Of a stretch of DNA of 64,000 nt, positions 1 through 64,000 are shown piece by piece; positions within the stretch are counted from its first letter, which is position 1, and each line of letters begins with the position of its first letter. The notes under the pieces are model-generated. The model did not search any database. It had not been told where the DNA came from and saw only the letters and a list, made by a program, of their open reading frames with translations. The position numbers were made by a program, and so were the translations under genes. The DNA comes from a bacterium (GTDB taxonomy: Bacteria > SAR324 > NAC60-12). Where the stretch lies: positions 73,421 to 137,420 of the forward strand of contig CBDDTI010000295.1 of the NCBI GenBank assembly GCA_965233585.1. The letters are read 5' to 3'.

Positions 1-996
1 TGCTGCGTTGCATGCCTTCACTTTGTAGTAATAAGTTGCCCCGCCGGGTGCTGTATCTGTGTGAGTTGTGCCTGAATTGACCGTTCCTACTTTGGAGCTA
101 AAGGAACCACCACTGCTTGTGTCCCGATACACTTCATAAGTTGTTGCCCCAGTTGCTGCACTCCAAGATACCGTGATTGTCGTTGCAGAGGCTTTCACCG
201 CTGTCGGCTTGCTAGGTGCATTGGGTTTGGACACTGCCCCCGGTAAATTCACACCAGCAGAAACCACGGAAAGAGATGAACAACCTGCCGCATTGCATGC
301 CTTCACTTTGTAGTAATAAGTTGCCCCTCTGGGTGCTGTATCTGTGTAAGTCGTGCCTGAATTGACCGTTCCTACTTTGGAGCTAAAGGAACCACCACCG
401 CTTGTGTCCCGATACACTTCATAACTGGTTGCTCCAGACACTGCACTCCAAGACACTGTGATTGTTGTCGCAGAAGCTTTCACTGCTGTCGGTTGAGATG
501 GACTACTAGGTGCAGAACCAGATGGCGAATCAGACGGAGAACTGGCAGGAACAACCTTGAAGTCTTCACTAAATCTGGCGCTTAACACCCTGCCTGACAC
601 CTTGCCTGTTCCCATTTTTAAACCCTTAACCTGTACCTTCTTTTCAAAATCTGACTTCTTGTCTAAAATCAAAATCAAAGATCCCGTCTCTGCTTCAGAG
701 TCTAATTTGCCATCTTTCTTATAGGCTTTGATAGAAATCAGGTCTTTGTTATACTGGACTTTTAACTTCTTACCTTGATAAAGAGAGCCGATATTTGTGC
801 AACTGATCTTTGCCTCTTTCACAACATCTTTTTGCAACGTCCCCTTTGCACTCAAATCACATTGAGGCTTTTCTGAACTCTGTGTGTCGTCTTCACTGCT
901 TTCTTCTGCTGGCGGTCGGCAAGCCACAAATACAGACATTACCAACACAAACGAAAGTTTCCACAACTTCCACGATTTTTTGACTTCTCCAAACAT
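1..996 (-). CDS. FN3-repeat surface lipoprotein, 5' part (3' end lies beyond the window edge); paralogue of 2098..4218
   Basis: My own minus-strand translation from the ATG at 994-996 gives MFGEVKKSWKLWKLSFVLVMSVFVAC... (signal peptide plus Cys lipobox). A Ser/Pro linker follows, then repeats ending YYYKVKACNAAGCS. The frame stays open to position 1. It is absent from the ORF track because no stop lies in the window. An AGGAGAG SD sits upstream. Confidence 0.75.
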   Translation of the reverse strand, partial: MFGEVKKSWKLWKLSFVLVMSVFVACRPPAEESSEDDTQSSEKPQCDLSAKGTLQKDVVKEAKISCTNIGSLYQGKKLKVQYNKDLISIKAYKKDGKLDSEAETGSLILILDKKSDFEKKVQVKGLKMGTGKVSGRVLSARFSEDFKVVPASSPSDSPSGSAPSSPSQPTAVKASATTITVSWSAVSGATSYEVYRDTSGGGSFSSKVGTVNSGTTYTDTAPRGATYYYKVKACNAAGCSSLSVVSAGVNLPGAVSKPNAPSKPTAVKASATTITVSWSAATGATTYEVYRDTSSGGSFSSKVGTVNSGTTHTDTAPGGATYYYKVKACNAA

Positions 997-1038
997 TGCT
1001 TCTCTCCTGTAATTGAGTTTAAAAAATAAAATGGGTCT

Positions 1039-1068
1039 ATTCTACCCAAAACTCACAGAGAATGTCAA
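1039..1068 (-). promoter_or_regulatory. sigma70-like promoter for the partial lipoprotein gene (TTGACA-N18-TAGAAT)
   Basis: The minus strand reads ttcTTGACAttctctgtgagttttgggTAGAATagac. The -10 ends about 40 nt upstream of the ATG at 996. Confidence 0.45.
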
Positions 1069-1079
1069 GAAAAATTTTG

Positions 1080-1839
1080 GGCATTGTTAAGTAATAAGTG
1101 ATAGCTGATTATTCCGTTTTGCCATGAACAAAAGAACAGAATATTGTAATGCTTTAAGAGACTTGCTGTAACATTTGGTTTTCCTTCTCATTCTTGCCAA
1201 GAAATGTCTCAAGAGAGAATTATACCCTTCTATCGTGTATGTTTCTGCCTTGGAACATGTATGAATTTCTTTGGGAATGACTTGTTTGTAAGCCTTGCAG
1301 TGATCAGTCATCACCTGAAGAGGTTTTGTTTCCTTGACCTTGTCCCATAAATGCCTACAGGCTTTTGAGTCTCTGTTTCCAAGCACATAATTGATAAATT
1401 GCTTCCCACGTCTATCAACAGCAATCCAGAGCCAGCAGTAGTTTTTTTTGACTGGATGTAGGTGTGCATTTCATCAATTTCCATAATTTCAATGTCTGTG
1501 TCCTTTCTTAATGCCTTGAGCTGTTCGCCAAAACTACAGACCCAATTATAAACTGAAACATGAGAACAATTCAGCAAACGACCGATTGACCTGAAACCAA
1601 GACCCTCCAAATACAACTCTAATGCTCTTCTTTTGATCTGTGGTGAGATTTGACCACGATAGGACTTGGTATATTGATAGTTGCAGGCATTGCAACGCCT
1701 CCTCGGTTTACCATATAAAAAACCATTCTTAACCGTCTTCTCACTTTCACATCTAGGACACAACTTCATTGCTACACCATGACTATCAATTCAATTAAAT
1801 GAAATTAATATCGCATATCACTTATAGTTTAACAATACC
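1080..1839 (-). mobile_element. IS1-family insertion sequence, copy A (760 bp)
   Basis: Imperfect 24-bp terminal inverted repeats: GGCATTGTTAAGTAATAAGTGATA at 1080-1103 versus the reverse complement of 1816-1839, GGTATTGTTAAACTATAAGTGATA (20/24 by hand). An 8-bp direct repeat AAATTTTG flanks the element at 1072-1079 and 1840-1847. A near-identical copy lies at 27342..28101. Confidence 0.9.
1087..1769 (-). CDS. IS1-family transposase (InsA-like zinc-finger/HTH N-terminus fused to an InsB-like catalytic part by a putative -1 frameshift)
   Basis: ORF 1311..1769 (MKLCPRCESEKTVKNGF...CNACNYQYT...) and ORF 1087..1386 overlap. An A8 run on the coding strand (1442-1449, ..CAAAAAAAAC..) sits where the frames switch. 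The -1 frame continues as YCWLWIAVDRRGKQFINYVLGNRDSK..., typical of IS1 InsAB'. Confidence 0.85.
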
Positions 1840-2050
1840 AAATTTTGATATAGAGTTGATGATTCAATCCATGTTGTGCATCAAGCGGTTACTTTAGCTT
1901 TCCTTTGCCAAAGAGGTGTATTGAGAATGTCATACAAATTGGGGACAACAATGAGAGTAAGAAGAAAAGAACCCAACTTTTTTGCAAAGCTAGGTTTGAG
2001 ATTTGGACAGCTTTTTTGTAAAAGCTAGAAAAGCTAGGTTTGAGATTTGG

Positions 2051-2087
2051 AATTGAAAAACCCTAGCCCTTTTGCAAAAGGCTAGGG
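2051..2087 (-). terminator. Intrinsic terminator downstream of the 2098..4218 gene
   Basis: A GC-rich stem CCCTAGCC / GGCTAGGG (2061-2087) with an inner palindrome CTTTTG/CAAAAG is followed on the minus strand by TTTTTC (2051-2060). It lies 10 nt after the stop codon. Confidence 0.6.
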
Positions 2088-2097
2088 AAGGGAGAGA

Positions 2098-4218
2098 TTA
2101 GAAAAACGTCCAATCAGAACAACCTGCCAAGTTACATGATCTGACAAAGGCATATGAGTTGGTAGATATAATCTTGGTGGATGTGGTACGTCTTATTGAA
2201 AAGTCACGAGTGTCCATCAACTGATAGTAAGAAGCCCCTGAGACTGCAGACCAAGAATAGGTATTTCCCCTATGCTTAGCATTGGTTGGCTTAGCTGGAG
2301 CAGTAGAAAGCAGTGTAATAGATTCAGTGCTAGACCACGAACAAACACCACCAGAATTACAAGTTTGGACTCGGTAGTAGTAGGTTTTATCCGTACTGAC
2401 AGAAGTATCTGTGACGTTTGGTGTGGTCTCGGTTGAAACCTTGTGGTCTGATCCACCTACACGGCTATCGGTATCTCTGTAAATGTGATATTTAGACGCA
2501 CCTGAAACCCCAGACCAAGTCACCCTCACTTTTCCTGCATTAGGACCACTGTCAAGAATAGACAAACTGATGCTGACAGGTGGAGGTCCAGTTTTAACAG
2601 AAGCCGTGTTAGACCATGAACAACTACCGCTAGAATTACAAGTTTGGATTCGGTAATAGTGGGTTGTATTGGGACTTGGGTCATCTAGGGTGTCTGGTGA
2701 GGTCACAGTTGAAACCTTTCTATCAGAGTCTGTTACAGTGCTGGTGGTGTCTGTATAAATGTGATATTTAGATGCACCTGAAACCCTAGACCATGTCACA
2801 AATACATTTCCATTGACAAAAAGAGACAAACTGATGCTGGCAGGAGAAGGTGGAGACTTAATAGATTTTGCAACAGATTGATCAGAACACCCTGCTGCAT
2901 TACAAGCATCTATCTTGTAGTAATAGGTTGTGTTAGGGGAGGCAGTGGTGTCTGTCTTGTCTGGTGTGTTCTCTGTGCCAATTTTAAAGAATCCAAAGCT
3001 TGCACGGGTGCTTCTATAAACATTGTAGCTGGTCGCTCCAGTCACGCTATCCCAGTCTATTCTGATCTTTCCTGCACTAGCATCATCAGCACCAAGTATG
3101 AAAACGCTCTTGATTGCTGGGATTGGAGGGGGCAGTGCAACACTAGCAGAAACAACAGAAAGAGATGAGCAACCTGCCACATTGCATGCCTTCACTTTGT
3201 AGTAGTAAGTCACCCCGCCGGGTACTGTATCTGTGTAAGCCGTTCCTGAATTGACCGTTCCTACTTTGGAACTAAATGAACCACCGCTACTTGTGTCACG
3301 ATACACTTCATAGCTTGTTGCTCCAGACGCTGCACTCCAAGACACCGTGGTTGCCGTCGCTGAGGCTTTCACCGCTGTCAGCTTGCTAGGTGCATTGGGT
3401 TTTGACAACGCCCCCGACAAATTCACGCCAGCAGAAATAACAGAAAGAGATGAACAACCTGCCGCATTGCATGCCTTCACTTTGTAGTAATAAGTTGCCC
3501 CTCTAGGTGCTGTATCTGTGTAAGTCGTGCCTGAATTGACTGTCGCTACTTTGGAACTAAATAAACCACCGCTACTTGTGTCGCTATACACCTCATAACT
3601 GGTTGCTCCAGAAACTGCACTCCAAGACACCGTGATTGTTGTTGCAGAGGCTTTCGCTGCTGTCGGTTGAGATGGACTGCTAGGTGCAGAACCAGATGGC
3701 GAATCAGACGGAGAACTTGGTGATGAAGGTGAGCCAGACGGAGAACTTGGAGATGATGGCAGGCTAGCAGGAACAACCTTGAAGTCTGCATTAAATCTAG
3801 CACTCAATACTTTACCTGTCACCTTGCCTGAACCCAGTTTTAAACCCTTGACTTGGACTTTCTTCTCAAAATCTGACTTCTTATCTAAAATCAAAATCAA
3901 AGACCCTGTCTCTGCCTCAGAATCTACTTTGCCATCTTCCTTGTAAACTTTGATAGAAATCAGGTCTTTTTTGTACTGAACTTTTAGCTTCTTACCCTGA
4001 TAAAGGGAATTGATGTTGGAACAACTAATCTTTGCCTCTTTCGCAACATCTTTTTGCAACGTCCCTTCCGCACTAAAGTTACATTGGGGCTTCTCTGAAC
4101 TCTGTGTGCTTTCTTCGCTACTTTCTTCTGCTGGCGGTTGACAAGCCACAAACACAGACATCACTAATCCAAACGAAAGTTTCCATAATTTCGGAGACTT
4201 CTTTACTTCTTCAAACAT
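2098..4218 (-). CDS. FN3-repeat surface lipoprotein (706 aa)
   Basis: Signal peptide ending SVFVAC (lipobox), then a Ser/Pro-rich linker (SSPSSPSGSPSSPSSPSDSPSG). About seven repeats of roughly 95 aa follow, each with W..V.GA..Y.[VI]Y and YYY[KR][VI]..CN..G.CS, typical of fibronectin-type-III-like modules. Confidence 0.85.
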   Translation of the reverse strand: MFEEVKKSPKLWKLSFGLVMSVFVACQPPAEESSEESTQSSEKPQCNFSAEGTLQKDVAKEAKISCSNINSLYQGKKLKVQYKKDLISIKVYKEDGKVDSEAETGSLILILDKKSDFEKKVQVKGLKLGSGKVTGKVLSARFNADFKVVPASLPSSPSSPSGSPSSPSSPSDSPSGSAPSSPSQPTAAKASATTITVSWSAVSGATSYEVYSDTSSGGLFSSKVATVNSGTTYTDTAPRGATYYYKVKACNAAGCSSLSVISAGVNLSGALSKPNAPSKLTAVKASATATTVSWSAASGATSYEVYRDTSSGGSFSSKVGTVNSGTAYTDTVPGGVTYYYKVKACNVAGCSSLSVVSASVALPPPIPAIKSVFILGADDASAGKIRIDWDSVTGATSYNVYRSTRASFGFFKIGTENTPDKTDTTASPNTTYYYKIDACNAAGCSDQSVAKSIKSPPSPASISLSLFVNGNVFVTWSRVSGASKYHIYTDTTSTVTDSDRKVSTVTSPDTLDDPSPNTTHYYRIQTCNSSGSCSWSNTASVKTGPPPVSISLSILDSGPNAGKVRVTWSGVSGASKYHIYRDTDSRVGGSDHKVSTETTPNVTDTSVSTDKTYYYRVQTCNSGGVCSWSSTESITLLSTAPAKPTNAKHRGNTYSWSAVSGASYYQLMDTRDFSIRRTTSTKIISTNSYAFVRSCNLAGCSDWTFF

Positions 4219-4410
4219 GACTTCCTCCTTACTTCTAATTTAATGAACAAAAAATAAATAAAAAATGAAATTACATTTTACATGGTTTTTAGGACGGTTC
4301 AAATAAAAAATAATTTTTTATTGTTTTTACAAAAAATTCTTCTGCAGGAAGAGACTTCAGACGATTCATCAAAGTCTTGTATGATGACAAGTCTCAAAGG
4401 CAGACTTGAA

Positions 4411-6957
4411 TCAAATCAACCAATTTTCGCCAATTCCGATTTCTATTTTTAAGGGAACTTCTAAGAAGATGACATGTTCCATGTCTTGTTGAATCAAGGC
4501 ACAAAGCTCCTGTTGTTCTTCTTTTGGAACATCAAACACTAGCTCATCATGTACAGACAACACCATTTGGGATTGCATCTTTTTTTGTTGCAAATGGCGG
4601 TCAATGTTGACCATCGCCAGTTTGATGATTTCAGCAGCAGAGCCTTGAATGGGGGTGTTGATTGCCGCACCTTCAGCCGCACTTTTAGCAAGTCCTTCTC
4701 CTTGAATGGCAGGCAAATAACGTCTTCTTCCCATCAAGGTCTGAGCATAGTTTTCTTTGCGGGCAAAGTTTAAAAGCTCTTCTTGCAAAATGTGAATGCA
4801 AGCATATTTTTCAAAAAACTTAGCAATGAAGTCTTTTGCTTGGTCTTTGGAGGTATTGGAGACGTTTGAGAGTTTGTCAGCCCCCATGCGATAAATGAGA
4901 CCAAAGTTGACTTCTTTGGCTTTTGACCTCATCTGCCTTGTGACGCCCTCTAATGGAACATTGAAAATGGTTGAGGCTGTGATGGCATGAATGTCCTCAT
5001 CGTTACGAAATGCTTGCAAAAACGTTGGGTCTTTGGAAAAGTGAGCGGCAACTCTTAATTCAATTTGACTGTAATCTGCCTTGATTAAAAGATGGTCTTT
5101 GGAAGAAGGTATAAAAAATTGTCTGATCCTTCGCCCATGTTCTGTGCGGATTGGAATATTTTGCAAATTAGGGTGGTCAGAGGCTAAGCGTCCTGTGGCA
5201 GTGGCAGTTTGCTTGAATGAGGAATGAATCCGACCTGTCTGGCTGGCAAACTTTGGCAGTGGCAAGACGTAAGTGTTTTGAAGTTTAGACAACTCACGGT
5301 ATTTCAAGAGTAATTGAGGCAGTTCCAGTTGTTGCATTTTGGCAAGGGTTTCTTCATCAGTTGACATGCCATTGCCTGTTTTAATTTTTTTAGGCTTAAT
5401 TTGACACTTTTTGTGAAGTTCCAGCTTGTCATAAAGAATTTTCTGCAACTCAACAATAGAATTGATGTTAAAAATCTCTCCTGATGCTTGGTAGATTTTG
5501 GCTGTCAGTGTGTCAAGTTCTGTTGCAAGCTCTTTGGCATATTCTTGACAGGATTCTTGATTGAAACAAACCCCAACTTGCTCCATTTTTGACAGCACAC
5601 GGACAAGAGGAAACTCCAAAGTCTCATACAAATCCACTGCACCAATCACTTGGAAACGTTCTTTGAAAAAAGGCGCAAGTTGCCAAAGCTGTTGAATGTA
5701 TTGATGCCCAGCATGCTCCACTTTAGGGAGGTCATTTGTCTGTGAGGTGAGATGAGCTACCAGCTGCACGTCAAACAAGTCAACCTGTTGCCAGTCTATC
5801 TCAAAATGCTGTAAGCCACGATAAAGCTCTTTGGCATCTTTGACAATAACCTGACGAGAACCATCAAAGCATCGTCCAAAAAACGACACTAATTGCTCTT
5901 TGGAAAAATCCTTAAACCCAATGTCGCACACTTGATTTGATTGGTAGCAAACCGAAACACCTGACACCGCATCTGAATCAGTACAATAGTTGAGACTGAT
6001 TGCAAAATTTTTGACGACTTGTAGTAATTCATCAAGCTGTTTGAGAGTTTCAACAGCAATCACCTCTGTTTGTTCAGAAACAACAGGTTTGGTTTTTTTC
6101 AGTGAGAATTGTTTCAACAAAGAGGGGAACTCTAACTCCTCTAAAATTCCAATCAATTCGTCATTGCCTTCTAGGAGTGTTGGGTCAAACTGCATGGCGT
6201 CCCAGTCAAAATCAATAGGGACATCACGTCTGATGGTGGCTAATTTCTGTGAAAGCCAAGCATTGTCTTGGGAGCGGATTAAATTCTCTTGAACCCTTTT
6301 CTGTCGGATTGCACTGATGTTGTCATAAATACCTTGCATTGAACCATACTCTGCCAGCAGCTTTTTTGCAGTTTTTTCACCAATGCCTGCTACACCGGGA
6401 ATGTTATCGGAGCTATCACCTATCAAACCAAGTGCATCAGGAACGTATTGAGGGCTACAACCAAATTTTTCAAAAACTGCCTCTTGGTCTAGCAAATCAC
6501 CTGCTGAATTGAGAATGCGGGTAGTGTCAGAAACAAGTTGCAAGTAGTCTTTGTCATTGGTCAAGATGATGGTTTCCATTGTTTTTTGTTCTGCAAGGCT
6601 TGAAAGTGAGCCGATGATGTCATCAGCTTCCCAGCCGATTTGAGTCCAATAGGGAATGTCTAGGCTTTTTGCAAAACGTTTCAAGTATGGGAATTGGGCA
6701 ATCAAATCTTCAGGAGTCTGCTGACGTGTCGCCTTGTATTGCGGGAAGATTTCATGCCTAAAAGTAGGTTCTGGCAAATCTGATGCCAGTGCAAAGTAGT
6801 CTGGTTTTTCTTTTTTAAGTAGGGTTAAGATTTGTTTAAAAAATCCATGCAAGGCACTGACGTTCATGCCTTTAGAATTGATCAAAGGTCGGTGAATCAA
6901 GGCAAAATGATGACGATAGAGCAGTGCCATGCAATCTACTGCAAACAAACGTCTCAT
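4411..6957 (-). CDS. polA: DNA polymerase I
   Basis: 848 aa. The 5'-3' exonuclease N-terminus is present (GWEADDIIGSL). Family-A polymerase motifs are present (DYSQIELRVAAH, RSKAKEVNFGLIYRMG, SVHDELVF). Confidence 0.95.
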   Translation of the reverse strand: MRRLFAVDCMALLYRHHFALIHRPLINSKGMNVSALHGFFKQILTLLKKEKPDYFALASDLPEPTFRHEIFPQYKATRQQTPEDLIAQFPYLKRFAKSLDIPYWTQIGWEADDIIGSLSSLAEQKTMETIILTNDKDYLQLVSDTTRILNSAGDLLDQEAVFEKFGCSPQYVPDALGLIGDSSDNIPGVAGIGEKTAKKLLAEYGSMQGIYDNISAIRQKRVQENLIRSQDNAWLSQKLATIRRDVPIDFDWDAMQFDPTLLEGNDELIGILEELEFPSLLKQFSLKKTKPVVSEQTEVIAVETLKQLDELLQVVKNFAISLNYCTDSDAVSGVSVCYQSNQVCDIGFKDFSKEQLVSFFGRCFDGSRQVIVKDAKELYRGLQHFEIDWQQVDLFDVQLVAHLTSQTNDLPKVEHAGHQYIQQLWQLAPFFKERFQVIGAVDLYETLEFPLVRVLSKMEQVGVCFNQESCQEYAKELATELDTLTAKIYQASGEIFNINSIVELQKILYDKLELHKKCQIKPKKIKTGNGMSTDEETLAKMQQLELPQLLLKYRELSKLQNTYVLPLPKFASQTGRIHSSFKQTATATGRLASDHPNLQNIPIRTEHGRRIRQFFIPSSKDHLLIKADYSQIELRVAAHFSKDPTFLQAFRNDEDIHAITASTIFNVPLEGVTRQMRSKAKEVNFGLIYRMGADKLSNVSNTSKDQAKDFIAKFFEKYACIHILQEELLNFARKENYAQTLMGRRRYLPAIQGEGLAKSAAEGAAINTPIQGSAAEIIKLAMVNIDRHLQQKKMQSQMVLSVHDELVFDVPKEEQQELCALIQQDMEHVIFLEVPLKIEIGIGENWLI

Positions 6958-7787
6958 GCCCCAACCTCAAGGTAAGACTTAAGAAAAACCAAAATCGTCT
7001 GGCTAAACTTAGGACCGCGTCTGAAGAAGAATTGTTGAGCTTGGGAATACTCCAACATCTCTGCTTTTCCTTGCAAAATGAGTTCTCCGTTGGAATCACG
7101 TTGCGGCTTGGTCTTTTTGCCACTGACAAAAATGACAGCCTCAAAGTCAATCGCTTCAATGTCAATGATGAGTCTTGATGCAGCTAGGGTCAAAGGAAGG
7201 TGAAAGGCACGTTCTACAAAATGGAATCCCACAAACTCTGCAACAGCCTGAATGTCACTTTCAGACATGTTCACAGCATAAGTCATCATGTCTTGGCGGA
7301 ATTGCTCAAACAATGGTCCTTTTCTCTTGAGGTATTTTAAAGGGATTGATTGTGTTTCAGAATATTTGACAACCATGTCCTGGAACAAATCAAAGAAGCT
7401 CCGACCACCCAAAACGGGTTCATACTGCAAAAATTGTGAGATAAAATCATTGACAATGGCACGTCCTCTTTTCAACCTCTGTAAACTTTCAACACGAACG
7501 GTGAGACGGTCTAGTTCTGCCAGCAATGCTTTGTTTTGTTCTTCAAGAGACTGCCGAGCCACGTCACCGCTTTCTATCAGCTGTTGAAGCTTTGTTACTT
7601 CAATATTGTCTGGTTCAGAAGTTTCAGGTTCAGAGTTGAAAGCAGGTTGCTGTTTGGAAATTTGGACTTCAAGGGCTTGAATTTGACGTTGCTTCCACTG
7701 GGAATAAAGCCAATACGAGCCAAAAGCAAAAGTGACCAGTAAAATCAGCAGGAGTGAGACCCAACGAAAAGTGGTAGAATCAGACAT
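6954..7787 (-). CDS. Hypothetical membrane-anchored coiled-coil protein
   Basis: 277-aa ORF with an N-terminal TM segment (WVSLLLILLVTFAFGSYWLY) followed by heptad-like sequence. It overlaps the polA start by 4 nt and abuts the argG stop, so it is probably co-transcribed. I recognise no family. Confidence 0.6.
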   Translation of the reverse strand: MSDSTTFRWVSLLLILLVTFAFGSYWLYSQWKQRQIQALEVQISKQQPAFNSEPETSEPDNIEVTKLQQLIESGDVARQSLEEQNKALLAELDRLTVRVESLQRLKRGRAIVNDFISQFLQYEPVLGGRSFFDLFQDMVVKYSETQSIPLKYLKRKGPLFEQFRQDMMTYAVNMSESDIQAVAEFVGFHFVERAFHLPLTLAASRLIIDIEAIDFEAVIFVSGKKTKPQRDSNGELILQGKAEMLEYSQAQQFFFRRGPKFSQTILVFLKSYLEVGA

Positions 7788-9010
7788 CAGCTTTGGTGAC
7801 GGTTTCGGACGTGATGAATCGTGCGGAGTGGCAAAGCATTTAAGCGAATGAATCCATCAGCATCTTGCGGACAATAATTGCCCTCATCTGCTTCCATCGT
7901 TGCAATGTCTTCATCATACAAGCTATTTGGAGATTGACGACCTGTGACGTAACACCCCCCACGATAAAGCTCAAGACGCACTGTACCTGACACTTGCTTT
8001 TGAGTCTCTTTGACCATTGACAACAAAACTTCCATTTCAGGCGAGAACCAAAAACCATCGTAAACTAATTTTGCAAAACGAGGCATCAAGGTATCTTTCA
8101 AATTGATTACACCACGGTCTAAGGTAATAGATTCCATGGCACGATGAGCTACATGTAAAATAGTGCCTCCGGGCGTTTCGTAAACTCCACGTGATTTCAT
8201 TCCAACAAAACGAGACTCTACCAAATCCATTCTGCCCACACCATGCCGACCACCTAAATCATTCAAACGATGTAATAATTGAGCAGGTGACAGAGGTTCT
8301 CCATTGACTTTAACAGGCACACCTTCTTGAAAATCAATCAGAAGCTCTTCACGTTCATCAGGAGCGTCCCAAGCAGATTGAGTCAGCTCAAACATGTTTT
8401 GTTGTGGTGCAGTCCAGGGGTCTTCTAACATGCCTGATTCAAAGCTGATGTGCATCAAATTTTCATCAGAACTCCAAGGGCGTTCAAGTGATGCCTGAAT
8501 TTTTAAATCATGCCGTTCAGCATATTCAATCAATTCTTTTCTGCCGGGATATTTTTGATAAAAGTCTGGAATTTTCCAAGGTGCAACAACTTTGATCTGT
8601 GGTTGCAGTGCGTAATAGCTTAACTCAAAGCGGACTTGATCGTTGCCCTTGCCTGTTGCTCCATGACCTACAAAGGTTGCCCCTTCCTGCTGTGCAACTT
8701 CAATCTGTTTTTTAGCAATCAAAGGACGAGCCAAAGACGTTCCCAGCAAATAGCAACCCTCATACATGGCATTCCACTGAATAGCAGGAAAGACGTAGTC
8801 TTTGACAAACTCTTCTTCTGCCTTTTCAACCATGACCTTTGAAGCCCCTGCACGTTTTCCACGCCTTGAAATCTCCTCTAAATCGTCAATTTTCTGTCCC
8901 AAATCCACACATACGGCAATCACTTCATAACCTTGCGAAGCCAGCCAATGTGTCAGAACTGAGGTGTCTAAACCGCCTGAATAGGCTAATGCTAATTTCC
9001 CTTGACTCAT
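7787..9010 (-). CDS. argG: Argininosuccinate synthase
   Basis: AYSGGLDTS ATP-binding motif and full-length similarity to ArgG. The start is moved to the internal ATG at 9008-9010 (MSQGKLALAYSGGLDTS), which has a GGAGAAG SD 5 nt upstream. The ORF-track start at 9118 adds 36 non-homologous residues. Confidence 0.9.
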   Translation of the reverse strand: MSQGKLALAYSGGLDTSVLTHWLASQGYEVIAVCVDLGQKIDDLEEISRRGKRAGASKVMVEKAEEEFVKDYVFPAIQWNAMYEGCYLLGTSLARPLIAKKQIEVAQQEGATFVGHGATGKGNDQVRFELSYYALQPQIKVVAPWKIPDFYQKYPGRKELIEYAERHDLKIQASLERPWSSDENLMHISFESGMLEDPWTAPQQNMFELTQSAWDAPDEREELLIDFQEGVPVKVNGEPLSPAQLLHRLNDLGGRHGVGRMDLVESRFVGMKSRGVYETPGGTILHVAHRAMESITLDRGVINLKDTLMPRFAKLVYDGFWFSPEMEVLLSMVKETQKQVSGTVRLELYRGGCYVTGRQSPNSLYDEDIATMEADEGNYCPQDADGFIRLNALPLRTIHHVRNRHQS

Positions 9011-9370
9011 GTTTTCTTCTCCAAATTTTTGATAAAAATCAACCAGTCTATCACTCTTGCAAGAGTTTGAATATAGGATTTCAAACTCCAAATGCACTTC
9101 AGTCAAACAAACTTCCAAAAGACTCTATCTTCGGTTTTGAGTTTTGAAAAAAGATTTTTTCCATGAATGACTTGTCTTTTAAAAAAATAAGTGCCATACT
9201 AGAGGGTTTTGGTTTCTATGGCAAATTTCTGTGCTGCTCCCCTTTTTTTCAAAATTTTTGAGTCTTCCTTTGGTCTTCATCAATTCTCTGACATGTTCTG
9301 AATTTGGGGAGGTCTCCCTTGCCAGCAAAGAAAGCCTCTTTTTTTAACTTTATGTTTAGGATTAGATAGT

Positions 9371-12300
9371 ATGAGCGTGAGCTTTAAGAATAGACATCGT
9401 TTCCGCAATTCATTTGGAAATATCTCTACTTCTCTGGAGATGCCCCATTTGCTGAATCTTCAAACTGAATCGTATCAACAATTTTTACAACCTGACGTTC
9501 CCCCCACAGAAAGGAAAAGACAAGGTCTTGAGCAGGTCTTTCAAAGCATTTTTCCAATCAAAGACGTCAGTGAGACATGTATCTTGGATTATCGTCACTA
9601 CACCTTGGGTAAGCCTAAATACCATGCCAAGCAGTCTCGCACCAGAAGCGTCAGCTATTCTGCTCCTTTACGTGTGACTTTAAGACTTATCACGATGGAC
9701 AAGAACAATGCAGGAGTGATTCAAGACATCAAAGAACAAGAGCTTTATTTTGGAGACATTCCCTTGATGACAGACACAGGGTCGTTCATTATCAATGGAA
9801 CAGAACGTGTGATTGTAAGCCAAATGCACAAGAGTCCAGGAATCTTCTTTGCCCAAGAAAAATTACAGGCAGGTTCTACAAAACTTGCTTACACTGCAAG
9901 GATTATCCCCCAAAGAGGTTCTTGGATTGACTTCCAATACGATTCTAAGGAAATTTTTGCACGCATTGACCGACGACGTAAATTTCCTGCCACTGTTCTT
10001 CTACGTGCTATGGGGTATGAAGAACCAGAATTGTTAAGGAGATTTTATGAGATAGATGAGATTTTTTTGCAAGACGCTCATGGTCTCCCTAAAGAAGAGC
10101 AAAAATTTTTTAAAAAATTAAACCCAAAAACCCTACTGGGTCAACGAGCCTCTGCAGACATTACGTCACCAGATGGTTCAACTGTCTATGTCCGAGAAGG
10201 TCGCAAGATTACAAATAAGGCATTGTCTCAAATGCAAAGTAATCAACTTGAAAGGGTGCCAGCGCAGTATAATGACATCATCAACCTCTATACGCTCAGA
10301 GACATTTTTGACACGGAAGGCAAAGTGATTGTCAAAGGAAATACGCAAATTGGTGAAGAAGGACTTGAGAATCTGCTTGAGGCAGAAGTCAAAACAATAG
10401 AGGTGCTGTACATCAACCCCAAAATAGGTCCTGCCATGAGGGACACTCTTGCCTCTGATAAAATTGGCAGTATTGATATTGCTTTGCTGGATTTATACAA
10501 GAAGCTCAAACCCGGAGACCTTCCCACCATTGAAGCCTCTAAAAAACATTTAGAGACCCTGTTCTTTGACGACAGTCGCTACAATCTTTCACGCGTCGGT
10601 CGTATGAAACTGAATGACAAACTTGGTCTTAAGTACGATTTAAGTGACACTGTTTTGCACCATGATGATATTTTTGCAACACTTCATTATCTGATGTCTC
10701 TGAATGATTCAGGCATCATTGATGACATTGACCATTTAGGCAATAGGCGTGTGAGAAGTGTGGGGGAATTGCTGGAAAATCAATGCCGTATCGGACTGGC
10801 TCAAATGCAACGCACTGTCAAAGAAAGAATGAGTTTGCAAGAAAATGAAATCATGCTTTCAAACCTCATCAATGGCAAGCCACTGTCTGCAGCGTTACAC
10901 GACTTTTTTAGTGGAAGTCAACTTTCTCAATTCATGGACCAAACCAACCCTCTTTCTGAAATCACTCACAAAAGACGATTGAGTGCTTTGGGTCCGGGTG
11001 GTTTAACACGGGAGAGAGCAGGTTTTGATGTGCGAGATGTGCATGCTTCACACTATGGTCGGATTTGCCCCATTGAAACCCCAGAAGGACCAAACATTGG
11101 ATTGATTGCATCACTTGCCACTTACGCACGAGTCAATCCATTAGGATTTATTGAGACTCCATATCGCAAAGTGATAGAAGGCACAATTTCTGATGAAAGT
11201 CCAGAATATTTGACTGCCACACAAGAAGACCAACACTTTACTGCACAAGCCAACGCCCCGATTGACGAAGAAAGAAATCTGGTCAATCAGATGGTTTCTT
11301 CCAGAAAAGCAGGGAGCTATTCCATGATTCCCAAAAATCAAGTTGAATACATTGACACCGTTCCTTGTCAATTAGTTTCTGTGGCAGCATCATTGATTCC
11401 TTTTTTAGAACATGATGATGCTAACCGTGCTTTGATGGGGTCAAACATGCAGAGACAAGGTGTTCCGTTAGTCAGGACAGAAGCTCCTCTTGTTGGAACA
11501 GGAATTGAGTATAAAGTTGCAACAGACTCAGGCTCTTGTGTTGTTGCCAAACGTGCAGGTGTTGTGGAAAGTGTGGATTCTTCCCGTGTTGTTGTTCGTG
11601 TGGATTTTGACAAAAAAAGTAGAGATGAAAGTTACGAATTTTCAGACCTTGTTGACATTTATTATCTCACCAAGTTTGCACGTTCTAACCAAAACACATG
11701 TATCAATCAACGTCCCATTATCAAACAAGGTGATTATGTCAAAGTAGGTGATGTCATTGCTGATGGACAGAGTTCAGAACAAGGCGAGCTAGCATTGGGG
11801 CAAAATGTCTTGATTGCCTTTATGCCGTGGAATGGATTCAATTTTGAAGACTCCATCATGGTCTCCGAACGCCTGGTGCATGAAGACTACTACACTTCTG
11901 TTCATATTGAAGTCCACGATGCCGATGCAAGGGATACCAAACTTGGCAGAGAAGAGATCACTTGCGATATTCCAAATGTTTCTGAAGAAGCAACAAAAAA
12001 CCTTGATGAAAGTGGAATCGTCAGGATTGGTAGCTACGTCAAAGGGGGGGACATTCTTGTTGGTAAGGTTACCCCTAAGGGTGAGGCACAACCAACACCT
12101 GAAGAAAAATTACTTCGTGCTATTTTTGGCGATAAAGCAGGAGACGTTAGAGATACTTCTGTCAGACTACCCAGAAGTGCAGAAGGGGTCGTTACCGACG
12201 TCGTTGTCTTTAACCGTGAAGGTGTGGAAAGAGACCAACGTTCTAAAGAAATTGAACAAGAACAGTTGCGTCAGTATAAGCAAGATTATCACGATGAGTT

Positions 12301-13540
12301 GAAAATCATTCACCGTAACTTGTTGGAAGTCACTAAGTTTTTAATCGGTTGCAAACTTCAACAGGACATAGTTTCAGAATATGAAGAAACTCTTGCATCA
12401 CAAGGAGACAAAATCACCCAAGAGCTTTTAGAAAGCATTGTCTTTGCTAAAGAGAATCAAGACAATTCATCAATGACAGCATGGGAGTCTGTTCAAATTA
12501 AAAATGAGGAGTCAAACGAAAAACTTCAGGTCATTTTGGAAAGTCTCACGTCACAACGAGCATTATTGAAAAATGTGTTTGAGGATAAGTGTGAAAAAGT
12601 GGCAAAAGGTGATGACTTAAAGCCCGGTGTCATTCGCACCATCAAGGTTTATGTGGCAACAAAACGCAAACTATCGGTTGGCGATAAGATGGCAGGAAGG
12701 CATGGAAACAAAGGGGTTGTTTCAAAAATCCAACTACTTGCCAATATGCCTTATATGGAAGACGGAACTCCTATTGATATTGTCTTAAATCCTTTGGGTG
12801 TGCCATCTCGTATGAATGTCGGGCAGGTGCTTGAAACTCATTTAGGCTGGGCTGCCAGAGAATTGGGACAGCAACTTCAAAAATTCGTTCAAGACAATCA
12901 CCCCGTCAACCAAATCAAAAAGTTTATGAAAGATATTTATAGCTCCCCTCAAATGGACGACTATTTAAAACAGATGTCAGACCAAGACTTTGTGGAGTTT
13001 GCCAAAAAATATTTCAAAGGTGTTCACATGGCAACTCCTGTTTTTGACGGAGCGCATGAAGAAGATATTCACAGGATGCTAGACCTTGCAGGTCTGCCCC
13101 GTTCAGGACAGACCAGACTTTATGATGGGCTGACAGGTGAACCTTTTGACCAGAAGGTTACGGTGGGCTGTGCCTACATTCTCAAACTCCATCATTTAGT
13201 TGATGAAAAAATTCATGCACGTTCTATCGGTCCCTATTCTCTTATCACCCAACAACCTCTTGGGGGTAAGGCTCAATTTGGGGGACAACGATTTGGTGAG
13301 ATGGAGGTTTGGGCATTGGAAGCGTACGGTGCGGCTCACACACTCAAAGAGCTTTTGACAGTCAAATCTGATGATGTGCAAGGACGTAATAAAACCTATG
13401 AGGCGATTGTCAAAGGTCGGCATCACGTAGAGACAGGACTACCTGAAGCCTTTAAGGTTTTGAGCAGTGAGCTTAAAAGTTTAAGTCTCAATGTGGAATT
13501 GATAGATGAAGAAGAAATGGAACCCAGTCTTGAAGACTAA
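9371..13540 (+). CDS. rpoB: DNA-directed RNA polymerase beta subunit
   Basis: 1389 aa with canonical RpoB blocks ([64 protein letters not shown]). Confidence 0.97.
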
Positions 13541-13583
13541 GGTTTTTCAAAAATAATAACACTCAAAAGCAAATAGGAAGCCT

Positions 13584-16500
13584 GTGGATACGAATCTTTT
13601 TGAACAAGAACATGCTACAAAAAGCAAGGCGTTACAGATCAAAGTTGCAACAACTGATGACGTCTTGTCTTGGTCTCATGGTGAAATCAAAACTTCTGAA
13701 ACAATCAATTATCGTACATTAAAGCCTGAACGAGATGGGTTGTTTTGTGCAAAAATCTTTGGTCCTACACAAGACTATGAATGTAATTGTGGCAAATACA
13801 AACGTATGAAACACAGAGGCATCACCTGTGAGAAGTGCGGAGTAGAAGTGATTTCATCAAAAGTCAGACGAGAACGTATGGGACACATCAAGTTGGCAAG
13901 CCCTGTGTCTCATATCTGGTTTTTAAAAGGAGTTCCAAGCCGTATTGGAACACTCTTGGATATGACTATGCGTGATTTAGAGGAGATTCTTTACTTCAAA
14001 GCCTACATTGTGGTCAACCCAGGAAGCTCTCCCTTCAAGGAACGAGAGATTGTTGATGAGTCAAAATACTATGAATTTTCAGAGCAATATCCTGATTTAG
14101 AATTGGGAATTGGTGCAGAGGCAATCCAAGTCTTACTGAAAAATTTAGACATTGATGAGTTACATGAATATCTCAGCATGGATTTGGCAGAAGCCTCATC
14201 AGAAGTTAGAAGAAAGCGAATTGTGAAACGTCTGAACATTGTCACTTATCTCAAAGAGTCCAATTCTGCCCCAGAGGCGATGATTTTAGAAGTCTTGCCT
14301 GTCTTACCCCCAGAGTTAAGACCACTTGTTCCACTAGAAGGTGGACGCTTTGCCACCAGTGACTTGAACGATTTATACAGACGGGTCATTCATCGCAACA
14401 ATCGCCTCAAGAGGCTCAAAGACCTCCGCGCTCCCATCATCATTGTTAAAAATGAGCAACGTATGTTACAAGAAGCTGTTGATGCTCTTTTAGACAATGG
14501 AAGACGAGGCTACCCCATCTTAGGCTCAAACAAACGTCCCCTTAAATCGTTGAGCGATATGCTCAAGGGTAAGCAAGGAAGGTTCAGGCAGAATCTGCTT
14601 GGAAAACGTGTGGACTATTCAGGCAGGACTGTTATCGTTGTTGGTCCTGATATGAAGTTGCATCAATGCGGACTACCTAAAAAAATGGCTCTTGAACTCT
14701 TCAAACCATTCATCTATCACAGACTCATTGACAATGACAAAGTCACCAGCATCAAGCAAGCCAAACAACTTTTGGAAAATAATGCCCCCGAAGTTTGGGA
14801 TATTTTAGAAAAAGTCATCATTGACCACCCTATTTTGTTGAACCGCGCACCAACACTACATAGGCTGGGAATCCAAGCATTTGAACCTGTTTTGATTGAA
14901 GGCAAGGCAATCCAACTGCATCCGCTAGTCTGCACTGCCTTTAATGCCGACTTTGACGGAGACCAAATGGCAGTGCATGTTCCACTTTCCATTGAAGCAC
15001 AACTTGAGGCAAAAATCCTCATCATGTCCACAAACAACCTCTTGTCCCCTGCCAATGGCAAGCCGCTTATGTCTCCAAGTCAAGATATTGTTTTGGGAAT
15101 GTACTGGATCACCACCGAGCAAGATGATTTAATCGGTCATGGAAAATGCTTTGCCAATTTTGACCAAGTGTCTGCTGCATACGATCATCAAAAAGTAGAG
15201 CTTCATACCAAAATCAAGGTGCGAATGGATGGTCAACTCACAGAAACCACTGTTGGTAGAATCTTACTTTTTCAAATCATTCCACCAGAAATTCCTTTCA
15301 GCTTAGTCAATCGTCAGCTGAACAAAAAACGTCTGGGCAATTTGATTGATATGGTTTATCGGCAAGTGGGAAGTGTCCGAACAGTCAAACTGCTTGACGA
15401 CATTAAAGCTCTTGGATACCGCTATGCAACGACTGCTGGTTTTTCTATCAGTATGGCAGATATGGTCTCGCCTCCCACAAAAGCGGAGCTTCTCAAGGCG
15501 GCTCAAGAAGAAGTAAACAAGGTCAATATTGAGTATCACAACGGTATCATCACAGATGGGGAACGTTACAATCAGGTCATTGACGTTTGGGCACGTGTTA
15601 CAGATAAAGTGGCAGAGGAAATGACCAAAGCCATTCAAAAACCAACTATGGAAGATGGGAAGAGAGTGTTCAATTCTATCTACATGATGGCAGATTCTGG
15701 TGCAAGAGGAAGTCAGCAGCAAATGAAACAGCTTGCAGGAATGCGTGGATTGATGGCAAAGCCATCAGGAGAGATCATTGAAACCCCCATCACTGCAAAC
15801 TTTCGTGAAGGGTTGAATGTCTTGCAATACTTCATCTCTACACATGGTGCAAGGAAGGGACTGGCTGACACAGCCCTCAAGACTGCAAATTCTGGTTACT
15901 TGACCAGAAGGCTGGTGGATATTGCCCAAGACTGTGTCATTCTTGAACATGATTGCGGCACACTTGATGGAATTGAAATGACTGCCTTGATTGAAGCAGG
16001 AGAAATTGTAGAAACTCTGGGTGAACGCATTTTGGGCAGAATCTCACAAGAAGACATTCCAGACCCTGATAACTCTGGTAGTTATATCATTCGCACAAGC
16101 GAAGAGATTACAGAAACGGTTGTTGAACAAATTGAAAAAGCTGGGGTTGAGAGAATCAATATCCGTTCTGCCTTAACTTGTATCAACGATCATGGTATTT
16201 GTCAGCTCTGCTACGGTCGTGATTTGTCACATGGGAGGATTATTAACTTAGGTGAAGCCGTTGGTGTGATTGCCGCACAAAGTATTGGTGAACCTGGCAC
16301 ACAATTAACCATGAGAACCTTCCACATTGGAGGTGCTGCAAGTCGTCTGGCAGAGCAAAACACTTGGGAGCCACGATTTAGCGGAATCTTAAAATTTGAA
16401 AACCTTAAAGAAGTTCGTAACAAAGACAACCAATACGTCGTCTCTGGAAGAAGAGGCTCTGCTTTGATTGTTGATGAACAGGGAAGGGAGAAAGACCGTC

Positions 16501-17675
16501 ATCCTCTACCCATTGGAGCTGTCTTGCTCAAAGAAGAAGGAGTTCATATTTCACAAGGTGAACGAGTGGCAGAGTGGGACCCGTTCTCTATTCCAATCCT
16601 CACAGACATTTCAGGATTTGTGAAATTTAAAGACATTGATGAAAATGAGACAATCAAGGAACAAGTAGATGAAGCCACAGGTTTAGCAAGGCAAGTCATT
16701 CAAGAATCGGCTAACCCTGAAAAACGACCTCATATTCTGATTCGTGATGACTCCGGAAAAGTTTTAAAAAATCAAAATGATGCACCTGCAAAGTTTTCTC
16801 TTCCAACTAAAGCAGAGTTAGTCGTTGTTGATGGTCAAGAAGTCCATGCAGGGTCTATTCTTGCAAAAATTCCACGAGAACTTGCCAAAAACAAAGACAT
16901 CACAGGGGGTCTCCCACGTGTTGCAGAATTGTTTGAGGCTCGTGTTCCCAAAGACCATGCCATTATCAGTGAAATTGACGGAGAGGTTGTTTTTGGGAAA
17001 GACATTAAGAAAAAACAACGCATTCTGATTAAGCCAGAAGATGAAAAGGGAGAATCCAAAGAATATCTCATCCCACTTGGAAGGCATATTACAGTGCAAG
17101 AAGGTGAATATGTTCGTGCTGGTGAGCCTTTGATTGATGGGTCTCCTAACCCCCATGACATTCTTGCCGTCAAAGGAGCGAAAGAATTGCAAAAATATCT
17201 TGTGGACGAGGTGCAAGAAGTCTATCGTCTGCAAGGAGTGGACATTAATGACAAACACATTGAAGTCATTGTGCGTCAAATGTTAAAGCAGGTTTCTATT
17301 CAATCTCCGGGTGAGTCTCCTTTGTTGATTGGACAAGTGATTTCAAGAGTCCAATTTAATCAGATGAATCGTGAATTGAGAGAACAGGGTAAAGAACAAG
17401 CAGTGTCTAAACCGATTTTGTTAGGAATTACCAAAGCCTCGCTAAGCACTGATTCCTTCATTTCTGCCGCATCCTTTCAAGAGACAACCAAAATTTTGAC
17501 CGATGCTGCGTTGGGGGGTAAATACGACACGTTTAGAGGACTCAAAGAAAATGTCATACTTGGTCGTCTGATTCCTGCAGGGACAGGATTCCAGCAATTC
17601 CAAGATGTGCAGTATCATTTGAAAGAAAAAAAGGACGCTGTTCCTCAGACACAACTTGAGAAGGCAGAAGTATGA
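13584..17675 (+). CDS. rpoC: DNA-directed RNA polymerase beta' subunit
   Basis: 1363 aa with a GTG start preceded by AGGAAG. Zn finger [20 protein letters not shown], catalytic NADFDGDQM, and trigger-loop/bridge-helix blocks are present. Confidence 0.97.
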
Positions 17676-18106
17676 CAAATTTGGGTTCAGATGCGTTTTG
17701 CTTTGAACAAAAATTTGATGTCCGTGATAGTGAGATTGATATGTTTGGTGTGGTCAACAATAGTGTCTATCTCATCTATCTACAACATACGAGGCACAGC
17801 TTTTTCAAGAGTCTGGGAATTGATTTGTCAGAGTTGGGAAACAGATCTTGGAACCCTGTTGTCACGAGGATTGACGTCAGGTATAAGAAGCCACTAACAA
17901 GTGGAGATTCCTTTGTGGTCAAGTTGGCTGTTGTTCAAATCAAACGGGTCAGGTTTCAATTCTTGCAAAAAATTTTTCTGCAAAATGCCTCTTCATCAGC
18001 TGAAGTTTTAGAAGCATTTATTGAAGGCACTGTCATTTCTCCAGAAGGGAGACCTGCTTTGCCCGAAAAGTTTCAAAAGTTAAGAGATTACATGATTCAA
18101 AAATAG
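17672..18106 (+). CDS. Acyl-CoA thioesterase, 4HBT/YbgC-like hotdog fold
   Basis: 144 aa. The N-terminal D..GVVNNSVYL.Y...R pattern is typical of the YbgC/4HBT family. The start overlaps the rpoC stop (ATGA). Confidence 0.7.
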   Translation: MTNLGSDAFCFEQKFDVRDSEIDMFGVVNNSVYLIYLQHTRHSFFKSLGIDLSELGNRSWNPVVTRIDVRYKKPLTSGDSFVVKLAVVQIKRVRFQFLQKIFLQNASSSAEVLEAFIEGTVISPEGRPALPEKFQKLRDYMIQK

Positions 18107-18123
18107 TTTGAATTAAAAAAGCG

Positions 18124-20028
18124 ATGTCTCGTCAATTTTTTATTACAACTCCCATTTACTACGTCAACAGTTGCCCCCATATTGGGCATGCCTATACGAC
18201 TGTGATTGCAGATATTTTTGCTCGCTACCACAAACTTTTTGGTCAAGACGTTTTTCTATTGACAGGCACAGATGAGCATGGGCAAAAAGTAGAAGAATCT
18301 GCAAAAAAAGCCAATACTTCTCCCCAAAAATTTGTTGATGCTGTTTCAAAAGAGTTTCAAGATTTATGGGGGTCTTTGGGGATTGAATATGATCAGTTTA
18401 TCCGCACTACAGAAGACTTTCATAAAAAGAGAGTGCAAGACGTCCTAGCACAACTTTATGAAGCTGGAGAGATTTTTTTCAAAGAATATGAGGGGTTGTA
18501 TTGTGTAGGGTGTGAACGTTTTTTAGATGCAGAAGAGTTGCAAGATGGGCTTTGTTCAGACCATCTTGTAGCACCTCAAGTGCATCGGGAAGAAAACTAC
18601 TTTTTCCGTATGAGTGCCTATCAAGATTGGTTGATAGAAACTATTCAACACAACCCCCAATGGATTTACCCTGAACAATACAAAAATGAAGTCTTAGGTT
18701 TTTTGAGAAGTCCATTGCAGGATTTATGTATCTCCAGACCAAAGTCCCGTGTTTCTTGGGGAATTGAGCTACCTTTTGACTCTCAATTTGTGACTTATGT
18801 TTGGTTTGATGCTCTTCTCAACTATCCTAACGCCCTTGGAAGTCCTGATGATGAACGTTTCCAAAAATTTTGGAAGGAAGCACATCATATCATTGGCAAA
18901 GACATTCTGAAAACGCATGCGATTTATTGGCCTTGCATGCTCAAAGCATCAGGATTCCCTATTTTCAAAAAATTAGTGGTGCATGGGCATTGGAATTGTT
19001 CAGGTTTGAAAATGAGCAAATCTTTAGGCAATGTCATTGACCCTTTGCAAATGCAAGCTCTGGTTGGGAGAGATGGATTGCGATTTTTTCTTGCAAGGGA
19101 CATGTCTTTCGGCAATGATGCTGTCTTCACTGAAGATTTATTGAGAAGCCGCTATAACGCAGACCTTGCAAATAATATTGGAAATTTAGTCAGCCGTGTT
19201 GTCAAACTTTCACAAAAATATTTTAAAAAATGCACTCCCATTCAGGGGGAAATTGGCACGTTAGAAAAACGTCTTGCTGATGATTTAAAAAAACAAGTGG
19301 TTCTAGTTCAAAGGCAGATTGACGATTTCAAATTGCATCAAGCAATAGAATCTATCACCGAAATGGGTGTTGCTATCAATAAATATTTAGATGAAACTAA
19401 GCCTTGGAAACTTGCTAAAACTCCTGAATGCCATGAACAACTTGGAACTGTACTTTATACAGCACTTGATGGCATTCGTCTTGTTGCCAATCTCCTTTCA
19501 CCTGTGATGCCACAAAAAGCGGCTGATCTTTTGGACTTACTTGGTGTTCAAACGGCAAATCGAGAGCAACTGACTTTAGGATTGTTGCAAGAAAACTTCA
19601 CATTAAAAGAGATTCCAAATCTTTTTCCAAGACTACCAAATCAAGAAACGGCACAAGAACCACCTACTCAAGAAGATCTTCAAAAGACAGACAAAACAGA
19701 CCCAGAAATTACAGTTGAAGATTTTGAACGTGTTGTGCTACAGGTAGGGCAGATTATTGACTGTCAAGTTGTGCCAAAAGCAAACCGTCTTTTACATTCC
19801 ACAGTAGATTTAGGAGAGCCTCACACCCGTTCCATTGTTTCAGGCATTGCAGAATACTACAAACCTGAAGAACTCATTGGGAAGTTAGTCGTGGTTGTCA
19901 GTAATTTAAAATCTGTCAAACTACGTGGTGTTTTGTCTCAAGGTATGTTACTATGTGCCATCTCTGACCGTGGAACAATTTTAATAGAGCCTCCTCCTCA
20001 TTCAGAAATAGGCTCAAAAATCCAGTAG
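18124..20028 (+). CDS. metG: Methionine--tRNA ligase with C-terminal tRNA-binding (Trbp111/EMAP-like) domain
   Basis: HIGH-type motif (PHIGHAYT), KMSKS motif (LKMSKSLGN), and a C-terminal OB-fold segment (VGQIIDCQVVPKANRLLHSTVDLGE). Confidence 0.95.
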   Translation: MSRQFFITTPIYYVNSCPHIGHAYTTVIADIFARYHKLFGQDVFLLTGTDEHGQKVEESAKKANTSPQKFVDAVSKEFQDLWGSLGIEYDQFIRTTEDFHKKRVQDVLAQLYEAGEIFFKEYEGLYCVGCERFLDAEELQDGLCSDHLVAPQVHREENYFFRMSAYQDWLIETIQHNPQWIYPEQYKNEVLGFLRSPLQDLCISRPKSRVSWGIELPFDSQFVTYVWFDALLNYPNALGSPDDERFQKFWKEAHHIIGKDILKTHAIYWPCMLKASGFPIFKKLVVHGHWNCSGLKMSKSLGNVIDPLQMQALVGRDGLRFFLARDMSFGNDAVFTEDLLRSRYNADLANNIGNLVSRVVKLSQKYFKKCTPIQGEIGTLEKRLADDLKKQVVLVQRQIDDFKLHQAIESITEMGVAINKYLDETKPWKLAKTPECHEQLGTVLYTALDGIRLVANLLSPVMPQKAADLLDLLGVQTANREQLTLGLLQENFTLKEIPNLFPRLPNQETAQEPPTQEDLQKTDKTDPEITVEDFERVVLQVGQIIDCQVVPKANRLLHSTVDLGEPHTRSIVSGIAEYYKPEELIGKLVVVVSNLKSVKLRGVLSQGMLLCAISDRGTILIEPPPHSEIGSKIQ

Positions 20029-20034
20029 ATTGCC

Positions 20035-20994
20035 ATGATGACCAGTGTTGCTGTCTTTTCACCTTATCAAGATCTTTTTCAACAGATCAATCAAGGATTG
20101 CCTTATCTTGTAGAATCCATAGATTTTGAGAAAGATTCTTTTGAACAAATCCACTATGACTTAACCATATTGGACATAGAGTTGTTGGATCAAAAGCTTT
20201 ACCCTAATTTTATGGAAAGATGGAGTCATCTTTTCAAAGAAAAACCCCTGCTTTTGGTGACCAGTGCTGTCCCTCAAGTAAAACACATAGAGATTGATAA
20301 CGTTTATGATTTCTTGTTCAAGCCTTTTAGCGACATTGAGTTAAATTTGAGAGTCAAGAGGATTTTAAACCCTGAATCTTTTCAAAGGCTTTCGCAGGAA
20401 TACACAAAATCCCGAGAACAAAATAAACAACTAGAGGAGACAAACATCTTCTTGAGACAATTAGTTGTCACTGATTCTTTGACGGGGGTTTCCAATCGAC
20501 GTTATTTGCTGGAACGTCTGGAAGAAGAATTTTTAGAAGCCCAACGACGGAAGAGACATATTAGCATGCTGATGATTGACATTGACTTTTTTAAAGATGT
20601 CAACGACAAGTATGGTCATCAGTGCGGGGATTATGTGTTAGCGGAATTTGCTGGTATCTTAAGAAAGAACGTAAGACGAAGGGAAGTTGTAGCACGTTAT
20701 GGAGGCGAGGAATTTGCGATCGCTTTGTTTGACACAGACCTTTCCTCTGCTATGTTGATTGCAGAACGTGTGCATCGGGACGTACGTAGCAAATTATTTG
20801 ACTATCAAGAAAGAACTTTACAAATCACTTGTAGTTTAGGGGTGTCGTCTTATCCCCAAATTTGTCCTGAACCTGATTGGAATCAACTTTTGCGTGCGGC
20901 TGATGCTGCACTTTATCGTGCAAAAAATACAGGTAGAGACAAAATTTGCTTGCCACCTGATTCTGCTCTCACCCCCACAGAATCAAAGGATTAA
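20035..20994 (+). CDS. Receiver-like domain / GGDEF diguanylate cyclase
   Basis: C-terminal GGDEF domain (DSLTGVSNRRYL, RYGGEEFAI, RAKNTGRDK). The N-terminal segment of about 120 aa resembles a CheY-like receiver. Confidence 0.85.
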   Translation: MMTSVAVFSPYQDLFQQINQGLPYLVESIDFEKDSFEQIHYDLTILDIELLDQKLYPNFMERWSHLFKEKPLLLVTSAVPQVKHIEIDNVYDFLFKPFSDIELNLRVKRILNPESFQRLSQEYTKSREQNKQLEETNIFLRQLVVTDSLTGVSNRRYLLERLEEEFLEAQRRKRHISMLMIDIDFFKDVNDKYGHQCGDYVLAEFAGILRKNVRRREVVARYGGEEFAIALFDTDLSSAMLIAERVHRDVRSKLFDYQERTLQITCSLGVSSYPQICPEPDWNQLLRAADAALYRAKNTGRDKICLPPDSALTPTESKD

Positions 20995-21029
20995 CAACCA
21001 TCCATCTTAACCAACACAAACTGATTGGA

Positions 21030-23726
21030 ATGCGATTGATTCTATTTTGCATCATCTCAAACCTTGTGTTGACCGCATGTATTACCAAAATTGTTCCCCG
21101 TGTCTCAATTCACGAGTTTGATGACCGTCCCAGCCTTTTAAAAAATCCTCCCTCTCCTCTTGTTTCTGAATTGTTTGTCAGACTGCAACTTGACTACATT
21201 GAGGTCAATCGGCTGAAACCCGATGCCATGCTTATTTCCGCATTTCATCAACTTGACAATGCTGTTCCAGAGATTAACATTCAGCTCAAGCAAGGATTGG
21301 AAGATGCCAAGTCGCCCATTCTTGCCATTCAAACCTCTGTGCAAGATTACCAAATCCCTGTGTCTGATTTGTCCGATCTGTCTGATTTAAATCTGACCCT
21401 TCAACAAACACTCAATCTTTTAAAAAAAGACTTGCCTCAATCAAAATGGGTCAAGGCAGAACAAGCCATCGTCAAGGGAATCCTTGCAACACTTGACCCG
21501 CATTCTAGTGCAATCTTCACTGCTCAATACCAAAATTTTCAAGAACGTGTGCAAGGACAGTTTGGAGGAATTGGTGTTGTAGTCCAACATGATGCCAAAA
21601 AAGGCTTAAAAATTTTGCAAGTCATTCGTAACTCTCCTGCATACACTTCAGGTTTAAAATCTGGTGAATGGATTACAGAAATTGATGATGAATCAGTCAA
21701 GTCAATGGACCGGACTTCTGCAAAATCACAGTTGCAGGGACTCATTGGGACTCCTGTCAAACTTAAAATTCTCAAAGCTGACCAAAGTAAATATCATGTC
21801 AACTTGCCACGAGCTATCATTCATGCACCTAGTGTTGAAGTAGAAAGGATTCAATCTAAAATCCTTTTGATTCAAATTAAAGTGTTTCAGCAGAACACTG
21901 TCGCTCAGTTGTACGATGCACTAAGTCAAACCGAAGGCATTGAAGGCATCATTCTTGACATACGAGACAATCTTGGAGGATTGCTGCAGCAAGCGGCATT
22001 GACTGCAAATTTTTTTCTACCTCCAAACAAAAAAATCACCTCCACCGAAGGCACTTTGGAACAGGCTTTTGTCTCTCAATGGATTTTGAAAGACCAGAGA
22101 TTGAATACAATCCCTCTTGCTATCCTTATTAATCGTGTCAGTGCATCTGGTTCAGAAATTGTTGCTTCTGCATTAAAAGAACGCCCCAATACAGTCTTGC
22201 TTGGTGAACGAACCTTTGGCAAAGGTTCTGTCCAACATCTCCAAGCAGTTGGAGACATACACGGGTTGAAGCTCACTGTCGCCAAATATTTGACTCCAAA
22301 TGGGGACTCTATTCAAGCGGTTGGGGAAGTTCCACACATCAAAATTCTCCCAATCTATTGGGATCAAACATATCAAAAATTCTTGGTCAAAAGCTATCCC
22401 CCCAGAGAAGAAAATTTAGCAAGGGTGTTTAAATGGGGTGAACCTACCACTTCTGCTGACTTTGAGTTACAATATCTTCAAGCCTTTGGTTCTAACCAAA
22501 GTTTAACAAAAATATTTAATTTTTTACCCTCATACGATCCTCAAATGCCAGAAGATTTTGTGAAAGACTTTGCAGTCAAAAGTTTAAAACAAATCTCAAA
22601 CGTCAAAGATCATCTGAAAAAAGATGACCTCAAAGAAATTGCACTCGCCCTTGCAAAACAAGTACAGGTAGAAGAAGAACAAAAGATGCTTCAGGTTTTG
22701 AAAGATTCTGGAATTAATTGGGGAAGGGAATCTGGTTTTGTAAGTGAACCAGATGTCAATTTTCAAGTGTCATGGGAAGAATCTGATGTTTCTACAAATT
22801 TGTCTAAAGACGGTCATACCTTCCGTTTGCGTTGGAGTCTTCAAAGTCAAAATGACGCACTGGACAGGCTTAAAATGAGAGTCAGAGTGTTGAATCAACC
22901 CGGTCCCATTTGGGAGCTTCCTATTGGACGTTTGGAAGCCAACAAAACCATTTCACAAGAACAAGAATTGCTTTTGCCATACCGTGAGGCGTTCAGATTG
23001 CAAGCACAACTATTGGACGAAAAAGAAAGGGTTCTTTCAAAACATGACAAAATTGTCATTCCTAAACCAGTAGAAGCACCAAAATTGAAAGTGCAATTTG
23101 CTATCAGAGACAATGGAGACTGGGGGTCTCGTGGCAATGGCAATGGGGTTGTTGAACCTGATGAAAAAATTGCATTGAGAATCAACATTTCCAATCATGG
23201 CAGCCGAGCAACGGGAAAGCTGAGAGCCACTCTAAAACCCAAACATACTATTAAATCTATTAGGCAGACAGGACGTCTCCCAAAATTAAAATCAGGTGAA
23301 ACGGGGTCTATGACCATGCTTTACACCACAAAACAAAAATCAGCGCTATTCATTGACCAACTTGACCTTTCAGATTCACTTTTTCAATCCAATCATCTAT
23401 CCTATCGCTTGAATCTCACACAAGCAGAACACCTCCAGAATTGTTGTGACATTCCTGAAGTGTCTTTGAAGGTTTTGGAAAAAACAGAAGATGGTCAGGT
23501 CAAAATTCAAGCAAAGATCATGGCAAACGAAACAATCCAGTCTGCTTTACTTGCCAGAAATGAAAAAAAGATTGCGTTCTTTCATCTTCAAAAAAAGACT
23601 TTTGACGAACAAAAAAAAGTCAATTTGCAAAAAGGTTTCAACCGTTTCTCAATCACCGTCACGACACAACATGGTTTGACACTCAAAAAATCTCTGACTT
23701 TATGGCATCCCTATAAACCATTATGA
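21030..23726 (+). CDS. S41 family C-terminal processing peptidase (lipoprotein) with a long C-terminal extension
   Basis: Lipobox LVLTAC. PDZ segment (FGGIGVVVQHDAKKGLKILQVIRNSPAYTSGLKSGEWI). S41 motifs (DIRDNLGGLL, SASGSEIVASAL, GERTFGKGSVQ). About 450 extra C-terminal residues belong to no family I recognise. Confidence 0.85.
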   Translation: MRLILFCIISNLVLTACITKIVPRVSIHEFDDRPSLLKNPPSPLVSELFVRLQLDYIEVNRLKPDAMLISAFHQLDNAVPEINIQLKQGLEDAKSPILAIQTSVQDYQIPVSDLSDLSDLNLTLQQTLNLLKKDLPQSKWVKAEQAIVKGILATLDPHSSAIFTAQYQNFQERVQGQFGGIGVVVQHDAKKGLKILQVIRNSPAYTSGLKSGEWITEIDDESVKSMDRTSAKSQLQGLIGTPVKLKILKADQSKYHVNLPRAIIHAPSVEVERIQSKILLIQIKVFQQNTVAQLYDALSQTEGIEGIILDIRDNLGGLLQQAALTANFFLPPNKKITSTEGTLEQAFVSQWILKDQRLNTIPLAILINRVSASGSEIVASALKERPNTVLLGERTFGKGSVQHLQAVGDIHGLKLTVAKYLTPNGDSIQAVGEVPHIKILPIYWDQTYQKFLVKSYPPREENLARVFKWGEPTTSADFELQYLQAFGSNQSLTKIFNFLPSYDPQMPEDFVKDFAVKSLKQISNVKDHLKKDDLKEIALALAKQVQVEEEQKMLQVLKDSGINWGRESGFVSEPDVNFQVSWEESDVSTNLSKDGHTFRLRWSLQSQNDALDRLKMRVRVLNQPGPIWELPIGRLEANKTISQEQELLLPYREAFRLQAQLLDEKERVLSKHDKIVIPKPVEAPKLKVQFAIRDNGDWGSRGNGNGVVEPDEKIALRINISNHGSRATGKLRATLKPKHTIKSIRQTGRLPKLKSGETGSMTMLYTTKQKSALFIDQLDLSDSLFQSNHLSYRLNLTQAEHLQNCCDIPEVSLKVLEKTEDGQVKIQAKIMANETIQSALLARNEKKIAFFHLQKKTFDEQKKVNLQKGFNRFSITVTTQHGLTLKKSLTLWHPYKPL

Positions 23727-24763
23727 TTCTTGCCACTCAACTGGCTTGGAGAAGCCTTAAAAATCATCTCCGTTTCAGCACCTTCTTTACTTTCAATCTA
23801 GCGCTTGCGCTGAGTGGTTTAACCATACTTTACTCTTTGCAAGAGTCCATCAATGTCAGCTTGAAAGAGCGAGCAAAAGTTTTACTAGGGGCTGATTTGT
23901 TCATTTCTTCTTACCAAAAGTTTGATAAAAATCAGGTCAAATTGATAGATGACACCTTACAACCTGTTGCATCACAAAGTGATCAAGTCAAACTTTTTTC
24001 AATGGTTGTCAGCAATCAGAGGTCTAAGTTAACTCATGTCATTGGCATTGATTCACAGTTTCCATTGTATGGAGAATTGACGCTTGAATCAGGTGAACCT
24101 TCTCTGGCTGAAAAGCAAGACTTTGCAAGTCAACCAAAAGTTTGGGCTTCACCAGAGTTTTTAGAATCTTTGAGAACGTCCCAAGGAGAGATGGTCAAGA
24201 TTGGTCAAGTTAACTTTGAAATTACAGGCATCATTGCAGAAGCACCACCAGAGACCCTTTCATTGTTTGCAGGGATTCCTAAAATTTATGTGTCTGTCTC
24301 ACAACTGAAACAGACAGGGTTACTGGAATTTGGAAGCCGTATTTTGTATGGGCGGTTTTATAAACTAGACCAACCAACAGAGGAAGTGGCAGAACGTTCA
24401 GAAAAAATCAGAGAAGTGTTGAGACCCTCAAAAAACACAGTGTCTGAAATCAGAATCAGGACAATTACAGACAGCAATTCACAATTTGGTGATTTGACAC
24501 AACGTCTTGGTCGCTTTTTAGGATTAAGTGCCTTGACAGCGTTGTTTTTAGGAGGCGTCGGCGTAGCTTATCTGTTCAGACATTTTTTAGAAAGTCAACT
24601 GCAATCTTTTGCAATTTTAATGAGTCTTGGAAGCTCAAGAAGCCAAGCACAACTTGTCGTTTTGATGCAGTTGGTTTTGTTAGGCATTGCAGGGTCTTTG
24701 CTGGCACTTGGTATGACTAGCCTTTTCATGTCTTTGGCTTCCTTCATGCTATGGCTACTGTGA
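23723..24763 (+). CDS. FtsX/YbbP-like ABC-transporter permease, N-terminal portion only (possibly truncated)
   Basis: The N-terminal TM segment plus AKVLLGADLFISS and a periplasmic domain resemble YbbP-type permeases. The ORF ends inside the FtsX TM bundle (last TM missing). No ATPase partner is adjacent. Confidence 0.55.
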   Translation: MILATQLAWRSLKNHLRFSTFFTFNLALALSGLTILYSLQESINVSLKERAKVLLGADLFISSYQKFDKNQVKLIDDTLQPVASQSDQVKLFSMVVSNQRSKLTHVIGIDSQFPLYGELTLESGEPSLAEKQDFASQPKVWASPEFLESLRTSQGEMVKIGQVNFEITGIIAEAPPETLSLFAGIPKIYVSVSQLKQTGLLEFGSRILYGRFYKLDQPTEEVAERSEKIREVLRPSKNTVSEIRIRTITDSNSQFGDLTQRLGRFLGLSALTALFLGGVGVAYLFRHFLESQLQSFAILMSLGSSRSQAQLVVLMQLVLLGIAGSLLALGMTSLFMSLASFMLWLL

Positions 24764-24767
24764 TGTC

Positions 24768-25286
24768 ATGACAACAGAACTCTATCAATTTTTGGAACAT
24801 CATCAAATCCGTTACCAACTCTTTGAACACCCCGCTGTCTTCACGGTGCAAGATTCTGAAAAATTGAATCTGCAAATAGAAGGAGGAAAAACCAAAAATT
24901 TGTTCTTGAGAGATGCCAAAGGTAAGAAACACTTTTTGGTCACTCTTGAGGCTTCTAAGTCAGCAGATTTAAAAGCACTTGCTAAGCAGATGAATTGCAG
25001 TCGTTTAGGCTTTGCCTCTGCAGAAAGACTACAACACCATTTGGGGGTTGCTCCGGGTTCTGTGAGCTTACTGGCATTAGTCCATGACCAGCAACATCAA
25101 GTAGAAGTTTGGATTGACCAAGATTTATGGAAAGAACAATTTGTCTTATGCCACCCCATGACCAACACCAGTACTCTACAAATTCCTTTATCCGATATGG
25201 AACAATTTTTTAAGAAAACGGGTCACAACTTCCAGCTGGTCAAGCTCAAAGCTCAACAACCACCTGCAATAGAAGGAACGATTTGA
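24768..25286 (+). CDS. YbaK/ProX-type aminoacyl-tRNA editing (deacylase) domain protein
   Basis: 172 aa. The pattern ...GGKTKNLFLRD.KGK..LV... and GV.PGSVS..AL is typical of prolyl-tRNA-synthetase-associated editing domains. Confidence 0.7.
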   Translation: MTTELYQFLEHHQIRYQLFEHPAVFTVQDSEKLNLQIEGGKTKNLFLRDAKGKKHFLVTLEASKSADLKALAKQMNCSRLGFASAERLQHHLGVAPGSVSLLALVHDQQHQVEVWIDQDLWKEQFVLCHPMTNTSTLQIPLSDMEQFFKKTGHNFQLVKLKAQQPPAIEGTI

Positions 25287-25534
25287 ATAACATCATCAGC
25301 TTTGGTCGGTGTTTCTAAATTAGAGCTATAACGAATGTCATCATCATTCAGATAAACATTGATAAAACTGCGAATGTTCTGGTCTTGGTCATACAGATTG
25401 GCTTTCAAATCGGGATAACGTTGGCAAAGTTGTACAAAAGCCTCACCAACGGTCTGAGCCGATTCAATGGAGATGGATTCTTGATTATTGGCATGACGTT
25501 GCAGTGCAGAGGGGATTTCAATGGTAATGGACAT
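25253..25534 (-). CDS. MoaD/ThiS-family ubiquitin-like sulfur-carrier protein (CysO-like) ending in GG-Cys
   Basis: 93 aa. A beta-grasp carrier pattern is present (VYLNDDDIRY...T...DDVIQIVPSIAGG). I checked the codons by hand: ATT GCA GGT GGT TGT TGA gives I-A-G-G-C-stop. It lies immediately downstream of the cysteine synthase gene on the same strand. Confidence 0.75.
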   Translation of the reverse strand: MSITIEIPSALQRHANNQESISIESAQTVGEAFVQLCQRYPDLKANLYDQDQNIRSFINVYLNDDDIRYSSNLETPTKADDVIQIVPSIAGGC

Positions 25535-25578
25535 AGTCGGTTTTTTAATGATTAGGGTTTATAAAGAATGGGGAAGTG

Positions 25579-26490
25579 TTATTTTGTAAAATCCCAAAAT
25601 TTTTCTTCCAAATATTTAGAGGCGTTGTCAGCTAGCACGGTGGCAACCACACTATCGGGGGCATCGCAAGCCACTTGACGAGCGGCATGTAAAGATGCCG
25701 CACTAGACACGCTTAACAAAAGACCTTCTTTTTTGGCAACTTCGTCTATCACTTGATAGGCATCTTCTGTGGAACAGGACATTTTGACATCAGCAAAGGT
25801 GCTGTCATAAAAGTCTGGTTGAATGGCAGATTCCATGTGCTTCCAGCCTTCTATTCCATGCAATGCTTGGTCAGGTTGCACTTCTATCACTTGAATTTTT
25901 GGGTTGACTTTTTTTAAATAGCGTCCAACCCCCATCAAAGTCCCTGAAGTGCCAACTCCTGCCACAAAATGCGTGATGGCTTCTTCCGTTTGTGCATAAA
26001 TTTCAGGTCCTGTTGTTTTAAAATGAGCCTTCCAGTTGGCTTCATTGGCATATTGATTGGCATAAAAGTACAAATCGGGGTCTTCTTGAACAAGCCTTTG
26101 AGCCTCCCTAATCGCACCATCTGATGAATGCTTGGCGTCAGTCAAAACAAGTTCTGCTCCGTATGCAGAAATGATCCTTCTGCGAGAACGCGTAACACTT
26201 TCAGGCATACAAAGTTTGACACGATACCCCAAAACTGCTCCAATCATAGCATAAGCGATTCCTGTATTGCCTGATGTGGCATCAAGTAAAATTTGGTCTT
26301 GAGTGAGTTCTCCATATTTCGCTGCCTTCTCAATGATATGACTTGCCGCACGGTCTTTGACAGAACCACCGGGATTATACCACTCTGCTTTGGCATAAAG
26401 CACGCCTTCAGGACAAAAACGATTCATGCGGAACAAAGGAGTATTTCCAATCGCAGAAAGATATTCAAAACTTGGCAATGTTTTCACCAC
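25579..26490 (-). CDS. PLP-dependent cysteine synthase (CysM/CysK family)
   Basis: 303 aa. PLP-lysine region NPGGSVKDRAA, SGNTGIAYA loop, GVGTSGTLMG. Confidence 0.9.
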   Translation of the reverse strand: MVKTLPSFEYLSAIGNTPLFRMNRFCPEGVLYAKAEWYNPGGSVKDRAASHIIEKAAKYGELTQDQILLDATSGNTGIAYAMIGAVLGYRVKLCMPESVTRSRRRIISAYGAELVLTDAKHSSDGAIREAQRLVQEDPDLYFYANQYANEANWKAHFKTTGPEIYAQTEEAITHFVAGVGTSGTLMGVGRYLKKVNPKIQVIEVQPDQALHGIEGWKHMESAIQPDFYDSTFADVKMSCSTEDAYQVIDEVAKKEGLLLSVSSAASLHAARQVACDAPDSVVATVLADNASKYLEEKFWDFTK

Positions 26491-26665
26491 ACTTTTAAGA
26501 TAAGATGTTTGATAAACAAACCTAAAATTCTAGGCTGATTCAGCAGAATTTTCAATCACTTCTTATGAGTTTTTTGAAGCGCTTTTGAAAAGTGATTGAG
26601 TCTTGCTAAAGAAAAAGTCAGAATGTTTTGAGCCAGCTCAATCTTGATTAAAATTTGACTAAAAA

Positions 26666-27019
26666 ATGATGGAATGGATTTTGAAGTTTTGGATTGCCAC
26701 ATGGTCTTTACTTGCAATCCTTTTTGGGACATGGACGATTTGGGGGCTGTCAGATTCATCAAAACGTCCTGAGAATAGACCAACTAAAAAAGTATTAGGA
26801 GTTTGTGCAGATTTTTCAGTTCAAGCCAAGATGCCCCTTTGGTTTGTGCGAATGTGTGCTGTGCTTTTCATTCCTTTACTGCTGGGCATCGTGTTTTACC
26901 TTGCCTATTATTGGGCAATACTTCAAAGACGTCCCAAAGAACCACCAACCCCAAAACAAAAACCACCAGCCAAATCACACGACGTCCAAATCACACGCAT
27001 GGACTCTTATCACTTTTGA
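26666..27019 (+). CDS. PspC-domain membrane protein
   Basis: 117 aa. GVCADFSVQAKMPLWFVRMCAVLF followed by a TM helix matches the PspC-domain pattern (GVC.G.A......VR..fv). The C-terminus is a basic Pro-rich tail. Confidence 0.6.
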   Translation: MMEWILKFWIATWSLLAILFGTWTIWGLSDSSKRPENRPTKKVLGVCADFSVQAKMPLWFVRMCAVLFIPLLLGIVFYLAYYWAILQRRPKEPPTPKQKPPAKSHDVQITRMDSYHF

Positions 27020-27278
27020 AAGATTCACTTGCATTTTTGAACTACTCTGAACACCCTAGCAACTGACCAAACATGACAAAATTTTGACCATTTTGACTTT
27101 CTTTATAAAAAATATAGACCTTGTTTTTTTTCAAAACACCCTTTCTAAGTATCGTGTTCAGAGTCTCTTTAAAACTAAAATGAAGAGATTATCAAGGCTT
27201 TGGAAGATTTTATGAGTGATAAAATACTCGTGAATGCTTAACACAGCAAGTAACCGAAAAAAGAAGATCAAAAAACAC

Positions 27279-27308
27279 TTGACTCTTATTTCTTTAATCA
27301 GTTAGAAT
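27279..27308 (+). promoter_or_regulatory. sigma70-like promoter (TTGACT-N18-TAGAAT) pointing at the IS1 copy B insertion site and the 28131 gene
   Basis: Sequence cacTTGACTcttatttctttaatcagtTAGAATctc. It has the same architecture as the promoter at 1039-1068. The IS1 left end begins 34 nt downstream of the -10. Confidence 0.45.
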
Positions 27309-27341
27309 CTCTCCCTTCTAAACATAGTGTTTAGGTTTTTT

Positions 27342-28101
27342 GGCATTGTTAAGTAATAAGTGATAGCTGATTATTCCGTTTTGCCATGAACAAAAGAACA
27401 GAATATTGTAATGCTTTAAGAGACTTGCTGTAACATTTGGTTTTCCTTCTCATTCTTGCCAAGAAATGTCTCAAGAGAGAATTATACTCTTCTACCGTGT
27501 ATGTTTCTGCCTTGGAACATGTATGAATTTCTTTGGGAATGACTTGTTTGTAAGCCTTCCAGTGATCAGTCATCACCTGAAGAGGTTTTGTTTCCTTGAC
27601 CTTGTCCCATAAATGCCTACAGGCTTTTGAGTCTCTGTTTCCAAGCACACAATTGATAAATTGCTTCCCACATCTATCAACAGCAATCCAGAGCCAGCAG
27701 TAGTTTTTTTTGACTGGATGTAGGTGTGCATTTCATCAATTTCCATAATTTCAATGTCTGTGTCCTTTCTTAATGCCTTGAGCTGTTCGCCAAAACTACA
27801 GACCCAATTATAAACTGAAACATGAGAACAATTCAGCAAACGACCGATTGACCTGAAACCAAGACCCTCCAAATACAACTCTAATGCTCTTCTTTTGATC
27901 TGTGGTGAGATTTGACCACGATAGGACTTGGTATATTGATAGTTGCAGGCATTGCAACGCCTCCTCGGTTTACCATATAAAAAACCATTCTTAACCGTCT
28001 TCTCACTTTCACATCTAGGACACGACTTCATTGCTACACCATGACTATCAATTCAATTAAATGAACTTAATATCGCATATCACTTATAGTTTAACAATAC
28101 C
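27342..28101 (-). mobile_element. IS1-family insertion sequence, copy B (760 bp)
   Basis: Same terminal inverted repeats as copy A (27342-27365 and 28078-28101). I noticed about 8 substitutions relative to copy A by eye. Its own 8-bp direct repeat GGTTTTTT lies at 27334-27341 and 28102-28109. Confidence 0.9.
27349..28031 (-). CDS. IS1-family transposase (InsAB'-type, putative -1 frameshift at the A8 run 27704-27711)
   Basis: ORFs 27573..28031 and 27349..27648 are near-identical to those of copy A. The differences I saw are L3S, R->C, Y->C, C->W, I->V and G->E. Confidence 0.85.
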
Positions 28102-28130
28102 GGTTTTTTTAATCTGTAAGGAGAATTAAC

Positions 28131-29381
28131 ATGAAACAGAATTTTAGCGCAAAATTATCCGCAATCCGCAATCCGCAATCCGCAATCCGCAATCCGCAAT
28201 CCGCAATCCGCAATCCGCAATCCGCAATCCGCAATCCGCAATCCGCAATCCGCAATCCGCAATCCGCAATCCGCAATCTATATAGGCTAACCCCGCTTTT
28301 TCAAAAGTCAAGACAAAAATGGAAATTCTTTGCGTTTTCGTCAAAAAATTCTCTCACCTACTCAAATCTCACTTCTTCAAACTCTTTCTCATTCTTCTCA
28401 CGATTTTTGCGATCTTTGCCTGTGGTAAAAATGGCTTTGATGATCGGAATTAGCTGGATGGCTGTTGGTTGTACGCTCCCTTTTGTTGCTCCTGGATTTG
28501 ATCCAACGCTCTACCCAAACCCACCAACCTACCCCAACAATTCATTATCAGAGCGAGCAGTCAAAGTACCACTCGGTTCAGAAGCATTTAGAGAAGGTTT
28601 ATTCGGTGCAAAATGGACACGAGGCGTCGAAATATTATGGTTTGATACAGATACTCTTGCTATTGCTTATCTAACTACTGAAGAATCTGAAGAAAAGGGA
28701 CAGAATGCCTTTTACTTTTCAGTGCCTAAAAACGCATTTATTGAAGGAGATTCAACTCTTTTTGATGCAATGGATAATTTTCGTAATCTCACTGAATTGA
28801 GTTACAAAAATGTGGATAGCACTGCCTCTCGTGCCCTCACTTTTTTGAGTGTTGCTGCAGGAAATGACAACTATCAGCCATGTATTGAATCTGAAAGTTC
28901 TCCAATTAGCACTTTGGATGGAAAATATTCAATAACCCTGTTGCTGTCAGACTATACTGGTGATGATTGCGATAGACCAACACAGGATGGTGATGGTATA
29001 TTTGATTACCAAGATATATACATGAGATACAGAATAAAAGGAGACAATTCAAAAAAAGAACTTATATTTACGAAGAAGTTTGAAAGTATTAGTCATTATA
29101 ATAGAGGACGTGGCGCCCGGACTATGTATCTTACAGAAGATAAAAAATATTTGGTTACGTCAAGGGGCATTGTTAGTCTTGATTCTCTCAAAATGATTGA
29201 TTATGCACCTACTTATCCTGAGGCAGACGGACTGCAGACTCGGACTCCACCCGCAATGTATGGAGCTTTTATTAGCCCAACTTTAGATAAGGTTGCCCTT
29301 TTGTATTACGTAGAAGATGCTAATTCAAAGACGGAATACTACCTAGAAATCACTGATTTTATTTTACCTGAAACGGAGTAG
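28131..29381 (+). CDS. Hypothetical lipoprotein-like protein with an N-terminal extension encoded through a heptanucleotide repeat
   Basis: ATG at 28131 with a strong SD (AAGGAG, 8-nt spacing). The frame runs through (CCGCAAT)17, read as (SAIRNPQ)n, into an internal signal/lipobox-like segment MALMIGISWMAVGC (from 28431) and a mature domain of about 300 aa with no family I recognise. Confidence 0.6.
   Translation: MKQNFSAKLSAIRNPQSAIRNPQSAIRNPQSAIRNPQSAIRNPQSAIRNLYRLTPLFQKSRQKWKFFAFSSKNSLTYSNLTSSNSFSFFSRFLRSLPVVKMALMIGISWMAVGCTLPFVAPGFDPTLYPNPPTYPNNSLSERAVKVPLGSEAFREGLFGAKWTRGVEILWFDTDTLAIAYLTTEESEEKGQNAFYFSVPKNAFIEGDSTLFDAMDNFRNLTELSYKNVDSTASRALTFLSVAAGNDNYQPCIESESSPISTLDGKYSITLLLSDYTGDDCDRPTQDGDGIFDYQDIYMRYRIKGDNSKKELIFTKKFESISHYNRGRGARTMYLTEDKKYLVTSRGIVSLDSLKMIDYAPTYPEADGLQTRTPPAMYGAFISPTLDKVALLYYVEDANSKTEYYLEITDFILPETE
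28157..28278 (+). repeat. Perfect heptanucleotide microsatellite (CCGCAAT)x17
   Basis: Hand count gives 28159-28277 = 119 nt = 17 exact units, plus partial units at both ends. The tract has no stop codon in any of the six frames. Confidence 0.95.
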
Positions 29382-29385
29382 AACG

Positions 29386-30480
29386 ATGAAAAAGTTATCA
29401 CTCCAGCATTTTTCAAAAAGTAGAATGGGTTTTACACCCAGAGTCTGGACTCCTGCCCCTGTTTTCAAAGGGGGTGATGTCCTAGTCAGGAGGAGCAATT
29501 GGTATGTTGCTTTGGTCTTTCTTTTTGTCATCGGCTTTGTCATTGGATGTCTTTCTATTGCCACTCGTATTGACAATGCTGGTAAGGCAAGAGATGTAGA
29601 TCAGTTAGTTGAGTTTATTCAATCCGAAGAAGTTTCAATACCAGACAAAAGAAAAGCTATCAGGTGGTTAGGACGTTATTCGGGGAATGCTGCTGCAGTA
29701 CAGGTATTAGTCGCTTTGAATCCAAGAAATAGAGGCTTAACTTTTGAAGTGGTCAAGGCGTTGGGCAAGCATACAAACTCTGTTGATGCTTTTGAACGAC
29801 TTCAAAGTCATGCTCAAAAGCAAGACAATGCCGATGTCCGAGCTGAAGCTTTCATCCAAATCTCTCTAACAACAGCGGTAGAAAATGATCAGGTTATTGA
29901 AACCTTAAAAACGTCTCAAGAGGATTCAGAAGCAGCAGTCGTCATCACAGGAAGCAGGCTTTTAAGAGAGAGAAATGATTTTTCGGGAGGAAAGAAGGTT
30001 TATGAAATCTTACAAAAGACCAGTTACAGCCCTGTCAAAAAATTAGCTCTCAAAGAGTTACAACATCATAAAAGTAAAGACTATTTACCCTTAATATCTG
30101 AAGAGGTCAATTCCACTGATCCCAAAATCAGAAAATATGCAAGAGTTTATTTGAAAAACATAGGATTAAGTGGAGAAGAAATATCAAAACTGTCTTCAGA
30201 TAGAAGAGATTTACTGAATCAAATTGTGGCACTTGAGAAAACAGTAACTGATCTTGAGGCAAGAATGCGGTCAATGCAAGAAAATCAAAGTAGTCATACC
30301 AATTCTGGAACGGCTACAGAGAGTCAGCAATCTGGAACTAATCAACTTGCTAGTATTGCGACAGAATGTGCCAAGAAACTCGCTGCAGTAAAAGCTTGTG
30401 AAATGTTGACCTGGCCTGCTTCAACAGTTTGTACCAAAACAGCCGAAAGTCAATTCTCCCTCTGCCCAATCTCACCATAG
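29386..30480 (+). CDS. Hypothetical membrane-anchored protein with HEAT/ARM-like helical repeats and a coiled coil
   Basis: 364 aa. GGAG SD. Starts 4 nt after the 28131 gene's stop. One TM segment (WYVALVFLFVIGFVIGCLSIA), then alpha-helical repeats (AIRWLGRYSGNAAAVQVLVAL..) and a coiled coil (LLNQIVALEKTVTDLEARMRSMQ). Confidence 0.55.
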   Translation: MKKLSLQHFSKSRMGFTPRVWTPAPVFKGGDVLVRRSNWYVALVFLFVIGFVIGCLSIATRIDNAGKARDVDQLVEFIQSEEVSIPDKRKAIRWLGRYSGNAAAVQVLVALNPRNRGLTFEVVKALGKHTNSVDAFERLQSHAQKQDNADVRAEAFIQISLTTAVENDQVIETLKTSQEDSEAAVVITGSRLLRERNDFSGGKKVYEILQKTSYSPVKKLALKELQHHKSKDYLPLISEEVNSTDPKIRKYARVYLKNIGLSGEEISKLSSDRRDLLNQIVALEKTVTDLEARMRSMQENQSSHTNSGTATESQQSGTNQLASIATECAKKLAAVKACEMLTWPASTVCTKTAESQFSLCPISP

Positions 30481-30558
30481 GTGAATTATAAGTAACCCCA
30501 GTTGCTAGTCATCAAAAATGAGATAAACTTTTCTCTTTCCTCTATCCCTTGCTTCACT

Positions 30559-30668
30559 CTAAAACTGAGCAGGGGATTTTTCACGCCTGCCATATTTGGT
30601 GAAGTAGGCATCTTCTATTCAGACCACTTTTTGAAGTTTGTTGACGCATTGAATAGTTTTTCAGAATA
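30559..30668 (-). pseudogene. Decayed 3' fragment of a paralogue of gene 32574..32915
   Basis: The minus strand reads ..NKLQKVV*IEDAYFTKYGRREKSPAQF*, against KIQKVVWIEDAYFTKYGRRDKSPAHF* in the intact gene. TGG has become an in-frame TGA. About 35 bp downstream of the stop is also conserved (30525-30558 vs 32540-32573). Confidence 0.65.
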
Positions 30669-30671
30669 AAG

Positions 30672-31532
30672 TTAAAGGTTTTGGATTTGTTGTGGAGAGA
30701 GTCCAGTGATAGATTGAATCAAATCCATCTCCAATCCTTGAGCAAGCATCTTTTGAGCAATGTCAAGTTTCTCTTCTTGTCGTCCCTCTTCTCTTCCTTC
30801 TTCTCTTCCTTCTTGCTTACCTTTCTTCTCACCTAGCTCAATAGAGCTTTTTTGAATGGCAACAAACTCTTTTCTTTTGTGGTGGAGTTCTAACTCTTCA
30901 GATGTCATACCTGCTTCATTGACAATTTCTAAAGCCTTTTGGACAGAAGGATTGAAGGAATCAGGCACAAGATCAAACTCTTCAGCATGCTTGACAAAAT
31001 AAATCCACTGATCTTGGAGTTCCTGTAAGTCTTCAAAGTTTTTTTGAAACTTGGGAAGTTCAATAAAGACCAGTTCAATCTCCCCTGAATATTCAGTAAG
31101 CTGTTCTTTTTCCAATAACCTGAAACAGTTGATAAGTCTATCATTGTTGTCAAACATGACAAAATCCACCACACTGACAGCAATGACAGGCTTGAGCAAG
31201 TGATACTGACTTCCTGTAACCAACTGCATAGAATACTTTTTACAAGCATTGTAGAGGACTCGTTTCTCAAAGCCATCATGGTTGATGACTTGCATCTCAA
31301 TCATCACCTGCTCACCTGTGCTTAATGTGGCTTTGACATCTACATAGCTGTCTTTCATACCTTTGAGCAAAGGCGGATTGTAAGGGTCTTGAATCGTCAA
31401 ATCTTCAATCTTTTCATCATTTTGAAAAGTTAAAATAGAATTGAGGAAGCTGAGCAGAAGGTCTTGGTGCTTGGCATTACCAAAGACCATCTTGAAAGCA
31501 TAATCTGTTTTGACATCTAAAAAACGCATCAC
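30672..31532 (-). CDS. Rpn-family recombination-promoting nuclease / PD-(D/E)XK putative transposase, copy 1
   Basis: 286 aa. N-terminus MRFLDVKTDYAFKMVFGN...LLSFLN, and DSYVDVKA...IEMQV (PD-(D/E)XK core). The C-terminal helical tail (KLDIAQKMLAQGLEMDLIQSITGLS) is typical of YhgA/Rpn-like proteins. Confidence 0.8.
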   Translation of the reverse strand: MMRFLDVKTDYAFKMVFGNAKHQDLLLSFLNSILTFQNDEKIEDLTIQDPYNPPLLKGMKDSYVDVKATLSTGEQVMIEMQVINHDGFEKRVLYNACKKYSMQLVTGSQYHLLKPVIAVSVVDFVMFDNNDRLINCFRLLEKEQLTEYSGEIELVFIELPKFQKNFEDLQELQDQWIYFVKHAEEFDLVPDSFNPSVQKALEIVNEAGMTSEELELHHKRKEFVAIQKSSIELGEKKGKQEGREEGREEGRQEEKLDIAQKMLAQGLEMDLIQSITGLSPQQIQNL

Positions 31533-31560
31533 GTTTCTATGGAAGAGGCAAAAGAGTCCA

Positions 31561-32427
31561 TTATTTAATAAGGTTTTGGATTTGTTGTTGAGAGAGTCCA
31601 GTGATAGATTGAATCAAATCCATCTCCAATCCTTGAGCAAGCATCTTTTGAGCAATGTCAAGTTTCTCTTCTTGTCGCCCTTCTTCTCTTCCCTCTTCTC
31701 TTCCTTCTTGCTTTCCTTTCTTCTCACCTAACTCAATAGAGCTTTTTTGAATGGCAACAAACTCTTTTCTTTTGTGATGGAGTTCTAACTCTTCAGCTGT
31801 CATACCTGCTTCATTGACAATTTCTAAAGCCTTTTGGACAGAAGGATTGAAGGAATCAGGCACAAGATCAAACTCTTCAGCATGCTTGACAAAATAAATC
31901 CACTGATCTTGGAGTTCCTGTAAGTCTTCAAAGTTTTTTTGAAACTTGGGAAGTTCAATAAAGACCAATTCAATCTCCCCTGAATATTCAGTAAGCTGTT
32001 CTTTTTCCAATAACCTGAAACAGTTGATGAGTTTGTCAGTGTTATCAAACATGACAAAATCCACCACACTGACAGCAATGACAGGCTTGAGCAAGTGATA
32101 CTGACTTCCTGTAACCAACTGCATAGAATACTTTTTACAAGCATTGTAGAGGACTCGTTTCTCAAAGCCATCATGGTTGATGACTTGCATCTCAATCATC
32201 ACCTGCTCACCTGTGCTTAATGTGGCTTTGACATCTACATAGCTGTCTTTCATACCTTTGAGCAAAGGCGGATTGTAAGGGTCTTGAATCGTCAAATCTT
32301 CAATCTTTTCATCATTTTGAAAAGTTAAAATAGAATTGAGGAAGCTGAGCAGAAGGTCTTGGTGCTTGGCATTACCAAAGACCATCTTGAAAGCATAATC
32401 TGTTTTGACATCTAAAAAACGCATCAC
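31561..32427 (-). CDS. Rpn-family recombination-promoting nuclease / PD-(D/E)XK putative transposase, copy 2
   Basis: 288 aa. It differs from copy 1 at only a handful of residues (NNDR/NTDK, S/A, C-terminal tail). The tandem unit of about 890 bp includes about 35 bp of 5' leader. Confidence 0.8.
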   Translation of the reverse strand: MMRFLDVKTDYAFKMVFGNAKHQDLLLSFLNSILTFQNDEKIEDLTIQDPYNPPLLKGMKDSYVDVKATLSTGEQVMIEMQVINHDGFEKRVLYNACKKYSMQLVTGSQYHLLKPVIAVSVVDFVMFDNTDKLINCFRLLEKEQLTEYSGEIELVFIELPKFQKNFEDLQELQDQWIYFVKHAEEFDLVPDSFNPSVQKALEIVNEAGMTAEELELHHKRKEFVAIQKSSIELGEKKGKQEGREEGREEGRQEEKLDIAQKMLAQGLEMDLIQSITGLSQQQIQNLIK

Positions 32428-32573
32428 GTTTCTATGGAAGAGGCAAAAGAGTTCATTATTTAGTAGAGAATAGAATCTGTCAAGACTTTGGTGGCTAGAG
32501 AAAGCCTCTTAAAAGACATCAGAAACTCAACCAAACAGGATATTTTTCTCCTGACCCTATCCCTCGCTTCACT

Positions 32574-32915
32574 CTAAAAATGAGCAGGGGATTTGTCCCG
32601 CCTGCCATATTTGGTAAAATAGGCATCTTCTATCCAGACCACTTTCTGAATTTTATTGAGAGTATAGACAATTTTCAGGCAGTCGCAAGAAAGCTCCTCA
32701 ATGTGAACCATTTCATAGCCCCCCATGGACAAAGTATTCGTTTTCGTCAGCAAGCCGACATTTTTATTGACTTGAGGCTCCCACCGATCCACAAAAAGAT
32801 TAATCGCTTCTACTAGCTTTAATACTTCTGGTTTGTGAGATGGCTTTTTGTATTTTTTGAGGATATTCAATTTAAAATCCTCTGAAATTTTAATGGCACT
32901 GTAACTAACTGACAT
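32574..32915 (-). CDS. Hypothetical small protein, possible RelE/ParE-fold toxin-like component
   Basis: 113 aa. Overlaps the upstream ORF by 11 nt. The C-terminal pattern CLKIVYTLNKIQKVVWIEDAYF resembles the ...YRI.Y.....V.I..I beta-strands of RelE/ParE toxins. This is a by-eye judgement only. Confidence 0.45.
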   Translation of the reverse strand: MSVSYSAIKISEDFKLNILKKYKKPSHKPEVLKLVEAINLFVDRWEPQVNKNVGLLTKTNTLSMGGYEMVHIEELSCDCLKIVYTLNKIQKVVWIEDAYFTKYGRRDKSPAHF

Positions 32916-33294
32916 CTGACTCCTCCAATTTTTCTAGTAATTCTTTCACAGTCACTCCCGTCCTTCCCACAGTATTGTCAATAAGATGTATTTTTCTGCA
33001 GAAATCAGGATCTGCATCAAAATATTCTCCTCTTTCTTTTGCGGCTAAATCTTCTTCAAAAGACAAAAGTTCAAAATGTTCTTGTTGCTTGGTTTGACTA
33101 TTCTGACTCAAAGTGCCTCGCAATAAACGCCATTCATGTTTCGTCAACTGATGGTGTTGTTCCTGTGAAACGGGGCTTTTAATTTCAAGACCTGTACACA
33201 ACATGAAAGTGACTTCAGACCCTTCTCCTGTCACACTAACAATTTTGGCAGGACTGATGATCTGTTTTTGTTGAGATTTTTGACAGACTGACAT
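32905..33294 (-). CDS. Hypothetical small protein, possible antitoxin-like partner
   Basis: 129-aa ORF directly upstream of 32574..32915 and overlapping it. An AT-rich promoter-like region lies upstream. I recognise no family. Confidence 0.4.
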   Translation of the reverse strand: MSVCQKSQQKQIISPAKIVSVTGEGSEVTFMLCTGLEIKSPVSQEQHHQLTKHEWRLLRGTLSQNSQTKQQEHFELLSFEEDLAAKERGEYFDADPDFCRKIHLIDNTVGRTGVTVKELLEKLEESDVS

Positions 33295-33478
33295 AGCAAT
33301 TTAACTCCTTGAAAATGATGACGTTAGTTTTGGCTTTGACCTTCTTAAAATGAAAGATGCTTATCCAAAATAAAGTATTAATGATACAAACAAAATTGAT
33401 TTTTGTAAAGAAACATACAAAATATTTTATCAATATCCTATTTTTCCATTCAAAAATCAATCTTTTCTGTTGTTTTTA

Positions 33479-34870
33479 TTACTCTGTGACTAAATCTTCA
33501 GGGTGCTGGCTGGCGGCGCAGCGGAATCCCACGTCATCGTTTGCATTGATGGGAGAGTCATCTCCACGCATGGAAGAACGTAGGTATTCCAAAGGACTAC
33601 TCCATGAACCCCCACGCAACACACGGTATTTGCCATGTTCTGCACCTTGCGGATTTGTCAAACGTCTCGCAGGATACGCCCCGTACCAGTCATACACCCA
33701 CTCCCAGACGTTGCCGTGCATGTCATAAAGCTGATAGCGATTTGGTAATTTATCTGCAATCAGATGAGGTTGCCTGTTTGAGTTTTGGTTATACCAAGCA
33801 TATTCATCTGCACGTTGTTTTTGAAAGCTGTAAGAATCAAGACCTCCTGCACGTGCAACTTTTTCCCATTCTGCTTCTGAAGGCAGTCTTTTATTGATGG
33901 CTTGGCAGTAATACCGTGCGGCATACCACGTGACATAGACAACAGGATAATTACTGCGGTTGATGGGAGAGGTTAAGTCACCCACCCAGTTTTGCAAGTA
34001 GTTTCCGTTGTGAAATTCTTGGGGAAACGAGCTTTTACGCAAGTAAGGGTCTTTGATGAGATATTTGAGATAATCAATATTGCTCACTTCACAGCGGTCA
34101 ATCCAAAACTCATCTAATTCCACAGCATGAGGCACTTTTTCGTCATCTCGCCCATCTGAAGAACCCATGATAAACACACCTTTTGGAATCAAAACCATGC
34201 CTTTTCTGACGGTCATACCCCCTATTTGCCCAGTTGCCACACATGGAGAATTGGGCAGGTCTTCAATGATTGTTTCTACAACCGCTTCCTCAGGAAAAAG
34301 TTTTTTGTCAAGATTGGTCAGAATGTGCCGATACAATTCCCTTAAATTATGCTGATTGCCAACTAGACGACCAATCAAATTGACTTCATACCGTCCACAA
34401 GAAGAACGACTTTTCAGACAACGCAATTTACGATGAATCCATTTTCTCAAAGCCTTTCTAGCCTTCTTCACCTCCACTTCACGCAACAAAAATGCCTCGT
34501 GCCGAAAATAAGTTTTTTCAAAAATGTCTAAGGTAGAAACCCCTTGTTTAGCAGTGTCTATGATGGTGTCATATTTTTGACAGAACTCTTGTTGACTGAC
34601 AGGCACAGGCTTTTGTTGATTGCGTCTCAACGAACAAGATCTGGTGTCTGAACGACTTTTGATTCTCAAAGACTCTTTTAAAATTTCATAACGCATGTTG
34701 GAAATGACGTGCAGCAGCGGATAAGTTTCTCCACGACCTAACGCCTCTACAAATGCTTGGATCGCTTGCTCTGCAAATCGGTCTGAAAGCTCACGGAACA
34801 AGCTCTTTTGCTGTCCATAAACCAAAGATGCCCAAAGCACAAAGGCAATGATTAAAAATGATTGTCTCAC
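33479..34870 (-). CDS. Secreted formylglycine-generating-enzyme (FGE/SUMF1) domain protein
   Basis: 463 aa with a signal peptide. The C-terminal FGE-sulfatase domain has motifs YDMHGNVWEWVYDWY, RVLRGGSWSS and GFRCA. The N-terminal half belongs to no family I recognise. Confidence 0.85.
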   Translation of the reverse strand: MRQSFLIIAFVLWASLVYGQQKSLFRELSDRFAEQAIQAFVEALGRGETYPLLHVISNMRYEILKESLRIKSRSDTRSCSLRRNQQKPVPVSQQEFCQKYDTIIDTAKQGVSTLDIFEKTYFRHEAFLLREVEVKKARKALRKWIHRKLRCLKSRSSCGRYEVNLIGRLVGNQHNLRELYRHILTNLDKKLFPEEAVVETIIEDLPNSPCVATGQIGGMTVRKGMVLIPKGVFIMGSSDGRDDEKVPHAVELDEFWIDRCEVSNIDYLKYLIKDPYLRKSSFPQEFHNGNYLQNWVGDLTSPINRSNYPVVYVTWYAARYYCQAINKRLPSEAEWEKVARAGGLDSYSFQKQRADEYAWYNQNSNRQPHLIADKLPNRYQLYDMHGNVWEWVYDWYGAYPARRLTNPQGAEHGKYRVLRGGSWSSPLEYLRSSMRGDDSPINANDDVGFRCAASQHPEDLVTE

Positions 34871-35544
34871 TTTTGTTGATTCAGTCTTGTCATTAAAGGG
34901 TCTTCTATACCTGCCTCCTCAAAACCTTGTTGACGCAAAAGACAAGAGGGGCAATTCATACAAGGTGGAATCATACCTTGATAGCAAGTGTGGCTGTGAG
35001 CCAACGCCTCCATTGCCCCACATTCTACACCAAGTTTCACAGTACCCGCTTTACTCATGTCCATCAAAGGAGTTTGAATGGAAACAGGAGAGTCCAACCC
35101 AAGAGAAATAGCAGTCTCAAGAGCTTTGATGGTGTCCTCACGGCAATCTGGATAGTTGCCACAATCAGCTTGGCTGACACCTGTGACAATGGTGTTGCAT
35201 TGATTTTGATAAGCAAATGCTGCGGCAAAAGACAAGAAGATTAAATTTCTGGCAGGAACAAAAGTGTTGGGGATTTCACCATCTGCCACAGATTCTGGAA
35301 TGTTCATGGAAGCATCAATCAATGAATTGCCTGACAGCTTTTCAAAGGTATTGATTGGCAAAATGACATGAGGGACTTGAGCCAACCCAGCTACTTTGTT
35401 GGCACAATTCAGCTCAATACGATGCCTTTGCCCATAATCAAAGGTCAATGCTATCACTTCTTCATACTCCCTTTTTGCCCAATAAAGACAAGTTGTAGAG
35501 TCTTGACCCCCTGAAAAAACAACAATCGCTTTTTCCTTTTTCAT
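34867..35544 (-). CDS. queC: 7-cyano-7-deazaguanine synthase
   Basis: 225 aa. SGGQDSTTC PP-loop and a C-terminal Zn-binding cysteine cluster (C..C..C..C in HTCYQGMIPPCMNCPSCLLR). Confidence 0.9.
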   Translation of the reverse strand: MKKEKAIVVFSGGQDSTTCLYWAKREYEEVIALTFDYGQRHRIELNCANKVAGLAQVPHVILPINTFEKLSGNSLIDASMNIPESVADGEIPNTFVPARNLIFLSFAAAFAYQNQCNTIVTGVSQADCGNYPDCREDTIKALETAISLGLDSPVSIQTPLMDMSKAGTVKLGVECGAMEALAHSHTCYQGMIPPCMNCPSCLLRQQGFEEAGIEDPLMTRLNQQK

Positions 35545-35685
35545 AATTTCACTTTAATAAAGTTGATTTCAAATTTTTAAGTCCATTTGTTCCTCACCTC
35601 CCAGCCCGAACTGTCAAATTTTGAACGTGCGAAACAAGCATCTATTTTCTCAAAATTGATTTGATTTGAAAGTATTAGTCTATTT

Positions 35686-36408
35686 TCAAGAAAGCCTTTT
35701 GCCAAGACTGAGGAACACTTTTGAAGGATCTCGCAGGTCTATTTTGGCATGTTGACGATTGGCTTGCTTTAAAATCTGCACTCCCACTTGTTGCAACTGT
35801 TTGATCTTCTTCGGATAATCACCCAAACCAAGAGACACCTCCACGACAGGATAAATGAGTTTGACATTCGTTTGGTCAGAAAGGTCAATCGTGGTGTTTT
35901 GCCACTCTGGAGCATCGTTTTTTAGAGACTTGATAATTTGCTGAATCTTCTGAAAGGTCTTTTTTTGGGGCATTTGCGTTTTTCCACCTTTGACAATGAT
36001 AGGCAAGACACTTGGGTCACCTTTGTCAAGAATGGCAAGAAGTTTTGAGTTTTCATCTAAGACATGAAATTCATCTTGAAACTTCCAAACCACAAAAGGT
36101 TGATTTTCCTCAACAATCACATAGACTCTATCAGGGTAAATTTTCCTGACCACAACTTGTTTGAAAGTGGCGTATTGAAAATGAGACAAAAGTTCTAAAG
36201 GGTTGACATCATTCCAAACGTCTCCTAATTCCAACATTTTTAAAATGTGCTGGGCTGAAAAAGTTTGATTCCCACTTACAGTAACTTGAGCCACAGGTGC
36301 AGGTTCTTTTGTGAAGAGATACCTCATGCCCCCAAACAACATTCCCAAACAAGTGATGGCAACAATCATCATCAACGCCGCATGAATGACCTTGGGCATT
36401 CGTGTCAC
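35686..36408 (-). CDS. ftsQ: Cell division protein FtsQ/DivIB-like (POTRA domain)
   Basis: 240 aa. N-terminal TM segment, then a POTRA-like segment (VTVSGNQTFSAQHILKMLEL). It sits directly downstream of murB with a 4-nt overlap. Confidence 0.7.
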   Translation of the reverse strand: MTRMPKVIHAALMMIVAITCLGMLFGGMRYLFTKEPAPVAQVTVSGNQTFSAQHILKMLELGDVWNDVNPLELLSHFQYATFKQVVVRKIYPDRVYVIVEENQPFVVWKFQDEFHVLDENSKLLAILDKGDPSVLPIIVKGGKTQMPQKKTFQKIQQIIKSLKNDAPEWQNTTIDLSDQTNVKLIYPVVEVSLGLGDYPKKIKQLQQVGVQILKQANRQHAKIDLRDPSKVFLSLGKRLS

Positions 36409-37316
36409 TTTTGCCTCAACACTTTGGCTTCTAACTCCAACTGCACCCCATGTTCTTTCATCACTTTTTCTTGGGACATTTCAATCAATTTTAAAATATC
36501 GCTTGCGGTGGCTTGACCATGATTGACAATGAAGTTTGCATGCTTCTCGCTGATTTGTGCCTGACCGTTAGAGACTCCCTTCAAACCCACTGACTCAATC
36601 AACTGCCCAGCAGGTGCAACTGATGGATTTTTAAAGACAGACCCACAGCTTGGCATTTGTAGGGGTTGTCTGGCTTGCCTGAAGGCAGAATGCTTGTCTA
36701 AAAGAGATTTGACTCGTCTCACTGATGAATGTTGAAGTTGGAACAATGCCCCCGCAATCACCCCTTTCCCAGCCACCGACGAAAAACGATAGCTAAAACT
36801 CAAATCTTCTGCTTTGGACTCGTGATACTTTCCTTGCCAATCTACCCAATCAATCTGTTTGAGGAAAAGGCACGTCTCGCTCCCGTATGCCCCTGCATTC
36901 ATCGCCACTGCACCACCAATCGTTCCGGGAATTGATGCTAAAAACTCAATCCCCCCCTTGTTCCATGAAGAACATCTTTTGACGAATGTTGTATTCAAAA
37001 CTGCTGAACCCGTATAGGCTTCTAGCCCTTCAAGGTTTTTCTTTTCTCTAAAAGACCCAGACAAATGCAAAACCACTCCTTGCCAATAACTCTCTGCTAA
37101 AATCAAGTTGGAACCTCTGCCTAAAACAAAAAATGGAATTTGAAACTCTTGAAGGACAGGTAAAATGACCTGTAAATCTTGCACACAACATGGCTCAATC
37201 AAACACTCTGCAATAGAGTCAAGCCTCAATGTATTGAATCGTTGCAGGGAATAATCCCAGTGGATTAAAGACGGGTCTATCTTTTGGGGCAAGATTTTTT
37301 TCCAACTTAAAGACAT
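36405..37316 (-). CDS. murB: UDP-N-acetylenolpyruvoylglucosamine reductase
   Basis: 303 aa. FAD-binding domain (FFVLGRGSNLI), IPGTIGGAVAMNAGAYG, SCGSVFKNP. Confidence 0.92.
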   Translation of the reverse strand: MSLSWKKILPQKIDPSLIHWDYSLQRFNTLRLDSIAECLIEPCCVQDLQVILPVLQEFQIPFFVLGRGSNLILAESYWQGVVLHLSGSFREKKNLEGLEAYTGSAVLNTTFVKRCSSWNKGGIEFLASIPGTIGGAVAMNAGAYGSETCLFLKQIDWVDWQGKYHESKAEDLSFSYRFSSVAGKGVIAGALFQLQHSSVRRVKSLLDKHSAFRQARQPLQMPSCGSVFKNPSVAPAGQLIESVGLKGVSNGQAQISEKHANFIVNHGQATASDILKLIEMSQEKVMKEHGVQLELEAKVLRQK

Positions 37317-37319
37317 GTT

Positions 37320-37658
37320 TTATTCAACAGAAACTGGAATTTGAGAAAAAATAGAATAAAGCTCTTCAAGGCAATAATATTTGCGAGCTTCAGGATGAAA
37401 GATGTGAAGCATGCACTCATGGTAATCCATGACAACCCATGAGCCTTCAGCAAGCCCTTCAATGGCAGACGCACGATGCCCTTGCTTTTTCATCTCCATT
37501 TCCACACGGTCTGCAATCCCTCTTACATGGGCTTGGGAATGACCTTGACAGACCACAAAATAATCTGTCATCAACGACTTGCCTTGTGTGTCAAAACAAA
37601 TAACCTCTTGTGCCTTAGCCTCAGACAACGTAGAGATGATTTTTTGAGTAAATGTCAT
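37320..37658 (-). CDS. rsfS: Ribosomal silencing factor RsfS (iojap family)
   Basis: 112 aa. DYFVVCQGHSQAHVRGIADRV and WVVMDYHECMLHIFHPEAR.YY.LE.LY are hallmark RsfS blocks. Confidence 0.9.
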   Translation of the reverse strand: MTFTQKIISTLSEAKAQEVICFDTQGKSLMTDYFVVCQGHSQAHVRGIADRVEMEMKKQGHRASAIEGLAEGSWVVMDYHECMLHIFHPEARKYYCLEELYSIFSQIPVSVE

Positions 37659-38126
37659 TTATCCTTTGAAAAAAACTAAATTCTCCAGTGTAGCACGATT
37701 CGGCTTCAAAAGTCGCTCAATGCAAAATTTGTGAAAACAAAAAACTTTTTCCTCTGCTTTGCTAGTATCACAAAACTCATCAATAGCTCTTCGCCTCTCA
37801 ATCATCTTGAATTAGAGGAAGAAATAGATATACACTAATAGCCGATTTTCAAAAAAATGAATGAGGTTGAAAAATCCTCAAGAAAAGCATTTTAAACGAG
37901 CTTGACACCATTCCCACATCACATGCACTTACCCATTGGAGAACTTGTAACAATTCTTATTTTTACGCCATTTTTGATTTAAAAAGTCAAAAATTTCAAG
38001 GAATGATAAGCTACTTACGGGTTCAAGAAGAGGCAGTCATTGGAATAGGGAATGTGATTTTTCAGATTAATCAAATAGGAATGTCAAAAAGCAGCAATTC
38101 ACTTACGAAACCAGAAGGAAAACATT

Positions 38127-38795
38127 ATGACAGCACATTTACAACGAGAGATAGAACAACTCAATCAGCAAGTGATGAAACTAGGAGGTTCAGTTAAAAA
38201 TTGCTTACAGATGGCATTGCAAGCATTGAAAGAACAAGACACAGCACTAGCACAAGAAACAATCGCTTATGATCTTGAGATTGACAAAGCAGAAATTGCC
38301 CTTGAGGAAGAATGCTTGAAAATCTTTGCACTGTATCAGCCTGTTGCAGTAGATTTGCGATATTTGGTCTCTGTCCTAAAAATCAATAACGACTTGGAGA
38401 GGATTGCAGACTTAGCCGTAGATATTGCCAAATGTGTCTTGAAACTAGGTCATAGGAATTGGGAAGAAACCTTTGACTTTGCAGAAATGGGCAAGTCTGC
38501 TCAGCACTCTTTAGACTTGGCGCTAGAAGCCTTGATTGAGTCAGACACAGCGAAGGCAACCCTTGTCTGTGAAGAAGAAGACCGCCTTGACAACTTCAAT
38601 AAACAAGTAGAAAAGCAACTGTTGCAAGGTATCAAAGACAGACCTCACAACCTCGTTTACTTTCTGAACTTTCGGTCTATGGGCAAATGTTTAGAAAGGA
38701 TTGGAGACCACACCAAAAAAATTGCTGAAGATGTCGTCTATATGGTAGATTCCAAAATCATTAGACACCACCACAAGTTAGGAAAAAAAGAATGA
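38127..38795 (+). CDS. phoU: Phosphate signalling complex protein PhoU
   Basis: 222 aa with two PhoU repeats (D..ID..E, NNDLERIADLAVDIA, LERIGDHTKKIAEDV). Confidence 0.9.
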   Translation: MTAHLQREIEQLNQQVMKLGGSVKNCLQMALQALKEQDTALAQETIAYDLEIDKAEIALEEECLKIFALYQPVAVDLRYLVSVLKINNDLERIADLAVDIAKCVLKLGHRNWEETFDFAEMGKSAQHSLDLALEALIESDTAKATLVCEEEDRLDNFNKQVEKQLLQGIKDRPHNLVYFLNFRSMGKCLERIGDHTKKIAEDVVYMVDSKIIRHHHKLGKKE

Positions 38796-38884
38796 CACGC
38801 AAAGCCTTTAAGAAGTCTCTGATAACATATAAAATACCCTGTTCTAACTTTTGAAAAATAAACCCAATCTGATTTAGGAATGCC

Positions 38885-39742
38885 ATGAAATATGCTTACC
38901 ATGATCACAACTTTTTATTGGGTGCAGACACAGAAATTTTGCGAAACCTTGCCAACTCCCTTTATCCCCAATATTTGCAAAGACTCTATCAAGAAGGCAA
39001 GACCATTCAACCTGCCCCACTTCCTGTTCTTGATGCCGATTTTGTAGAAAGTAGTGAAGCTCTTTGGTTCCGCGTCTTGTCTGAAGTCATGTATGCAGAA
39101 TTAAGTCAAAATCAAGAAGGAATTTTGCACACATTGCTCATGTTTGGCAGTGCCAGAATTGGCAACCAAGATTGGCACTCTGAAATCCCAGAAGTCAAAG
39201 ACTCACTTGATGCAGCCAGACAAATTGCCAAGGAGTTTACTCAGTGGAGTCTTGAGCAGTCTCCAAACTCCAAGCAAGCCTTTGCGGTTTGCACAGGTGG
39301 GGGCGGAGGCATCATGGAAGCAGGCAATCAGGGGGCGCATGAGGCAGGCGGTGTTTCTCTTGGAATGAATATCATTCTGCCCTTTGAACAAGAACACAAT
39401 CCCTACATTACAGAACATTTTGTTTTTAACTTCCGCTATTTCTTCACAAGAAAGTTTCATTTTTTAAGGCGTGGCAAAGCCATGATTGTTTTCCCCGGTG
39501 GATTTGGCAGTTTTGATGAGCTTTTTGAATCGTTAACACTCATTCAAACCAAAAAAATTGAACCCATTCCCATCATTCTTTTTCATACAAAATTTTGGAA
39601 AGATGTTGTCCAGTTAGAAAAACTTCTTGAATACGGAACGCTTAGTCAGGAAGATTTGGATTTATTCCGCTATGAAGATTCTGTTGAAAATGTGCTTGAA
39701 TTAATCAAGGCAGAGTTTTCTCAATTCATACCTTCTTCTTAA
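38885..39742 (+). CDS. LOG-family (TIGR00730-type) nucleotide phosphoribohydrolase-like protein
   Basis: 285 aa. TGGGGGIMEAGNQGA and PGGFGSFDELFE motifs. Confidence 0.8.
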   Translation: MKYAYHDHNFLLGADTEILRNLANSLYPQYLQRLYQEGKTIQPAPLPVLDADFVESSEALWFRVLSEVMYAELSQNQEGILHTLLMFGSARIGNQDWHSEIPEVKDSLDAARQIAKEFTQWSLEQSPNSKQAFAVCTGGGGGIMEAGNQGAHEAGGVSLGMNIILPFEQEHNPYITEHFVFNFRYFFTRKFHFLRRGKAMIVFPGGFGSFDELFESLTLIQTKKIEPIPIILFHTKFWKDVVQLEKLLEYGTLSQEDLDLFRYEDSVENVLELIKAEFSQFIPSS

Positions 39743-39766
39743 CCTTCAAAATAGAACTCAACAACT

Positions 39767-40723
39767 ATGGTCAAGTTTCTGCTTTTCTTTGTTGCATTTT
39801 CCTTTTCTTCTATCATCACTTTTGCTTCTCAACCTGAAAATTTAATTCTTGGCAAACATGCTCAAACCGTCTTACTTGCAGACAAATCAGGGTGTCGCTT
39901 GTCTGTCTTCCAATACAATCAAGACCAAACTCAGTTTGAAAAAATCAAATCATATGTTTGTGAAAGTGGAAAACGTTCAGGCGATAAAAAAATAGAAGGA
40001 GATGAGCGCACCCCAACAGGTGTTTATTTTTTGCAAAGGGCATGGACAGGTCGCACCTTAAAAAGCAAATATGGTAAATATGCAGATGTTTATGGCTCTG
40101 GTGCATTTGAAATGAGCTATCCAAACTATTTAGACCGCTATGTTTTGAACAATGGAGGGTCAGGAATCTGGTTGCATGGGACAATAGAAGTCCGCCCAAA
40201 AGCCACAAGAGGTTGCATTTCTTTGGGCAATGACCACTTATTAGATGTCGGGCAGTACATTTCTCTACGTCAGACACAAATTGTGGTTTCTGATTCTGTC
40301 AAAGAGATTTCAGATGAACAAATGCAAAGCCTTCGTCAAGGATTACTTGCCTTCTTAGAATCATGGCGTAGCACATGGGAGTCTGGCACAACACAAGACT
40401 ATTTGAAGCATTACTCAGCAGATTTTAAAAATGCAGGGTTTGACTTTCAACAATGGCAGGGCTATAAAACCAAAATCAACGCACGCAATCAAAATAGAAA
40501 AATTGGGGTTTCAGAAACTGTCATCTTCAAGGCAAAAAATATTTTTCATATCCAATTCAAACAAGACTATCAATCTTCTCACACGAATCAAGTTGGTTAT
40601 AAGACACTTTACGTCAAGGAAGAAGATGGTCGTTATCTCATTTTAAGTGAAGAATGGGCGCCACTGAATCAGCACCAATCTGCCCAACATGATGTTTTGC
40701 CAAGCCCAAACTCTTCAACATGA
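39767..40723 (+). CDS. L,D-transpeptidase (YkuD) family protein with a C-terminal extra domain
   Basis: Signal peptide. YkuD catalytic block IWLHGT....TRGCISLGNDHL. Confidence 0.8.
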   Translation: MVKFLLFFVAFSFSSIITFASQPENLILGKHAQTVLLADKSGCRLSVFQYNQDQTQFEKIKSYVCESGKRSGDKKIEGDERTPTGVYFLQRAWTGRTLKSKYGKYADVYGSGAFEMSYPNYLDRYVLNNGGSGIWLHGTIEVRPKATRGCISLGNDHLLDVGQYISLRQTQIVVSDSVKEISDEQMQSLRQGLLAFLESWRSTWESGTTQDYLKHYSADFKNAGFDFQQWQGYKTKINARNQNRKIGVSETVIFKAKNIFHIQFKQDYQSSHTNQVGYKTLYVKEEDGRYLILSEEWAPLNQHQSAQHDVLPSPNSST

Positions 40724-43700
40724 CTTCTCCTTCTCATCAACCAACCCAAGCAGAACAACAGGCGATTGAACTTGCCCAAAAATGGCTGGAAAACTGTCAC
40801 AAATTGGCTCATCGTCAAGAAAAGCAAGAACAAAATAAATTTGCCAAATTGGTTTCTGACCCCAAAGGTAAGTATGTCCTGACTCACTTGCTAGACCGTG
40901 CCTTCCGCTCTACTACGCCTGCTCGGATTGTAGAACAAACACAGTATCTTTTCGCAAGAGACAACTTGCCACAGTTTTTGAAGTTTTGGGAGAAGGGGTT
41001 GATTCACTTGCTCCAAACATTTGGCTCATTCCTGCCTCAACTGACAGCTTTTTCATTGACACAAAAAATCAAGTGGGACGTCAAACGGGTGATTTTGTCT
41101 GGTGAAGAACCTGCTTTGAGCAAACATCTTGCCAAACGTTATCAAGACGGTGTCTCTATGAACCTCAACATTTTAGGTGAGATGGTTTTGGGAGAAAAAG
41201 AAGCACAGAATCGTTTGAATGCTTTTTTAAAAGCACTGGAACGTCCCGATGTAGATTACATTTCTATCAAAATTTCTGGAATCTTTTCCCAAATCCACCC
41301 CCTAGGATATGAACAATCCAAAGAGGCACTCAAGCAACGACTTGCACAACTTTATCGTCAGGCACAAAACTATCCTTCGCAACGGACAGGCAAGGCAAAG
41401 TTTATCAATTTGGACATGGAAGAATACCGTGACACTGAATTGACGATTGATGTCTTCAAAGAAACTTTGGAACAAGAAGAATTTCACCAACTGCATGCTG
41501 GGATTGTGTTACAAGCCTATTTACCTGATTCGTGGCATTATCAAAAAGACCTGATAGCGTGGTCTAAGAAACGTCTCATCAACGGAGGCACTCCCATTAA
41601 AATTCGTTTGGTGAAGGGGGCAAACTTACAGATGGAGGCAGTGGAATCTGCCATACACGGTTGGGAATGCCCTGTCGTCAGAAGCAAGGTGCAAGCTGAT
41701 GCCAATTATAAACGTATGCTAGAGACAGGGATTCGCCAAGAAAACATTCAAGCCGCTCATCTAGGCGTTGCCTCGCATAATCTGTTTGACCTCGCTTATG
41801 CTGCTGTCCTTGCTGAAGAAGGACAAGTTTGGGAACATTTTACTTTTGAAATGCTAGAAGGCATGGCAGAGTCCCTCTGGAGGACTTTGCATGCAGAGTC
41901 TAAACCCGTTTTGCTTTACGTCCCTGTTGCAGAACCCCAACACTTTTTAAACGCTGTCGCTTACCTTGTGAGAAGACTTGATGAAAATACTGCACCTGAT
42001 AATTTTTTAGCTCACTCTTTTGGTCTTTCCTGTCCCAGTCCAGAATGGGATTTTCTCAAACAACAATTTTTAGACTCTTGCCAAATCAAGCACACGCTGA
42101 CAGACCAGCCTTATCGCACACAACACAGAACACTAGAAGCAGGCAGTGTGACGCCTCATCATCAACCTTTTCAAAATGAACCAGACACCGATTGGCATCT
42201 TCCCCAAAATCGGCTTTGGGCTGAAGCAATTCGTCAAAGATGGCAAAACCACAAGCTCATTGAAGTCCCTGTCCAGATTGGCTCAAAGCAACTTCAAAGC
42301 AACGAATATCAAGACTTCTACGACCCTAACACTAACGACAAACGACACGTCTATCGCATCTCTCTTTCTGATGAGCAGAATGTCCTTGAGGCATTGAAAG
42401 TTGCTGAAAATGACCCAAGTGAGTGGAGTCAAACCACAACAGAACACCGTTGCCAAATTTTAAGCCGTGTTGCCCAAGGGTTCCGCAAGAAACGAGGGGA
42501 TATGATTGGGTGCATGGCAGCAGTGACAGGAAAAGTTTTTTTGGAATCTGACCCCGAAATTTCAGAAGCGATTGATTTTGCAGAATACTATCCAAGGACG
42601 TTCAAAGATTTTGAAGACACTCTGCCACATCTCAAATTTTCTCCCAAAGGTGTGATTTTAGTCATTGCCCCTTGGAACTTTCCAATGGCAATCCCTGCTG
42701 GCGGAGTCTTAGCCGCTTTGACTTGTGGCAATCGTGTGTTACTGAAGCCTGCCCCGGAAGCCTTTCCCATTGCGTGGGAATTTGCACAATGCTTTTGGCA
42801 GGCAGGAGTTCCCAAAGAAGCCTTTCAACTTGTCTGTTGCGAGGAAGGCAAGGTACTGGATACACTGGTTGGTCATTCCAGCATCAAACATCTCATTTTG
42901 ACTGGTGGGACTGAAACAGCTTTAAAAATTCTAAAAAGACGCCCTGACATTCCTTTGTCTGCTGAAACAGGAGGCAAGAATGCGACCATCATTTCTGCAA
43001 CTGCTGACTTAGACCAAGCCGTGAAAGATGTGGTTCATTCTGCATTTTCTAATGCAGGTCAAAAATGTTCTTGCACTTCTTTGCTTGTGGTAGAAAAAGA
43101 TGTCTTTGACGAACCTCAATTTGCAGAAAAGCTCAAAGATGCCGCAGAAAGTTTTAAAATAGGGTCTGCATGGGATTTGTCATCTGACGCAGGTCCAATG
43201 ATCCAAATGCCAAATGCTCTACAAAAACGGGGTTTTGAAGAATTGACTCAAGGAGAACAGTGGCTTGTGAAAGCAAGATCATTGAATCCTAAAATTTGGT
43301 CTCCTGCAGTGCGTTGGAACACGCCTCCTCAATCTTTTGCTCATCAATTTGAATTTTTTGCACCCATCTTGTCTGTCATGCGTGCTGAAAGTCTGCAACA
43401 TGCCATAGAACTTGCCAATGCCACAGAATACGGACTCACCTCAGGCTTACAAAGTCTTGACGAACGAGAGCAAGAAGAATGGAAGAAACGCATTCAAGCA
43501 GGCAATCTGTATATCAACAGAGGCACAACTGGTGCAATTGTACGAAGGCAACCTTTTGGAGGTCTGAAAAAGTCTGCCATGGGTCAAGGAACTAAAGCAG
43601 GGGGTCCAAACTACGTCTTACAATTCTGCAATGTTGAAAGAATTGGCAAAATTGAAGAAAAGGACAGTCAAACTCATTCTGTCAAAACACAAAATGCTTT

Positions 43701-44265
43701 GAAATCTGTACCAGCTTTGCTCAAAAATATTGAAAAGGAATCACATCTTTTACACTCGGTCAAAGAGTTTGCATGGCAATATCAATCTTGTTTTGAAAAG
43801 CATTTTTCCGGTGAGGTAGATTTTTCTCATGTTTTAGGACAACATAACGTATTCCGCTATCTTCCTGCAGGTTTAGTGAGCCTGAGAATTGGAGAACATG
43901 CCAACCAAGAAGAAGTCTTGCTCACCATACTTGCAGCGCATTTGACTCATAATTCTGTGCAGGTCAGCATGAGTTCAAAAAGTCCAGCGAAAGAAAAAAT
44001 TAAAGAAATTTGTAAGTTGTGCCGATATGATTGGAAAGAGGAAAAACTTGATGATGCCATCGGGCAAATCTCAAAAGCACAACGGATTCGTGCGGTGGGT
44101 TGCACGCCTGATGAAATCAGTGCTTTGGCAAATGCTTTGGCTGAAGTTGGAAAACAAGTTTTTTCTGTTCCAAACACCCAAGAGGCAAGAATTGAAATGC
44201 TTTATTATCTACAAGAACAAAGTATCAGCGTCAATTATCACCGATACGGTTATTTGGGAATTTAA
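40720..44265 (+). CDS. putA: Bifunctional proline dehydrogenase / L-glutamate gamma-semialdehyde dehydrogenase
   Basis: 1181 aa. Proline dehydrogenase TIM-barrel region, then an ALDH domain (ETGGKNA, FSNAGQKCSCTS, EYGLTSGL). Confidence 0.9.
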   Translation: MTSPSHQPTQAEQQAIELAQKWLENCHKLAHRQEKQEQNKFAKLVSDPKGKYVLTHLLDRAFRSTTPARIVEQTQYLFARDNLPQFLKFWEKGLIHLLQTFGSFLPQLTAFSLTQKIKWDVKRVILSGEEPALSKHLAKRYQDGVSMNLNILGEMVLGEKEAQNRLNAFLKALERPDVDYISIKISGIFSQIHPLGYEQSKEALKQRLAQLYRQAQNYPSQRTGKAKFINLDMEEYRDTELTIDVFKETLEQEEFHQLHAGIVLQAYLPDSWHYQKDLIAWSKKRLINGGTPIKIRLVKGANLQMEAVESAIHGWECPVVRSKVQADANYKRMLETGIRQENIQAAHLGVASHNLFDLAYAAVLAEEGQVWEHFTFEMLEGMAESLWRTLHAESKPVLLYVPVAEPQHFLNAVAYLVRRLDENTAPDNFLAHSFGLSCPSPEWDFLKQQFLDSCQIKHTLTDQPYRTQHRTLEAGSVTPHHQPFQNEPDTDWHLPQNRLWAEAIRQRWQNHKLIEVPVQIGSKQLQSNEYQDFYDPNTNDKRHVYRISLSDEQNVLEALKVAENDPSEWSQTTTEHRCQILSRVAQGFRKKRGDMIGCMAAVTGKVFLESDPEISEAIDFAEYYPRTFKDFEDTLPHLKFSPKGVILVIAPWNFPMAIPAGGVLAALTCGNRVLLKPAPEAFPIAWEFAQCFWQAGVPKEAFQLVCCEEGKVLDTLVGHSSIKHLILTGGTETALKILKRRPDIPLSAETGGKNATIISATADLDQAVKDVVHSAFSNAGQKCSCTSLLVVEKDVFDEPQFAEKLKDAAESFKIGSAWDLSSDAGPMIQMPNALQKRGFEELTQGEQWLVKARSLNPKIWSPAVRWNTPPQSFAHQFEFFAPILSVMRAESLQHAIELANATEYGLTSGLQSLDEREQEEWKKRIQAGNLYINRGTTGAIVRRQPFGGLKKSAMGQGTKAGGPNYVLQFCNVERIGKIEEKDSQTHSVKTQNALKSVPALLKNIEKESHLLHSVKEFAWQYQSCFEKHFSGEVDFSHVLGQHNVFRYLPAGLVSLRIGEHANQEEVLLTILAAHLTHNSVQVSMSSKSPAKEKIKEICKLCRYDWKEEKLDDAIGQISKAQRIRAVGCTPDEISALANALAEVGKQVFSVPNTQEARIEMLYYLQEQSISVNYHRYGYLGI

Positions 44266-44336
44266 AATCTTTTTCAAAGCACACGTCTTTGTTTCAAGGG
44301 CATTAGATAAATTTCATAAAAATACATTTTACTAAA

Positions 44337-45083
44337 ATGCGTACTCTACTTTTTATGACTTTGTTTTGTTTGATTTTGTCTAGCATTCCAGATGATTTAC
44401 AAGCAAGAAGAAGGCAGAAGCCCAAAAATATCAAAATCGGTTTGCAAAGGTGGGTCAATAACGTGACCTACAATTACCAAACTCGTACAGATGAAGGCTT
44501 TTCTAACGGAGAACTGGAAGAAACTAATGTCTCTTCCAGTGGGGAGATGTCTGATACAGCATTGCTGATGGAATATGTGATTGCAACTCGTGTTGGGGTA
44601 GAAGCAGGGGTGGGTCTCATTCCATCTGTGAGAGATTTTGAGCTGAAAACAGACCGCCAAACGATTGGAGACGTCAAACAAACACTAACACTTTCATACT
44701 ATTTTGGACTTAATGCCTATTTTTCTGCATTCACTGGCAACGGATTCAAGCCATTTGCAGGGATAGGCATCAGCTCATTTCAAGTCAGTAGCGTCTATTC
44801 TAATGGTGGCAGAATCAATATAGATTTGTCCGCAGATGAAAGTGCCGAGGTAGTCAGTAACTTCCCTGAAAAACAAACGATGTCAGCAGTCGTGCAAGGG
44901 CAATATCTTAAACTAGGTTTTGATTGGATGATTGATGCGGCAGGGCTAAGAGTGCAATATGTTTATTTGCAAGATGCAAAGACGACCACAGAACAAACTA
45001 AAAAAACATTGTTAGACCAAAAGCAACAAGAAACTATTCAATTGAATGGTGGAATCAACATTGGCATCTTTTTTGCCTTCTAG
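44337..45083 (+). CDS. Outer-membrane beta-barrel protein (hypothetical)
   Basis: 248 aa. Signal peptide, alternating hydrophobic beta-strand pattern, C-terminal aromatic residue (..GINIGIFFAF). Confidence 0.6.
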   Translation: MRTLLFMTLFCLILSSIPDDLQARRRQKPKNIKIGLQRWVNNVTYNYQTRTDEGFSNGELEETNVSSSGEMSDTALLMEYVIATRVGVEAGVGLIPSVRDFELKTDRQTIGDVKQTLTLSYYFGLNAYFSAFTGNGFKPFAGIGISSFQVSSVYSNGGRINIDLSADESAEVVSNFPEKQTMSAVVQGQYLKLGFDWMIDAAGLRVQYVYLQDAKTTTEQTKKTLLDQKQQETIQLNGGINIGIFFAF

Positions 45084-45273
45084 CCTGACTGCTTCTTCAA
45101 ATCATTCAAATTGCAAAGGTTGTCTCTTCATCACTGATGAAAAAATAAAACCGTCCATGAACCCAAAAAAGCGATTTTTTGGGATTTTGCTTGCGTTTTT
45201 GTCAAAAAACTGCGACAACTTCAATCTGGTTAAGAAAGAAATCTGATTAAGACACATTGACCTAGTAAACAAA

Positions 45274-45660
45274 ATGGACCAAACAGTTCACGGAATCATC
45301 TCACTAATTTGTATGGGGAACCGTCAAAACTATCGGATTGAATTGAGTGCATACCAATCATGGCAGATTGATGGAATGACATTGGAAGAACTCAATCTTT
45401 ACTTTCCTGAGGTATTGGAAACCTGCCACAAAGAAGCATTTGACCACGGCAGACTTGATGATTTTATAGAACAACAAAGTGCTAATGACGTCAGAGTCAT
45501 TTTTACAATCGTTCCTCACACAAAGCAAACGATGCAAAAACGACTGGAACATCATCGCAAAATGGTTGCAACCTTTGAAAGCTATCGCAACCTCCAACGC
45601 TACCTCAAAGCAACCTTCAAACACACTTCAATCCGAGCAGACAAATCGCTCAATACTTAA
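45274..45660 (+). CDS. Hypothetical protein
   Basis: 128-aa ORF with no clear SD and no family I recognise. It is retained only because it fills an otherwise empty gap. Confidence 0.35.
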   Translation: MDQTVHGIISLICMGNRQNYRIELSAYQSWQIDGMTLEELNLYFPEVLETCHKEAFDHGRLDDFIEQQSANDVRVIFTIVPHTKQTMQKRLEHHRKMVATFESYRNLQRYLKATFKHTSIRADKSLNT

Positions 45661-45738
45661 TCAGTCCGTTTGGAAGTTTGCCTGCCAAAACTGGTTTGAA
45701 AAGCCCCCGAACCCAGCATGCAACTGCTTTCAAAAAAC

Positions 45739-47160
45739 TTACATGTTTGGCAGTAACATATTGATAATAGGAATGGACAGTTGATTGGCTTGAGCCGCTG
45801 CTGCACTAGAGGCATTGGTTAGAATCTGGTACCTTGTAATGTCAGACAAGGTTTTGACAATGTCTGCATCACGCACTGTAGACTCTGCTGCCAACAAATT
45901 CTCTGCTGTAATTCGCAAAACTGCCACATTACTTTCCAGAGAATTTTTTTGAGTCGCACCCAAATCCCCCCTCATTTTTGAAACTTCAGTGATGGCTTTG
46001 TCAATCAAACGTATCGCATCGGACGCATTTTCTACAGTCTCTACTTCAATGTCAGAGAGACTTGAAAATAGACTGTCATTTTGCACCCCTCTGCCCAATG
46101 AACTGGTAGAGACACTATTGAGAGCCAGCCCAACTCTTTGATCCACATTCTGCCCCACCTGAAACTGCAAGGAGTTTTGAGAGACACTGACAGTGCCATT
46201 GAACCCCAAAACTGGCTCACGCACAAAGACAGAAAGCCCATCAGTAAAGCGATTCCCTTCTGCACCTGTGAGAGTCCGACCTTTCCCAACTGCTGCCTCG
46301 CCATTAATTGTGCCTTGAATGTCTGACCCGTTGCGAATCTCTTCAGTCTGACCACCGATTAAGCCCAAAGTGTCTTCAGAGACAGTGATAGAAAAGCTAT
46401 TGTCTTGACCATATTTTTTATGGAAGATGAAGAGTGACACGCCATCATATTCCACCTCTAAATTCAGACCTGCCCGTTCTATTGAACTGGATAAGCGACT
46501 CACAAATAAATCAGGAGCCTCATCTTCTCGTCCAACTAAACGGATAGATTTACCCCCTTCATTGAGAGTCATCACTAATCCCTCAGGATCATCAGCAAAT
46601 TGCCCAGAGATTTCAGAACGTGTGGCTGTTTCTATCACGTCTATTTCATAGCCCTCCACAGGTGAAGAACGTGTTTTGTCTGTTGCTCCCAAGAAGTCCA
46701 CAAACTGATTAGAAGCCACGCCTGAAACACCATTGCTGCCATCAAGCAAGAATTTATTCCCAAAACGTGTGGTGTTGGCAATTCTTTCAATGGTATCGAG
46801 CGCATTTCGGAGTTGATTTTGCAGAGAGGCTCTTGCAATTTCGTCATTTGAGGCTTCATTGGCAGCTGCCAATGAAAGTTGCCTTGCTTCAATGAGTAAA
46901 TTATTGACCTCAGACAAAGCACCTTCTGCTGTTTGCACAACAGAAATAGAGATTTCAGAGTTTTTAATGGCTTGTTCCACACTTGCAATTTGCGCTCTCA
47001 AATTCTCTGAAATGATCAAGCCCGCAGGGTCATCTCCACCATGATTGATACGTTGCCCTGAAGACAATTTTTCTAATGATTTGGAGAGTTCACTTTGAGT
47101 CCAAGACAAATGTCTTAAAGCATTCAAAGATTGTGTATTGTTTCGGATATTGATTGCCAT
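45739..47160 (-). CDS. fliC: Flagellin (473 aa)
   Basis: N-terminal LEKLSSGQRINHGGDDPAGL and the C-terminal D1/D0 helices are present. The start lies 12 nt after the upstream flagellin's stop, with a GGAGG SD. Confidence 0.92.
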   Translation of the reverse strand: MAINIRNNTQSLNALRHLSWTQSELSKSLEKLSSGQRINHGGDDPAGLIISENLRAQIASVEQAIKNSEISISVVQTAEGALSEVNNLLIEARQLSLAAANEASNDEIARASLQNQLRNALDTIERIANTTRFGNKFLLDGSNGVSGVASNQFVDFLGATDKTRSSPVEGYEIDVIETATRSEISGQFADDPEGLVMTLNEGGKSIRLVGREDEAPDLFVSRLSSSIERAGLNLEVEYDGVSLFIFHKKYGQDNSFSITVSEDTLGLIGGQTEEIRNGSDIQGTINGEAAVGKGRTLTGAEGNRFTDGLSVFVREPVLGFNGTVSVSQNSLQFQVGQNVDQRVGLALNSVSTSSLGRGVQNDSLFSSLSDIEVETVENASDAIRLIDKAITEVSKMRGDLGATQKNSLESNVAVLRITAENLLAAESTVRDADIVKTLSDITRYQILTNASSAAAAQANQLSIPIINMLLPNM

Positions 47161-47172
47161 GATGCCTCCAAA

Positions 47173-48660
47173 TTATTGAGATGCTAAAAGCCCCAAAACG
47201 TTTTGGGGCATGGCATTGGCTTGTGCAAGCTGTGCAGTTGCCGCTTGTGTCAAAATTTGACTTCTTGTGAAGTTTGTCAACTCTTGAGCCATGTCTGCAT
47301 CACGCAAGACGGATTCTGCGGCAGTCAGATTCTCTGCTGCCACCCTGAGAGAGTAGATGTTACTTTCTAAGGTGTTGCGTTGAAATGCTCCAAGTAGCCC
47401 CCGATTTGCAGAGATTTCCTCAATCGCTTTATCTACAAGCCTGATGGAATCTTGGGCACCTTGACCCGTACGGACATCTACATCAGCAAGAGAAGAAAAC
47501 CCGCTGTTGTTGTTAATGTCTCTTGCAATTTGAGTAGAGCTTGTGTCAAGCATACTGACAGCAACCGTCTGTCCTTCGTTTGCACCTACCTGGAATTGGA
47601 GTGCATTTTGTTTGACACGCACCAGTCCGACCACCGAATTTTCAGGTGCAGAACCATTGACCCGCAATCTGAGACCATCAGTAGATCTGTTGCCTCTCTT
47701 GCCAATCATCACATCGCCATCGCCAATGGCAATTTCTCCATTGATGGTGCCGCGAATATCTGTTCCGTAGCTGACAACTTCCTCATTCTCAAGAGTCGTC
47801 CCTTGTTCTCCAAGGAAAATACCTGCTTCTGTGCTAGAGGCACTGAAACCTTTTTTGCTTCCATACTGATTATGAACAACGCTAAAAGCCCCTGAGGCTG
47901 CCCCCCTTGGCACGTCATGCTCAATACTGATGTCAAGCCCTGCCCTTTCAATCGCAGCTGCCAGACCTTCTAGTGCTGTGCTGACAGAGTCTTGCTCAGT
48001 GGCTTTGTATTTGACAACTTTGCCCTCTGAACGGACAGAAAGCACGACACCATTTTCAATGGCATCTTGGGACAGAGTTCCATCTAAAGTGGCTCGTGTT
48101 GCATTTTCTGAGACAAAGACTTCATACCCTTGATCATCTCCGACCTTAGTTGCCGCAGATGCTTTGAGAAACTGCACGACTTTTTTCCCATCAGCAGACA
48201 AGACTAAATCTTGGGTGCTTCCAGTGGTTGCACGACTTCCATCAAGCAAGCGACGTTGTCCAAACTGCGTGTTTTGTGCAATTCGGTCAATCGCAGCAAG
48301 TGCATTTTCAATTTCTGCTTGGTCTGCCGCAAGTTGTGTCTCGTCATTGATTCCCTCGTTGGCAGCATGCACAGCTCGTTGCCGAATGTCAATTAAAAGA
48401 CGATTGACTTCTGTCAATGCACCTTCTGCTGTTTGTACCAATGACACAGCAGCTTCGTTGTTATCCAAAGCCTGCGTCAAGCCCCCAATTTGGGCACGCA
48501 TGTGTTCTGAAATGACTAGCGTCGCAGGTCCTTCTGCTGCTGAATTGACTTTGATCCCTGAAGATAAGCGTTGAAGTGTTCTTCCTAAATCTTGGTCGTT
48601 TTTTAACATCAAACGGTGTGCATTCATTGCATTGATGTTATGGTTAATTCTAACTCCCAT
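47173..48660 (-). CDS. fliC: Flagellin (495 aa)
   Basis: LQRLSSGIKVNSAAEGPA...; C-terminus ..TRSQILTQAATAQLAQAN. Confidence 0.92.
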   Translation of the reverse strand: MGVRINHNINAMNAHRLMLKNDQDLGRTLQRLSSGIKVNSAAEGPATLVISEHMRAQIGGLTQALDNNEAAVSLVQTAEGALTEVNRLLIDIRQRAVHAANEGINDETQLAADQAEIENALAAIDRIAQNTQFGQRRLLDGSRATTGSTQDLVLSADGKKVVQFLKASAATKVGDDQGYEVFVSENATRATLDGTLSQDAIENGVVLSVRSEGKVVKYKATEQDSVSTALEGLAAAIERAGLDISIEHDVPRGAASGAFSVVHNQYGSKKGFSASSTEAGIFLGEQGTTLENEEVVSYGTDIRGTINGEIAIGDGDVMIGKRGNRSTDGLRLRVNGSAPENSVVGLVRVKQNALQFQVGANEGQTVAVSMLDTSSTQIARDINNNSGFSSLADVDVRTGQGAQDSIRLVDKAIEEISANRGLLGAFQRNTLESNIYSLRVAAENLTAAESVLRDADMAQELTNFTRSQILTQAATAQLAQANAMPQNVLGLLASQ

Positions 48661-48695
48661 GATAACCTCGTTATAGTTTAAAGATTAAAAAATGA

Positions 48696-48730
48696 TTCCT
48701 CCATAGAACTACATTGATTCCCTCCATAGG
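48696..48730 (-). promoter_or_regulatory. Two small hairpins with AUGGA loops in the leader of flagellin 47173..48660
   Basis: RNA sense: CCUAUGGAGGG (48730->48720) and UUCUAUGGAGGAA (48708->48696). Each can close an AUGGA loop using G-U pairs. A GAGG SD follows. Confidence 0.35.
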
Positions 48731-48795
48731 TTTAAAAAGAAGCCTATCAAACATAGACTTCTTCAAAAATTGAAAGTCTTTTTCAAGACAAAGAT

Positions 48796-50241
48796 TTATC
48801 CAAGTAAGGACAACACCATCTGGTCTTTGGTGTTTGCCTGTGCCAGCATAGCGGTTGCCGATTGCATCATAATCTGATTCTTGGTGAAGGTTGTCATCTC
48901 TTCTGCCATGTCTGTATCACGAATCACAGACTCTGCAGAGATTAGGTTTTCACTAGCCACACGCAGATTGTTGAGATTACTTTGCAAGGTGTTTTTTTGG
49001 AATGCCCCAAGCTTTCCACGTTCTATGGTCGTTTCTTCTATCGCTTGGTCTATGATACTTAATGAATCCTGTGCAGAACGAAAGGACGTCACATCTACTT
49101 CTTCCAAAGATTTGATGTCACTGACGTTCTCCAGTCCTTTCCCCAATGCAGAAGGCGCCATGTTTCTTAACGACACAGCGATCGTTTGACCTTCATTTGC
49201 ACCAATTTGAAATTGCAATGAATTTTGAAACACTGACACAGTCCCTGCAATTTGGGCTTGTCCTTCTGAAATGGCTTCTCCGTTATAACGAACGGCAAGC
49301 CCTGCAATGTTGGGTGCATTGTCTTTGCCTGTTAAAATCTGCCCACGACCGACGGCATCTTCCCCGTTGATTGTGCCTTTGACGTCTGCTCCTCTCTCTG
49401 CTTCCTGTGTGACATTACCTATGTCAGACAACACACCCCCCGTCTCTGATGACACCGAAAAAGAGTTCTCACTCCCGTATTCTTGATGCGTCAATGTGAC
49501 ACTTCCATTGTCATTCTTAGAGACCTCTATCTTCAGTCCTGCGGCTGCAATTTTAGATTTCAGTTCATTGATGTTGCTGTCCAGATTCTCTCCTGCAATG
49601 GTTGTGAAAGAGACAGTTTTACCCCCCTCACTGACAGTGAGAGTTTCCCCATCATCTATCAGCTGTTGAGTCAAAGCCACACTACCTGTGACAGAAGTCT
49701 TAGATGCCACTTGCGAAATCTCAACATCATAACCCTCTATGGGTGATGTGTTGGTGTTGGGTCCTGCAGAGACAAACTGCAGACCTTCTCCATTTGCCAC
49801 TCCGTTTGCACCACGACTGCCATTGAGCAGTTGCTTTTTGCCAAATTGGGTGTTTTGGGCAATTCTTTCAATGGTAGCAAGGGCATTGTCTATCTCTGCT
49901 TGGTCTGCCTCAAGCATCTTTTCATCGTTCACACCTGTATTGCTGGCATGAATAGCAAGCTGACGAACATCTACAAGCAGCTTATTCACTTCTTGCAATG
50001 CTCCTTCTGCGGTTTGCACCATAGAAATCCCACTTTCAGAGTTGTCTATCGCTTGTTCAAGTCCTGCAATCTGCGCTCGCATTTGCTCTGAAATCACAAG
50101 CGATGCAGGACCATCTGCGGCACGATTGATCTTCTCCCCAGATGAAAGTTTTTCTAGGGTTTTGGCTGAATTAAACGCAGCACTCCCTAATTGACGCTGC
50201 GTGTTGATGGCACTAATATTGTGTTTGATTCTAAACATCAT
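48796..50241 (-). CDS. fliC: Flagellin, C-type paralogue 1 (481 aa)
   Basis: LEKLSSGEKINRAADGPASL...; the N- and C-terminal thirds are near-identical to 51061..52506 and 53320..54762. Confidence 0.95.
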   Translation of the reverse strand: MMFRIKHNISAINTQRQLGSAAFNSAKTLEKLSSGEKINRAADGPASLVISEQMRAQIAGLEQAIDNSESGISMVQTAEGALQEVNKLLVDVRQLAIHASNTGVNDEKMLEADQAEIDNALATIERIAQNTQFGKKQLLNGSRGANGVANGEGLQFVSAGPNTNTSPIEGYDVEISQVASKTSVTGSVALTQQLIDDGETLTVSEGGKTVSFTTIAGENLDSNINELKSKIAAAGLKIEVSKNDNGSVTLTHQEYGSENSFSVSSETGGVLSDIGNVTQEAERGADVKGTINGEDAVGRGQILTGKDNAPNIAGLAVRYNGEAISEGQAQIAGTVSVFQNSLQFQIGANEGQTIAVSLRNMAPSALGKGLENVSDIKSLEEVDVTSFRSAQDSLSIIDQAIEETTIERGKLGAFQKNTLQSNLNNLRVASENLISAESVIRDTDMAEEMTTFTKNQIMMQSATAMLAQANTKDQMVLSLLG

Positions 50242-50262
50242 AACCTCCTTGGTTTGATTGAA

Positions 50263-50278
50263 ATGCTATCCATAGCAT
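50263..50278 (-). promoter_or_regulatory. 5'-leader hairpin presenting GGA in the loop (AUGCUAUGGAUAGCAU), candidate CsrA-type binding site
   Basis: A perfect inverted repeat 12 nt upstream of the AAGGAGG SD. Homologous hairpins with compensatory stem changes occur at 52527-52542 and 54787-54802. Confidence 0.45.
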
Positions 50279-50304
50279 AAAAAAACCCCTGATACATTCA
50301 AAGG
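50279..50304 (-). terminator. Hairpin plus U-run at the end of repeat array 1 (terminator/attenuator-like)
   Basis: RNA sense: CCUUUGA-AUGUA-UCAGGGG followed by UUUUUUU. The 7-bp stem has two G-U pairs and lies immediately 5' of the leader hairpin. Confidence 0.3.
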
Positions 50305-50330
50305 CAACTTAAAAATTGTAAATTGTGAAT

Positions 50331-51011
50331 GGTTAAATCTATTTATCCGTTGTCATTAGACACTCCTCCCTGAATCTCTCATCAAAAAACTAGAGACTCT
50401 TAAAAAATGCTCCTTCCTCTTCTCCAATCCTTTCCAGAGACAAAGAAGAAACTCAAAAAAAACAAAAATCCAAAAAACTCCTCACGTTCTGATGACTTTT
50501 GTCAAATCCGTTGATCCATTGTCAAAGACACGTCTCCCTGAATCTCTCATCAAAAAACTAGAGACTCCTAGAAAATGCTCCTTCCTCTTCTGCAATCCTT
50601 TCCAGATTGAAAGAAGAAGAAGCTCAACAAAACAAAAATCCAAAAAACTCCTCACGTTCTGACGACTTTTGTCAAATCCATTTATCCGTTGTCATTAGAC
50701 ACTCCTCCCTGAATCTCTCATCAAAAAACTAGAGACTCCTAAAAAATGCTCATTCCTCTTCTCCAATCCTTTCCAGAGACAAAGAAGAAACTCAAAAAAA
50801 ACAAAAATCCCAAAAAACTCCTCACGTTCTGACGACTTTTTGTCAAATCCGTTGATCCATTGTCAAAGACACGTCTCCCTGAATCTCTTAATCAAAACAT
50901 CACGGACTCCTAAAAACTGCGGTTCGCTCTCCAATCCTTGCCAGAAACAAAGAAGAAGAAACTCAACAAAACAAAAATTCCAAAAAACTCCTCACGTTCT
51001 GATGAATTTTT
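50331..51011. repeat. Tandem array 1: four units of about 170 bp between flagellin paralogues
   Basis: Unit starts (gtcaaatcc-type motif) at about 50332, 50501, 50671 and 50842, with a degenerate fifth start at about 51013. Two unit subtypes alternate (ccgttgatccattgtcaaagacacg vs ccatttatccgttgtcattagacac). Confidence 0.9.
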
Positions 51012-51060
51012 TGTCAGCATCAAGCAAAGACTTCCTGCCTGATGCCAATTCAAAAATCCA

Positions 51061-52506
51061 TCAGCTTAATAAGGAAAGCACCATCTGGTCTTTGGCGTTT
51101 GCCTGTGCCAGCATGGCGGTTGCTGATTGCATCATAATCTGATTCTTGGTGAAGGCTGTCATCTCTTCTGCCATGTCTGTATCGCGGATCACAGACTCTG
51201 CTGAAACCAAGTTTTCATTTGCCACACGCAAGTTGTTGAGATTACTTTGCAAGGTATTCTTTTGGAATGCCCCGAGCTTTCCACGTTCTATGGTCGTTTC
51301 TTCTATCGCTTGGTCTATGATATTCAAGGAATCCTGTGCAGAACGAAAGGACGTCACATCTACTTCTTCCAAAGATTTGATGTCACTGACGTTCTCCAGT
51401 CCTTTCCCCAATGCAGAAGGCGCCATGTTTCTTAAAGACACCGCAATCGTTTGACCTTCATTTGCTCCGATTTGAAATTGCAATGAGTTCTGAAACACTG
51501 ACACAGTCCCTGCAACTTGAGATTGCCCCTCTGGAATAGCTGCTCCATTGTAACGAACAGCAAGCCCTGCAATGTTGGGTGCATTGTCTTTGCCTGTTAA
51601 AACTTGCCCACGACCGACGGCATCTTCCCCGTTGATTGTTCCTTTGACGTCTGCTCCTCTCTCGGCTTCCTGCGTGACATTACCGACGGTGGACAAAACA
51701 CCATTTGTCTCTGATGCCACTGAAAAAGAATGCTCGCTTCCGTATTCTTGATGCGTCAATGTGACACTTCCATTGTCATTCTTAGAGACGTCTATCTTCA
51801 GTCCTGCAGCTGCAATTTTAGACTTCAGTTCATTGATGTTACTGTCCAGATTCTCTCCTGCAATGGTTGTGAAGGAGACAGTTTTACCACCTTCACTGAC
51901 AGTGAGAGTTTCCCCATCATCTATCAGCTGTTGAGTCAAAGCCACACTACCTGTGATGGACGTTTTAGTGGCAACTTGAGAGATGTCAACATCATAGCCT
52001 TCCACAGGCGATGTATTGGTGTTGGGTCCTGCAGAGACAAACTGCAGACCTTCTCCATTGGCAACTCCGTTTGCACCACGACTGCCGTTGAGCAGTAGCT
52101 TCGTTCCAAACTGAGTGTTTTGGGCAATTCTTTCAATGGTAGCAAGGGCATTGTCTATCTCTGCTTGGTCTGCCTCCAGCATTTTTTCATCGTTCACACC
52201 TGTATTGCTGGCATGAATGGCAAGCTGACGAACATCTACAAGCAACTTATTCACTTCTTGCAATGCTCCTTCTGCCGTTTGCACCATAGAAATCCCACTT
52301 TCCGAGTTGTCTATCGCTTGCTCAAGTCCCGCAATCTGCGCCCGCATTTGCTCTGAAATCACAAGCGATGCAGGACCATCTGCGGCACGATTGATCTTCT
52401 CCCCAGATGAAAGTTTTTCTAGGGTTTTGGCTGAATTAAATGCAGCGATCCCTAATTGACGCTGCGTGTTGATGGCACTAATATTGTGTTTGATTCTAAA
52501 CATCAT
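51061..52506 (-). CDS. fliC: Flagellin, C-type paralogue 2 (481 aa)
   Basis: Same conserved termini as paralogue 1. The differences cluster in the central variable domain. Confidence 0.95.
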   Translation of the reverse strand: MMFRIKHNISAINTQRQLGIAAFNSAKTLEKLSSGEKINRAADGPASLVISEQMRAQIAGLEQAIDNSESGISMVQTAEGALQEVNKLLVDVRQLAIHASNTGVNDEKMLEADQAEIDNALATIERIAQNTQFGTKLLLNGSRGANGVANGEGLQFVSAGPNTNTSPVEGYDVDISQVATKTSITGSVALTQQLIDDGETLTVSEGGKTVSFTTIAGENLDSNINELKSKIAAAGLKIDVSKNDNGSVTLTHQEYGSEHSFSVASETNGVLSTVGNVTQEAERGADVKGTINGEDAVGRGQVLTGKDNAPNIAGLAVRYNGAAIPEGQSQVAGTVSVFQNSLQFQIGANEGQTIAVSLRNMAPSALGKGLENVSDIKSLEEVDVTSFRSAQDSLNIIDQAIEETTIERGKLGAFQKNTLQSNLNNLRVANENLVSAESVIRDTDMAEEMTAFTKNQIMMQSATAMLAQANAKDQMVLSLLS

Positions 52507-52526
52507 AACCTCCTTGGTTGATTAAA

Positions 52527-52542
52527 ATGCGTTCCATCGCAT
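52527..52542 (-). promoter_or_regulatory. 5'-leader hairpin with GGA loop (AUGCGAUGGAACGCAU)
   Basis: Stem AUGCG/CGCAU, loop AUGGAA, 12 nt upstream of the AAGGAGG SD. Confidence 0.45.
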
Positions 52543-52567
52543 AAAAAGCCCCCGATACATTCAAAGG
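52543..52567 (-). terminator. Hairpin plus U-run at the end of repeat array 2 (terminator/attenuator-like)
   Basis: RNA sense: CCUUUGA-AUGUA-UCGGGGG then CUUUUU. This is the homologue of 50279-50304, with one substitution that keeps pairing as G-U. Confidence 0.3.
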
Positions 52568-52588
52568 CACTTAAAAAAATTGTGAATT

Positions 52589-53262
52589 GTCAAATCCATT
52601 TATCCGTTGTCAAAAGACACTTCTCCCTGAATCTCTCATCAAAACATCAGAGACTCCTAAAAACTACAGTTCGCTCTCCAATCCTTTCCAGAGACAAAGA
52701 AAAAGAAGCTCAAAAACAAAAATCCTAAAAAGCTCTTTGCGTTCTTATGACTTTTGTCAAATCCATTTATCCGTTGTCAAAAGACACTTCTCCCTGAATC
52801 TCTCATCAAAACATCAGAGACTCTTAAAGCTGGAGACTCCTAAAAAATGCTCCTCCCCTTTCCAGTCCTATACAGATTGAAATAAGAAGAAGAAACTCAA
52901 AAAAACCTTGCGTTCTTATGACTTTTGTCAAATCCATTTGACCGTTGTCAAAAGACACTTCTCCCTGAATCTCTCATCAAAACATCAGAGACTCTTGAGA
53001 CTACTCTTAAAAAATGCTCCTCCTCCTCTCCAATCCTTTCCAGAGACAAAGAAAAAGAAGCTCAAAAAAACCTTGCGTTCTTACGACTTTTGTCAAATCT
53101 ATTTATCCGTTGTCAAAAGACACTTCTCCCTGAATCTCTCATCAAAACATCACAGACTCTTAAAGCTGGAGACTCCTAAAAAATGCTCCTCCCTCCTCTC
53201 CAATCCTTTCCAGAGACAAAGAAAAAGAAGCTCAAAAACAAAAATCCCGAAAAGTTGATTGC
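52589..53262. repeat. Tandem array 2: four units of about 165-171 bp between flagellin paralogues
   Basis: Unit starts at 52589, 52756, 52927 and 53092. The units are homologous to array 1 but carry unit-specific indels. Confidence 0.9.
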
Positions 53263-53319
53263 GTTTGATTTTTTCAGGATCAAACGACAACCTTCCGTCT
53301 GATGCAAATTTAAAATCTA

Positions 53320-54762
53320 TTAACTCAATAAGGAAAGCACCATCTGGTCTTTGGCGTTTGCCTGTGCCAGCATCGCAGTTGCAGATTGCATCATAATCTG
53401 ATTTTTGGTGAAGGCTGTCATCTCTTCTGCCATGTCTGTATCACGAATCACAGACTCTGCTGAAGTTAAGTTTTCACTAGAAACCCTAAGGTTGTTCAGG
53501 TTGCTTTGTAATGTGTTTTTCTGGAATGCCCCAAGTTTCCCTCGTTCCATAGTCGTTTCTTCTATCGCTTGGTCTATGATATTCAAGGAATCCTGTGCAG
53601 ACCGAAAGGACGTCACATCTACCTCTTCTAGGGATTTGATGTCACTGACGTTCTCTATTCCTTTTCCCAGTGCAGAAGGCGCCATGTTTCTTAAAGACAC
53701 GGCGATTGTTTGACCTTCATTTGCACCAATTTGGAATTGCAATGAGTTCTGAAACACTGACACAGTCCCTGCATTTTTGGTCTGTCCTTCTGGAATGGCA
53801 GCTCCATTGTAACGAACAGCAAGCCCTGCGATGTTGGGTGCATTGTCTTTGCCTGTTAAAATCTGCCCACGACCGACGGCATCTTCTCCGTTGATTGTGC
53901 CTTTGACGTCTGCACCCCGTTCTGCTTCTTCTGTCACATTACCTACGGTGGACAACACACCTGCTGTCTCTGATGCCACTGAAAAAGAATGCTCGCTTCC
54001 GTATTCTTGATGCGTCAGTGTAATCGCACCAAGGTCTGTTCTGGAGACATCTATCTTCAGACCTGCGGCGGCAATTTTAGACTTCAGCTCATTGATGTTG
54101 CTGTCCAGATTCTCTCCTTTGAGAGTGGTGAACGAAACGGTTTTGCCCCCTTCGCTGACAGTGAGAGTTTCCCCATCATCTATCAGTTGTTGAGTCAAAG
54201 CCACACTGCCTGTGGTGGTCGTTTTAGTGGAAACTTGAGAGATGTCCACATCATAGCCTTCCACAGGCGATGAGTTCGTTGTTGGTCCTGCAGAGACAAA
54301 TTGTAAGCCCTCTCCATTCGCCACGCCGTTTGCACCACGACTGCCATTGAGCAGTAGCTTTGTTCCAAACTGGGTGTTTTGGGCAATTCTTTCAATGGTG
54401 GCAAGTGCGTTGTCTATCTCTGCTTGGTCTGCCTCAAGCATCTTTTCATCGTTCACACCTGCGTTGCTGGCATGAATCGCTAACTGGCGAACATCTACAA
54501 GTAATCTGTTGACTTCTTGCAAGGCGCCTTCTGCTGTTTGCACCATGGAAATCCCACTTTCAGAGTTGTCTATCGCTTGCTCAAGTCCTGCAATCTGCGC
54601 TCGCATTTGCTCTGAAATCACAAGCGATGCAGGACCATCTGCGGCACGATTGATCTTCTCCCCAGATGAAAGTTTTTCTAGGGTTTTAGCTGAGTCAAAT
54701 GCTGCATTCCCTAATTGACGTTGTGTATTGATTGCACTGATGTTGTGTTTAATTCTAAACAT
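53320..54762 (-). CDS. fliC: Flagellin, C-type paralogue 3 (480 aa)
   Basis: Same family, with conserved termini. Confidence 0.95.
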   Translation of the reverse strand: MFRIKHNISAINTQRQLGNAAFDSAKTLEKLSSGEKINRAADGPASLVISEQMRAQIAGLEQAIDNSESGISMVQTAEGALQEVNRLLVDVRQLAIHASNAGVNDEKMLEADQAEIDNALATIERIAQNTQFGTKLLLNGSRGANGVANGEGLQFVSAGPTTNSSPVEGYDVDISQVSTKTTTTGSVALTQQLIDDGETLTVSEGGKTVSFTTLKGENLDSNINELKSKIAAAGLKIDVSRTDLGAITLTHQEYGSEHSFSVASETAGVLSTVGNVTEEAERGADVKGTINGEDAVGRGQILTGKDNAPNIAGLAVRYNGAAIPEGQTKNAGTVSVFQNSLQFQIGANEGQTIAVSLRNMAPSALGKGIENVSDIKSLEEVDVTSFRSAQDSLNIIDQAIEETTMERGKLGAFQKNTLQSNLNNLRVSSENLTSAESVIRDTDMAEEMTAFTKNQIMMQSATAMLAQANAKDQMVLSLLS

Positions 54763-54786
54763 AGTTACCTCATAATAGTTAGGTTA

Positions 54787-54802
54787 ATGCTGTCCATAGC
54801 AT
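54787..54802 (-). promoter_or_regulatory. 5'-leader hairpin with GGA loop (AUGCUAUGGACAGCAU)
   Basis: Stem AUGCU/AGCAU, loop AUGGAC, upstream of the GAGGU SD. Confidence 0.4.
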
Positions 54803-54846
54803 GACAAAGTTCTTTTGAATCATTCAAAAAAACGTTTAAAAATTCA

Positions 54847-56007
54847 TTAAATTTGAGCTGGGGTGTCAGATGCGTTGCTTAAAATTGAAAGCATGGCTTG
54901 TTCATTCTGCACCCGATTTTCTTCCCCGATGCTGGTTTTTTGGGGCTTTGACCCTGCCAGCAACATAAATCCTGTCATTTGCAATGTTTTGATGGATTCT
55001 TCCATCTGTTGAATGTCATTGTTCATCTGTCTCAACATGTGTTGACACAGTTTTTGTGCTTGAATTTCTGGCAAGCTGGGCAGTTGTAGCATGTTGTACC
55101 ACTGCCCATCGCTAAGCACTCCTCCTAAATCGCAAGGATTCAGCGATGGAATTTGCATAGACAAAGGCTCGTCTTGATGTTCTAAATTGCCAATCAGCCG
55201 CTTTGTTCCATCTTGAATCGTTAACAATTCCTCGCCTGAAAATCCCCCATACCATAAGATATGCGTTTCATGGTCTGTCATCTGGTTGCCTTCCCATAAA
55301 GCGTGCATGCCATTGATTTTGGCACTTCCTAATTTGCCAACTTTTGACGTTTGCATGATGCCCGGTGCCACAGAAATCAGGGCTGTCTTTTCACTGTAAC
55401 CAAAGAAAAGGACTTGCGATTTGGACAAATGCTGAATTTTTAAAAATCCTTCTTGGTTGATAGTCAAGTCAAGTGACAATCCCTTCTGAAAAATCATGCG
55501 TTGAGCGCCTAGTAAAAAGCTCTCAATGGTTTCATCTGGTGCAAGACAATACACTGCCGTTTTGCCCCCTTCATAAAATCCAACATACGTCTCATTGCGG
55601 AGTAGCTTTTGAGTCAAAGGGACTGAGCCGTACAAAACACTTGGAATTGGTGCTTTGACAGTTTGCACACGAATTGTCTGACCATGCCTCATGTGTAGCG
55701 GTATTTTGACCGCTCTGCAAACTTGTCCTTTTGCCAAAAGCTGAAAGCGACCATCTAGCAACATGTCTCCTTCAAAGTGAGTGGTTTTGAGCCTCCTAAG
55801 CATGTTTTGATGCAGTGTTTCAAAGCTGGCACTTTCAAAGTCTTCAGACAGTGCTTTCAATTCTTTTTGAGTTTTTTTGAATTGAAAGAGTGCATTTTGT
55901 AGGCTGGAGACCGATTTTTCTATCTGTTCCAATAGTTCATTAGAACCTAAAAAATCTAACGACTCCCTCCACAAGACTTGCTTGGGTTTTAATAATTTTC
56001 TTTCCAC
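54847..56007 (-). CDS. Flagellin-like protein lacking the conserved N- and C-terminal D0 segments
   Basis: 386 aa with a GTG start and an AAGAGG SD. The central part parallels the flagellin variable domain: EGGKT...GLSLDL...LKIQH...ING..A..G versus EGGKT...GLKIEV...VTLTH...INGEDAVGRG. A D1-like stretch is present (TTHFEGDMLLDG vs NTQFGTKLLLNG). The LSSG.KIN..ADGPA N-terminus and the ..LAQAN C-terminus are absent. Confidence 0.6.
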   Translation of the reverse strand: MERKLLKPKQVLWRESLDFLGSNELLEQIEKSVSSLQNALFQFKKTQKELKALSEDFESASFETLHQNMLRRLKTTHFEGDMLLDGRFQLLAKGQVCRAVKIPLHMRHGQTIRVQTVKAPIPSVLYGSVPLTQKLLRNETYVGFYEGGKTAVYCLAPDETIESFLLGAQRMIFQKGLSLDLTINQEGFLKIQHLSKSQVLFFGYSEKTALISVAPGIMQTSKVGKLGSAKINGMHALWEGNQMTDHETHILWYGGFSGEELLTIQDGTKRLIGNLEHQDEPLSMQIPSLNPCDLGGVLSDGQWYNMLQLPSLPEIQAQKLCQHMLRQMNNDIQQMEESIKTLQMTGFMLLAGSKPQKTSIGEENRVQNEQAMLSILSNASDTPAQI

Positions 56008-56161
56008 TTTTTGCCTCTTTCTAAGTCATTAAAAAATTATTTTTGGTATAAAAATAAGACAGAGAACCCTTGAAAAAATAGAGATACTTTGAAAAACCAG
56101 AATCCCTTTTTATAGTTTTTCAGAAACGTGCGTTTTGTCTTTTTACATGTTCTCTTTTATG

Positions 56162-56400
56162 AGCGAACGCAAAAAGCCCTGAATACTCTTAAAATTGAGT
56201 ACTCACGGCATTCTTTCATCTCCTTTCTTCTTTCTAATTTTTAATTTTTAGCAAACGCAAAAAGCCCTGAATACTCTTAAAATTGAGTACTCACGGCATT
56301 CTTTAACCTTCTTTCTAATTTTTAATTTTTAGCAAACGCAAAAAGCCCTGAATACTCTTAAAATTGAGTACTCACGGCATTCTTTCATCTTCTTTTCTCA
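56162..56400 (-). terminator. Three tandem copies (81-88 bp) of an intrinsic-terminator module downstream of fliS
   Basis: Each unit reads, in RNA sense, GCCGUGAGUACUC-AAUUUUAA-GAGUAUUCAGGGC followed by UUUUUG. That is a 13-bp stem with one mismatch and one G-U. Unit starts on the plus strand are at 56162, 56250 and 56331. Confidence 0.65.
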
Positions 56401-56432
56401 ATTCAGAGAGTTGACCACTGATTTAGTCTAAA

Positions 56433-56879
56433 TCAACCTTGTGCTACAAACTTCTGCCCCTGTGCAAGTTGTGCTTGCCTTACATTCATACGTTTGGTTT
56501 TTTCTGCTTTTTGTTGCTCTCGTATCTGCTTCCAACCATTGCTTAAATTCTCCATAATCTGGATAGATTCTTGAATGGGCGGAATTTCTTTAGTCAAATT
56601 GGCATAGACAATTTGTTTGAACACGTAGACGTACAGGTTCTTCAAATTACTTCCTATTTCCCCAGACTCATCAACACGCAGTGTAGAAAGCAATTCGCTG
56701 ACGATGTTCTTGGCACGTGTCAAATAATGATGAGCTTCCTCAACTTCATTTGCCTCAATTTTGGTCACTGCTTTCTTCATAAATCGTAATGACCCATCAT
56801 AAAGCATGATGATTAAAGAAAGCTGGTCGGAAGTTTGAACATTTGCTTGATAATAGGCTTGATAGGTTTGTTTAGCCAT
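56433..56879 (-). CDS. fliS: Flagellar export chaperone FliS, paralogue 2
   Basis: 148 aa. Y....V.T....LIIMLYDGSLRFMKKA...I......EAHHYL.RA..IV.EL is the FliS four-helix signature. Confidence 0.88.
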   Translation of the reverse strand: MAKQTYQAYYQANVQTSDQLSLIIMLYDGSLRFMKKAVTKIEANEVEEAHHYLTRAKNIVSELLSTLRVDESGEIGSNLKNLYVYVFKQIVYANLTKEIPPIQESIQIMENLSNGWKQIREQQKAEKTKRMNVRQAQLAQGQKFVAQG

Positions 56880-56896
56880 GACTGTTCTCCTTTGAG

Positions 56897-57319
56897 TTAT
56901 CCTTGAACATTAACACGTTTGGCGCCTGGTGCAGAAGGTTCTGCTTGTTTGTTTTGTGTCGCAATAGAGACCCATGCCTCCCGCAGTTGCAGTAAAAGTT
57001 TCAACACGCTTGCCGTGATAGCGGCATCTTTTTTGATGTTTGCTTCAATCAACTGGTCAAACATGTAGAGGTATAAACTTTTAAGATTCGCTGCAATTTC
57101 TCCCCCCTTTTCCATGTCAAGTGAAACGGACAGTTCTGAAATAATGCTTCTTGCTTTAGTGATGCCCTGATGTGCTTTTTCCAAATTTTCCGAACGTATG
57201 CTTTCAATCGCCATTTTCAGATTGCGGATTGCCCCATCGTACAGCATGACCACGAGTTTTGAGCGGTCCATCGTGTTGACTGAAGCCTGCCTGTAAGCAT
57301 GTTGATACTGATGACTCAT
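56897..57319 (-). CDS. fliS: Flagellar export chaperone FliS, paralogue 1
   Basis: 140 aa. AYRQASVNTMDRSKLVVMLYDGAIRNLK... is a FliS signature. Confidence 0.88.
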   Translation of the reverse strand: MSHQYQHAYRQASVNTMDRSKLVVMLYDGAIRNLKMAIESIRSENLEKAHQGITKARSIISELSVSLDMEKGGEIAANLKSLYLYMFDQLIEANIKKDAAITASVLKLLLQLREAWVSIATQNKQAEPSAPGAKRVNVQG

Positions 57320-57357
57320 ACCATGACCTAATAATGTTTTAGTGAATTAACTTTGAA

Positions 57358-60300
57358 TTAACCTTTTTTCTTATTACCGCCACCGCCTTTGTTTCCTGAC
57401 AATGCAGCAAACTGCTGGCTTAAATAATTCTGCTGTGCTTTCAACTTTCCAAGCGTAGAATCCAGTTTTGCAAATTTGACTTGCAATTCTCCTCTTTTGG
57501 CATCAACTCTCTCATTCATACGTTTGAGTTGATCATCATAGGCTTTGACTTGCTCTTGAATGTCTTTGGTCACATTTTTCACCCGACCTTCTGCAGGGTC
57601 TAGCATCGCTTGAATGCTTTCATCTAATCTTGAGGCAATGCCTTTGCTGACAAGCACCTTGGCTTGTTTGTCGGCAGATTTGACCTCTTCTGGGGTCATT
57701 TCCACAAACAGCCTGAGACCTTCAACGGGGGTGTCAACGACACCTGAAAGAATTTGCCCACGTCCTGTCATTTCCCAGCCCTCAACAATCCCTGCAACAT
57801 CTACGCCTTCTACTTGAGTTGTGTTTTCCAAGCCCAATGAATCCAATTCTTTGTTAGCATTGGGTTCTACTTCAATCGTAGAACTTTTGCCAAATGACCC
57901 AGAGACAAACTTTAATGCTCCATTTTCAGTGGTGACTTCAATTTTACGTGAGCCGAGTTTTTTGTCTTCATTCAATTTTTGCTGAATCTGCTGAGCCAAT
58001 GCTTGTGCTGAACTATAAGTTTTTTGGTCTAACTGAATCGGATTGGAACGTCTCCCACGTTCAATGACAATCAATTCATCATTTTGCTCATTCACAACAA
58101 TCGGGTCTCCATCGTCTAATAATTCACCAATCAATTCACTTTTTTTTGCCGCTTGTGTGATTTGGACTTCAAAACCATTTTTGGTGAGTTGAGTTTTGTC
58201 TGTGATGTTCAAATAGCTGACACGAGGGTTGTCAGATTCTCCTCTTGTTCTGAACACATTTGCCACATCTGTAAAGCTGTCAGTCATTTTTTCATCAAGT
58301 TTTTTTTCGTCCAGAGACATCATACCTTTGTCATCTAAACGGAGTCCTACTGAAAACAACATGTTCGTACTTGATGGCAGTTCAGGCACTGCCAAAATGG
58401 AGGTGTTGGCAATTTCATTTTGCATCTGCACAACATTGCGGTCACTGAGCAAAGGACCTGCCACCTGAGACCCTGGGTCGTATTTGGTAAATTCTGTGAC
58501 GGTGGCACTTAAAGTGTTGTAAGCATCTACAAAGTCACGCAAGAGTTCCCTGGCTCTTTCATGGTCTCCTTTCACAGTAATCGTAATGGGACGATTATCG
58601 CTGGTTGTCAACAATTCAAGTTCCACACCTTCTATCACATCATCAACAATGTTGCTGGGTCTTGTTATTTCCAAACCTCCCCCTGTTTCAGAGGCGCCCA
58701 ACCTTAATTTGGCATTTTGAGCTTGTTGAACTGTGGGGGTTTGCGTGGTGACAAAAAAATAGTCTTCCTCAAAAACTAGACCTCCATCTAGGGCAATGGA
58801 CAATCCTGAATCAAAAGGAATGGGGACGCCCGGTTGGTAGTCTGCTCCCACAGCCACAGAACCTGTATTGCCCAAATTGTCCTCCCACTGTAATTGTAAA
58901 TTTCTAGTTGTTCCCACTGTTCCATCTCCCTGCATTGTAAAGATGTAAGTCTTCTCGTCATCTTGGTCATAGATTCCACTGACTTTGATGTCTGCAGTAC
59001 TTCTCCTCCTCATCAGGTCTAGCAAGCCATCTTGTACCTTCAGGTCATGTTCTCTATCGGGGTCAAAAGGTTCAAATTTAGATTCTGTGTCAATGATTCC
59101 ATCACGTGACCGCATCTCATCATCAAACCACCAAAAATCGGAGTTGACAGGGGCAAACAAGTCTATCGTTGCAGTATCTCCATCATGCAAGATGCCGGGT
59201 GGAATCTCAATTTCTACCCCATGAGGCAGTTTAATTTTAGAGGCATTTTCTCCAAAAGTGTTAAAATCCAACTTAAACAACCCCTCATCATCTTCAAAAT
59301 CATAACCGATGGCATCTTCAAGGCTTGTGTCATCTATGGTTTCAGACAGATAAGGAGCGCCAATGTTGACCTTCCCTGTCTCGCCTGTCTCAGTAAATTC
59401 ATAATGCAAGAACAGCTTTTTGGGACCTCCAACCTGACCTCCATCTTCAGCACGCAACACAAGGGTTTGGTCTACTTCTGATGTGTAAGTTCCTGTGGCT
59501 CTGACCTGACCTCTGTCATCTTGTGTTCTCCAAGCAGAGACATTCCCAACCCTTGACAGACGTTCTTCATCAGAAAGCCACCACAACCAGTTAGAACGTT
59601 CTGAAAAGGCTTGAAAAGTAAAAGAATCGCCAAGCTGTGCTTCTCCGTCGCTGACCATAATAGCTGCACCATCAACAATGTGAATCGGCTCGCCCGGTTT
59701 GTAGGTGCGTTCATTGACTTCTATATCTCCTGAACGTCCCTGATTGTCCTTCCAAGATAAAATGATGCCAGACTCTGAGTTGATCACACCACCTTGTGAG
59801 ACACTGACGCTAATATCCAAGTCATCTTCTCCTGTGTATTTGCCTGCGGCTTCTACAATAGGAGTAGAAGCCCCCCAACGTTTTGAATCTGTACCAACCT
59901 CAAGCACTGCTTCGCCTTCCCACTCAGGGTCTGTGTCATAGCTATTTTCGTAAAGAGGAGGGGGGACTTTGCCATTTTTAAGGTCAATTTCCACATTGAT
60001 TCTTCCCTCTTCACCTGTGATTTTGCTGGTCAGCATCAACTGATAGGGTTTTTCAGAACTCCCTGTTTTGATGACGAAGGCTTCTACGTACTTGCTTTCT
60101 GAATTGATTGCAGAGCGAATGCCCTCTAACGTGTTGTTGTTACGACTAATCAAAATCGTTTCTTCAGGGTTCTTCTCAGGGTCTCCAACTTGCAGTTTAA
60201 TTCTGCCAACGCCAACGCTTTCGTCAGGAGACTCAAAACCTTGTGAGGTGATTTGATGAGACAACGCCAGCTGATCTACAATCACTTTGGTTTTTCCAAC

Positions 60301-60639
60301 CTTTGCTCGTTGAGTGGCTGTTGGAAAGATGACAGAAGGGTCGCTTGACTCAACATTCTTGGCTTCCCAGACATCAAATTTGCGGAGTTCCTTGATCACT
60401 GCATAGAGTTTTTCTAACTCTGTCTTCACAATCTGCCACGATTCAAGTTGCGTCAATTTTTCATCTTTACGTTTTTGAATCGGGACGGCTTTGCGCTTTT
60501 CTATGTCAACGAAGCGTCCAATAATCTCACGGGTGTTCAGCTGGGAGCCTAAACCCATGATGGCATTGGGATTCAGTTCTGCGGCCAAGTGTTCCTTATG
60601 TTTAGAAGTATCGGCAAAATCTGCCGTGTTCGTCTGCAC
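57358..60639 (-). CDS. fliD: Flagellar filament capping protein FliD, unusually long (up to 1093 aa)
   Basis: FliD N-terminal helix (GLGSQLNTREIIGRFVDIEKRKAVPIQKRKDEKLTQLESWQ) and C-terminal domain/helix (..GRGQILSG..GLRLFV.., LQVKFAKLDSTLGKLKAQQNYLSQQF). The start is uncertain: GTG at 60639 has no SD, and TTG at about 60588 or ATG at 60558 are alternatives. Confidence 0.85.
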   Translation of the reverse strand: MQTNTADFADTSKHKEHLAAELNPNAIMGLGSQLNTREIIGRFVDIEKRKAVPIQKRKDEKLTQLESWQIVKTELEKLYAVIKELRKFDVWEAKNVESSDPSVIFPTATQRAKVGKTKVIVDQLALSHQITSQGFESPDESVGVGRIKLQVGDPEKNPEETILISRNNNTLEGIRSAINSESKYVEAFVIKTGSSEKPYQLMLTSKITGEEGRINVEIDLKNGKVPPPLYENSYDTDPEWEGEAVLEVGTDSKRWGASTPIVEAAGKYTGEDDLDISVSVSQGGVINSESGIILSWKDNQGRSGDIEVNERTYKPGEPIHIVDGAAIMVSDGEAQLGDSFTFQAFSERSNWLWWLSDEERLSRVGNVSAWRTQDDRGQVRATGTYTSEVDQTLVLRAEDGGQVGGPKKLFLHYEFTETGETGKVNIGAPYLSETIDDTSLEDAIGYDFEDDEGLFKLDFNTFGENASKIKLPHGVEIEIPPGILHDGDTATIDLFAPVNSDFWWFDDEMRSRDGIIDTESKFEPFDPDREHDLKVQDGLLDLMRRRSTADIKVSGIYDQDDEKTYIFTMQGDGTVGTTRNLQLQWEDNLGNTGSVAVGADYQPGVPIPFDSGLSIALDGGLVFEEDYFFVTTQTPTVQQAQNAKLRLGASETGGGLEITRPSNIVDDVIEGVELELLTTSDNRPITITVKGDHERARELLRDFVDAYNTLSATVTEFTKYDPGSQVAGPLLSDRNVVQMQNEIANTSILAVPELPSSTNMLFSVGLRLDDKGMMSLDEKKLDEKMTDSFTDVANVFRTRGESDNPRVSYLNITDKTQLTKNGFEVQITQAAKKSELIGELLDDGDPIVVNEQNDELIVIERGRRSNPIQLDQKTYSSAQALAQQIQQKLNEDKKLGSRKIEVTTENGALKFVSGSFGKSSTIEVEPNANKELDSLGLENTTQVEGVDVAGIVEGWEMTGRGQILSGVVDTPVEGLRLFVEMTPEEVKSADKQAKVLVSKGIASRLDESIQAMLDPAEGRVKNVTKDIQEQVKAYDDQLKRMNERVDAKRGELQVKFAKLDSTLGKLKAQQNYLSQQFAALSGNKGGGGNKKKG

Positions 60640-60709
60640 TGGCGGAGCCTGTCAACTCAAGCAACGCTTAGGTTTGAAAGCAAACCTTCATCGCATGTCT
60701 TGAGTTTTT

Positions 60710-60732
60710 CAAAAACTATTCCATAGTTTTTG
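60710..60732 (-). promoter_or_regulatory. Hairpin with UGGAA loop between flagellin 60776..62563 and fliD
   Basis: RNA sense: CAAAAACUA-UGGAA-UAGUUUUUG, a 9-bp stem. It could be a weak terminator or a GGA-presenting leader element for fliD. Confidence 0.35.
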
Positions 60733-60775
60733 CTGATGTCAATGTCAAAGAGCGTGTTCTATACTTGACAGAACT

Positions 60776-62563
60776 TTAAGATTGCGCACCTCCAAGCAGT
60801 TGTAGAACAGACTGAGGTACTTGATTAGCTTGTGCAAGCATGGCTGTTCCTGCTGAAAATAAGATTTGATTCTTGGTGAAAGAACTCATCTCTTCTGCCA
60901 TATCGGCATCAGCCAGTTCAGACTCTGCTGCAGTCAAATTTTCGTGTGCAATTCGCAAGCTGTTTAAGTTGCTCTCCAGTGCATTTTTTTGGAATGCACC
61001 CACTTTTGCACGGAGCGTTGACACTTCGTCAATCGCAGCATCTATCAAAGTCATTGCATCTTGAGCACCTTCTGAAATAGTGACGTCAATGTCTGCAAGA
61101 CTTTGGAATTGGTTTTGATTTTCAATATTTCTGGCAAGGTCGCTTGCTCTGGCAGACCCTACTGCAATTTTGGTTTGTTGCCCCTGACTTGGTCCAACTT
61201 GGAAGGCTAAAGCACCTTGTGTCAAGTGGACGTAGCCGTCAATCTTAGCATTTTCTCCATTGGGCTTCTCATTGCCAATTAACGTTTCATTAGAGCGGAC
61301 ATCAAGCAATGTTTTAGGCGTTTGAAAGCCACGCAAGGCAAGGACTTGATAAAGGACATCATCTGTGTCTTTGGTGTATTTGATGGCTAAGCCTTCTGCC
61401 TCTGAACCTGGGGCAGACTCTAACACGTTTCCATTTCCAAGAGCAGGCTCACCCAAATCTAATTCGGGGTGTCCTCCAATTGTGCCTTCAATGTCTCTGC
61501 CAGGACTTGCAATGATTGCCTTATTTGCCTGCGTTCCTTGTCCAAAAAAATCATTCAACGTTGTTGTGACAGTAAAACTTGGCATACTTCCAAATTCACG
61601 ATGCCGAATGACGAGGATTTTTTCATCAGTTTGTGGCAAGCCTTCAGGGACTCTTGCCACTTCGTTCAAAAATTCTTGGGTCATATCCCATGTTTGAGTG
61701 ACCTCTCCATAAAAGTTAGCAGGTGTGTAAACCATCACTTCAAGGTTCAAGCCTGCTTCATCAATCCTGCCTTGTAGCGAAGTGGTAATCAGATGTTGAA
61801 TAGTTTCTTCTGCTTGACGCTTCGCCTGTTGTTCAACAGCAGGGTCAGTGCCTTTTTTCTGTTGAGCAGCAAAATAAATGCGTTGAATTTTTTCAGAGAG
61901 TTTTTTGTCTTTGTGAATCTCCAAGCTGGCATTTTTGCCTTCTGATGTGACAACAATAGAAAAGTTACTTTCGGGAGACACTTCATCTAATGTCAAACGA
62001 TGTTGTGCTGCCACCATTGCCCTTGTTGGAATCTGTGTGATGTTCACTTTGTAACCTTCTGAAGGCGAGGCAGGGGTGTCTTCAGTTGCTGCAACAAATT
62101 CTATCCCATCGCCAACGGCAATGCCTTTGATGGCATTTTGTCCATCTAACAAACGGCGTGTGCCAAATTGCGTGTTGTCTGCAATTTGATTGAGTGTAGA
62201 AAGCAGATGTTCAATTTCACTTTGGTCTGCTTGCAACATTTTTATATCGTTTGTGCCTTCGTTTGCTGCATGCACTGCAAGCTGTCTTAAATTAATCAAG
62301 ATGTTACTGGCTTCTTGTAATGCACCTTCCATCGTTTGCATCATAGAAACAGAAGTTTCAGAGTTAGAAATCGCTTGCTTGGTAGAGGCAATTTGGGACT
62401 GCATCTGCTCAGAGATGACCAATGCCGCAGGGCTGTCAGCCGCACGATTCAACTTTCTACCTGAAGAAAGACGTTCAAGATTTGTCTGAATGCGTCCCTC
62501 TGTTGTAGATAAATGCCTTAAGGCATTCAAAGCAGCTAAATTCGTATTGACTCTCATGACCAT
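60776..62563 (-). CDS. fliC: Flagellin, long form (595 aa)
   Basis: LERLSSGRKLNRAADSPAAL...; C-terminus ..TKNQILFSAGTAMLAQAN... The central domain is enlarged. Confidence 0.92.
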   Translation of the reverse strand: MVMRVNTNLAALNALRHLSTTEGRIQTNLERLSSGRKLNRAADSPAALVISEQMQSQIASTKQAISNSETSVSMMQTMEGALQEASNILINLRQLAVHAANEGTNDIKMLQADQSEIEHLLSTLNQIADNTQFGTRRLLDGQNAIKGIAVGDGIEFVAATEDTPASPSEGYKVNITQIPTRAMVAAQHRLTLDEVSPESNFSIVVTSEGKNASLEIHKDKKLSEKIQRIYFAAQQKKGTDPAVEQQAKRQAEETIQHLITTSLQGRIDEAGLNLEVMVYTPANFYGEVTQTWDMTQEFLNEVARVPEGLPQTDEKILVIRHREFGSMPSFTVTTTLNDFFGQGTQANKAIIASPGRDIEGTIGGHPELDLGEPALGNGNVLESAPGSEAEGLAIKYTKDTDDVLYQVLALRGFQTPKTLLDVRSNETLIGNEKPNGENAKIDGYVHLTQGALAFQVGPSQGQQTKIAVGSARASDLARNIENQNQFQSLADIDVTISEGAQDAMTLIDAAIDEVSTLRAKVGAFQKNALESNLNSLRIAHENLTAAESELADADMAEEMSSFTKNQILFSAGTAMLAQANQVPQSVLQLLGGAQS

Positions 62564-62597
62564 GACGGACTCCAGTAAAATTAAAAACTTTCTTCAA

Positions 62598-62627
62598 GTA
62601 TCGGCAGACTTTCAATTTGCTTGAGCT
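62598..62627 (-). promoter_or_regulatory. sigma28 (FliA)-type promoter P1 for the long flagellin
   Basis: The minus strand reads TCAAGCAA-N11-GCCGATAC, against the consensus TAAAGTTT-N11-GCCGATAA. The -10 lies at 62598-62605, about 35 nt upstream of the ATG. Confidence 0.5.
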
Positions 62628-62669
62628 TTTTTTGAAGTTTTTTTAAAACGACTGCACGACTTGACCAGA

Positions 62670-62696
62670 GTATCGGCACAAATCACAAAAACATGA
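62670..62696 (-). promoter_or_regulatory. sigma28 (FliA)-type promoter P2, upstream duplicate
   Basis: The minus strand reads TCATGTTT-N11-GCCGATAC. The -35 matches 6/8 and the -10 matches 7/8 of consensus. Confidence 0.5.
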
Positions 62697-62769
62697 GTGT
62701 TTCAGCCAGATTTGTTTGCCTCCTTCTCTTTTTTTCTTCACTTCTTCACTGCCTCATTCCCCTCTAGTA

Positions 62770-63544
62770 GGGCAGTGTTCACTTGATATTGGCATTGCAT
62801 GTGAGAGTAAATTTGAGGAATGGAAATGAGAAGTTGTCATCATTGTGGGAGTCAGACTTATATCAAGAATGGAAGTTACAAAGGGGTTCAGAGGTATCGT
62901 TGCAAGTCATGTCAGAGAGCATTCACCTCAAATGGGTTGAGAATCCCACTAGAGACCAAGCGTCAAGCCTTAGAGATGTATGTCAATAGTGTAGGCATCA
63001 GAAAGATCGCTCGTTTTTTGCAGGTGTCTCCAACTTCTGTTCTCAACTGGATCAAAAAAGCCAGAGTGTCTCAACTTCCAAAAGACGCACCAAGTTTCCA
63101 TGAACAAGTAGATAGTATAGAGATGGATGAGATCTACACTTTTGTTCAAAAAAAAGTCAAAGAGTAGCCGTTTGGACAGCCTATTCTCGTCAAGAACAAT
63201 GTGTGATTGCCTTTGTGATAGGCAAAGGATTAGCAGCAGCAAAGCAGCTGTATGCACTAGTCAAAGCACAACGAGCTAGAATTGAAACGATTTATACAGA
63301 TGCCAACTCATGCTATCAAGTGGCATTTGCACAACTCCAAATTCCAGAGAACCACGAAATAGGCAAGAGAAATACTCATCTCATTGAATCTTCTAATTCT
63401 TCCATCAGAGATAACCTAGCTCGCTTGATGAGAAAATCTAAACGACATTCCAAAACTTTTGACATGCTGGAACACTCTCTACAACTCTTCTTTGACTATA
63501 AAAGGTTTGAAAAATATCATGACAATACCAAGTGAACACTGCCC
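62770..63544 (+). mobile_element. Second, divergent IS1-family insertion sequence (775 bp)
   Basis: Terminal inverted repeats GGGCAGTGTTCACTTG(A/G)TATTG(G/T)CAT lie at 62770-62796 and, reverse-complemented, at 63518-63544; the first 16 nt are perfect. I found no flanking direct repeat (ctctagta vs gttttcac). Confidence 0.85.
62820..63535 (+). CDS. IS1-family transposase (InsA-like plus InsB-like, putative -1 frameshift at the A8 run 63148-63155)
   Basis: ORF 62820..63167 (CHHCGS...YRCKSCQRAF zinc finger, then HTH). The -1 frame continues KKSQRVAVWTAYSRQEQCVIAFVIGKG... into ORF 63203..63535. Confidence 0.8.
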
Positions 63545-63704
63545 GTTTTCACAGGGGTGACGTTCTTTCGCAGGAATGACGGCAGTATAAAGACTGCGAA
63601 GCAAGTCTGGAATGACATTTTTCAAATTGAGCTATGAAAAAGGCAAAGCCTGACGTGGTAGTTTAGGAGAGAATTTTGCGAATTAGGGAATCTTTTAAAA
63701 GGTC

Positions 63705-63733
63705 TTGACTAGGGGGTGGTGATGGTATGTAAT
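63705..63733 (+). promoter_or_regulatory. sigma70-like promoter (TTGACT-N17-TGTAAT)
   Basis: Sequence ggtcTTGACTagggggtggtgatggtaTGTAATaat, about 60 nt upstream of the ATG at 63794. Confidence 0.35.
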
Positions 63734-63793
63734 AATTTTTTGTTTTTAAAAGTCAGATGATTGATTCAAACCAGAAAAGTTTCAGAGCAATAA

Positions 63794-64000
63794 ATGAAAA
63801 TCAAACCGATTTTAATCATTGTTATTTTATCAGCTTCTTTTATACCGTTGGAAAGTGATGCAGGGTGTGGGAGAGATGACCATTTTTTAGGCGCTCCAGC
63901 TGGTAAAAAAATGATGTCTTCTTTTGACGTGACGTTTTTCCCAACTTTTGCATTCAGTTCTACATCAGGCACATCGGGTTGCAGAAATTGGGATTTAGTG
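63794..64000 (+). CDS. Secreted small protein, 5' part (runs off the window); possibly DUF3015-like
   Basis: My own translation: MKIKPILIIVILSASFIPLESDAGCGRDDHFLGAPAGKKMMSSFDVTFFPTFAFSSTSGTSGCRNWDLV. It has a signal peptide and GCG / TSGTSGC motifs, and stays open to the window end. The ORF-track entry 63766..63972 (-) is its antisense shadow. Confidence 0.45.
   Translation, partial: MKIKPILIIVILSASFIPLESDAGCGRDDHFLGAPAGKKMMSSFDVTFFPTFAFSSTSGTSGCRNWDLV

Follow-up and report, generated by a model that had tools for sequence, protein, structure and literature searches.

A perfect 17-unit heptanucleotide repeat as a candidate frameshift switch in the 5' region of a predicted lipoprotein gene from a SAR324-like bacterium

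We identified a perfect (CCGCAAT)17 tract located between a strong Shine-Dalgarno (SD)-backed ATG and the signal peptide of a predicted envelope lipoprotein, in a 64-kb stretch of DNA from a SAR324-like bacterium (referred to as the window). We tentatively favour reading the tract as a hypermutable microsatellite that serves as a slipped-strand frameshift switch within a translated 5' extension of the lipoprotein gene, a possible reading rather than a probable one. The locus is a plausible new case of the known class of microsatellite contingency loci. Its features are as follows.

28118-28133, + strand: Shine-Dalgarno sequence AAGGAG (28118-28123), 7-nt spacer and ATG (28131-28133)
28131-29381, + strand: ORF of 416 aa running through the tract, from the six-frame ORF list
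28157-28278, + strand: perfect microsatellite (CCGCAAT)17, 17 full units, 17.4 periods
28283-28285 and 28288-28290, + strand: out-of-frame stops TAG and TAA, respectively, reached at other unit counts
28279-28406, + strand: pyrimidine-rich, G-poor linker, open only in the ORF frame and carrying no coding signature
28407-28472, + strand: family-typical N-terminus with candidate SD-less starts, signal peptide and lipobox (...MAVGC)
28473-29381, + strand: mature part of the predicted lipoprotein, beta-rich, with the motif F-x2-P-x-F-D-P...NPP-x-YPNN just after the Cys
29386-30480, + strand: co-oriented downstream gene encoding an N-terminal hydrophobic segment and HEAT repeats

Repeat tract and upstream start codon

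Tandem Repeats Finder assigned the tract a period of 7, 17.4 copies, 100% matches and 0 indels, and in a direct read the 17 full CCGCAAT units spanned 28159-28277, each end being extended by a partial unit, in agreement with the 17 perfect units counted in the first-pass annotation. Translated in the frame of the 416-aa ORF, the tract encodes AIRNPQS heptads, (AIRNPQS)n. The earlier observation that it contains no stop in any frame held for all six frames. The 14-mer double unit matched 16 times, with overlaps, within the tract; elsewhere in the 64-kb window it returned a single match with two mismatches, against a shuffle expectation of 0.26, and no inverted (ATTGCGG)n arm was found in the window 5' of the tract. 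A long perfect tandem repeat with a unit that is not a multiple of three is among the features by which contingency loci are recognized, and the undecayed state of all 17.4 copies is what would be expected of ongoing slippage. The leader RNA (28102-28470) folded with a minimum free energy of -51.4 kcal/mol, compared with a shuffle mean of -69.4 kcal/mol (z = +3.8); it was less structured than 100 of 100 shuffles, and the tract was unpaired in the centroid structure. G-runs were absent from the tract, and a G-quadruplex or hairpin role for it was ruled out by composition and folding.

The ATG at 28131 precedes the tract by 26 nt. Pairing with the anti-SD sequence of the 16S 3' tail was calculated at -9.2 kcal/mol, a value in the top 1.3% for the window's 2303 ATGs that would place fifth among its 35 ORF starts. 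Candidates at 28319-28431 ranged from 0.3 to -2.8, bearing out the earlier description of this SD as the best in the neighbourhood. The motif AAGGAG-N5-9-ATG occurred 11 times in 128 kb (both strands), and four of the 11 occurrences, ATG 28131 included, coincided with the starts of listed long ORFs.

Tract lengths of 12-22 units were simulated in silico with translation from ATG 28131. Read-through to the stop at 29379-29381 was obtained only with 14, 17 or 20 units, confirming that the 17 units present keep this ATG in frame to the end of the ORF. At the other unit counts translation terminated at the TAG or TAA listed above, no more than 10 nt past the tract end (5-10 nt); these were the same two stops that had been predicted for a shift of one unit. 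Premature termination upon gain or loss of a single CCGCAAT unit, as simulated here, is a further characteristic of contingency loci.

A rare family of predicted lipoproteins

An exhaustive HMMER search retrieved five distant relatives of 280-327 aa (P0003-P0007; E-values 9e-7 to 7e-4). All five displayed a short signal peptide with the lipobox Cys at position 13-25 and lacked the 100-aa extension, their N-termini aligning with residues about 93-101 of the ORF. The internal lipobox MALMIGISWMAVGC noted previously proved to be real, in that its Cys114 (codon 28470-28472) was invariant in the family alignment along with F118, P121, F123 and P132. A C-terminal motif, LDKIALLY...IEITDY, was also shared and took the family form LDK(I/L)A(L/I)LY ... 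IE(I)TDY. The window ORF carries the signal peptide, the lipobox Cys and both motifs, and its product accordingly belongs to a rare lipoprotein family whose members are about 300 aa long. A signal peptide and lipobox Cys common to the five homologues likewise predict an envelope lipoprotein, and an envelope product is what contingency loci typically encode.

No Pfam or NCBIfam model matched the lipoprotein, and a word-indexed protein search with its mature part returned only the window's own protein. The 416-aa protein matched no contig in an exact-sequence look-up, nor did the tract's right flank match exactly anywhere in the metagenome contigs scanned. The lipoprotein ORF ran uninterrupted for 316 codons, and its coding score was positive. 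A single-sequence AlphaFold model was useless (pLDDT 38); a model built from the 6-sequence alignment was beta-rich (pLDDT 64, pTM 0.68), and its Foldseek matches to beta-propellers were uninformative (TM about 0.2, rmsd about 12 Å). Among the four homologue loci with readable upstream sequence, one (L121) carried an upstream repeat, with an 11-nt unit in 4.7 copies, and none was found in L124, L125 and L127; an upstream repeat was therefore rejected as a conserved feature of the family.

Candidate internal starts were present at TTG 28407, TTG 28416, GTG 28422 and ATG 28431, with SD energies of 0.3 to -2.8. Because roughly one in two ORF starts in the window has an SD that is weak or absent, an SD-less start at 28407-28431 is credible. 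The first-pass annotation had offered translational coupling to 28431 as a fallback, which appears weak given that the off-frame stops lie 120-150 nt upstream of that start. An alternative-frame ORF (28319-28453) also resembles a lipoprotein signal peptide. A frameshifted start through this ORF was rejected on the spacing between the Cys and F-x2-P-x-F-D-P, which misfits the family, whereas the main-frame Cys fits exactly.

Evidence for and against a translated extension

Translation of the linker yields a basic peptide without Asp or Glu, and the extension as a whole has 17 Lys/Arg and 0 Asp/Glu. This charge is compatible with a long positively charged n-region, and the absence of acidic residues can be attributed to the G-poor composition. 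Past the tract, the ORF frame stays open for the 152 nt that lead up to the signal peptide, a property matched by 6% of composition-matched shuffles. Coding potential was scored with a 3-periodic Markov model trained on the long ORFs of the window. In the ORF frame, 28131-28430 came out as non-coding (-5 to -11 bits per 96 nt), whilst 28431-29381 scored +2.5 in the correct frame compared with a housekeeping mean of +7.4; there was no coding signal before ~28440. The relatives have no counterpart of the first 100 residues of the 416-aa ORF, and a lipoprotein signal peptide ~100 aa from the N-terminus is atypical.

Placement of the tract within a translated frame is thus supported by the strong in-frame SD/ATG 26 nt 5' of it and by the open linker (p ~0.06), and opposed by homologues that begin 3' of the tract and by the non-coding score of the extension. 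The SD/ATG (roughly 0.01-0.03), the register (1/3) and the linker (0.06) are unlikely to have come together by chance, and on this basis we tentatively favoured the frameshift switch. The missing extension in relatives and its non-coding score are also what would be expected of a young, low-complexity, lineage-specific pre-sequence.

IS1 insertion, promoter and genomic neighbourhood

An insertion sequence was identified immediately upstream of the locus, with the following associated features.

1080-1839: second IS1 copy, 99.1% identical to the first
27279-27308, + strand: best sigma-70-like promoter match, TTGACT-18-TAGAAT, 10/12
27334-27341 and 28102-28109: 8-bp target duplication of IS1, GGTTTTTT, intact
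27342-28101, - strand: IS1-family insertion sequence, 760 bp, with 24-nt terminal inverted repeats
27573-28031 and 27349-27648, - strand: frameshifted InsA/InsB ORFs of IS1 (Pfam DDE_Tnp_IS1, NCBIfam transpos_IS1)

The size, inverted repeats, target duplication and two-frame InsA/InsB arrangement of 27342-28101 are all those of the IS1 family, whose elements measure about 760-770 bp, make 8-9-bp target duplications and encode InsA (zinc finger/HTH) and InsB (DDE). The element, which the first-pass annotation had not recorded, ends 30 nt upstream of ATG 28131 and sits between that codon and the promoter-like site at 27279-27308. With IS1 removed on paper this site falls ~50 nt upstream of the SD, and reconstruction of the flanks gives a predicted pre-insertion layout of ordinary promoter-SD-ATG order. 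Because IS1 now separates the promoter-like site from the SD, the insertion may have silenced or rewired the locus. One other promoter-like site, a weak one, was present at 28126-28155, and none was found between the tract and the internal start.

The downstream gene begins 5 nt past the lipoprotein stop with an SD of -6.1. It had previously been described as a co-oriented membrane protein, and an N-terminal hydrophobic segment was indeed found. A word-indexed search for homologues of this HEAT-repeat protein returned the window's own protein alone. Two tandem genes for Rpn-type PD-(D/E)XK nucleases lie further downstream. The lipoprotein locus is part of a small accessory islet, flanked by IS1 upstream and the Rpn-type nucleases downstream, and the weak coding scores of the lipoprotein and HEAT-repeat genes, together with their lack of close homologues, suggest that the islet is dispensable. 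Neither the Rfam nor the tRNA scan of the window produced a hit.

CCGCAAT arrays in other genomes

An exact scan for four CCGCAAT units in a collection of species-representative genomes identified at least 120 loci. Median GC among the listed hosts was 0.59, and most were metagenome-assembled genomes (MAGs) of Acidobacteriota, Planctomycetota, Verrucomicrobiota, Chloroflexota and Gemmatimonadota. Among the matches listed, 115 of 130 runs had four full units, nearly all had 4-6 and only two of the 130 exceeded 10, which places the window tract at the extreme of the listed length distribution. One of these two, a 16-unit array and the only other long one seen in its entirety, comes from the isolate genome of Stagnimonas aquatica (L104). 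It appears to be intergenic, with a WrbA-like gene on one side and a divergent gene on the other, although the minus-strand ORF also stays readable across it. An inverted (ATTGCGG)n arm was present no more than 120 nt 5' of 38 of the 130 listed runs (29%), and on the 3' side of one. Many of these arrays are therefore hairpin elements. The hairpin-type ATTGCGG/CCGCAAT arrays of other phyla have a unit identical to that of the window tract, yet they mostly comprise 4-6 units in GC-rich genomes, whereas the window tract has 3-4x as many and no inverted partner. A full-text literature search for the repeat in any rotation returned no paper containing it among those in the library searched.

Tandem heptamers on the 5' side of genes in non-pathogens, as seen here, include the dispersed TAACTGA repeats of Beggiatoaceae and cyanobacteria (PMC4679880), the GGGNATC repeats of Xanthomonas and Nostoc (PMC4692102) and the cyanobacterial STRR. 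Those families comprise many short arrays (2-6 units) per genome, in contrast to the single 17-unit array in our 64-kb window, within which a multiplicity of arrays of one unit was thus not seen. Moreover, TAACTGA arrays are positioned a few nt 5' of start codons, and GGGNATC arrays form G-quadruplexes, whereas the window tract is 3' of the SD/ATG. Membership of the Beggiatoaceae TAACTGA or cyanobacterial repeats was rejected because the RpoB of the window's host is near SAR324/Lambdaproteobacteria and the arrangement differs. The identity of this RpoB was 60-64% to named relatives and 79% to its nearest match, on a metagenome contig.

Proposed switch and comparison with translational contingency loci

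Under the frameshift-switch model, ribosomes loading at the SD/ATG at 28131 would translate the repeat and, if it has 14, 17 or 20 units, carry on into the lipoprotein frame. Cleavage of the signal peptide at the lipobox Cys would then remove the first 113 residues of the pre-protein, AIRNPQS heptads included. At other unit counts, ribosomes would meet a stop 5-10 nt past the tract, leaving the lipoprotein to the weak SD-less starts at 28407-28431 and a lower output. The register of the present assembly corresponds to a predicted ON state. The model further assumes a tract that varies in length, ribosomes that initiate at ATG 28131, a long pre-protein that can be exported and processed, and a locus whose transcription has survived the arrival of IS1. 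In a more specific version of the design, the AIRNPQS heptads would act as a variable-length, positively charged, disposable pre-sequence, with the number of units toggling between SD-driven and SD-less synthesis; we regard this version as fairly doubtful. Two traits are unusual for a contingency locus, namely a heptamer far upstream of the signal peptide and an uncultured environmental host.

In favour of the switch we counted the perfect tract and its rare length, the strong SD, the pre-insertion promoter spacing, the register, the open linker, the basic extension, internal starts that are nearly SD-less compared with -6.1 at the next gene, the predicted envelope lipoprotein product, the accessory islet setting and the lack of close homologues for either gene. 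Against it we counted the later starts of the relatives, the non-coding extension, the atypical signal-peptide position, the frequency of SD-less starts in the window, possible silencing by IS1 and the G-poor origin of the charge. The contingency locus proposed in the first-pass annotation has therefore gained a full geometry and a predicted envelope lipoprotein, and has been weakened by relatives that start 3' of the tract and by the non-coding score of the extension.

Known translational contingency loci include the CTCTT repeats of Neisseria opa, the CT repeats of Helicobacter pylori oipA and the tetranucleotide repeats of Haemophilus influenzae lic1/hgp, and the defining property of the class is a polymorphic, reversibly switching tract length. 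The window locus shares with the opa/oipA/lic1-type loci a long perfect repeat with a unit that is not a multiple of three, positioned after an SD-backed start, off-frames that stop at once and a predicted envelope product; residues translated from the repeat would likewise be lost when the signal peptide is cleaved. It differs in its 7-nt unit and in being known here from a single sequence. The repeat lies ~50 codons before the hydrophobic core, whereas opa/oipA/lic1-type repeats are in or beside it, and the pre-sequence of ~113 aa is absent from relatives. The hosts of the opa/oipA/lic1-type loci are host-adapted pathogens, in contrast to the uncultured, apparently free-living SAR324-like bacterium considered here.

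Alternative explanations

A heptamer upstream of a surface-protein gene need not be translated in order to affect expression, and it is an appreciable possibility, if on balance an unlikely one, that the true start lies at 28407-28431 and that calling the longest ORF has over-extended the gene to 416 aa. The tract would then belong to an untranslated leader or a short upstream ORF, and any effect, with much the same standing, would be graded tuning of the hmw kind. The (ATCTTTC)n repeats of H. influenzae hmw1A/hmw2A, in 13-38 copies 69-106 bp upstream, tune expression (PMC2651432); they are transcribed in the 5'-UTR, where they form a hairpin with a G-rich arm that is cut by RNase III (PMC12721329), and expression declines gradually as the tract lengthens (PMC2651432; PMC12721329). 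Both tracts have a heptanucleotide unit, a similar copy number (13-38 versus 17) and a position ~70-150 nt before the family-typical start of a surface-protein gene; from the end of the window tract to the candidate starts at 28407-28431 is 129-153 nt, a geometry similar to that of hmw-type arrays, with upwards of 10 units in the ~150 nt ahead of the start. The homologue N-termini at residues about 93-101 with their invariant lipobox Cys, the lack of coding signal before about 28440 and the frequency of SD-less starts in this genome all point the same way, as does the Stagnimonas aquatica array of 16 units, which is apparently intergenic though readable through by its minus-strand ORF. Set against this, the leader of the window locus is unusually unstructured (z = +3.8) with an unpaired tract, so that the hairpin/RNase III mechanism of hmw is inapplicable, and an SD-backed ATG reads through the repeat. 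No promoter-like site separates the tract from the internal start, and a leader position would need three coincidences: a top-1.3% SD/ATG 26 nt 5' of the tract, a register expected 1 time in 3 and a 50-codon open linker seen in 6% of shuffles.

Alternatively, the tract may be a neutral by-product of slippage in a decaying accessory locus whose promoter was cut by IS1, the in-frame ORF being incidental, which we judge clearly unlikely. Heptamers are described as the commonest long simple repeats in many bacteria, and as mostly non-coding (Mrazek 2007 via PMC4679880; PMC4692102). CCGCAAT runs were found at 120 or more loci in many phyla, IS1 lies 30 nt upstream with its target duplication intact, and for both genes coding scores are weak and close homologues lacking, all of which would suit neutrality. 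However, 17 perfect units are extreme when 115 of the 130 listed runs have four, the array lies exactly where a strong start precedes it, a signal peptide follows it and neither off-frame is open, and the lipoprotein ORF has stayed open along its 316 codons and scores as coding. Mis-assembly of the tract, in its length or its very existence, would make any statement about frame meaningless. Perfect repeats are hard to size with short reads, and several CCGCAAT runs elsewhere are at contig ends (L037, L045, L073). The tract here is only 122 bp long within unique sequence of a 256-kb contig, though, and CCGCAAT arrays recur in many independent assemblies, including the isolate genome L104, which renders an artefact highly improbable.

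Implications

Microsatellite contingency loci are well documented in small-genome pathogens and rarely in environmental bacteria. If the tract varies and gates the lipoprotein, the same bet-hedging device would be present in a deep-branching uncultured lineage, built from a heptamer unit and an unusually long disposable pre-sequence. Such a switch would extend envelope phase variation beyond host-adapted pathogens, presumably in response to phage or grazer pressure. If the tract is instead invariant or untranslated, the locus would amount to an ordinary microsatellite beside an insertion sequence. The 416-aa gene model as deposited probably gives a wrong picture of the mature protein, and stop-free repeats like (CCGCAAT)17 will lead gene callers to over-extend ORFs.

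CCGCAAT arrays in other genomes

An exact scan for four consecutive CCGCAAT units showed that short arrays of this heptamer are common across Acidobacteriota, Planctomycetota, Verrucomicrobiota, Chloroflexota and other phyla, with at least 120 loci (L001-L120; examples are L021, L042, L056, L061, L084, L112 and L117). The neighbours of these arrays were often other heptamer arrays. Among the matches listed, an inverted (ATTGCGG)n arm was present within 120 nt upstream of 38 of 130 CCGCAAT runs, whereas a downstream arm accompanied only one of the 130. This asymmetry points to a strongly oriented class of heptamer-built hairpin elements among the CCGCAAT arrays elsewhere. The only long array besides the window tract to be seen in full, again among the matches listed, was in Stagnimonas aquatica:

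L104 1218-1329 (NZ_RJVO01000003.1), perfect 16-unit CCGCAAT array

It apparently occupies a gap of approximately 155 nt, with a WrbA-like gene on one side and a divergently oriented gene on the other, and can also be read within a long minus-strand ORF.

Repeats were also seen upstream of one distant homologue of the lipoprotein, P0003, whose gene lies approximately 245 nt downstream of the following array:

L121 4706-4756, 11-nt tandem repeat ATCTGCGTCTC, 4.7 copies

Beyond P0003 come a 318-aa ORF and then the genes for two proteins, one caspase/FGE-sulfatase and one sigma-70/FHA. No upstream repeats were seen at the other homologue loci with readable upstream sequence (L124, L125 and L127).

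Sequence context of the tract

27342-28101 and 1080-1839, transposase on minus strand in both, two copies of a 760 bp IS1-family element
28275-28304 (-), weak promoter-like site, TTGAAA-18-TAGATT, 9/12
28319-28453 (+), 44-aa ORF in an alternative frame, overlapping the lipoprotein start; translation MEILCVFVKKFSHLLKSHFFKLFLILLTIFAIFAC|GKNG

The two IS1-family copies share 99.1 % identity. Around the copy at 27342-28101 the 8-bp target duplication (GGTTTTTT) is still intact, and this copy is wedged between the promoter-like site at 27279-27308 (+) and the Shine-Dalgarno sequence and ATG at 28131. On the minus strand, the -10 hexamer of the site at 28275-28304 overlaps the final CCGCAAT unit of the tract; this predicted promoter would direct antisense transcription across the tract, toward the IS. 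The product of the 44-aa ORF resembles a lipoprotein signal peptide, lipobox included. Its Cys, however, lies at the wrong distance from the family motif (F-x2-P-x-F-D-P); the ORF was therefore rejected as the genuine lipoprotein start and is probably a by-product of T-rich sequence.

Other repeats in the window

30672-31532 and 31561-32427 (-), tandem, near-identical PD-(D/E)XK (Rpn-type) nuclease/transposase genes
45739-54762 and 60776-62563 (-), flagellin gene array with five or six members at minimum, plus a 1093-aa FliD
50335-51010, 52737-53238 and 56162-56395, tandem repeats in the flagellin region
3145-3664, 285-bp tandem repeat, 1.8 copies, 87 % identity, inside ORF 2098-4218 (-)

Both Rpn-type genes contain a 12-nt repeat (CTTCTTCTCTTC on the plus strand), which encodes EEGR repeats in the protein. 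In the flagellin array, the intergenic spaces on the 5' side of consecutive paralogues carry tandem repeats of 165-340 bp; the unit at 56162-56395 is 81 nt. For the 706-aa product of ORF 2098-4218, nothing beyond a weak carbohydrate-binding-like match was obtained.

Follow-up and report, generated by a model that had tools for sequence, protein, structure and literature searches.

The flagellin genes fla3 and fla4 of a SAR324 bacterium are separated by a spacer that is almost entirely a tandem array, crowded with GGA triplets on the flagellin-sense strand. The locus therefore raises the question whether this array acts as a sponge for a translational repressor of the CsrA type, or whether it is a by-product of repeat amplification. 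Here we address this question in a 64,000-nt stretch of one contig (the window), complemented by the equivalent spacers of SAR324-clade relatives.

Array structure and coding potential

A preliminary description of the spacer proposed a four-unit tandem array with a period of about 170 bp. Indeed, Tandem Repeats Finder (TRF) detected the repeat at 50345-51010 (period 170, 3.9 copies, 86% matches; also as period 339 with 2.0 copies), and unit alignment defined the array as 50337-51020. On the minus strand the units span 50847-51020, 50676-50846, 50506-50675 and 50337-50505, corresponding to 174, 171, 170 and 169 nt. The arrays and their surroundings are composed as follows:

48736..48764, minus strand: intrinsic terminator of canonical form, 3' of fla3 (12-bp stem and U-run)
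48796..50238, minus strand: fla3, flagellin downstream of array 1 (Pfam Flagellin_N/C; start at the second ATG; dS comparison)
50337..51020, minus strand: array 1, four tandem units with about 8-11 GGA each on the flagellin-sense strand (TRF, unit alignment, GGA counts)
51017..51045, minus strand: stable hairpin directly after the fla4 stop codon
51061..52503, minus strand: fla4, flagellin upstream of array 1 (Pfam Flagellin_N/C)
52594..53275, minus strand: array 2, homologous four-unit sister of array 1, between fla5 and fla4 (TRF, unit alignment, identity matrix)
53320..54762, minus strand: fla5, flagellin upstream of array 2 (Pfam Flagellin_N/C)

Units of array 1 and array 2 are 80-86% identical to each other. 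In the identity matrix the units group by array, and A1U2 and A1U4 of array 1 share 97.6% identity. Judged by these identities, the duplication within array 1 is very recent and the array is young. Outside the two arrays no copy of the unit was recovered in the 64-kb window or in the related loci, and the exact or degenerate unit pattern gave 0 matches in a metagenome collection; a dispersed intergenic repeat of the REP/BIME/MITE kind was rejected on this basis.

The array was also said to be non-coding, with small ORFs that are not conserved, and this is what we find. Reading frames of 20-57 codons vary from unit to unit in array 1, the unit lengths differ by non-multiples of three, and the plus-strand ORFs have no Pfam match. 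A protein-coding repeat, sense or antisense, was thus rejected. Searches against Rfam yielded no match to CsrB, CsrC, RsmX/Y/Z or any other family across the whole window at gathering thresholds, and only chance-level matches, none of them relevant, for 50150-53400 at E<=5.

GGA content and strand bias

An earlier hand count of 41 TCC and a single GGA on the plus strand of 50341-51060, which places the GGA triplets on the flagellin-sense strand, was exact on recount, and array 2 contains 37 TCC and 3 GGA on the same strand. Elsewhere in the window, long intergenic regions show no such bias (10 GGA and 9 TCC in 1082 bp; 10 and 9 in 810 bp), hence the strand asymmetry is special to the flagellin spacers. 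The sense strand of the arrays is poor in C (11-12%) and rich in G (26%, as compared to 17-20% in other intergenic DNA). With 43 GGA in 822 nt (52/kb), the density is comparable to that of Escherichia coli CsrB (22 in 369 nt, 60/kb).

The proposed comparison with dinucleotide-shuffled controls revealed an excess beyond composition. The 41 TCC compare to 22.9 +/- 3.1 in shuffles (maximum 34 in 1000), an approximately 1.8-fold enrichment with a z of about 6 that is partly inflated because the four copies are not independent. After collapse of the repeats, 25 GGA remain against 16.9 expected (z 3.1), and A-N-GGA, with A at position -2 of the triplet, is found 13 times against 4.9 (z 4.0). The larger part of the array's GGA triplets is accounted for by dinucleotide composition. 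Within the unit, GGA sites do not stand out by conservation: their alignment columns have a mean identity of 0.863 as compared to 0.879 elsewhere; about six GGA or Shine-Dalgarno-like sites are conserved per unit, four of which fit A-N-GGA-N.

Predicted folding and GGA exposure

The array 1 spacer is predicted to fold far more stably as sense RNA (-249 kcal/mol, z -5.8) than as antisense RNA (-123 kcal/mol, z -1.8), supporting the flagellin-sense strand as the one relevant at the RNA level. The exposure of the GGA triplets is less sponge-like. Their mean probability of being unpaired is 0.33 in array 1 and 0.34 in array 2, against 0.33 and 0.32 in shuffles, whereas the same measure gives 0.77 for E. 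coli CsrB against 0.56 in its shuffles. In these models, the array GGAs are not preferentially unpaired, unlike those of CsrB, and many of them are locked in a polypyrimidine/polypurine hairpin. The suggestion that the GGAs are displayed in small hairpin loops thus survives for array 1 (16/43, z 4.1; CsrB, z 5.4), but neither for array 2 (5/37, z -0.5) nor in the pairing probabilities. The described hairpin following the fla4 stop codon was recovered with a predicted stability of -18.4 kcal/mol (z -4.3), and a homologous hairpin follows fla5; as a U-run is absent after it, the fla4 element is not a canonical terminator.

A conserved CsrA-type leader

Between each array and the next flagellin gene lies a leader of about 80 nt; the leaders of fla3, fla4 and fla5 contain the following elements:

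50244..50250, minus strand: fla3 Shine-Dalgarno AAGGAGG, in a small loop (aacc-AAGGA-gguu), BS2-like
50263..50278, minus strand: fla3 leader hairpin 2, AUGCU-AUGGAU-AGCAU, GGA in the hexaloop, CsrA BS1-like
50279..50305, minus strand: leader hairpin 1, GCCUUUGA-AUGUA-UCAGGGG, with U7, terminator-like
52527..52568, minus strand: fla4 leader, hairpin 1 with U5 at 52548-52568 and hairpin 2 (AUGCG-AUGGAA-CGCAU) at 52527-52542
54787-54802: fla5 leader hairpin 2, GGA hexaloop hairpin

The hairpin and U-run at 50279-50304, previously viewed as the end of the array, are present (stem-loop 50286-50305, U7 50279-50285) but form part of this conserved leader. Hairpin 1 is maintained in relatives (L063) with compensatory changes, and its U-run is missing in L064 and at fla5.

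Hairpin 2, with GGA in the hexaloop, is located 25-45 nt before the start codon of fla3, fla4, fla5 and nearly all SAR324-clade leaders examined. A second GGA overlaps the Shine-Dalgarno sequence of fla3 and fla4 (AAGGAGG at 52509-52515 in the latter); in relatives the Shine-Dalgarno is often placed inside a hexaloop (aauaauAAGGAGauuauu). In a set of hand-picked sequences aligned on the loop, 86.3% of the cells of hairpin 2 are paired, as compared to 54.3% in shuffles and 29-57% in slid controls, with 43 double-sided changes where shuffles give 14.3 (0/500). As a positive control, 20/21 Firmicutes flagellin leaders carry the same hairpin at -27 to -41, two lying nearer the start. Across eight loci of SAR324-clade relatives, 40 GGA-hexaloop hairpins were detected on the sense strand of the spacers, with 3.1 expected, and three on the antisense strand.

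Overall, the leader looks like the BS1/BS2 layout of CsrA targets, namely an A-N-GGA-N hexaloop hairpin followed by a GGA-containing Shine-Dalgarno. CsrA-type control of these flagellins is well supported on comparative grounds, because the leader hairpin covaries, recurs in the Firmicutes leaders and is accompanied by the AAGGAGG sequence. The same architecture and position are found in the Bacillus subtilis hag leader, where BS1 is a hairpin, BS2 is at the Shine-Dalgarno and FliW provides the switch. This likeness concerns the leader adjoining the array rather than the array itself, and csrA and fliW gave no match by tblastn in the window or the fetched related loci L001-L004 (queries: E. 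coli and B. subtilis CsrA, and an approximate FliW). Some SAR324 genome papers do not mention CsrA or FliW, and csrA is encoded in only about 30% of bacterial genomes (PMC13443453).

Probable read-through from the upstream flagellin

Transcription of array 1 may be supplied by fla4. While fla3 is followed by a canonical terminator, fla4 and fla5 have none after their stop codons, and the first terminator-like element that a transcript from either would meet is leader hairpin 1, on the other side of the array. The fla4 transcript therefore probably runs into array 1. No convincing promoter for the array as an independent unit was detected.

Comparison with known CsrA antagonists

Multi-site sponge RNAs that antagonize CsrA are, to our knowledge, restricted to Gammaproteobacteria. 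Like CsrB, CsrC and RsmX-Z of that group, the array combines a high density of GGA on one strand with modular repeats and a lack of coding potential. Unlike them, it has no Rfam match, its GGAs are mostly predicted as paired rather than in loops, and it is located between two flagellin ORFs instead of forming an evident stand-alone gene. Its 170-nt units also differ from their hairpin modules of roughly 15-20 nt, and one would expect a SAR324-clade CsrA, if there is one, to be FliW-partnered.

Two antagonists of CsrA are known from FliW-type systems, namely the FliW protein and, in Campylobacter jejuni, the short flaA leader. Titration of CsrA by a flagellin transcript thus has a precedent: in C. 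jejuni, where sponge sRNAs are lacking, the flaA mRNA carries GGA hexaloop hairpins and is both target and titrator of CsrA (Dugar et al. 2016, PMC4894983). The leader hairpins of our locus fit the 'CANGGANG apical hexaloop' description of that mRNA. The titrator of C. jejuni is a short 5' leader with two hairpins, whereas the candidate here is a tandem array of about 680 nt outside the leader, between paralogous genes.

A candidate CsrA decoy or platform

The original interpretation of the array as a CsrA sponge is consequently only partly supported. The sense-strand location, the CsrB-like density and the CsrA-type leaders favor it, and the exposure and conservation of the GGA triplets and the situation in the closest relative speak against it. 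As the best of the readings, though less likely than not, we tentatively put forward that the array is a transcribed untranslated spacer serving as a CsrA decoy or platform. Arrays 1 and 2, recently amplified and non-coding, would then be transcribed on the flagellin-sense strand as a lengthy 3' tail of the preceding flagellin mRNA, as a far-upstream leader of the next one, or as both. A CsrA-type translational repressor would bind the A-N-GGA-N hexaloop hairpin and the GGA-containing Shine-Dalgarno of the leader, and the array would contribute about 40 additional GGA or Shine-Dalgarno-like motifs per spacer. These may represent decoy or landing sites of low to medium affinity for the repressor, and possibly for 30S subunits. 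By analogy to flaA of C. jejuni, the abundance of flagellin mRNA might in this way feed back on the free repressor available to the paralogous leaders.

Equivalent spacers in relatives and possible neutral amplification

In all relatives that were examined, flagellin paralogues are set apart by long spacers of 0.6-2.6 kb without genes. Tandem arrays of their own, unrelated in sequence to array 1 and with periods of 377, 315, 173, 115, 70, 41, 36 and 22 nt, are present in most of these spacers. The arrays of L064, L047, L067, L002 and L001 resemble array 1 in genomic position, sense-strand G over C bias and tandem build, but differ in sequence and period (22-377 nt), with mostly weak GGA enrichment; no tandem arrays are present in the spacers of L063, L068 and L003. 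A blastn comparison of the spacers to seven related loci returned only leader matches of about 80 nt. In the closest relative, L063 (89% flagellin identity), the unit is absent and the spacer has an ordinary GGA content. For most relatives, dinucleotide composition explains the GGA triplets (z -0.8 to 3.2), and across all of them G outnumbers C on the sense strand of almost every spacer. In L064, about ten canonical GGA-hexaloop hairpins are repeated inside the equivalent spacers, strongly strand-specifically. These flagellin spacers are hotspots where tandem repeats arise and disappear, a conclusion that holds even if array 1 is neutral.

Such turnover is what the main rival of the decoy reading builds on: DNA separating flagellin paralogues that are highly expressed and recombine would be a hotspot of tandem duplication and turnover, and the array junk from unequal crossing-over. 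The G over C and T over A bias of the sense strand would then stem from transcription-associated C-to-T change on the non-template strand, and the GGA content from composition and the chance content of the seed. The unrelated arrays of varied period in the same spacers, their absence in three relatives, the very recent duplication in array 1 with clustering of units by array, the lack of preferential conservation of GGA columns, the large compositional share of the GGA count and the confinement of the unit to the two arrays all agree with this view. It is less easily reconciled with gene-free spacers being kept in every relative, unexpected for useless bacterial DNA, or with the G content of the arrays, for which C-to-T bias alone is insufficient. 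Moreover, the A-N-GGA enrichment persists after repeat collapse, the L064 hairpins are strongly strand-specific, and the spacers, at 16.6% mismatches, show less divergence than the flanking flagellin genes do at synonymous sites (dS 0.29-0.54). We regard a neutral origin as nearly as likely as the decoy reading.

Other functional explanations

The array could also function as untranslated RNA in ways that do not involve titration of CsrA, such as Rho-resistant C-poor read-through to the next gene, recruitment of 30S subunits and mRNA stabilization via STAB-SD-like motifs, or a long leader for an attenuator formed by hairpin 1 and its U-run. Congruent with this are the C-poor, G-rich sense strand, shared as G over C by nearly all relatives' spacers, and the approximately two-fold enrichment of GGAGG and AGGAG across the spacers of seven species, the GGAGG excess being supplied in part by true Shine-Dalgarno sites inside the spacers. 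The location of hairpin 1, a weak but conserved terminator-like element, between the array and the region of ribosome binding, and the absence of the sigma-28 -10 motif GCCGATAC upstream of fla1-fla5 (it is present only at fla6 and fliD), point in the same direction. Any C-poor sequence would do for such a role, however, without a need for a tandem array, and the inconsistent U-run of hairpin 1 also speaks against it. We consider this group of functions unlikely.

A DNA-level role, with the units serving a flagellar transcription factor as promoter, enhancer or decoy sites, is suggested by the motifs TTGACAA-N13-TTGACAA and TGTC-N4-GACA, and by TTGACA-16-GACAAT, which array 2 carries in its last unit. 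Within the unit, the best conserved block contains TTGACAA/TGTC-type repeats, and the TTGACA-16-GACAAT site, at 52613-52586 on the junction of array 2 and leader, is the best sigma-70-like match in an 18-kb region. Internal units carry it in a weakened GACAAA form, and the last unit of array 1 matches less well. Promoter-like matches overall are at the level of shuffles (23 as compared to 25.3 expected), the sites show no conservation among relatives, and the extreme strand asymmetry and one-strand folding suggest causes that are RNA-level or linked to transcription. No sigma-54-type spacing was seen by eye in leaders or units, and a scan for TGGCAC-N5-TTGCA with three mismatches allowed returned 278 matches, too many to inform. 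A DNA-level role thus appears improbable.

Finally, an antisense CU-rich RNA from the plus strand, pairing via CUCC/UCCU with flagellin Shine-Dalgarno sequences, is very improbable: despite 18 CTCC on that strand in 50341-51060 (8.9 in dinucleotide shuffles) and a hexamer pair weakly resembling a promoter, located in the N-terminal coding regions of fla3 and fla4 and directed into the arrays, the RNA is poorly structured, lacks a terminator and, being C-rich and G-poor, would be a good substrate for Rho, and the hexamer pair is a 9/12 match at chance frequency within conserved coding sequence.

Implications for flagellin control in the SAR324 clade

A GGA-rich array on flagellin transcripts would represent a third route of CsrA antagonism. 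It would give a reason why kilobase-long gene-free flagellin spacers are kept in the SAR324 clade, as well as a means of balancing the translation of five or six flagellin paralogues. Extended to the clade, flagellin spacers may constitute a fast-evolving, cis-encoded RNA antagonist or buffer of FliW-type CsrA, carrying GGA arrays on flagellin transcripts that are re-formed in each species by tandem amplification (170-nt units here, about ten hexaloop hairpins in L064); this wider proposal we hold as rather doubtful. If true, it would be the first multi-site CsrA sponge RNA outside Gammaproteobacteria, and the first CsrA sponge to lie between genes that it helps to regulate. Should the array be neutral, it still holds that a CsrA-type leader hairpin is conserved at the flagellin genes of an uncultivated phylum.

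The repeat arrays and their flagellin setting

The flagellar cluster lies on the minus strand of the window, its gene order is kept in the relatives L064, L001, L067 and L068 (L numbers denote fetched flagellin loci), and the closest public flagellins carry the name SAR324 cluster bacterium. The flagellin paralogues fla1-fla6 are read from the minus strand, so that a plus-strand TCC is a sense GGA.

60776-62563, minus strand: fla6
minus strand: fliD and two fliS genes, part of the flagellar cluster
54847-56007, minus strand: gene for a 386-aa protein, between fliS and fla5
53320-54762, minus strand: fla5, followed by array 2
52594-53275: array 2, homologous sister array between fla5 and fla4, 37 TCC and 3 GGA
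51061-52503, minus strand: fla4, between array 2 and array 1
50337-51020, minus strand: array 1, four units of 174, 171, 170 and 169 nt in the flagellin-sense-strand alignment
48796-50238, minus strand: fla3, after array 1, then fla2 and fla1

The genes fla3, fla4 and fla5 share 87-92% DNA identity (dS 0.29-0.54). The 386-aa protein, kept at the same position in relatives and with no Pfam or NCBIfam match, lacks the flagellin N- and C-terminal helices; over 121 aa it is 28% identical (E 7e-11) to the central, variable domain of the flagellin next to it. Directly upstream of fla6, at 62820-63535, is an IS1-like transposase in two frames, its InsA/InsB-like ORFs recognised from translations alone; in L063 an IS605 OrfB (TnpB) fragment is directly upstream of a flagellin gene.

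The preliminary description had proposed a non-coding array of four units of about 170 nt, rich in sense-strand GGA and possibly serving as a CsrA sponge. Indeed, the array was borne out by Tandem Repeats Finder (period 170, 3.9 copies, 86% matches at 50345-51010, with a higher-order period of 339) and by unit alignment. Its hand count for the plus strand of 50341-51060 proved exact (41 TCC, 1 GGA), with 22.9 +/- 3.1 TCC in dinucleotide shuffles. Because the four units are copies of each other, the repeats were collapsed for a recount, giving 25 GGA against 16.9 expected (z 3.1) and 13 A-N-GGA against 4.9 (z 4.0). Elsewhere in the window, two long intergenic stretches show balanced GGA and TCC (10/9 and 10/9); G and C there are 17-20%, compared with 26% G and 11% C for the sense strand of the array. 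ORFs vary between units and unit lengths are mutually out of frame, congruent with a non-coding array; plus-strand ORFs of the array gave no Pfam matches.

The arrays of the window are dynamic, as units cluster by array: identity between array 1 and array 2 units is 80-86%, while units 2 and 4 of array 1 reach 97.6%, and the split of the latter pair is, judged from sequence, younger than the flagellin gene duplication. No further copy of the unit was found in the window, and neither the metagenome collection nor the fetched related flagellin loci held a match.

A conserved flagellin leader

A conserved leader represents the most solid result of the analysis. In most relatives the flagellin paralogues are preceded by a hairpin (hairpin 1) with the loop AAUGNNU, often then a U-run; about 10 nt beyond it a second hairpin of 5-6 bp presents the hexaloop A-N-GGA-N, followed by a Shine-Dalgarno AAGGAGG that is often looped itself.

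50286-50305, 52548-52568 and 54812-54828: hairpin 1, also in the leaders of L002, L047, L063 and L064
fla3: GGA-hexaloop hairpin AUGCU-AUGGAU-AGCAU
L001: GGA-hexaloop hairpins GUAAUC-AUGGAA-GAUUAC and CCAUUG-AAGGAG-CAAUGG
L003: GGA-hexaloop hairpin CAACAC-AUGGAG-GUGUUG

Across 17 instances the hexaloop stem is 86% paired versus 54% in shuffles (slid controls 29-57%), with 43 double-sided changes versus 14 (0/500 shuffles), figures that lean towards structure since the instances were picked and aligned by eye. As positive control, an identical scan recovered the hairpin in 20 of 21 Firmicutes flagellin leaders, drawn from the same search as the relatives' loci, mostly 27-41 nt upstream of the start and in two cases nearer to it. 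The CsrA-FliW-Hag circuit of Firmicutes acts on the hag leader through sites BS1 and BS2 (PMC13443453), and the motif found here agrees with the "CANGGANG apical hexaloop" of C. jejuni flaA (PMC4894983). Thus, on the leader evidence (hexaloop hairpin, Shine-Dalgarno, Firmicutes control and flaA match), CsrA-type translational control of the flagellins is very probable. Moreover, spacer sense strands of eight SAR324-clade loci hold 40 GGA-hexaloop hairpins against 3.1 expected and 3 on the antisense (1.71/kb in spacers, 0.07/kb background). Neither csrA nor fliW was found by tblastn in the window or the searched related loci, the FliW query being approximate.

Hairpin 1 has variable stems and a recurrent loop motif AAUG(N)(N)U, always stands about 10-15 nt ahead of the GGA hexaloop hairpin and matches no Rfam family; it could serve as an attenuator or as a further specific binding site.

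The sigma-28-type -10 motif GCCGATAC occurs four times in the window versus 0.19 expected, including the minus-strand sites 62598-62605, 62670-62677 and 60608-60615; two are placed upstream of fla6 and one at the fliD start, and the window scan gave none upstream of fla1-fla5, so the paralogues appear, by motif placement, to differ in promoters. The L064 fla6 orthologue bears TAAAG-N15-GCCGATAC.

Spacers of the relatives

By flagellin identity the closest relative is L063 (89%), followed by L064 (81%), L001, L002 and L067 (71%), L047 and L068 (66%), and L003 and L004 (52-53%). All have gene-free spacers of 0.6-2.6 kb between flagellin paralogues, with more G than C in the sense orientation, and most carry tandem arrays of their own, unrelated in sequence and period; none was found in the flagellin spacers of L063, L068 and L003.

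L064: 377 nt x 2.7
L047: 173 nt x 2, 115 nt x 5, 70 nt x 1.9, 22 nt x 8
L067: 315 nt x 2.1
L002: 41 nt x 5, 58 nt x 1.9
L001: 18-39-nt units

Between the window and L063 spacers, conservation is confined to the ~80 nt directly upstream of the start codon (83-89% identity). For most relatives spacer GGA content is accounted for by dinucleotide composition, a point against the sponge claim; pooled over seven species, 517 GGA stand against 445 expected, an excess that is real but small.

Sponge or by-product

The sponge claim fared unevenly. In its favor, GGA density matches that of CsrB, the E. coli CsrA sponge RNA, the strand bias is strong, A is enriched at -2 of GGA, the pattern A-N-GGA-N fits four of the six GGA sites that are best conserved in each unit (AAGGAU, AGGGAG, ACGGAU, AUGGAU), and folding is far more favourable for the sense RNA than for the antisense. 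A canonical terminator is present after fla3 and missing after fla4 and fla5, and the fla4 and fla5 transcripts should therefore cross the arrays up to hairpin 1. The L064 spacers add about 10 copies of the canonical hairpin ggaaguc-AUGGAC-gauuuuc, with 15 hexaloop hairpins in total versus 0.5 expected, a cleaner sponge-like pattern than the array of the window. Written out at greater length this hairpin reads uuuuggaaguc-AUGGAC-gauuuucuaaaa, and its copies lie at L064 11459-13557 and 15016-15870.

Exposure of the motifs, however, argues against a sponge: array GGAs are paired as in shuffles, with a predicted P(unpaired) of 0.33-0.34 versus 0.77 in CsrB (10/22 GGA in hairpin loops of its minimum-energy fold), and many are predicted to be locked within a polypyrimidine/polypurine hairpin. 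An excess of GGA able to occupy small loops was seen for array 1 (16/43, z 4.1) but not for array 2 (5/37, z -0.5). GGA columns show no extra conservation over other columns in the unit, and the L063 spacer, without a tandem array, has 18 GGA/kb (z 0.1). Membership of the CsrB/Rsm families was rejected by structure and homology.

Taken together, the evidence favors reading the array as a young untranslated spacer, presumably transcribed, in a flagellin family under CsrA-type regulation. Of the hypotheses that fit, a role as CsrA decoy or platform is the most specific, and is put forward tentatively. Neutral amplification is nearly as likely, if still doubtful. Another RNA-level role (Rho-resistant read-through spacer, 30S recruitment or attenuator leader) is improbable, and an array of DNA-level sites even less likely.

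Other repeats in the window

Array 3 (81-nt unit x 2.7; 56162-56395, minus strand, between fliS and the 386-aa gene) bears a strong terminator-like hairpin in each unit (GCCGUGAGUACUC...GAGUAUUCAGGGC plus U-run), and thus three tandem terminators; a similar hairpin, '...AGUAUUCAGGG', lies in the L063 flagellin spacer. A perfect repeat of the heptanucleotide ATCCGCA (17.4 copies, 28157-28278) begins 26 nt past the ATG of ORF 28131-29381, a candidate phase-variable gene, as slippage in a unit that is not a multiple of 3 would shift the frame; L004 has a similar repeat, (CGTTATT) x 12. Repeats of 12 nt (CTTCTTCTCTTC) at 30773-30834 and 31668-31725 sit in the adjacent paralogous minus-strand ORFs 30672-31532 and 31561-32427, and ORF 2098-4218 contains a 285-nt x 1.8 repeat.

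Implications

Titration of CsrA by flagellin mRNA is a concept already known (PMC4894983). If true, the novelty of the present case would be an array of several units placed between flagellin paralogues of a FliW-type lineage.

Follow-up and report, generated by a model that had tools for sequence, protein, structure and literature searches.

A GGA-rich tandem repeat between flagellin genes of a SAR324 bacterium looks like a by-product of spacer amplification

The flagellin locus and its two repeat arrays

Three flagellin paralogues lie on the minus strand of the stretch of SAR324 DNA analysed here, which is 64 kb in length and is referred to below as the window. In pairwise comparisons they share 91.5–95% amino-acid identity and 87–92% nucleotide identity, and each of the two spacers between them holds an array of repeats of one family (Table 1). 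Array 2, which separates the first flagellin of the trio from the second, consists of four head-to-tail units of 165–181 nt each on the minus (flagellin-sense) strand. The initial annotation had placed these units at 52589, 52756, 52927 and 53092, with periods of 167, 171 and 165 bp. Boundaries based on alignment, read along the minus strand, give periods of 165, 171 and 167 and differ from those positions by a single base. Tandem Repeats Finder (TRF) reports array 2 at 52737–53238 (period 165, 3.0 copies, 89% matches, score 821) and array 1 at 50345–51010 (period 170, 3.9 copies). When the 64-kb window was searched with a profile HMM of the unit, exactly eight copies were recovered, four per array, with E values from 2e-39 to 1.5e-50; neither this search nor segment searches of the window produced a credible further copy outside the two spacers. 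This confinement within the window does not match dispersed repeats of the REP, MITE or MIRU-like kind, which occupy many unlinked loci.

Table 1. Features of the array 2 region and its surroundings (all on the minus strand, which is the flagellin-sense strand)
Feature	Position	Description	Basis
Flagellin paralogues framing both arrays	48796–54762	three genes, 480–481 aa	Pfam Flagellin_N and Flagellin_C
Upstream flagellin	53320–54762	first of the flagellin trio	
Spacer (array 2 region)	52507–53319	between tandem flagellin genes; 813 bases	
Start of spacer	53272–53319	directly 3' of the upstream flagellin stop codon	sequence
Array 2 unit 1	53091–53271		alignment; nhmmer match 53266–53091, E = 1e-47
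Array 2 unit 2	52926–53090	165 nt	alignment; nhmmer E = 9.6e-44
Array 2 unit 3	52755–52925	171 nt	alignment; nhmmer E = 2e-39
Array 2 unit 4	52588–52754	167 nt	alignment; nhmmer E = 3.2e-50
Hairpin/palindrome	52548–52568	8 bp, GCCUUUGA...UCGGGGGC then UUUUUAU	terminator scan
Leader of downstream flagellin	52507–52542		leader alignment, fold
Downstream flagellin	51061–52506	between array 2 and array 1	
Sister array 1	50242–51060	four units of the array 2 family; between flagellins 51061–52506 and 48796–50241	

Within array 2, unit 1 has a diverged 5' end and a 16-nt insertion in common with unit 3, while units 2 and 3 have an 18-nt deletion in common. Unit 4 includes a CGAACYGYAG variant that is also found in unit 1 of array 1, and ends in TTGACA-N14-TTGACA, directly adjoining the flagellin promoter region. 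Every unit junction is covered by exact short-read unitigs from four metagenome runs. Array sequence was found in four metagenome assemblies, all of low depth and with no library type on record, and in no RNA run.

The leader of the downstream flagellin includes a hairpin with an AUGGA loop (52542–52527) and the Shine-Dalgarno sequence AAGGAGG (52515–52509), and it is conserved in four of the SAR324 relatives (L002, L003, L004 and L009). A GGA-loop hairpin combined with a GGA-containing Shine-Dalgarno sequence resembles the CsrA sites BS1 and BS2 in the Bacillus subtilis hag leader, and flaA/hag-type targets in general; at this locus it is found in the leader (52542–52509), beside the array and not inside it. 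All of the long flagellin spacers examined adjoin leaders resembling CsrA sites, and relatives without the array keep the conserved leader and promoter region. The conserved end structures of the spacer are parts of the flagellin leader and promoter region and of the 3' end of the upstream gene.

Coding capacity, composition and predicted structures

The indels among the units are 1, 2, 3, 4, 16 and 18 nt long, in agreement with the initial annotation, which had noted indels that are not multiples of three (its example corresponds to the 16-nt indel). Two open reading frames, 52587–52880 and 52908–53258, do exist on the antisense strand of array 2. They had been described as changing frame from unit to unit; a frame shift is found at unit 4 only, and the second frame keeps one phase through units 3, 2 and 1, both 165 and 171 being divisible by three. 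Neither product has a Pfam match, and no reading frame is common to array 2 and the sister array. In array 1, every unit has stop codons in each of its three antisense-strand phases, and 14–20 stops per frame occur on the flagellin-sense strand of array 2, which rules out a coding role. On these grounds (stops, indel lengths and the lack of Pfam matches) we rejected coding capacity, and the non-coding part of the earlier interpretation is upheld.

The 52507–53319 region has 37 GGA triplets on the minus strand (37 TCC on the plus strand) and three GGA on the plus strand, or 4.6 GGA per 100 nt. The earlier hand count of about 35 TCC and about three GGA was accurate, with 35 TCC counted in 52588–53319 and three plus-strand GGA in 52507–53319. 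The GGA density in the arrays is 4.6–5.3 per 100 nt vs 0–3.0 in 21 other intergenic regions of the window, and their GC skew is +0.36 and +0.40 vs −0.27 to +0.25. Both arrays are strong compositional outliers in the window. A general strand bias as the source of the GGA asymmetry was rejected for the window since its other intergenic regions do not have this asymmetry. Compared with dinucleotide-preserving shuffles, the array has 37 GGA vs 24.2 ± 3.1 and one unit has 8 vs 5.4 ± 1.4, a modest excess of about 4 sd for the whole array, whose units are not independent of one another. The GGA motifs had been described as kept. This holds for their number, which is steady at 8–11 per unit in an alignment of all eight units, but not for individual sites, which are retained in 5.25 of 8 units on average vs 6.12 of 8 for other triplets. 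The density on the flagellin-sense strand is near that of the CsrA-sequestering RNA CsrB, which has 22 GGA in 369 nt, or 6.0 per 100 nt (PMC11882849). On the best reading given below, the array is a warning that GGA richness by itself is not enough for a CsrA sponge.

In the predicted fold of array 2, 7 of 35 GGA (20%) are located in hairpin loops vs 16 ± 7% in shuffles, and 29% are unpaired vs 36% in shuffles; in array 1, the loop fraction is 12% vs 9%. The identical measure applied to E. coli CsrB gives 45% in loops vs 14% in shuffles, and 73% unpaired vs 54%. Most GGA of the arrays are predicted to be base-paired with the CU tract within stems, so that the display of GGA in loops or single strands that marks CsrB and Rsm RNAs is not found, although this is a prediction only and secondary-structure prediction is unreliable for an 800-nt repeat RNA. 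The consensus fold of the units has a covariation term of −0.09 kcal/mol, with 1 of 29 pairs compensatory. Rfam searches at gathering thresholds gave no match in the window or in the loci of five relatives, and at E ≤ 10 the two arrays gave chance matches only (e.g., the Lysine riboswitch at 17 bits, and snoRNA or lncRNA models). Neither a match to a curated family nor covarying conservation in relatives, one or the other of which would be expected of a CsrB/Rsm RNA, was observed.

Two hairpins at the ends of the spacer had been reported as kept. The one after the upstream stop codon (53303–53279; 8–9 bp, loop GAAGGUUGU) is present in both arrays, with −8 kcal/mol and z = −1.0 in array 2, and −18.4 kcal/mol, z = −4.75 and one compensatory stem change in its array 1 counterpart. 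In a longer context, however, the array 2 hairpin gives way to a stronger nested fold (−17.6 kcal/mol) with a U-rich run behind it (about 53297–53235). The report of a terminal hairpin with a U-run in both arrays is borne out: a simple terminator scan flags both 52568–52548 and its counterpart at 50305–50285. The former belongs to a predicted pair of hairpins (−14.1 kcal/mol, z = −2.6) and is retained in relatives, in which the stem has changed in a compensatory manner (82% identity over the homologous stretch in L002). It could be a terminator for transcripts that run through the array, or an element overlapping the −10-like TTGAAT. A sigma-70-like match, TTGACA-16-GACAAT, is located at 52613–52586 in unit 4, and no consensus sigma-28 or sigma-54 boxes were found by eye upstream of the flagellins.

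Divergence of the units and distribution in SAR324

The two arrays had been described as independently diverged, and this description fits the unit alignment. Unit identity is 0.905 and 0.855 within the arrays and 0.829 between them, positional orthologues between the arrays are absent from the unit tree, and units 2 and 4 of array 1 are a recent duplicate pair (97% identical). The indels are distributed among the units as a mosaic, and the identity of array 1 to array 2 is 79.0% in register vs 76.5–77.8% when shifted by whole units. Between arrays the units have diverged by 17%, and by 21% in their 5' part (identity 0.788); the flanking flagellin paralogues differ pairwise by 0.195–0.305 at their 4-fold sites. 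The sequence of the array is evolving close to neutrally. Conservation is highest in the 85 nt at the 3' end of the unit, with identities of 0.88 between arrays and 0.955 within array 2 and almost no indels, which may indicate constraint rather than recent conversion. In a second sample, an exact 152-nt unitig (depth 2.45) joins 52967–53025 to 52674–52766. It would be a recombinant between units 2 and 4 and hints that samples differ at the level of units, although the number of units is beyond what short-read unitigs can show.

None of the flagellin spacers of five SAR324 relatives (L002, L003, L004, L009 and L010) contains the unit. In the closest relative found (L002; 89% flagellin identity) homology is limited to the leader and promoter, the final ~99 nt ahead of the start codon, and the stretch upstream of the promoter aligns weakly with the unit's last ~25 nt. 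Apart from leader and promoter, homology of the unit to the spacers of relatives was rejected. A 20-mer from the most conserved core of the unit gave one isolated single match among 185,579 representative genomes and two isolated matches in the JGI metagenomes, both inside protein-coding sequence. The tandem repeat of array 2, with its four non-coding units, is real and, among the sequences searched, unique to the lineage of this bacterium.

The six SAR324 filament loci studied all have 0.7–2.6 kb spacers between flagellin paralogues, each with its own repeats, and the only stretch conserved across them is the leader plus promoter, some 80–100 nt. In L003, TRF counts 2.7 copies of a 377-bp unit, and further diverged copies are visible in the sequence; L009 has five perfect copies of 41 bp with three GGA per unit, upstream of a flagellin. 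In L004, the spacers hold arrays of GGA-bearing 26–36 bp units upstream of flagellins, and in L010 they hold dispersed elements in both orientations. A decayed flagellin pseudogene as the source of the long spacers was rejected because tblastn found nothing in 15 spacers. The recurrence of GGA-bearing tandem repeats of unrelated sequence upstream of flagellins could reflect convergent selection.

Origin of the array and competing explanations

The tandem repeats of mycobacterial MIRU-type loci are an example of intergenic tandem repeats in bacterial genomes. Like bacterial intergenic minisatellites or VNTRs, array 2 consists of non-coding head-to-tail units within the range of tens to hundreds of bp, placed between co-oriented genes; its units differ by substitutions and indels, appear to undergo concerted evolution and are restricted to one lineage. 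The copies are beyond chance (TRF score 821; all eight units at E ≤ 2e-39), divergence is fast and near neutral (17–21% vs 19.5–30%), and the unit is absent from the relatives and the public collections that were scanned. In contrast to typical minisatellites, the unit is long (~168 bp) and strongly strand-asymmetric, it occurs in only two paralogous spacers, and the flagellin locus is one at which relatives independently carry other repeats. We propose, with a probability of roughly 0.5, that array 2 arose recently, by minisatellite-like amplification of spacer sequence near the promoter, and has been kept similar by recombination. We infer that head-to-tail amplification, through slipped replication or unequal recombination, acted on a ~168-bp segment just upstream of a flagellin promoter. 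The array would already have been there when the cassette of flagellin plus spacer was duplicated, after which the two arrays would have been separately reshaped by unequal crossing-over and gene conversion. The GGA richness would stem from amplifying one purine-rich, C-poor unit in which a GA tract faces a CU tract. The array may be passively carried on flagellin transcripts and would probably have no dedicated function, any regulatory effect being incidental; transcripts could also end earlier, at the nested hairpin and U-rich run just past the stop codon.

The initial annotation had reasoned from the retained motifs and end structures to a functional RNA or a protein-binding DNA. That argument is not borne out, given the near-neutral divergence, the lack of preference for GGA sites, the GGA not displayed in loops, the 1/29 compensatory pairs and the absence of the unit from the closest relative found. 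One form of it is a CsrA decoy, and we regard this as possible but doubtful. On this view, transcription of the array would make it either a long 3' UTR on the upstream flagellin mRNA or a 5' extension of the downstream one, and its ~35 GGA and Shine-Dalgarno-like motifs would titrate CsrA, so that flagellin transcription itself would relieve CsrA repression of the flagellin leaders. In B. subtilis, hag is controlled through a FliW-CsrA partner switch, and we know of no repeat array described in a flagellin UTR. The proposal amounts to a scaled-up version of the titration by Campylobacter jejuni flaA mRNA, which is both a CsrA target and a titrator and provides the precedent of a flagellin mRNA as a CsrA sponge (PMC4894983). 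If co-transcribed, the array would add GGA sites to the flagellin mRNA, next to leaders that have the GGA-loop hairpin and GGA Shine-Dalgarno of flaA/hag and are conserved clade-wide. The known titration, however, rests on two sites in a 5' leader, and binding to the array is putative. A GGA density near that of CsrB, found on the flagellin-sense strand only and far above that of all other intergenic regions of the window, is in keeping with a decoy, as are the modular repeated build and motility context that the array has in common with CsrB/CsrC and RsmX/Y/Z, the CsrA-sequestering sRNAs of Gammaproteobacteria. These differ in that the array GGA are not in predicted loops, the module is 168 nt rather than a ~20-nt hairpin, the array is probably not a separate gene under a promoter and terminator of its own, and it has neither an Rfam match nor conservation in relatives. 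Between the upstream stop codon and the array, the simple terminator scan detects no candidate; 52568–52548 is the first element that it flags, while L002 has a hairpin with a U-run 50–70 nt after its stop codon; yet the nested hairpin and U-rich run could stop transcripts before they reach the array. The unrelated GGA-bearing repeats upstream of flagellins in L009 and L004 point towards a decoy, but the GGA densities of relatives' spacers match the dinucleotide expectation, and their GGA:TCC ratios of 1.3–2.6 are not above those of coding sequence. Also against it are the loop display, which is no better than in shuffles where the CsrB control passes, the near-neutral divergence with no preferential conservation of GGA sites, and a closest relative that keeps the leader but lacks the unit. 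No CsrA-like ORF occurs in the 64-kb window, neither csrA nor fliW was found beside the filament locus of another relative (L011) in a walk along its contig, and a literature search found no paper naming both SAR324 and CsrA. At the level of sequence, we see no evidence of selection maintaining CsrA sites in the array.

An unlikely alternative is that a flagellar transcription factor or a nucleoid protein binds upstream of the promoter at the conserved 3' 85 bp of the unit, in which case the promoter-adjoining copy would work and the extra copies would add sites or ride along. This block, which contains the stretch GATGAGAGATTCAGGGAG and the direct repeat TTGACAA-N13-TTGACAA, is the best conserved part of the unit with hardly any indels, and its 26-bp TTGACA...TTGACA segment is found with at most three mismatches in seven of eight units vs none expected by chance. 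The last copy directly adjoins the core promoter region, where TTGACAA-TTCACAA heptamers follow on from it, and the weak alignment of the last ~25 nt with the L002 promoter-upstream stretch points the same way. Against this, the first flagellin of the trio has the same leader but no such upstream element, the closest relative found lacks the block, and the higher identity of the block could equally be explained by a recent gene-conversion tract; no known binding motif was identified in the block, and the strong strand asymmetry of the unit would be unexpected for a DNA site. It is very improbable that each unit is a small RNA gene of its own, after the manner of multi-copy rsmX or csrB, or that the CU-rich plus strand is an anti-Shine-Dalgarno RNA made from a promoter-like site at 52456–52485 in the 5' end of the flagellin gene. 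Multi-copy Csr sRNAs are known (PMC11882849), plus-strand CCUCC-type runs are complementary to the flagellin Shine-Dalgarno, and sigma-70-like TTGACG-17-TAATAT matches on the plus strand (52456–52484 and 50191–50219) point into the arrays. These matches, however, sit in conserved coding sequence, and their conservation is therefore explained by the gene. The antisense-strand fold is unremarkable (z = −1.5), no promoter and terminator pair per unit was found in a scan of array 2, and the 11 promoter-like matches of the region compare with 11.7 ± 3.8 in shuffles.

A broader version of the decoy, which we consider improbable, is that SAR324 lineages repeatedly evolve tandem GGA-bearing RNA modules in the gaps between multiple flagellins, as transcript-borne decoys for CsrA or ribosomes. 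It rests on the 168 nt x 4 arrays found twice here, the 41 nt x 5 array of L009 and the 30–36 nt arrays of L004. If it were true, the number of units would set the strength with which flagellin transcription feeds back on flagellin translation, and an RNA sponge would operate inside a FliW-type lineage, where to our knowledge none is known. With such a decoy, flagellin transcripts would for the first time be seen to carry an RNA-based CsrA antagonist in the form of a repeat array, and this in a widespread, uncultured marine group outside the Gammaproteobacteria. In the tests run here the array did not behave as a regulatory sponge RNA, and it looks like a young by-product of spacer amplification. 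On this best reading, minisatellite-like amplification would be a matter of ordinary genome dynamics, in which the spacers of a multi-copy flagellin locus grow and recombination keeps them similar.

The array-2 repeat and its filament locus

The window stems from an uncultured member of the SAR324 group, and the best named matches of its flagellins are SAR324 cluster proteins. Its filament locus lies on the minus strand and opens with a 595-aa flagellin. A 1093-aa FliD and a pair of FliS genes come next, then an ORF of 386 aa lacking any Pfam match, three near-identical flagellins and two more flagellins. Array 2 and its sister, array 1, occupy the two spacers within the near-identical trio, and a MAFFT alignment places four units in each. 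The repeat is real. The unit starts and periods proposed in the initial annotation agree with the alignment boundaries to within one base, and Tandem Repeats Finder (TRF) gives array 2 a period of 165, 3.0 copies, 89% matches and a score of 821. A profile HMM of the unit recovers exactly eight copies in the 64-kb window (E value 2e-39 to 1.5e-50) and no further credible ones. The array-2 units are preceded by 48 nt of post-stop sequence and followed by 81 nt of promoter and leader, and the indels among units measure 1, 2, 3, 4, 16 and 18 nt. Four metagenome runs, which may themselves be the source of the assembly, supply exact short-read unitigs across every unit junction of array 2. Thus the array is not an assembly artefact.

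Features of the flagellin spacers and their surroundings (window coordinates unless a relative's locus is named)
Feature	Position	Strand
Flagellin paralogue 1 (480-481 aa)	53320-54762	minus
Flagellin paralogue 2 (480-481 aa)	51061-52506	minus
Flagellin paralogue 3 (480-481 aa)	48796-50241	minus
Array-2 spacer, 813 nt, paralogues 1 to 2	52507-53319	
Array-1 spacer, 819 nt, paralogues 2 to 3	50242-51060	
Array-2 unit 1	53271-53091	minus (flagellin sense)
Array-2 unit 2	53090-52926	minus (flagellin sense)
Array-2 unit 3	52925-52755	minus (flagellin sense)
Array-2 unit 4	52754-52588	minus (flagellin sense)
8-bp hairpin or palindrome preceding leader hairpin	52568-52548	minus
AUGGA-loop hairpin, flagellin leader	52542-52527	minus
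Shine-Dalgarno AAGGAGG, flagellin leader	52515-52509	minus
Second leader hairpin (the 8-bp element and its counterparts)	52548-52568; 50285-50305; 54812-54830; L002 4247-4267	
ORF in fliS/flagellin slot, no Pfam family	54847-56007; L003 8526-9836; L004 3466-4752; L010 5571-6884	

Several other features of the region were recorded. An ORF of 386-437 aa without a Pfam family, grouped by position alone, fills the slot from fliS to the first flagellin in all filament loci examined. Between fliS and the 386-aa ORF, in the same 8-kb stretch, lies a third tandem array (56162-56395; 81-bp unit, 2.7 copies), each copy with a 9-bp hairpin (TGAGTACTC...GAGTATTCA) and then GGGCTTTTTG. Mobile-element traces surround the filament locus (window 30672-32427 and 62820-63620; 581-1327 in the related locus L002) and include two adjacent PD-(D/E)XK-family transposase paralogues with CTT-type repeats inside, an IS1 transposase fragment and short GGAATGAC-ended inverted-repeat elements; an IS605 OrfB gene adjoins the first flagellin of L002. 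The heptanucleotide AATCCGC is repeated perfectly for 17.4 copies at 28157-28278, beginning 26 nt past the ATG of an ORF of 416 aa that matches no Pfam family (28131-29381); a second ATG follows at about 28320. The arrangement resembles a contingency switch, phase-variable by slipped-strand mispairing, within the gene or immediately ahead of it; if so, it would be unusual in a free-living marine lineage.

Coding capacity, GGA display and end structures

The sense strand of array 2 contains 14-20 stops per frame, and neither of its two antisense ORFs (97 and 116 aa) matches a Pfam family. The earlier statement that the frame changes between units was only partly right, since units of 165 and 171 nt preserve phase and one antisense frame therefore stays open through units 3, 2 and 1. 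That no frame is conserved is nevertheless correct, the stops in all three phases of every array-1 unit being decisive, and the array is therefore non-coding.

The strand asymmetry first counted by hand is real, with 37 GGA on the sense strand and 3 on the opposite one. The two arrays hold 4.6 and 5.3 GGA per 100 nt, with GC skews of +0.36 and +0.40, versus 0-3.0 and -0.27 to +0.25 in the other 21 intergenic regions of the window (at least 60 nt), so that their GGA content is special against the rest of the window. It is much less special once composition is allowed for, dinucleotide-preserving shuffles giving 24.2 +/- 3.1 GGA for array 2 (37 observed) and 5.4 +/- 1.4 for a single unit (8 observed). 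Half of the GGAs lie in one purine run (GGAAAGGAUUGGAGAGGAGGGAGGAG), whose counterpart, a CU run (CUUCUUUUUCUUUGUCUCU), is found a few bases further upstream. The initial annotation held that the GGA motifs are kept, but single GGA sites are conserved no better than other triplets (on average in 5.25 versus 6.12 of the 8 units), and 2/12 GGA sites are invariant across the eight units versus 39/143 for other triplets.

E. coli CsrB, scored by the same measure, served as positive control. CsrB has 45% of its GGAs in predicted hairpin loops (14 +/- 8% in shuffles) and 73% unpaired (54%). The corresponding values are 20% (16 +/- 7%) and 29% (36%) in array 2, and 12% (9%) and 22% (29%) in array 1. 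The predicted folds of the arrays join GA run and CU run in a stem, so that the GGAs would be buried. Covariation lends essentially no support to the consensus fold predicted for the eight units (covariation term -0.09 kcal/mol; compensatory pairs 1/29), and an Rfam search of the arrays returned no match. Thus the arrays share GGA motif density with the CsrB/Rsm family but differ from it in loop display, family-model match and conservation.

The end elements described as conserved are indeed present at both spacer ends, although they are sited outside the repeated units. The AUGGA-loop hairpin and the 8-bp hairpin fold jointly (-14.1 kcal/mol, z = -2.6), and both recur before the flagellins of the relatives with compensatory stem changes. 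The leader of Bacillus subtilis hag has two CsrA sites, which the flagellin leader of the window resembles. It also resembles the Campylobacter jejuni flaA leader (PMC4894983). In every flagellin leader such a second hairpin or palindrome stands directly upstream of the AUGGA hairpin; its stem covaries, its centre keeps (G/A)AAUG, and it overlaps a -10-like TTGAAT or TCAAAT. By eye, no sigma-28 or sigma-54 consensus was seen upstream of the flagellins. Of the two post-stop hairpins, that of array 1 is strong (-18.4 kcal/mol, z = -4.75) and that of array 2 weak (-8 kcal/mol, z = -1.0). For array 2 the fold prediction also offers a nested alternative (-17.6 kcal/mol) with a U-rich run behind it, a possible terminator; L002 has a terminator-like hairpin 50-70 nt past the stop codon.

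Divergence of the units and comparison with relatives

The flanking flagellin paralogues provide a local neutral yardstick. At 4-fold degenerate sites the second flagellin differs from the third by 19.5%, and the first from the other two by about 30%; synonymous codon changes exceed non-synonymous ones roughly 3-4 to 1. Between arrays the units differ by 17% overall (5' part 21%, 3' 85 nt 12%). By the standard of the 4-fold sites, the bulk of the unit thus changes at a near-neutral pace. The 3' block lags somewhat, perhaps through mild constraint or a recent conversion tract.

Unit identity is 0.905 within array 2, 0.855 within array 1 and 0.829 between arrays, and the two spacers align at 79.0% in register, little better than the 76.5-77.8% reached when shifted by whole units. 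In a maximum-likelihood tree there are no positional orthologues, the arrays split weakly (support 73/86), and units 2 and 4 of array 1 form a well-supported recent duplicate pair. The indels are distributed as a mosaic: a 16-nt insertion is full in units 1 and 3 of array 2 and in a 12-nt form in unit 2, an 18-nt deletion is common to units 2 and 3 of array 2, and a CGAACYGYAG variant to unit 4 of array 2 and unit 1 of array 1. "Independently diverged" is a fair description of array 2. In an exact 152-nt unitig from run X4 (sample S2, a second sample), 52967-53025 of unit 2 is fused to 52674-52766, where unit 4 runs into unit 3; this would imply a recombinant or additional unit in that sample. 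No run yields a unitig across the unit-4-specific stretch 52642-52673. Together, the within-array likeness, the lack of positional orthologues, the mosaic indels and the joined unitig point to concerted evolution through unequal crossing-over and gene conversion.

Five related filament loci were compared (flagellin identity: L002 89%, L003 81%, L004 71%, L009 69%, L010 66%). In all five, gene-free spacers of 0.7-2.6 kb separate the flagellin paralogues, and the unit of the window is absent. Homology to L002 breaks off some 99 nt ahead of the start codon, so that the two share no more of the spacer than its leader and promoter. A 20-mer of the best-conserved unit core had no real match among 185,579 species' representative genomes or JGI metagenome contigs; of the few isolated single matches, the two metagenome ones lie inside protein-coding sequence. 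The unit is therefore of recent origin and limited to this lineage.

Each relative has its own spacer repeats. L004 has several arrays of 26-36 bp units, L010 elements common to its spacers in both orientations, and L002 short inverted-repeat elements (by eye). In L003 a 2.1-kb flagellin spacer (11459-13557) is made of a 377-bp unit (2.7 copies by TRF, plus diverged copies visible in the sequence), pieces of which also occur in a second spacer (15016-15831); a short motif, GGAAGTCATGGA(C/G)GATTTTC, is repeated beside each flagellin promoter. In L009, another SAR324 assembly, five perfect tandem copies of a 41-bp unit (TAGGAAGGATTTTATCCAAGAACAGGGAGAATCCCTGCTTG; 3 GGA in each) occupy 4191-4395 and end 135 nt upstream of a flagellin start codon, just before the leader; within this spacer a 58-bp repeat flanks an assembly gap. 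No spacer contains flagellin pseudogene remnants or Rfam families. GGA in the relatives' spacers runs at 1.6-4.9 per 100 nt, with GGA:TCC of 1.3-2.6, not above their own coding sequences, and is mostly near expectation in dinucleotide shuffles of the L002, L003 and L004 spacers.

Origin of the arrays and alternative roles

We consider a young, minisatellite-like amplification of promoter-proximal spacer, without dedicated function, the most likely reading (probability about 0.5). A promoter-proximal segment would have been amplified, the array carried along in duplication of a gene-plus-spacer cassette, and each copy later reshaped separately by recombination. In the main rival reading, the array would be part of a flagellin transcript and serve as a CsrA decoy. 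This reading is kept in play by the compositional outlier status of the arrays, by the adjoining leaders of CsrA type and by unrelated repeats with GGA that recur in relatives, but the loop-display, conservation and divergence tests all go against it, and we regard it as unlikely. No CsrA-like ORF was found within the 64-kb window, and neither csrA nor fliW is present beside a relative's filament locus. A search of sequencing runs for the array sequence turned up no RNA run.

A DNA-level role for the conserved 85-bp block, which carries a TTGACAA-N13-TTGACAA direct repeat, appears slightly less probable still. We regard tandem sRNA genes as highly improbable, and likewise an antisense RNA directed against the Shine-Dalgarno sequence; no unit was found to have its own promoter plus terminator, the sole sigma-70-like match (TTGACA-16-GACAAT) lying in the last array-2 unit and the sole terminator-like site, a hairpin with U-run (52568-52548), directly before the leader. 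Long, repeat-laden and fast-changing flagellin spacers are a clade-wide state.
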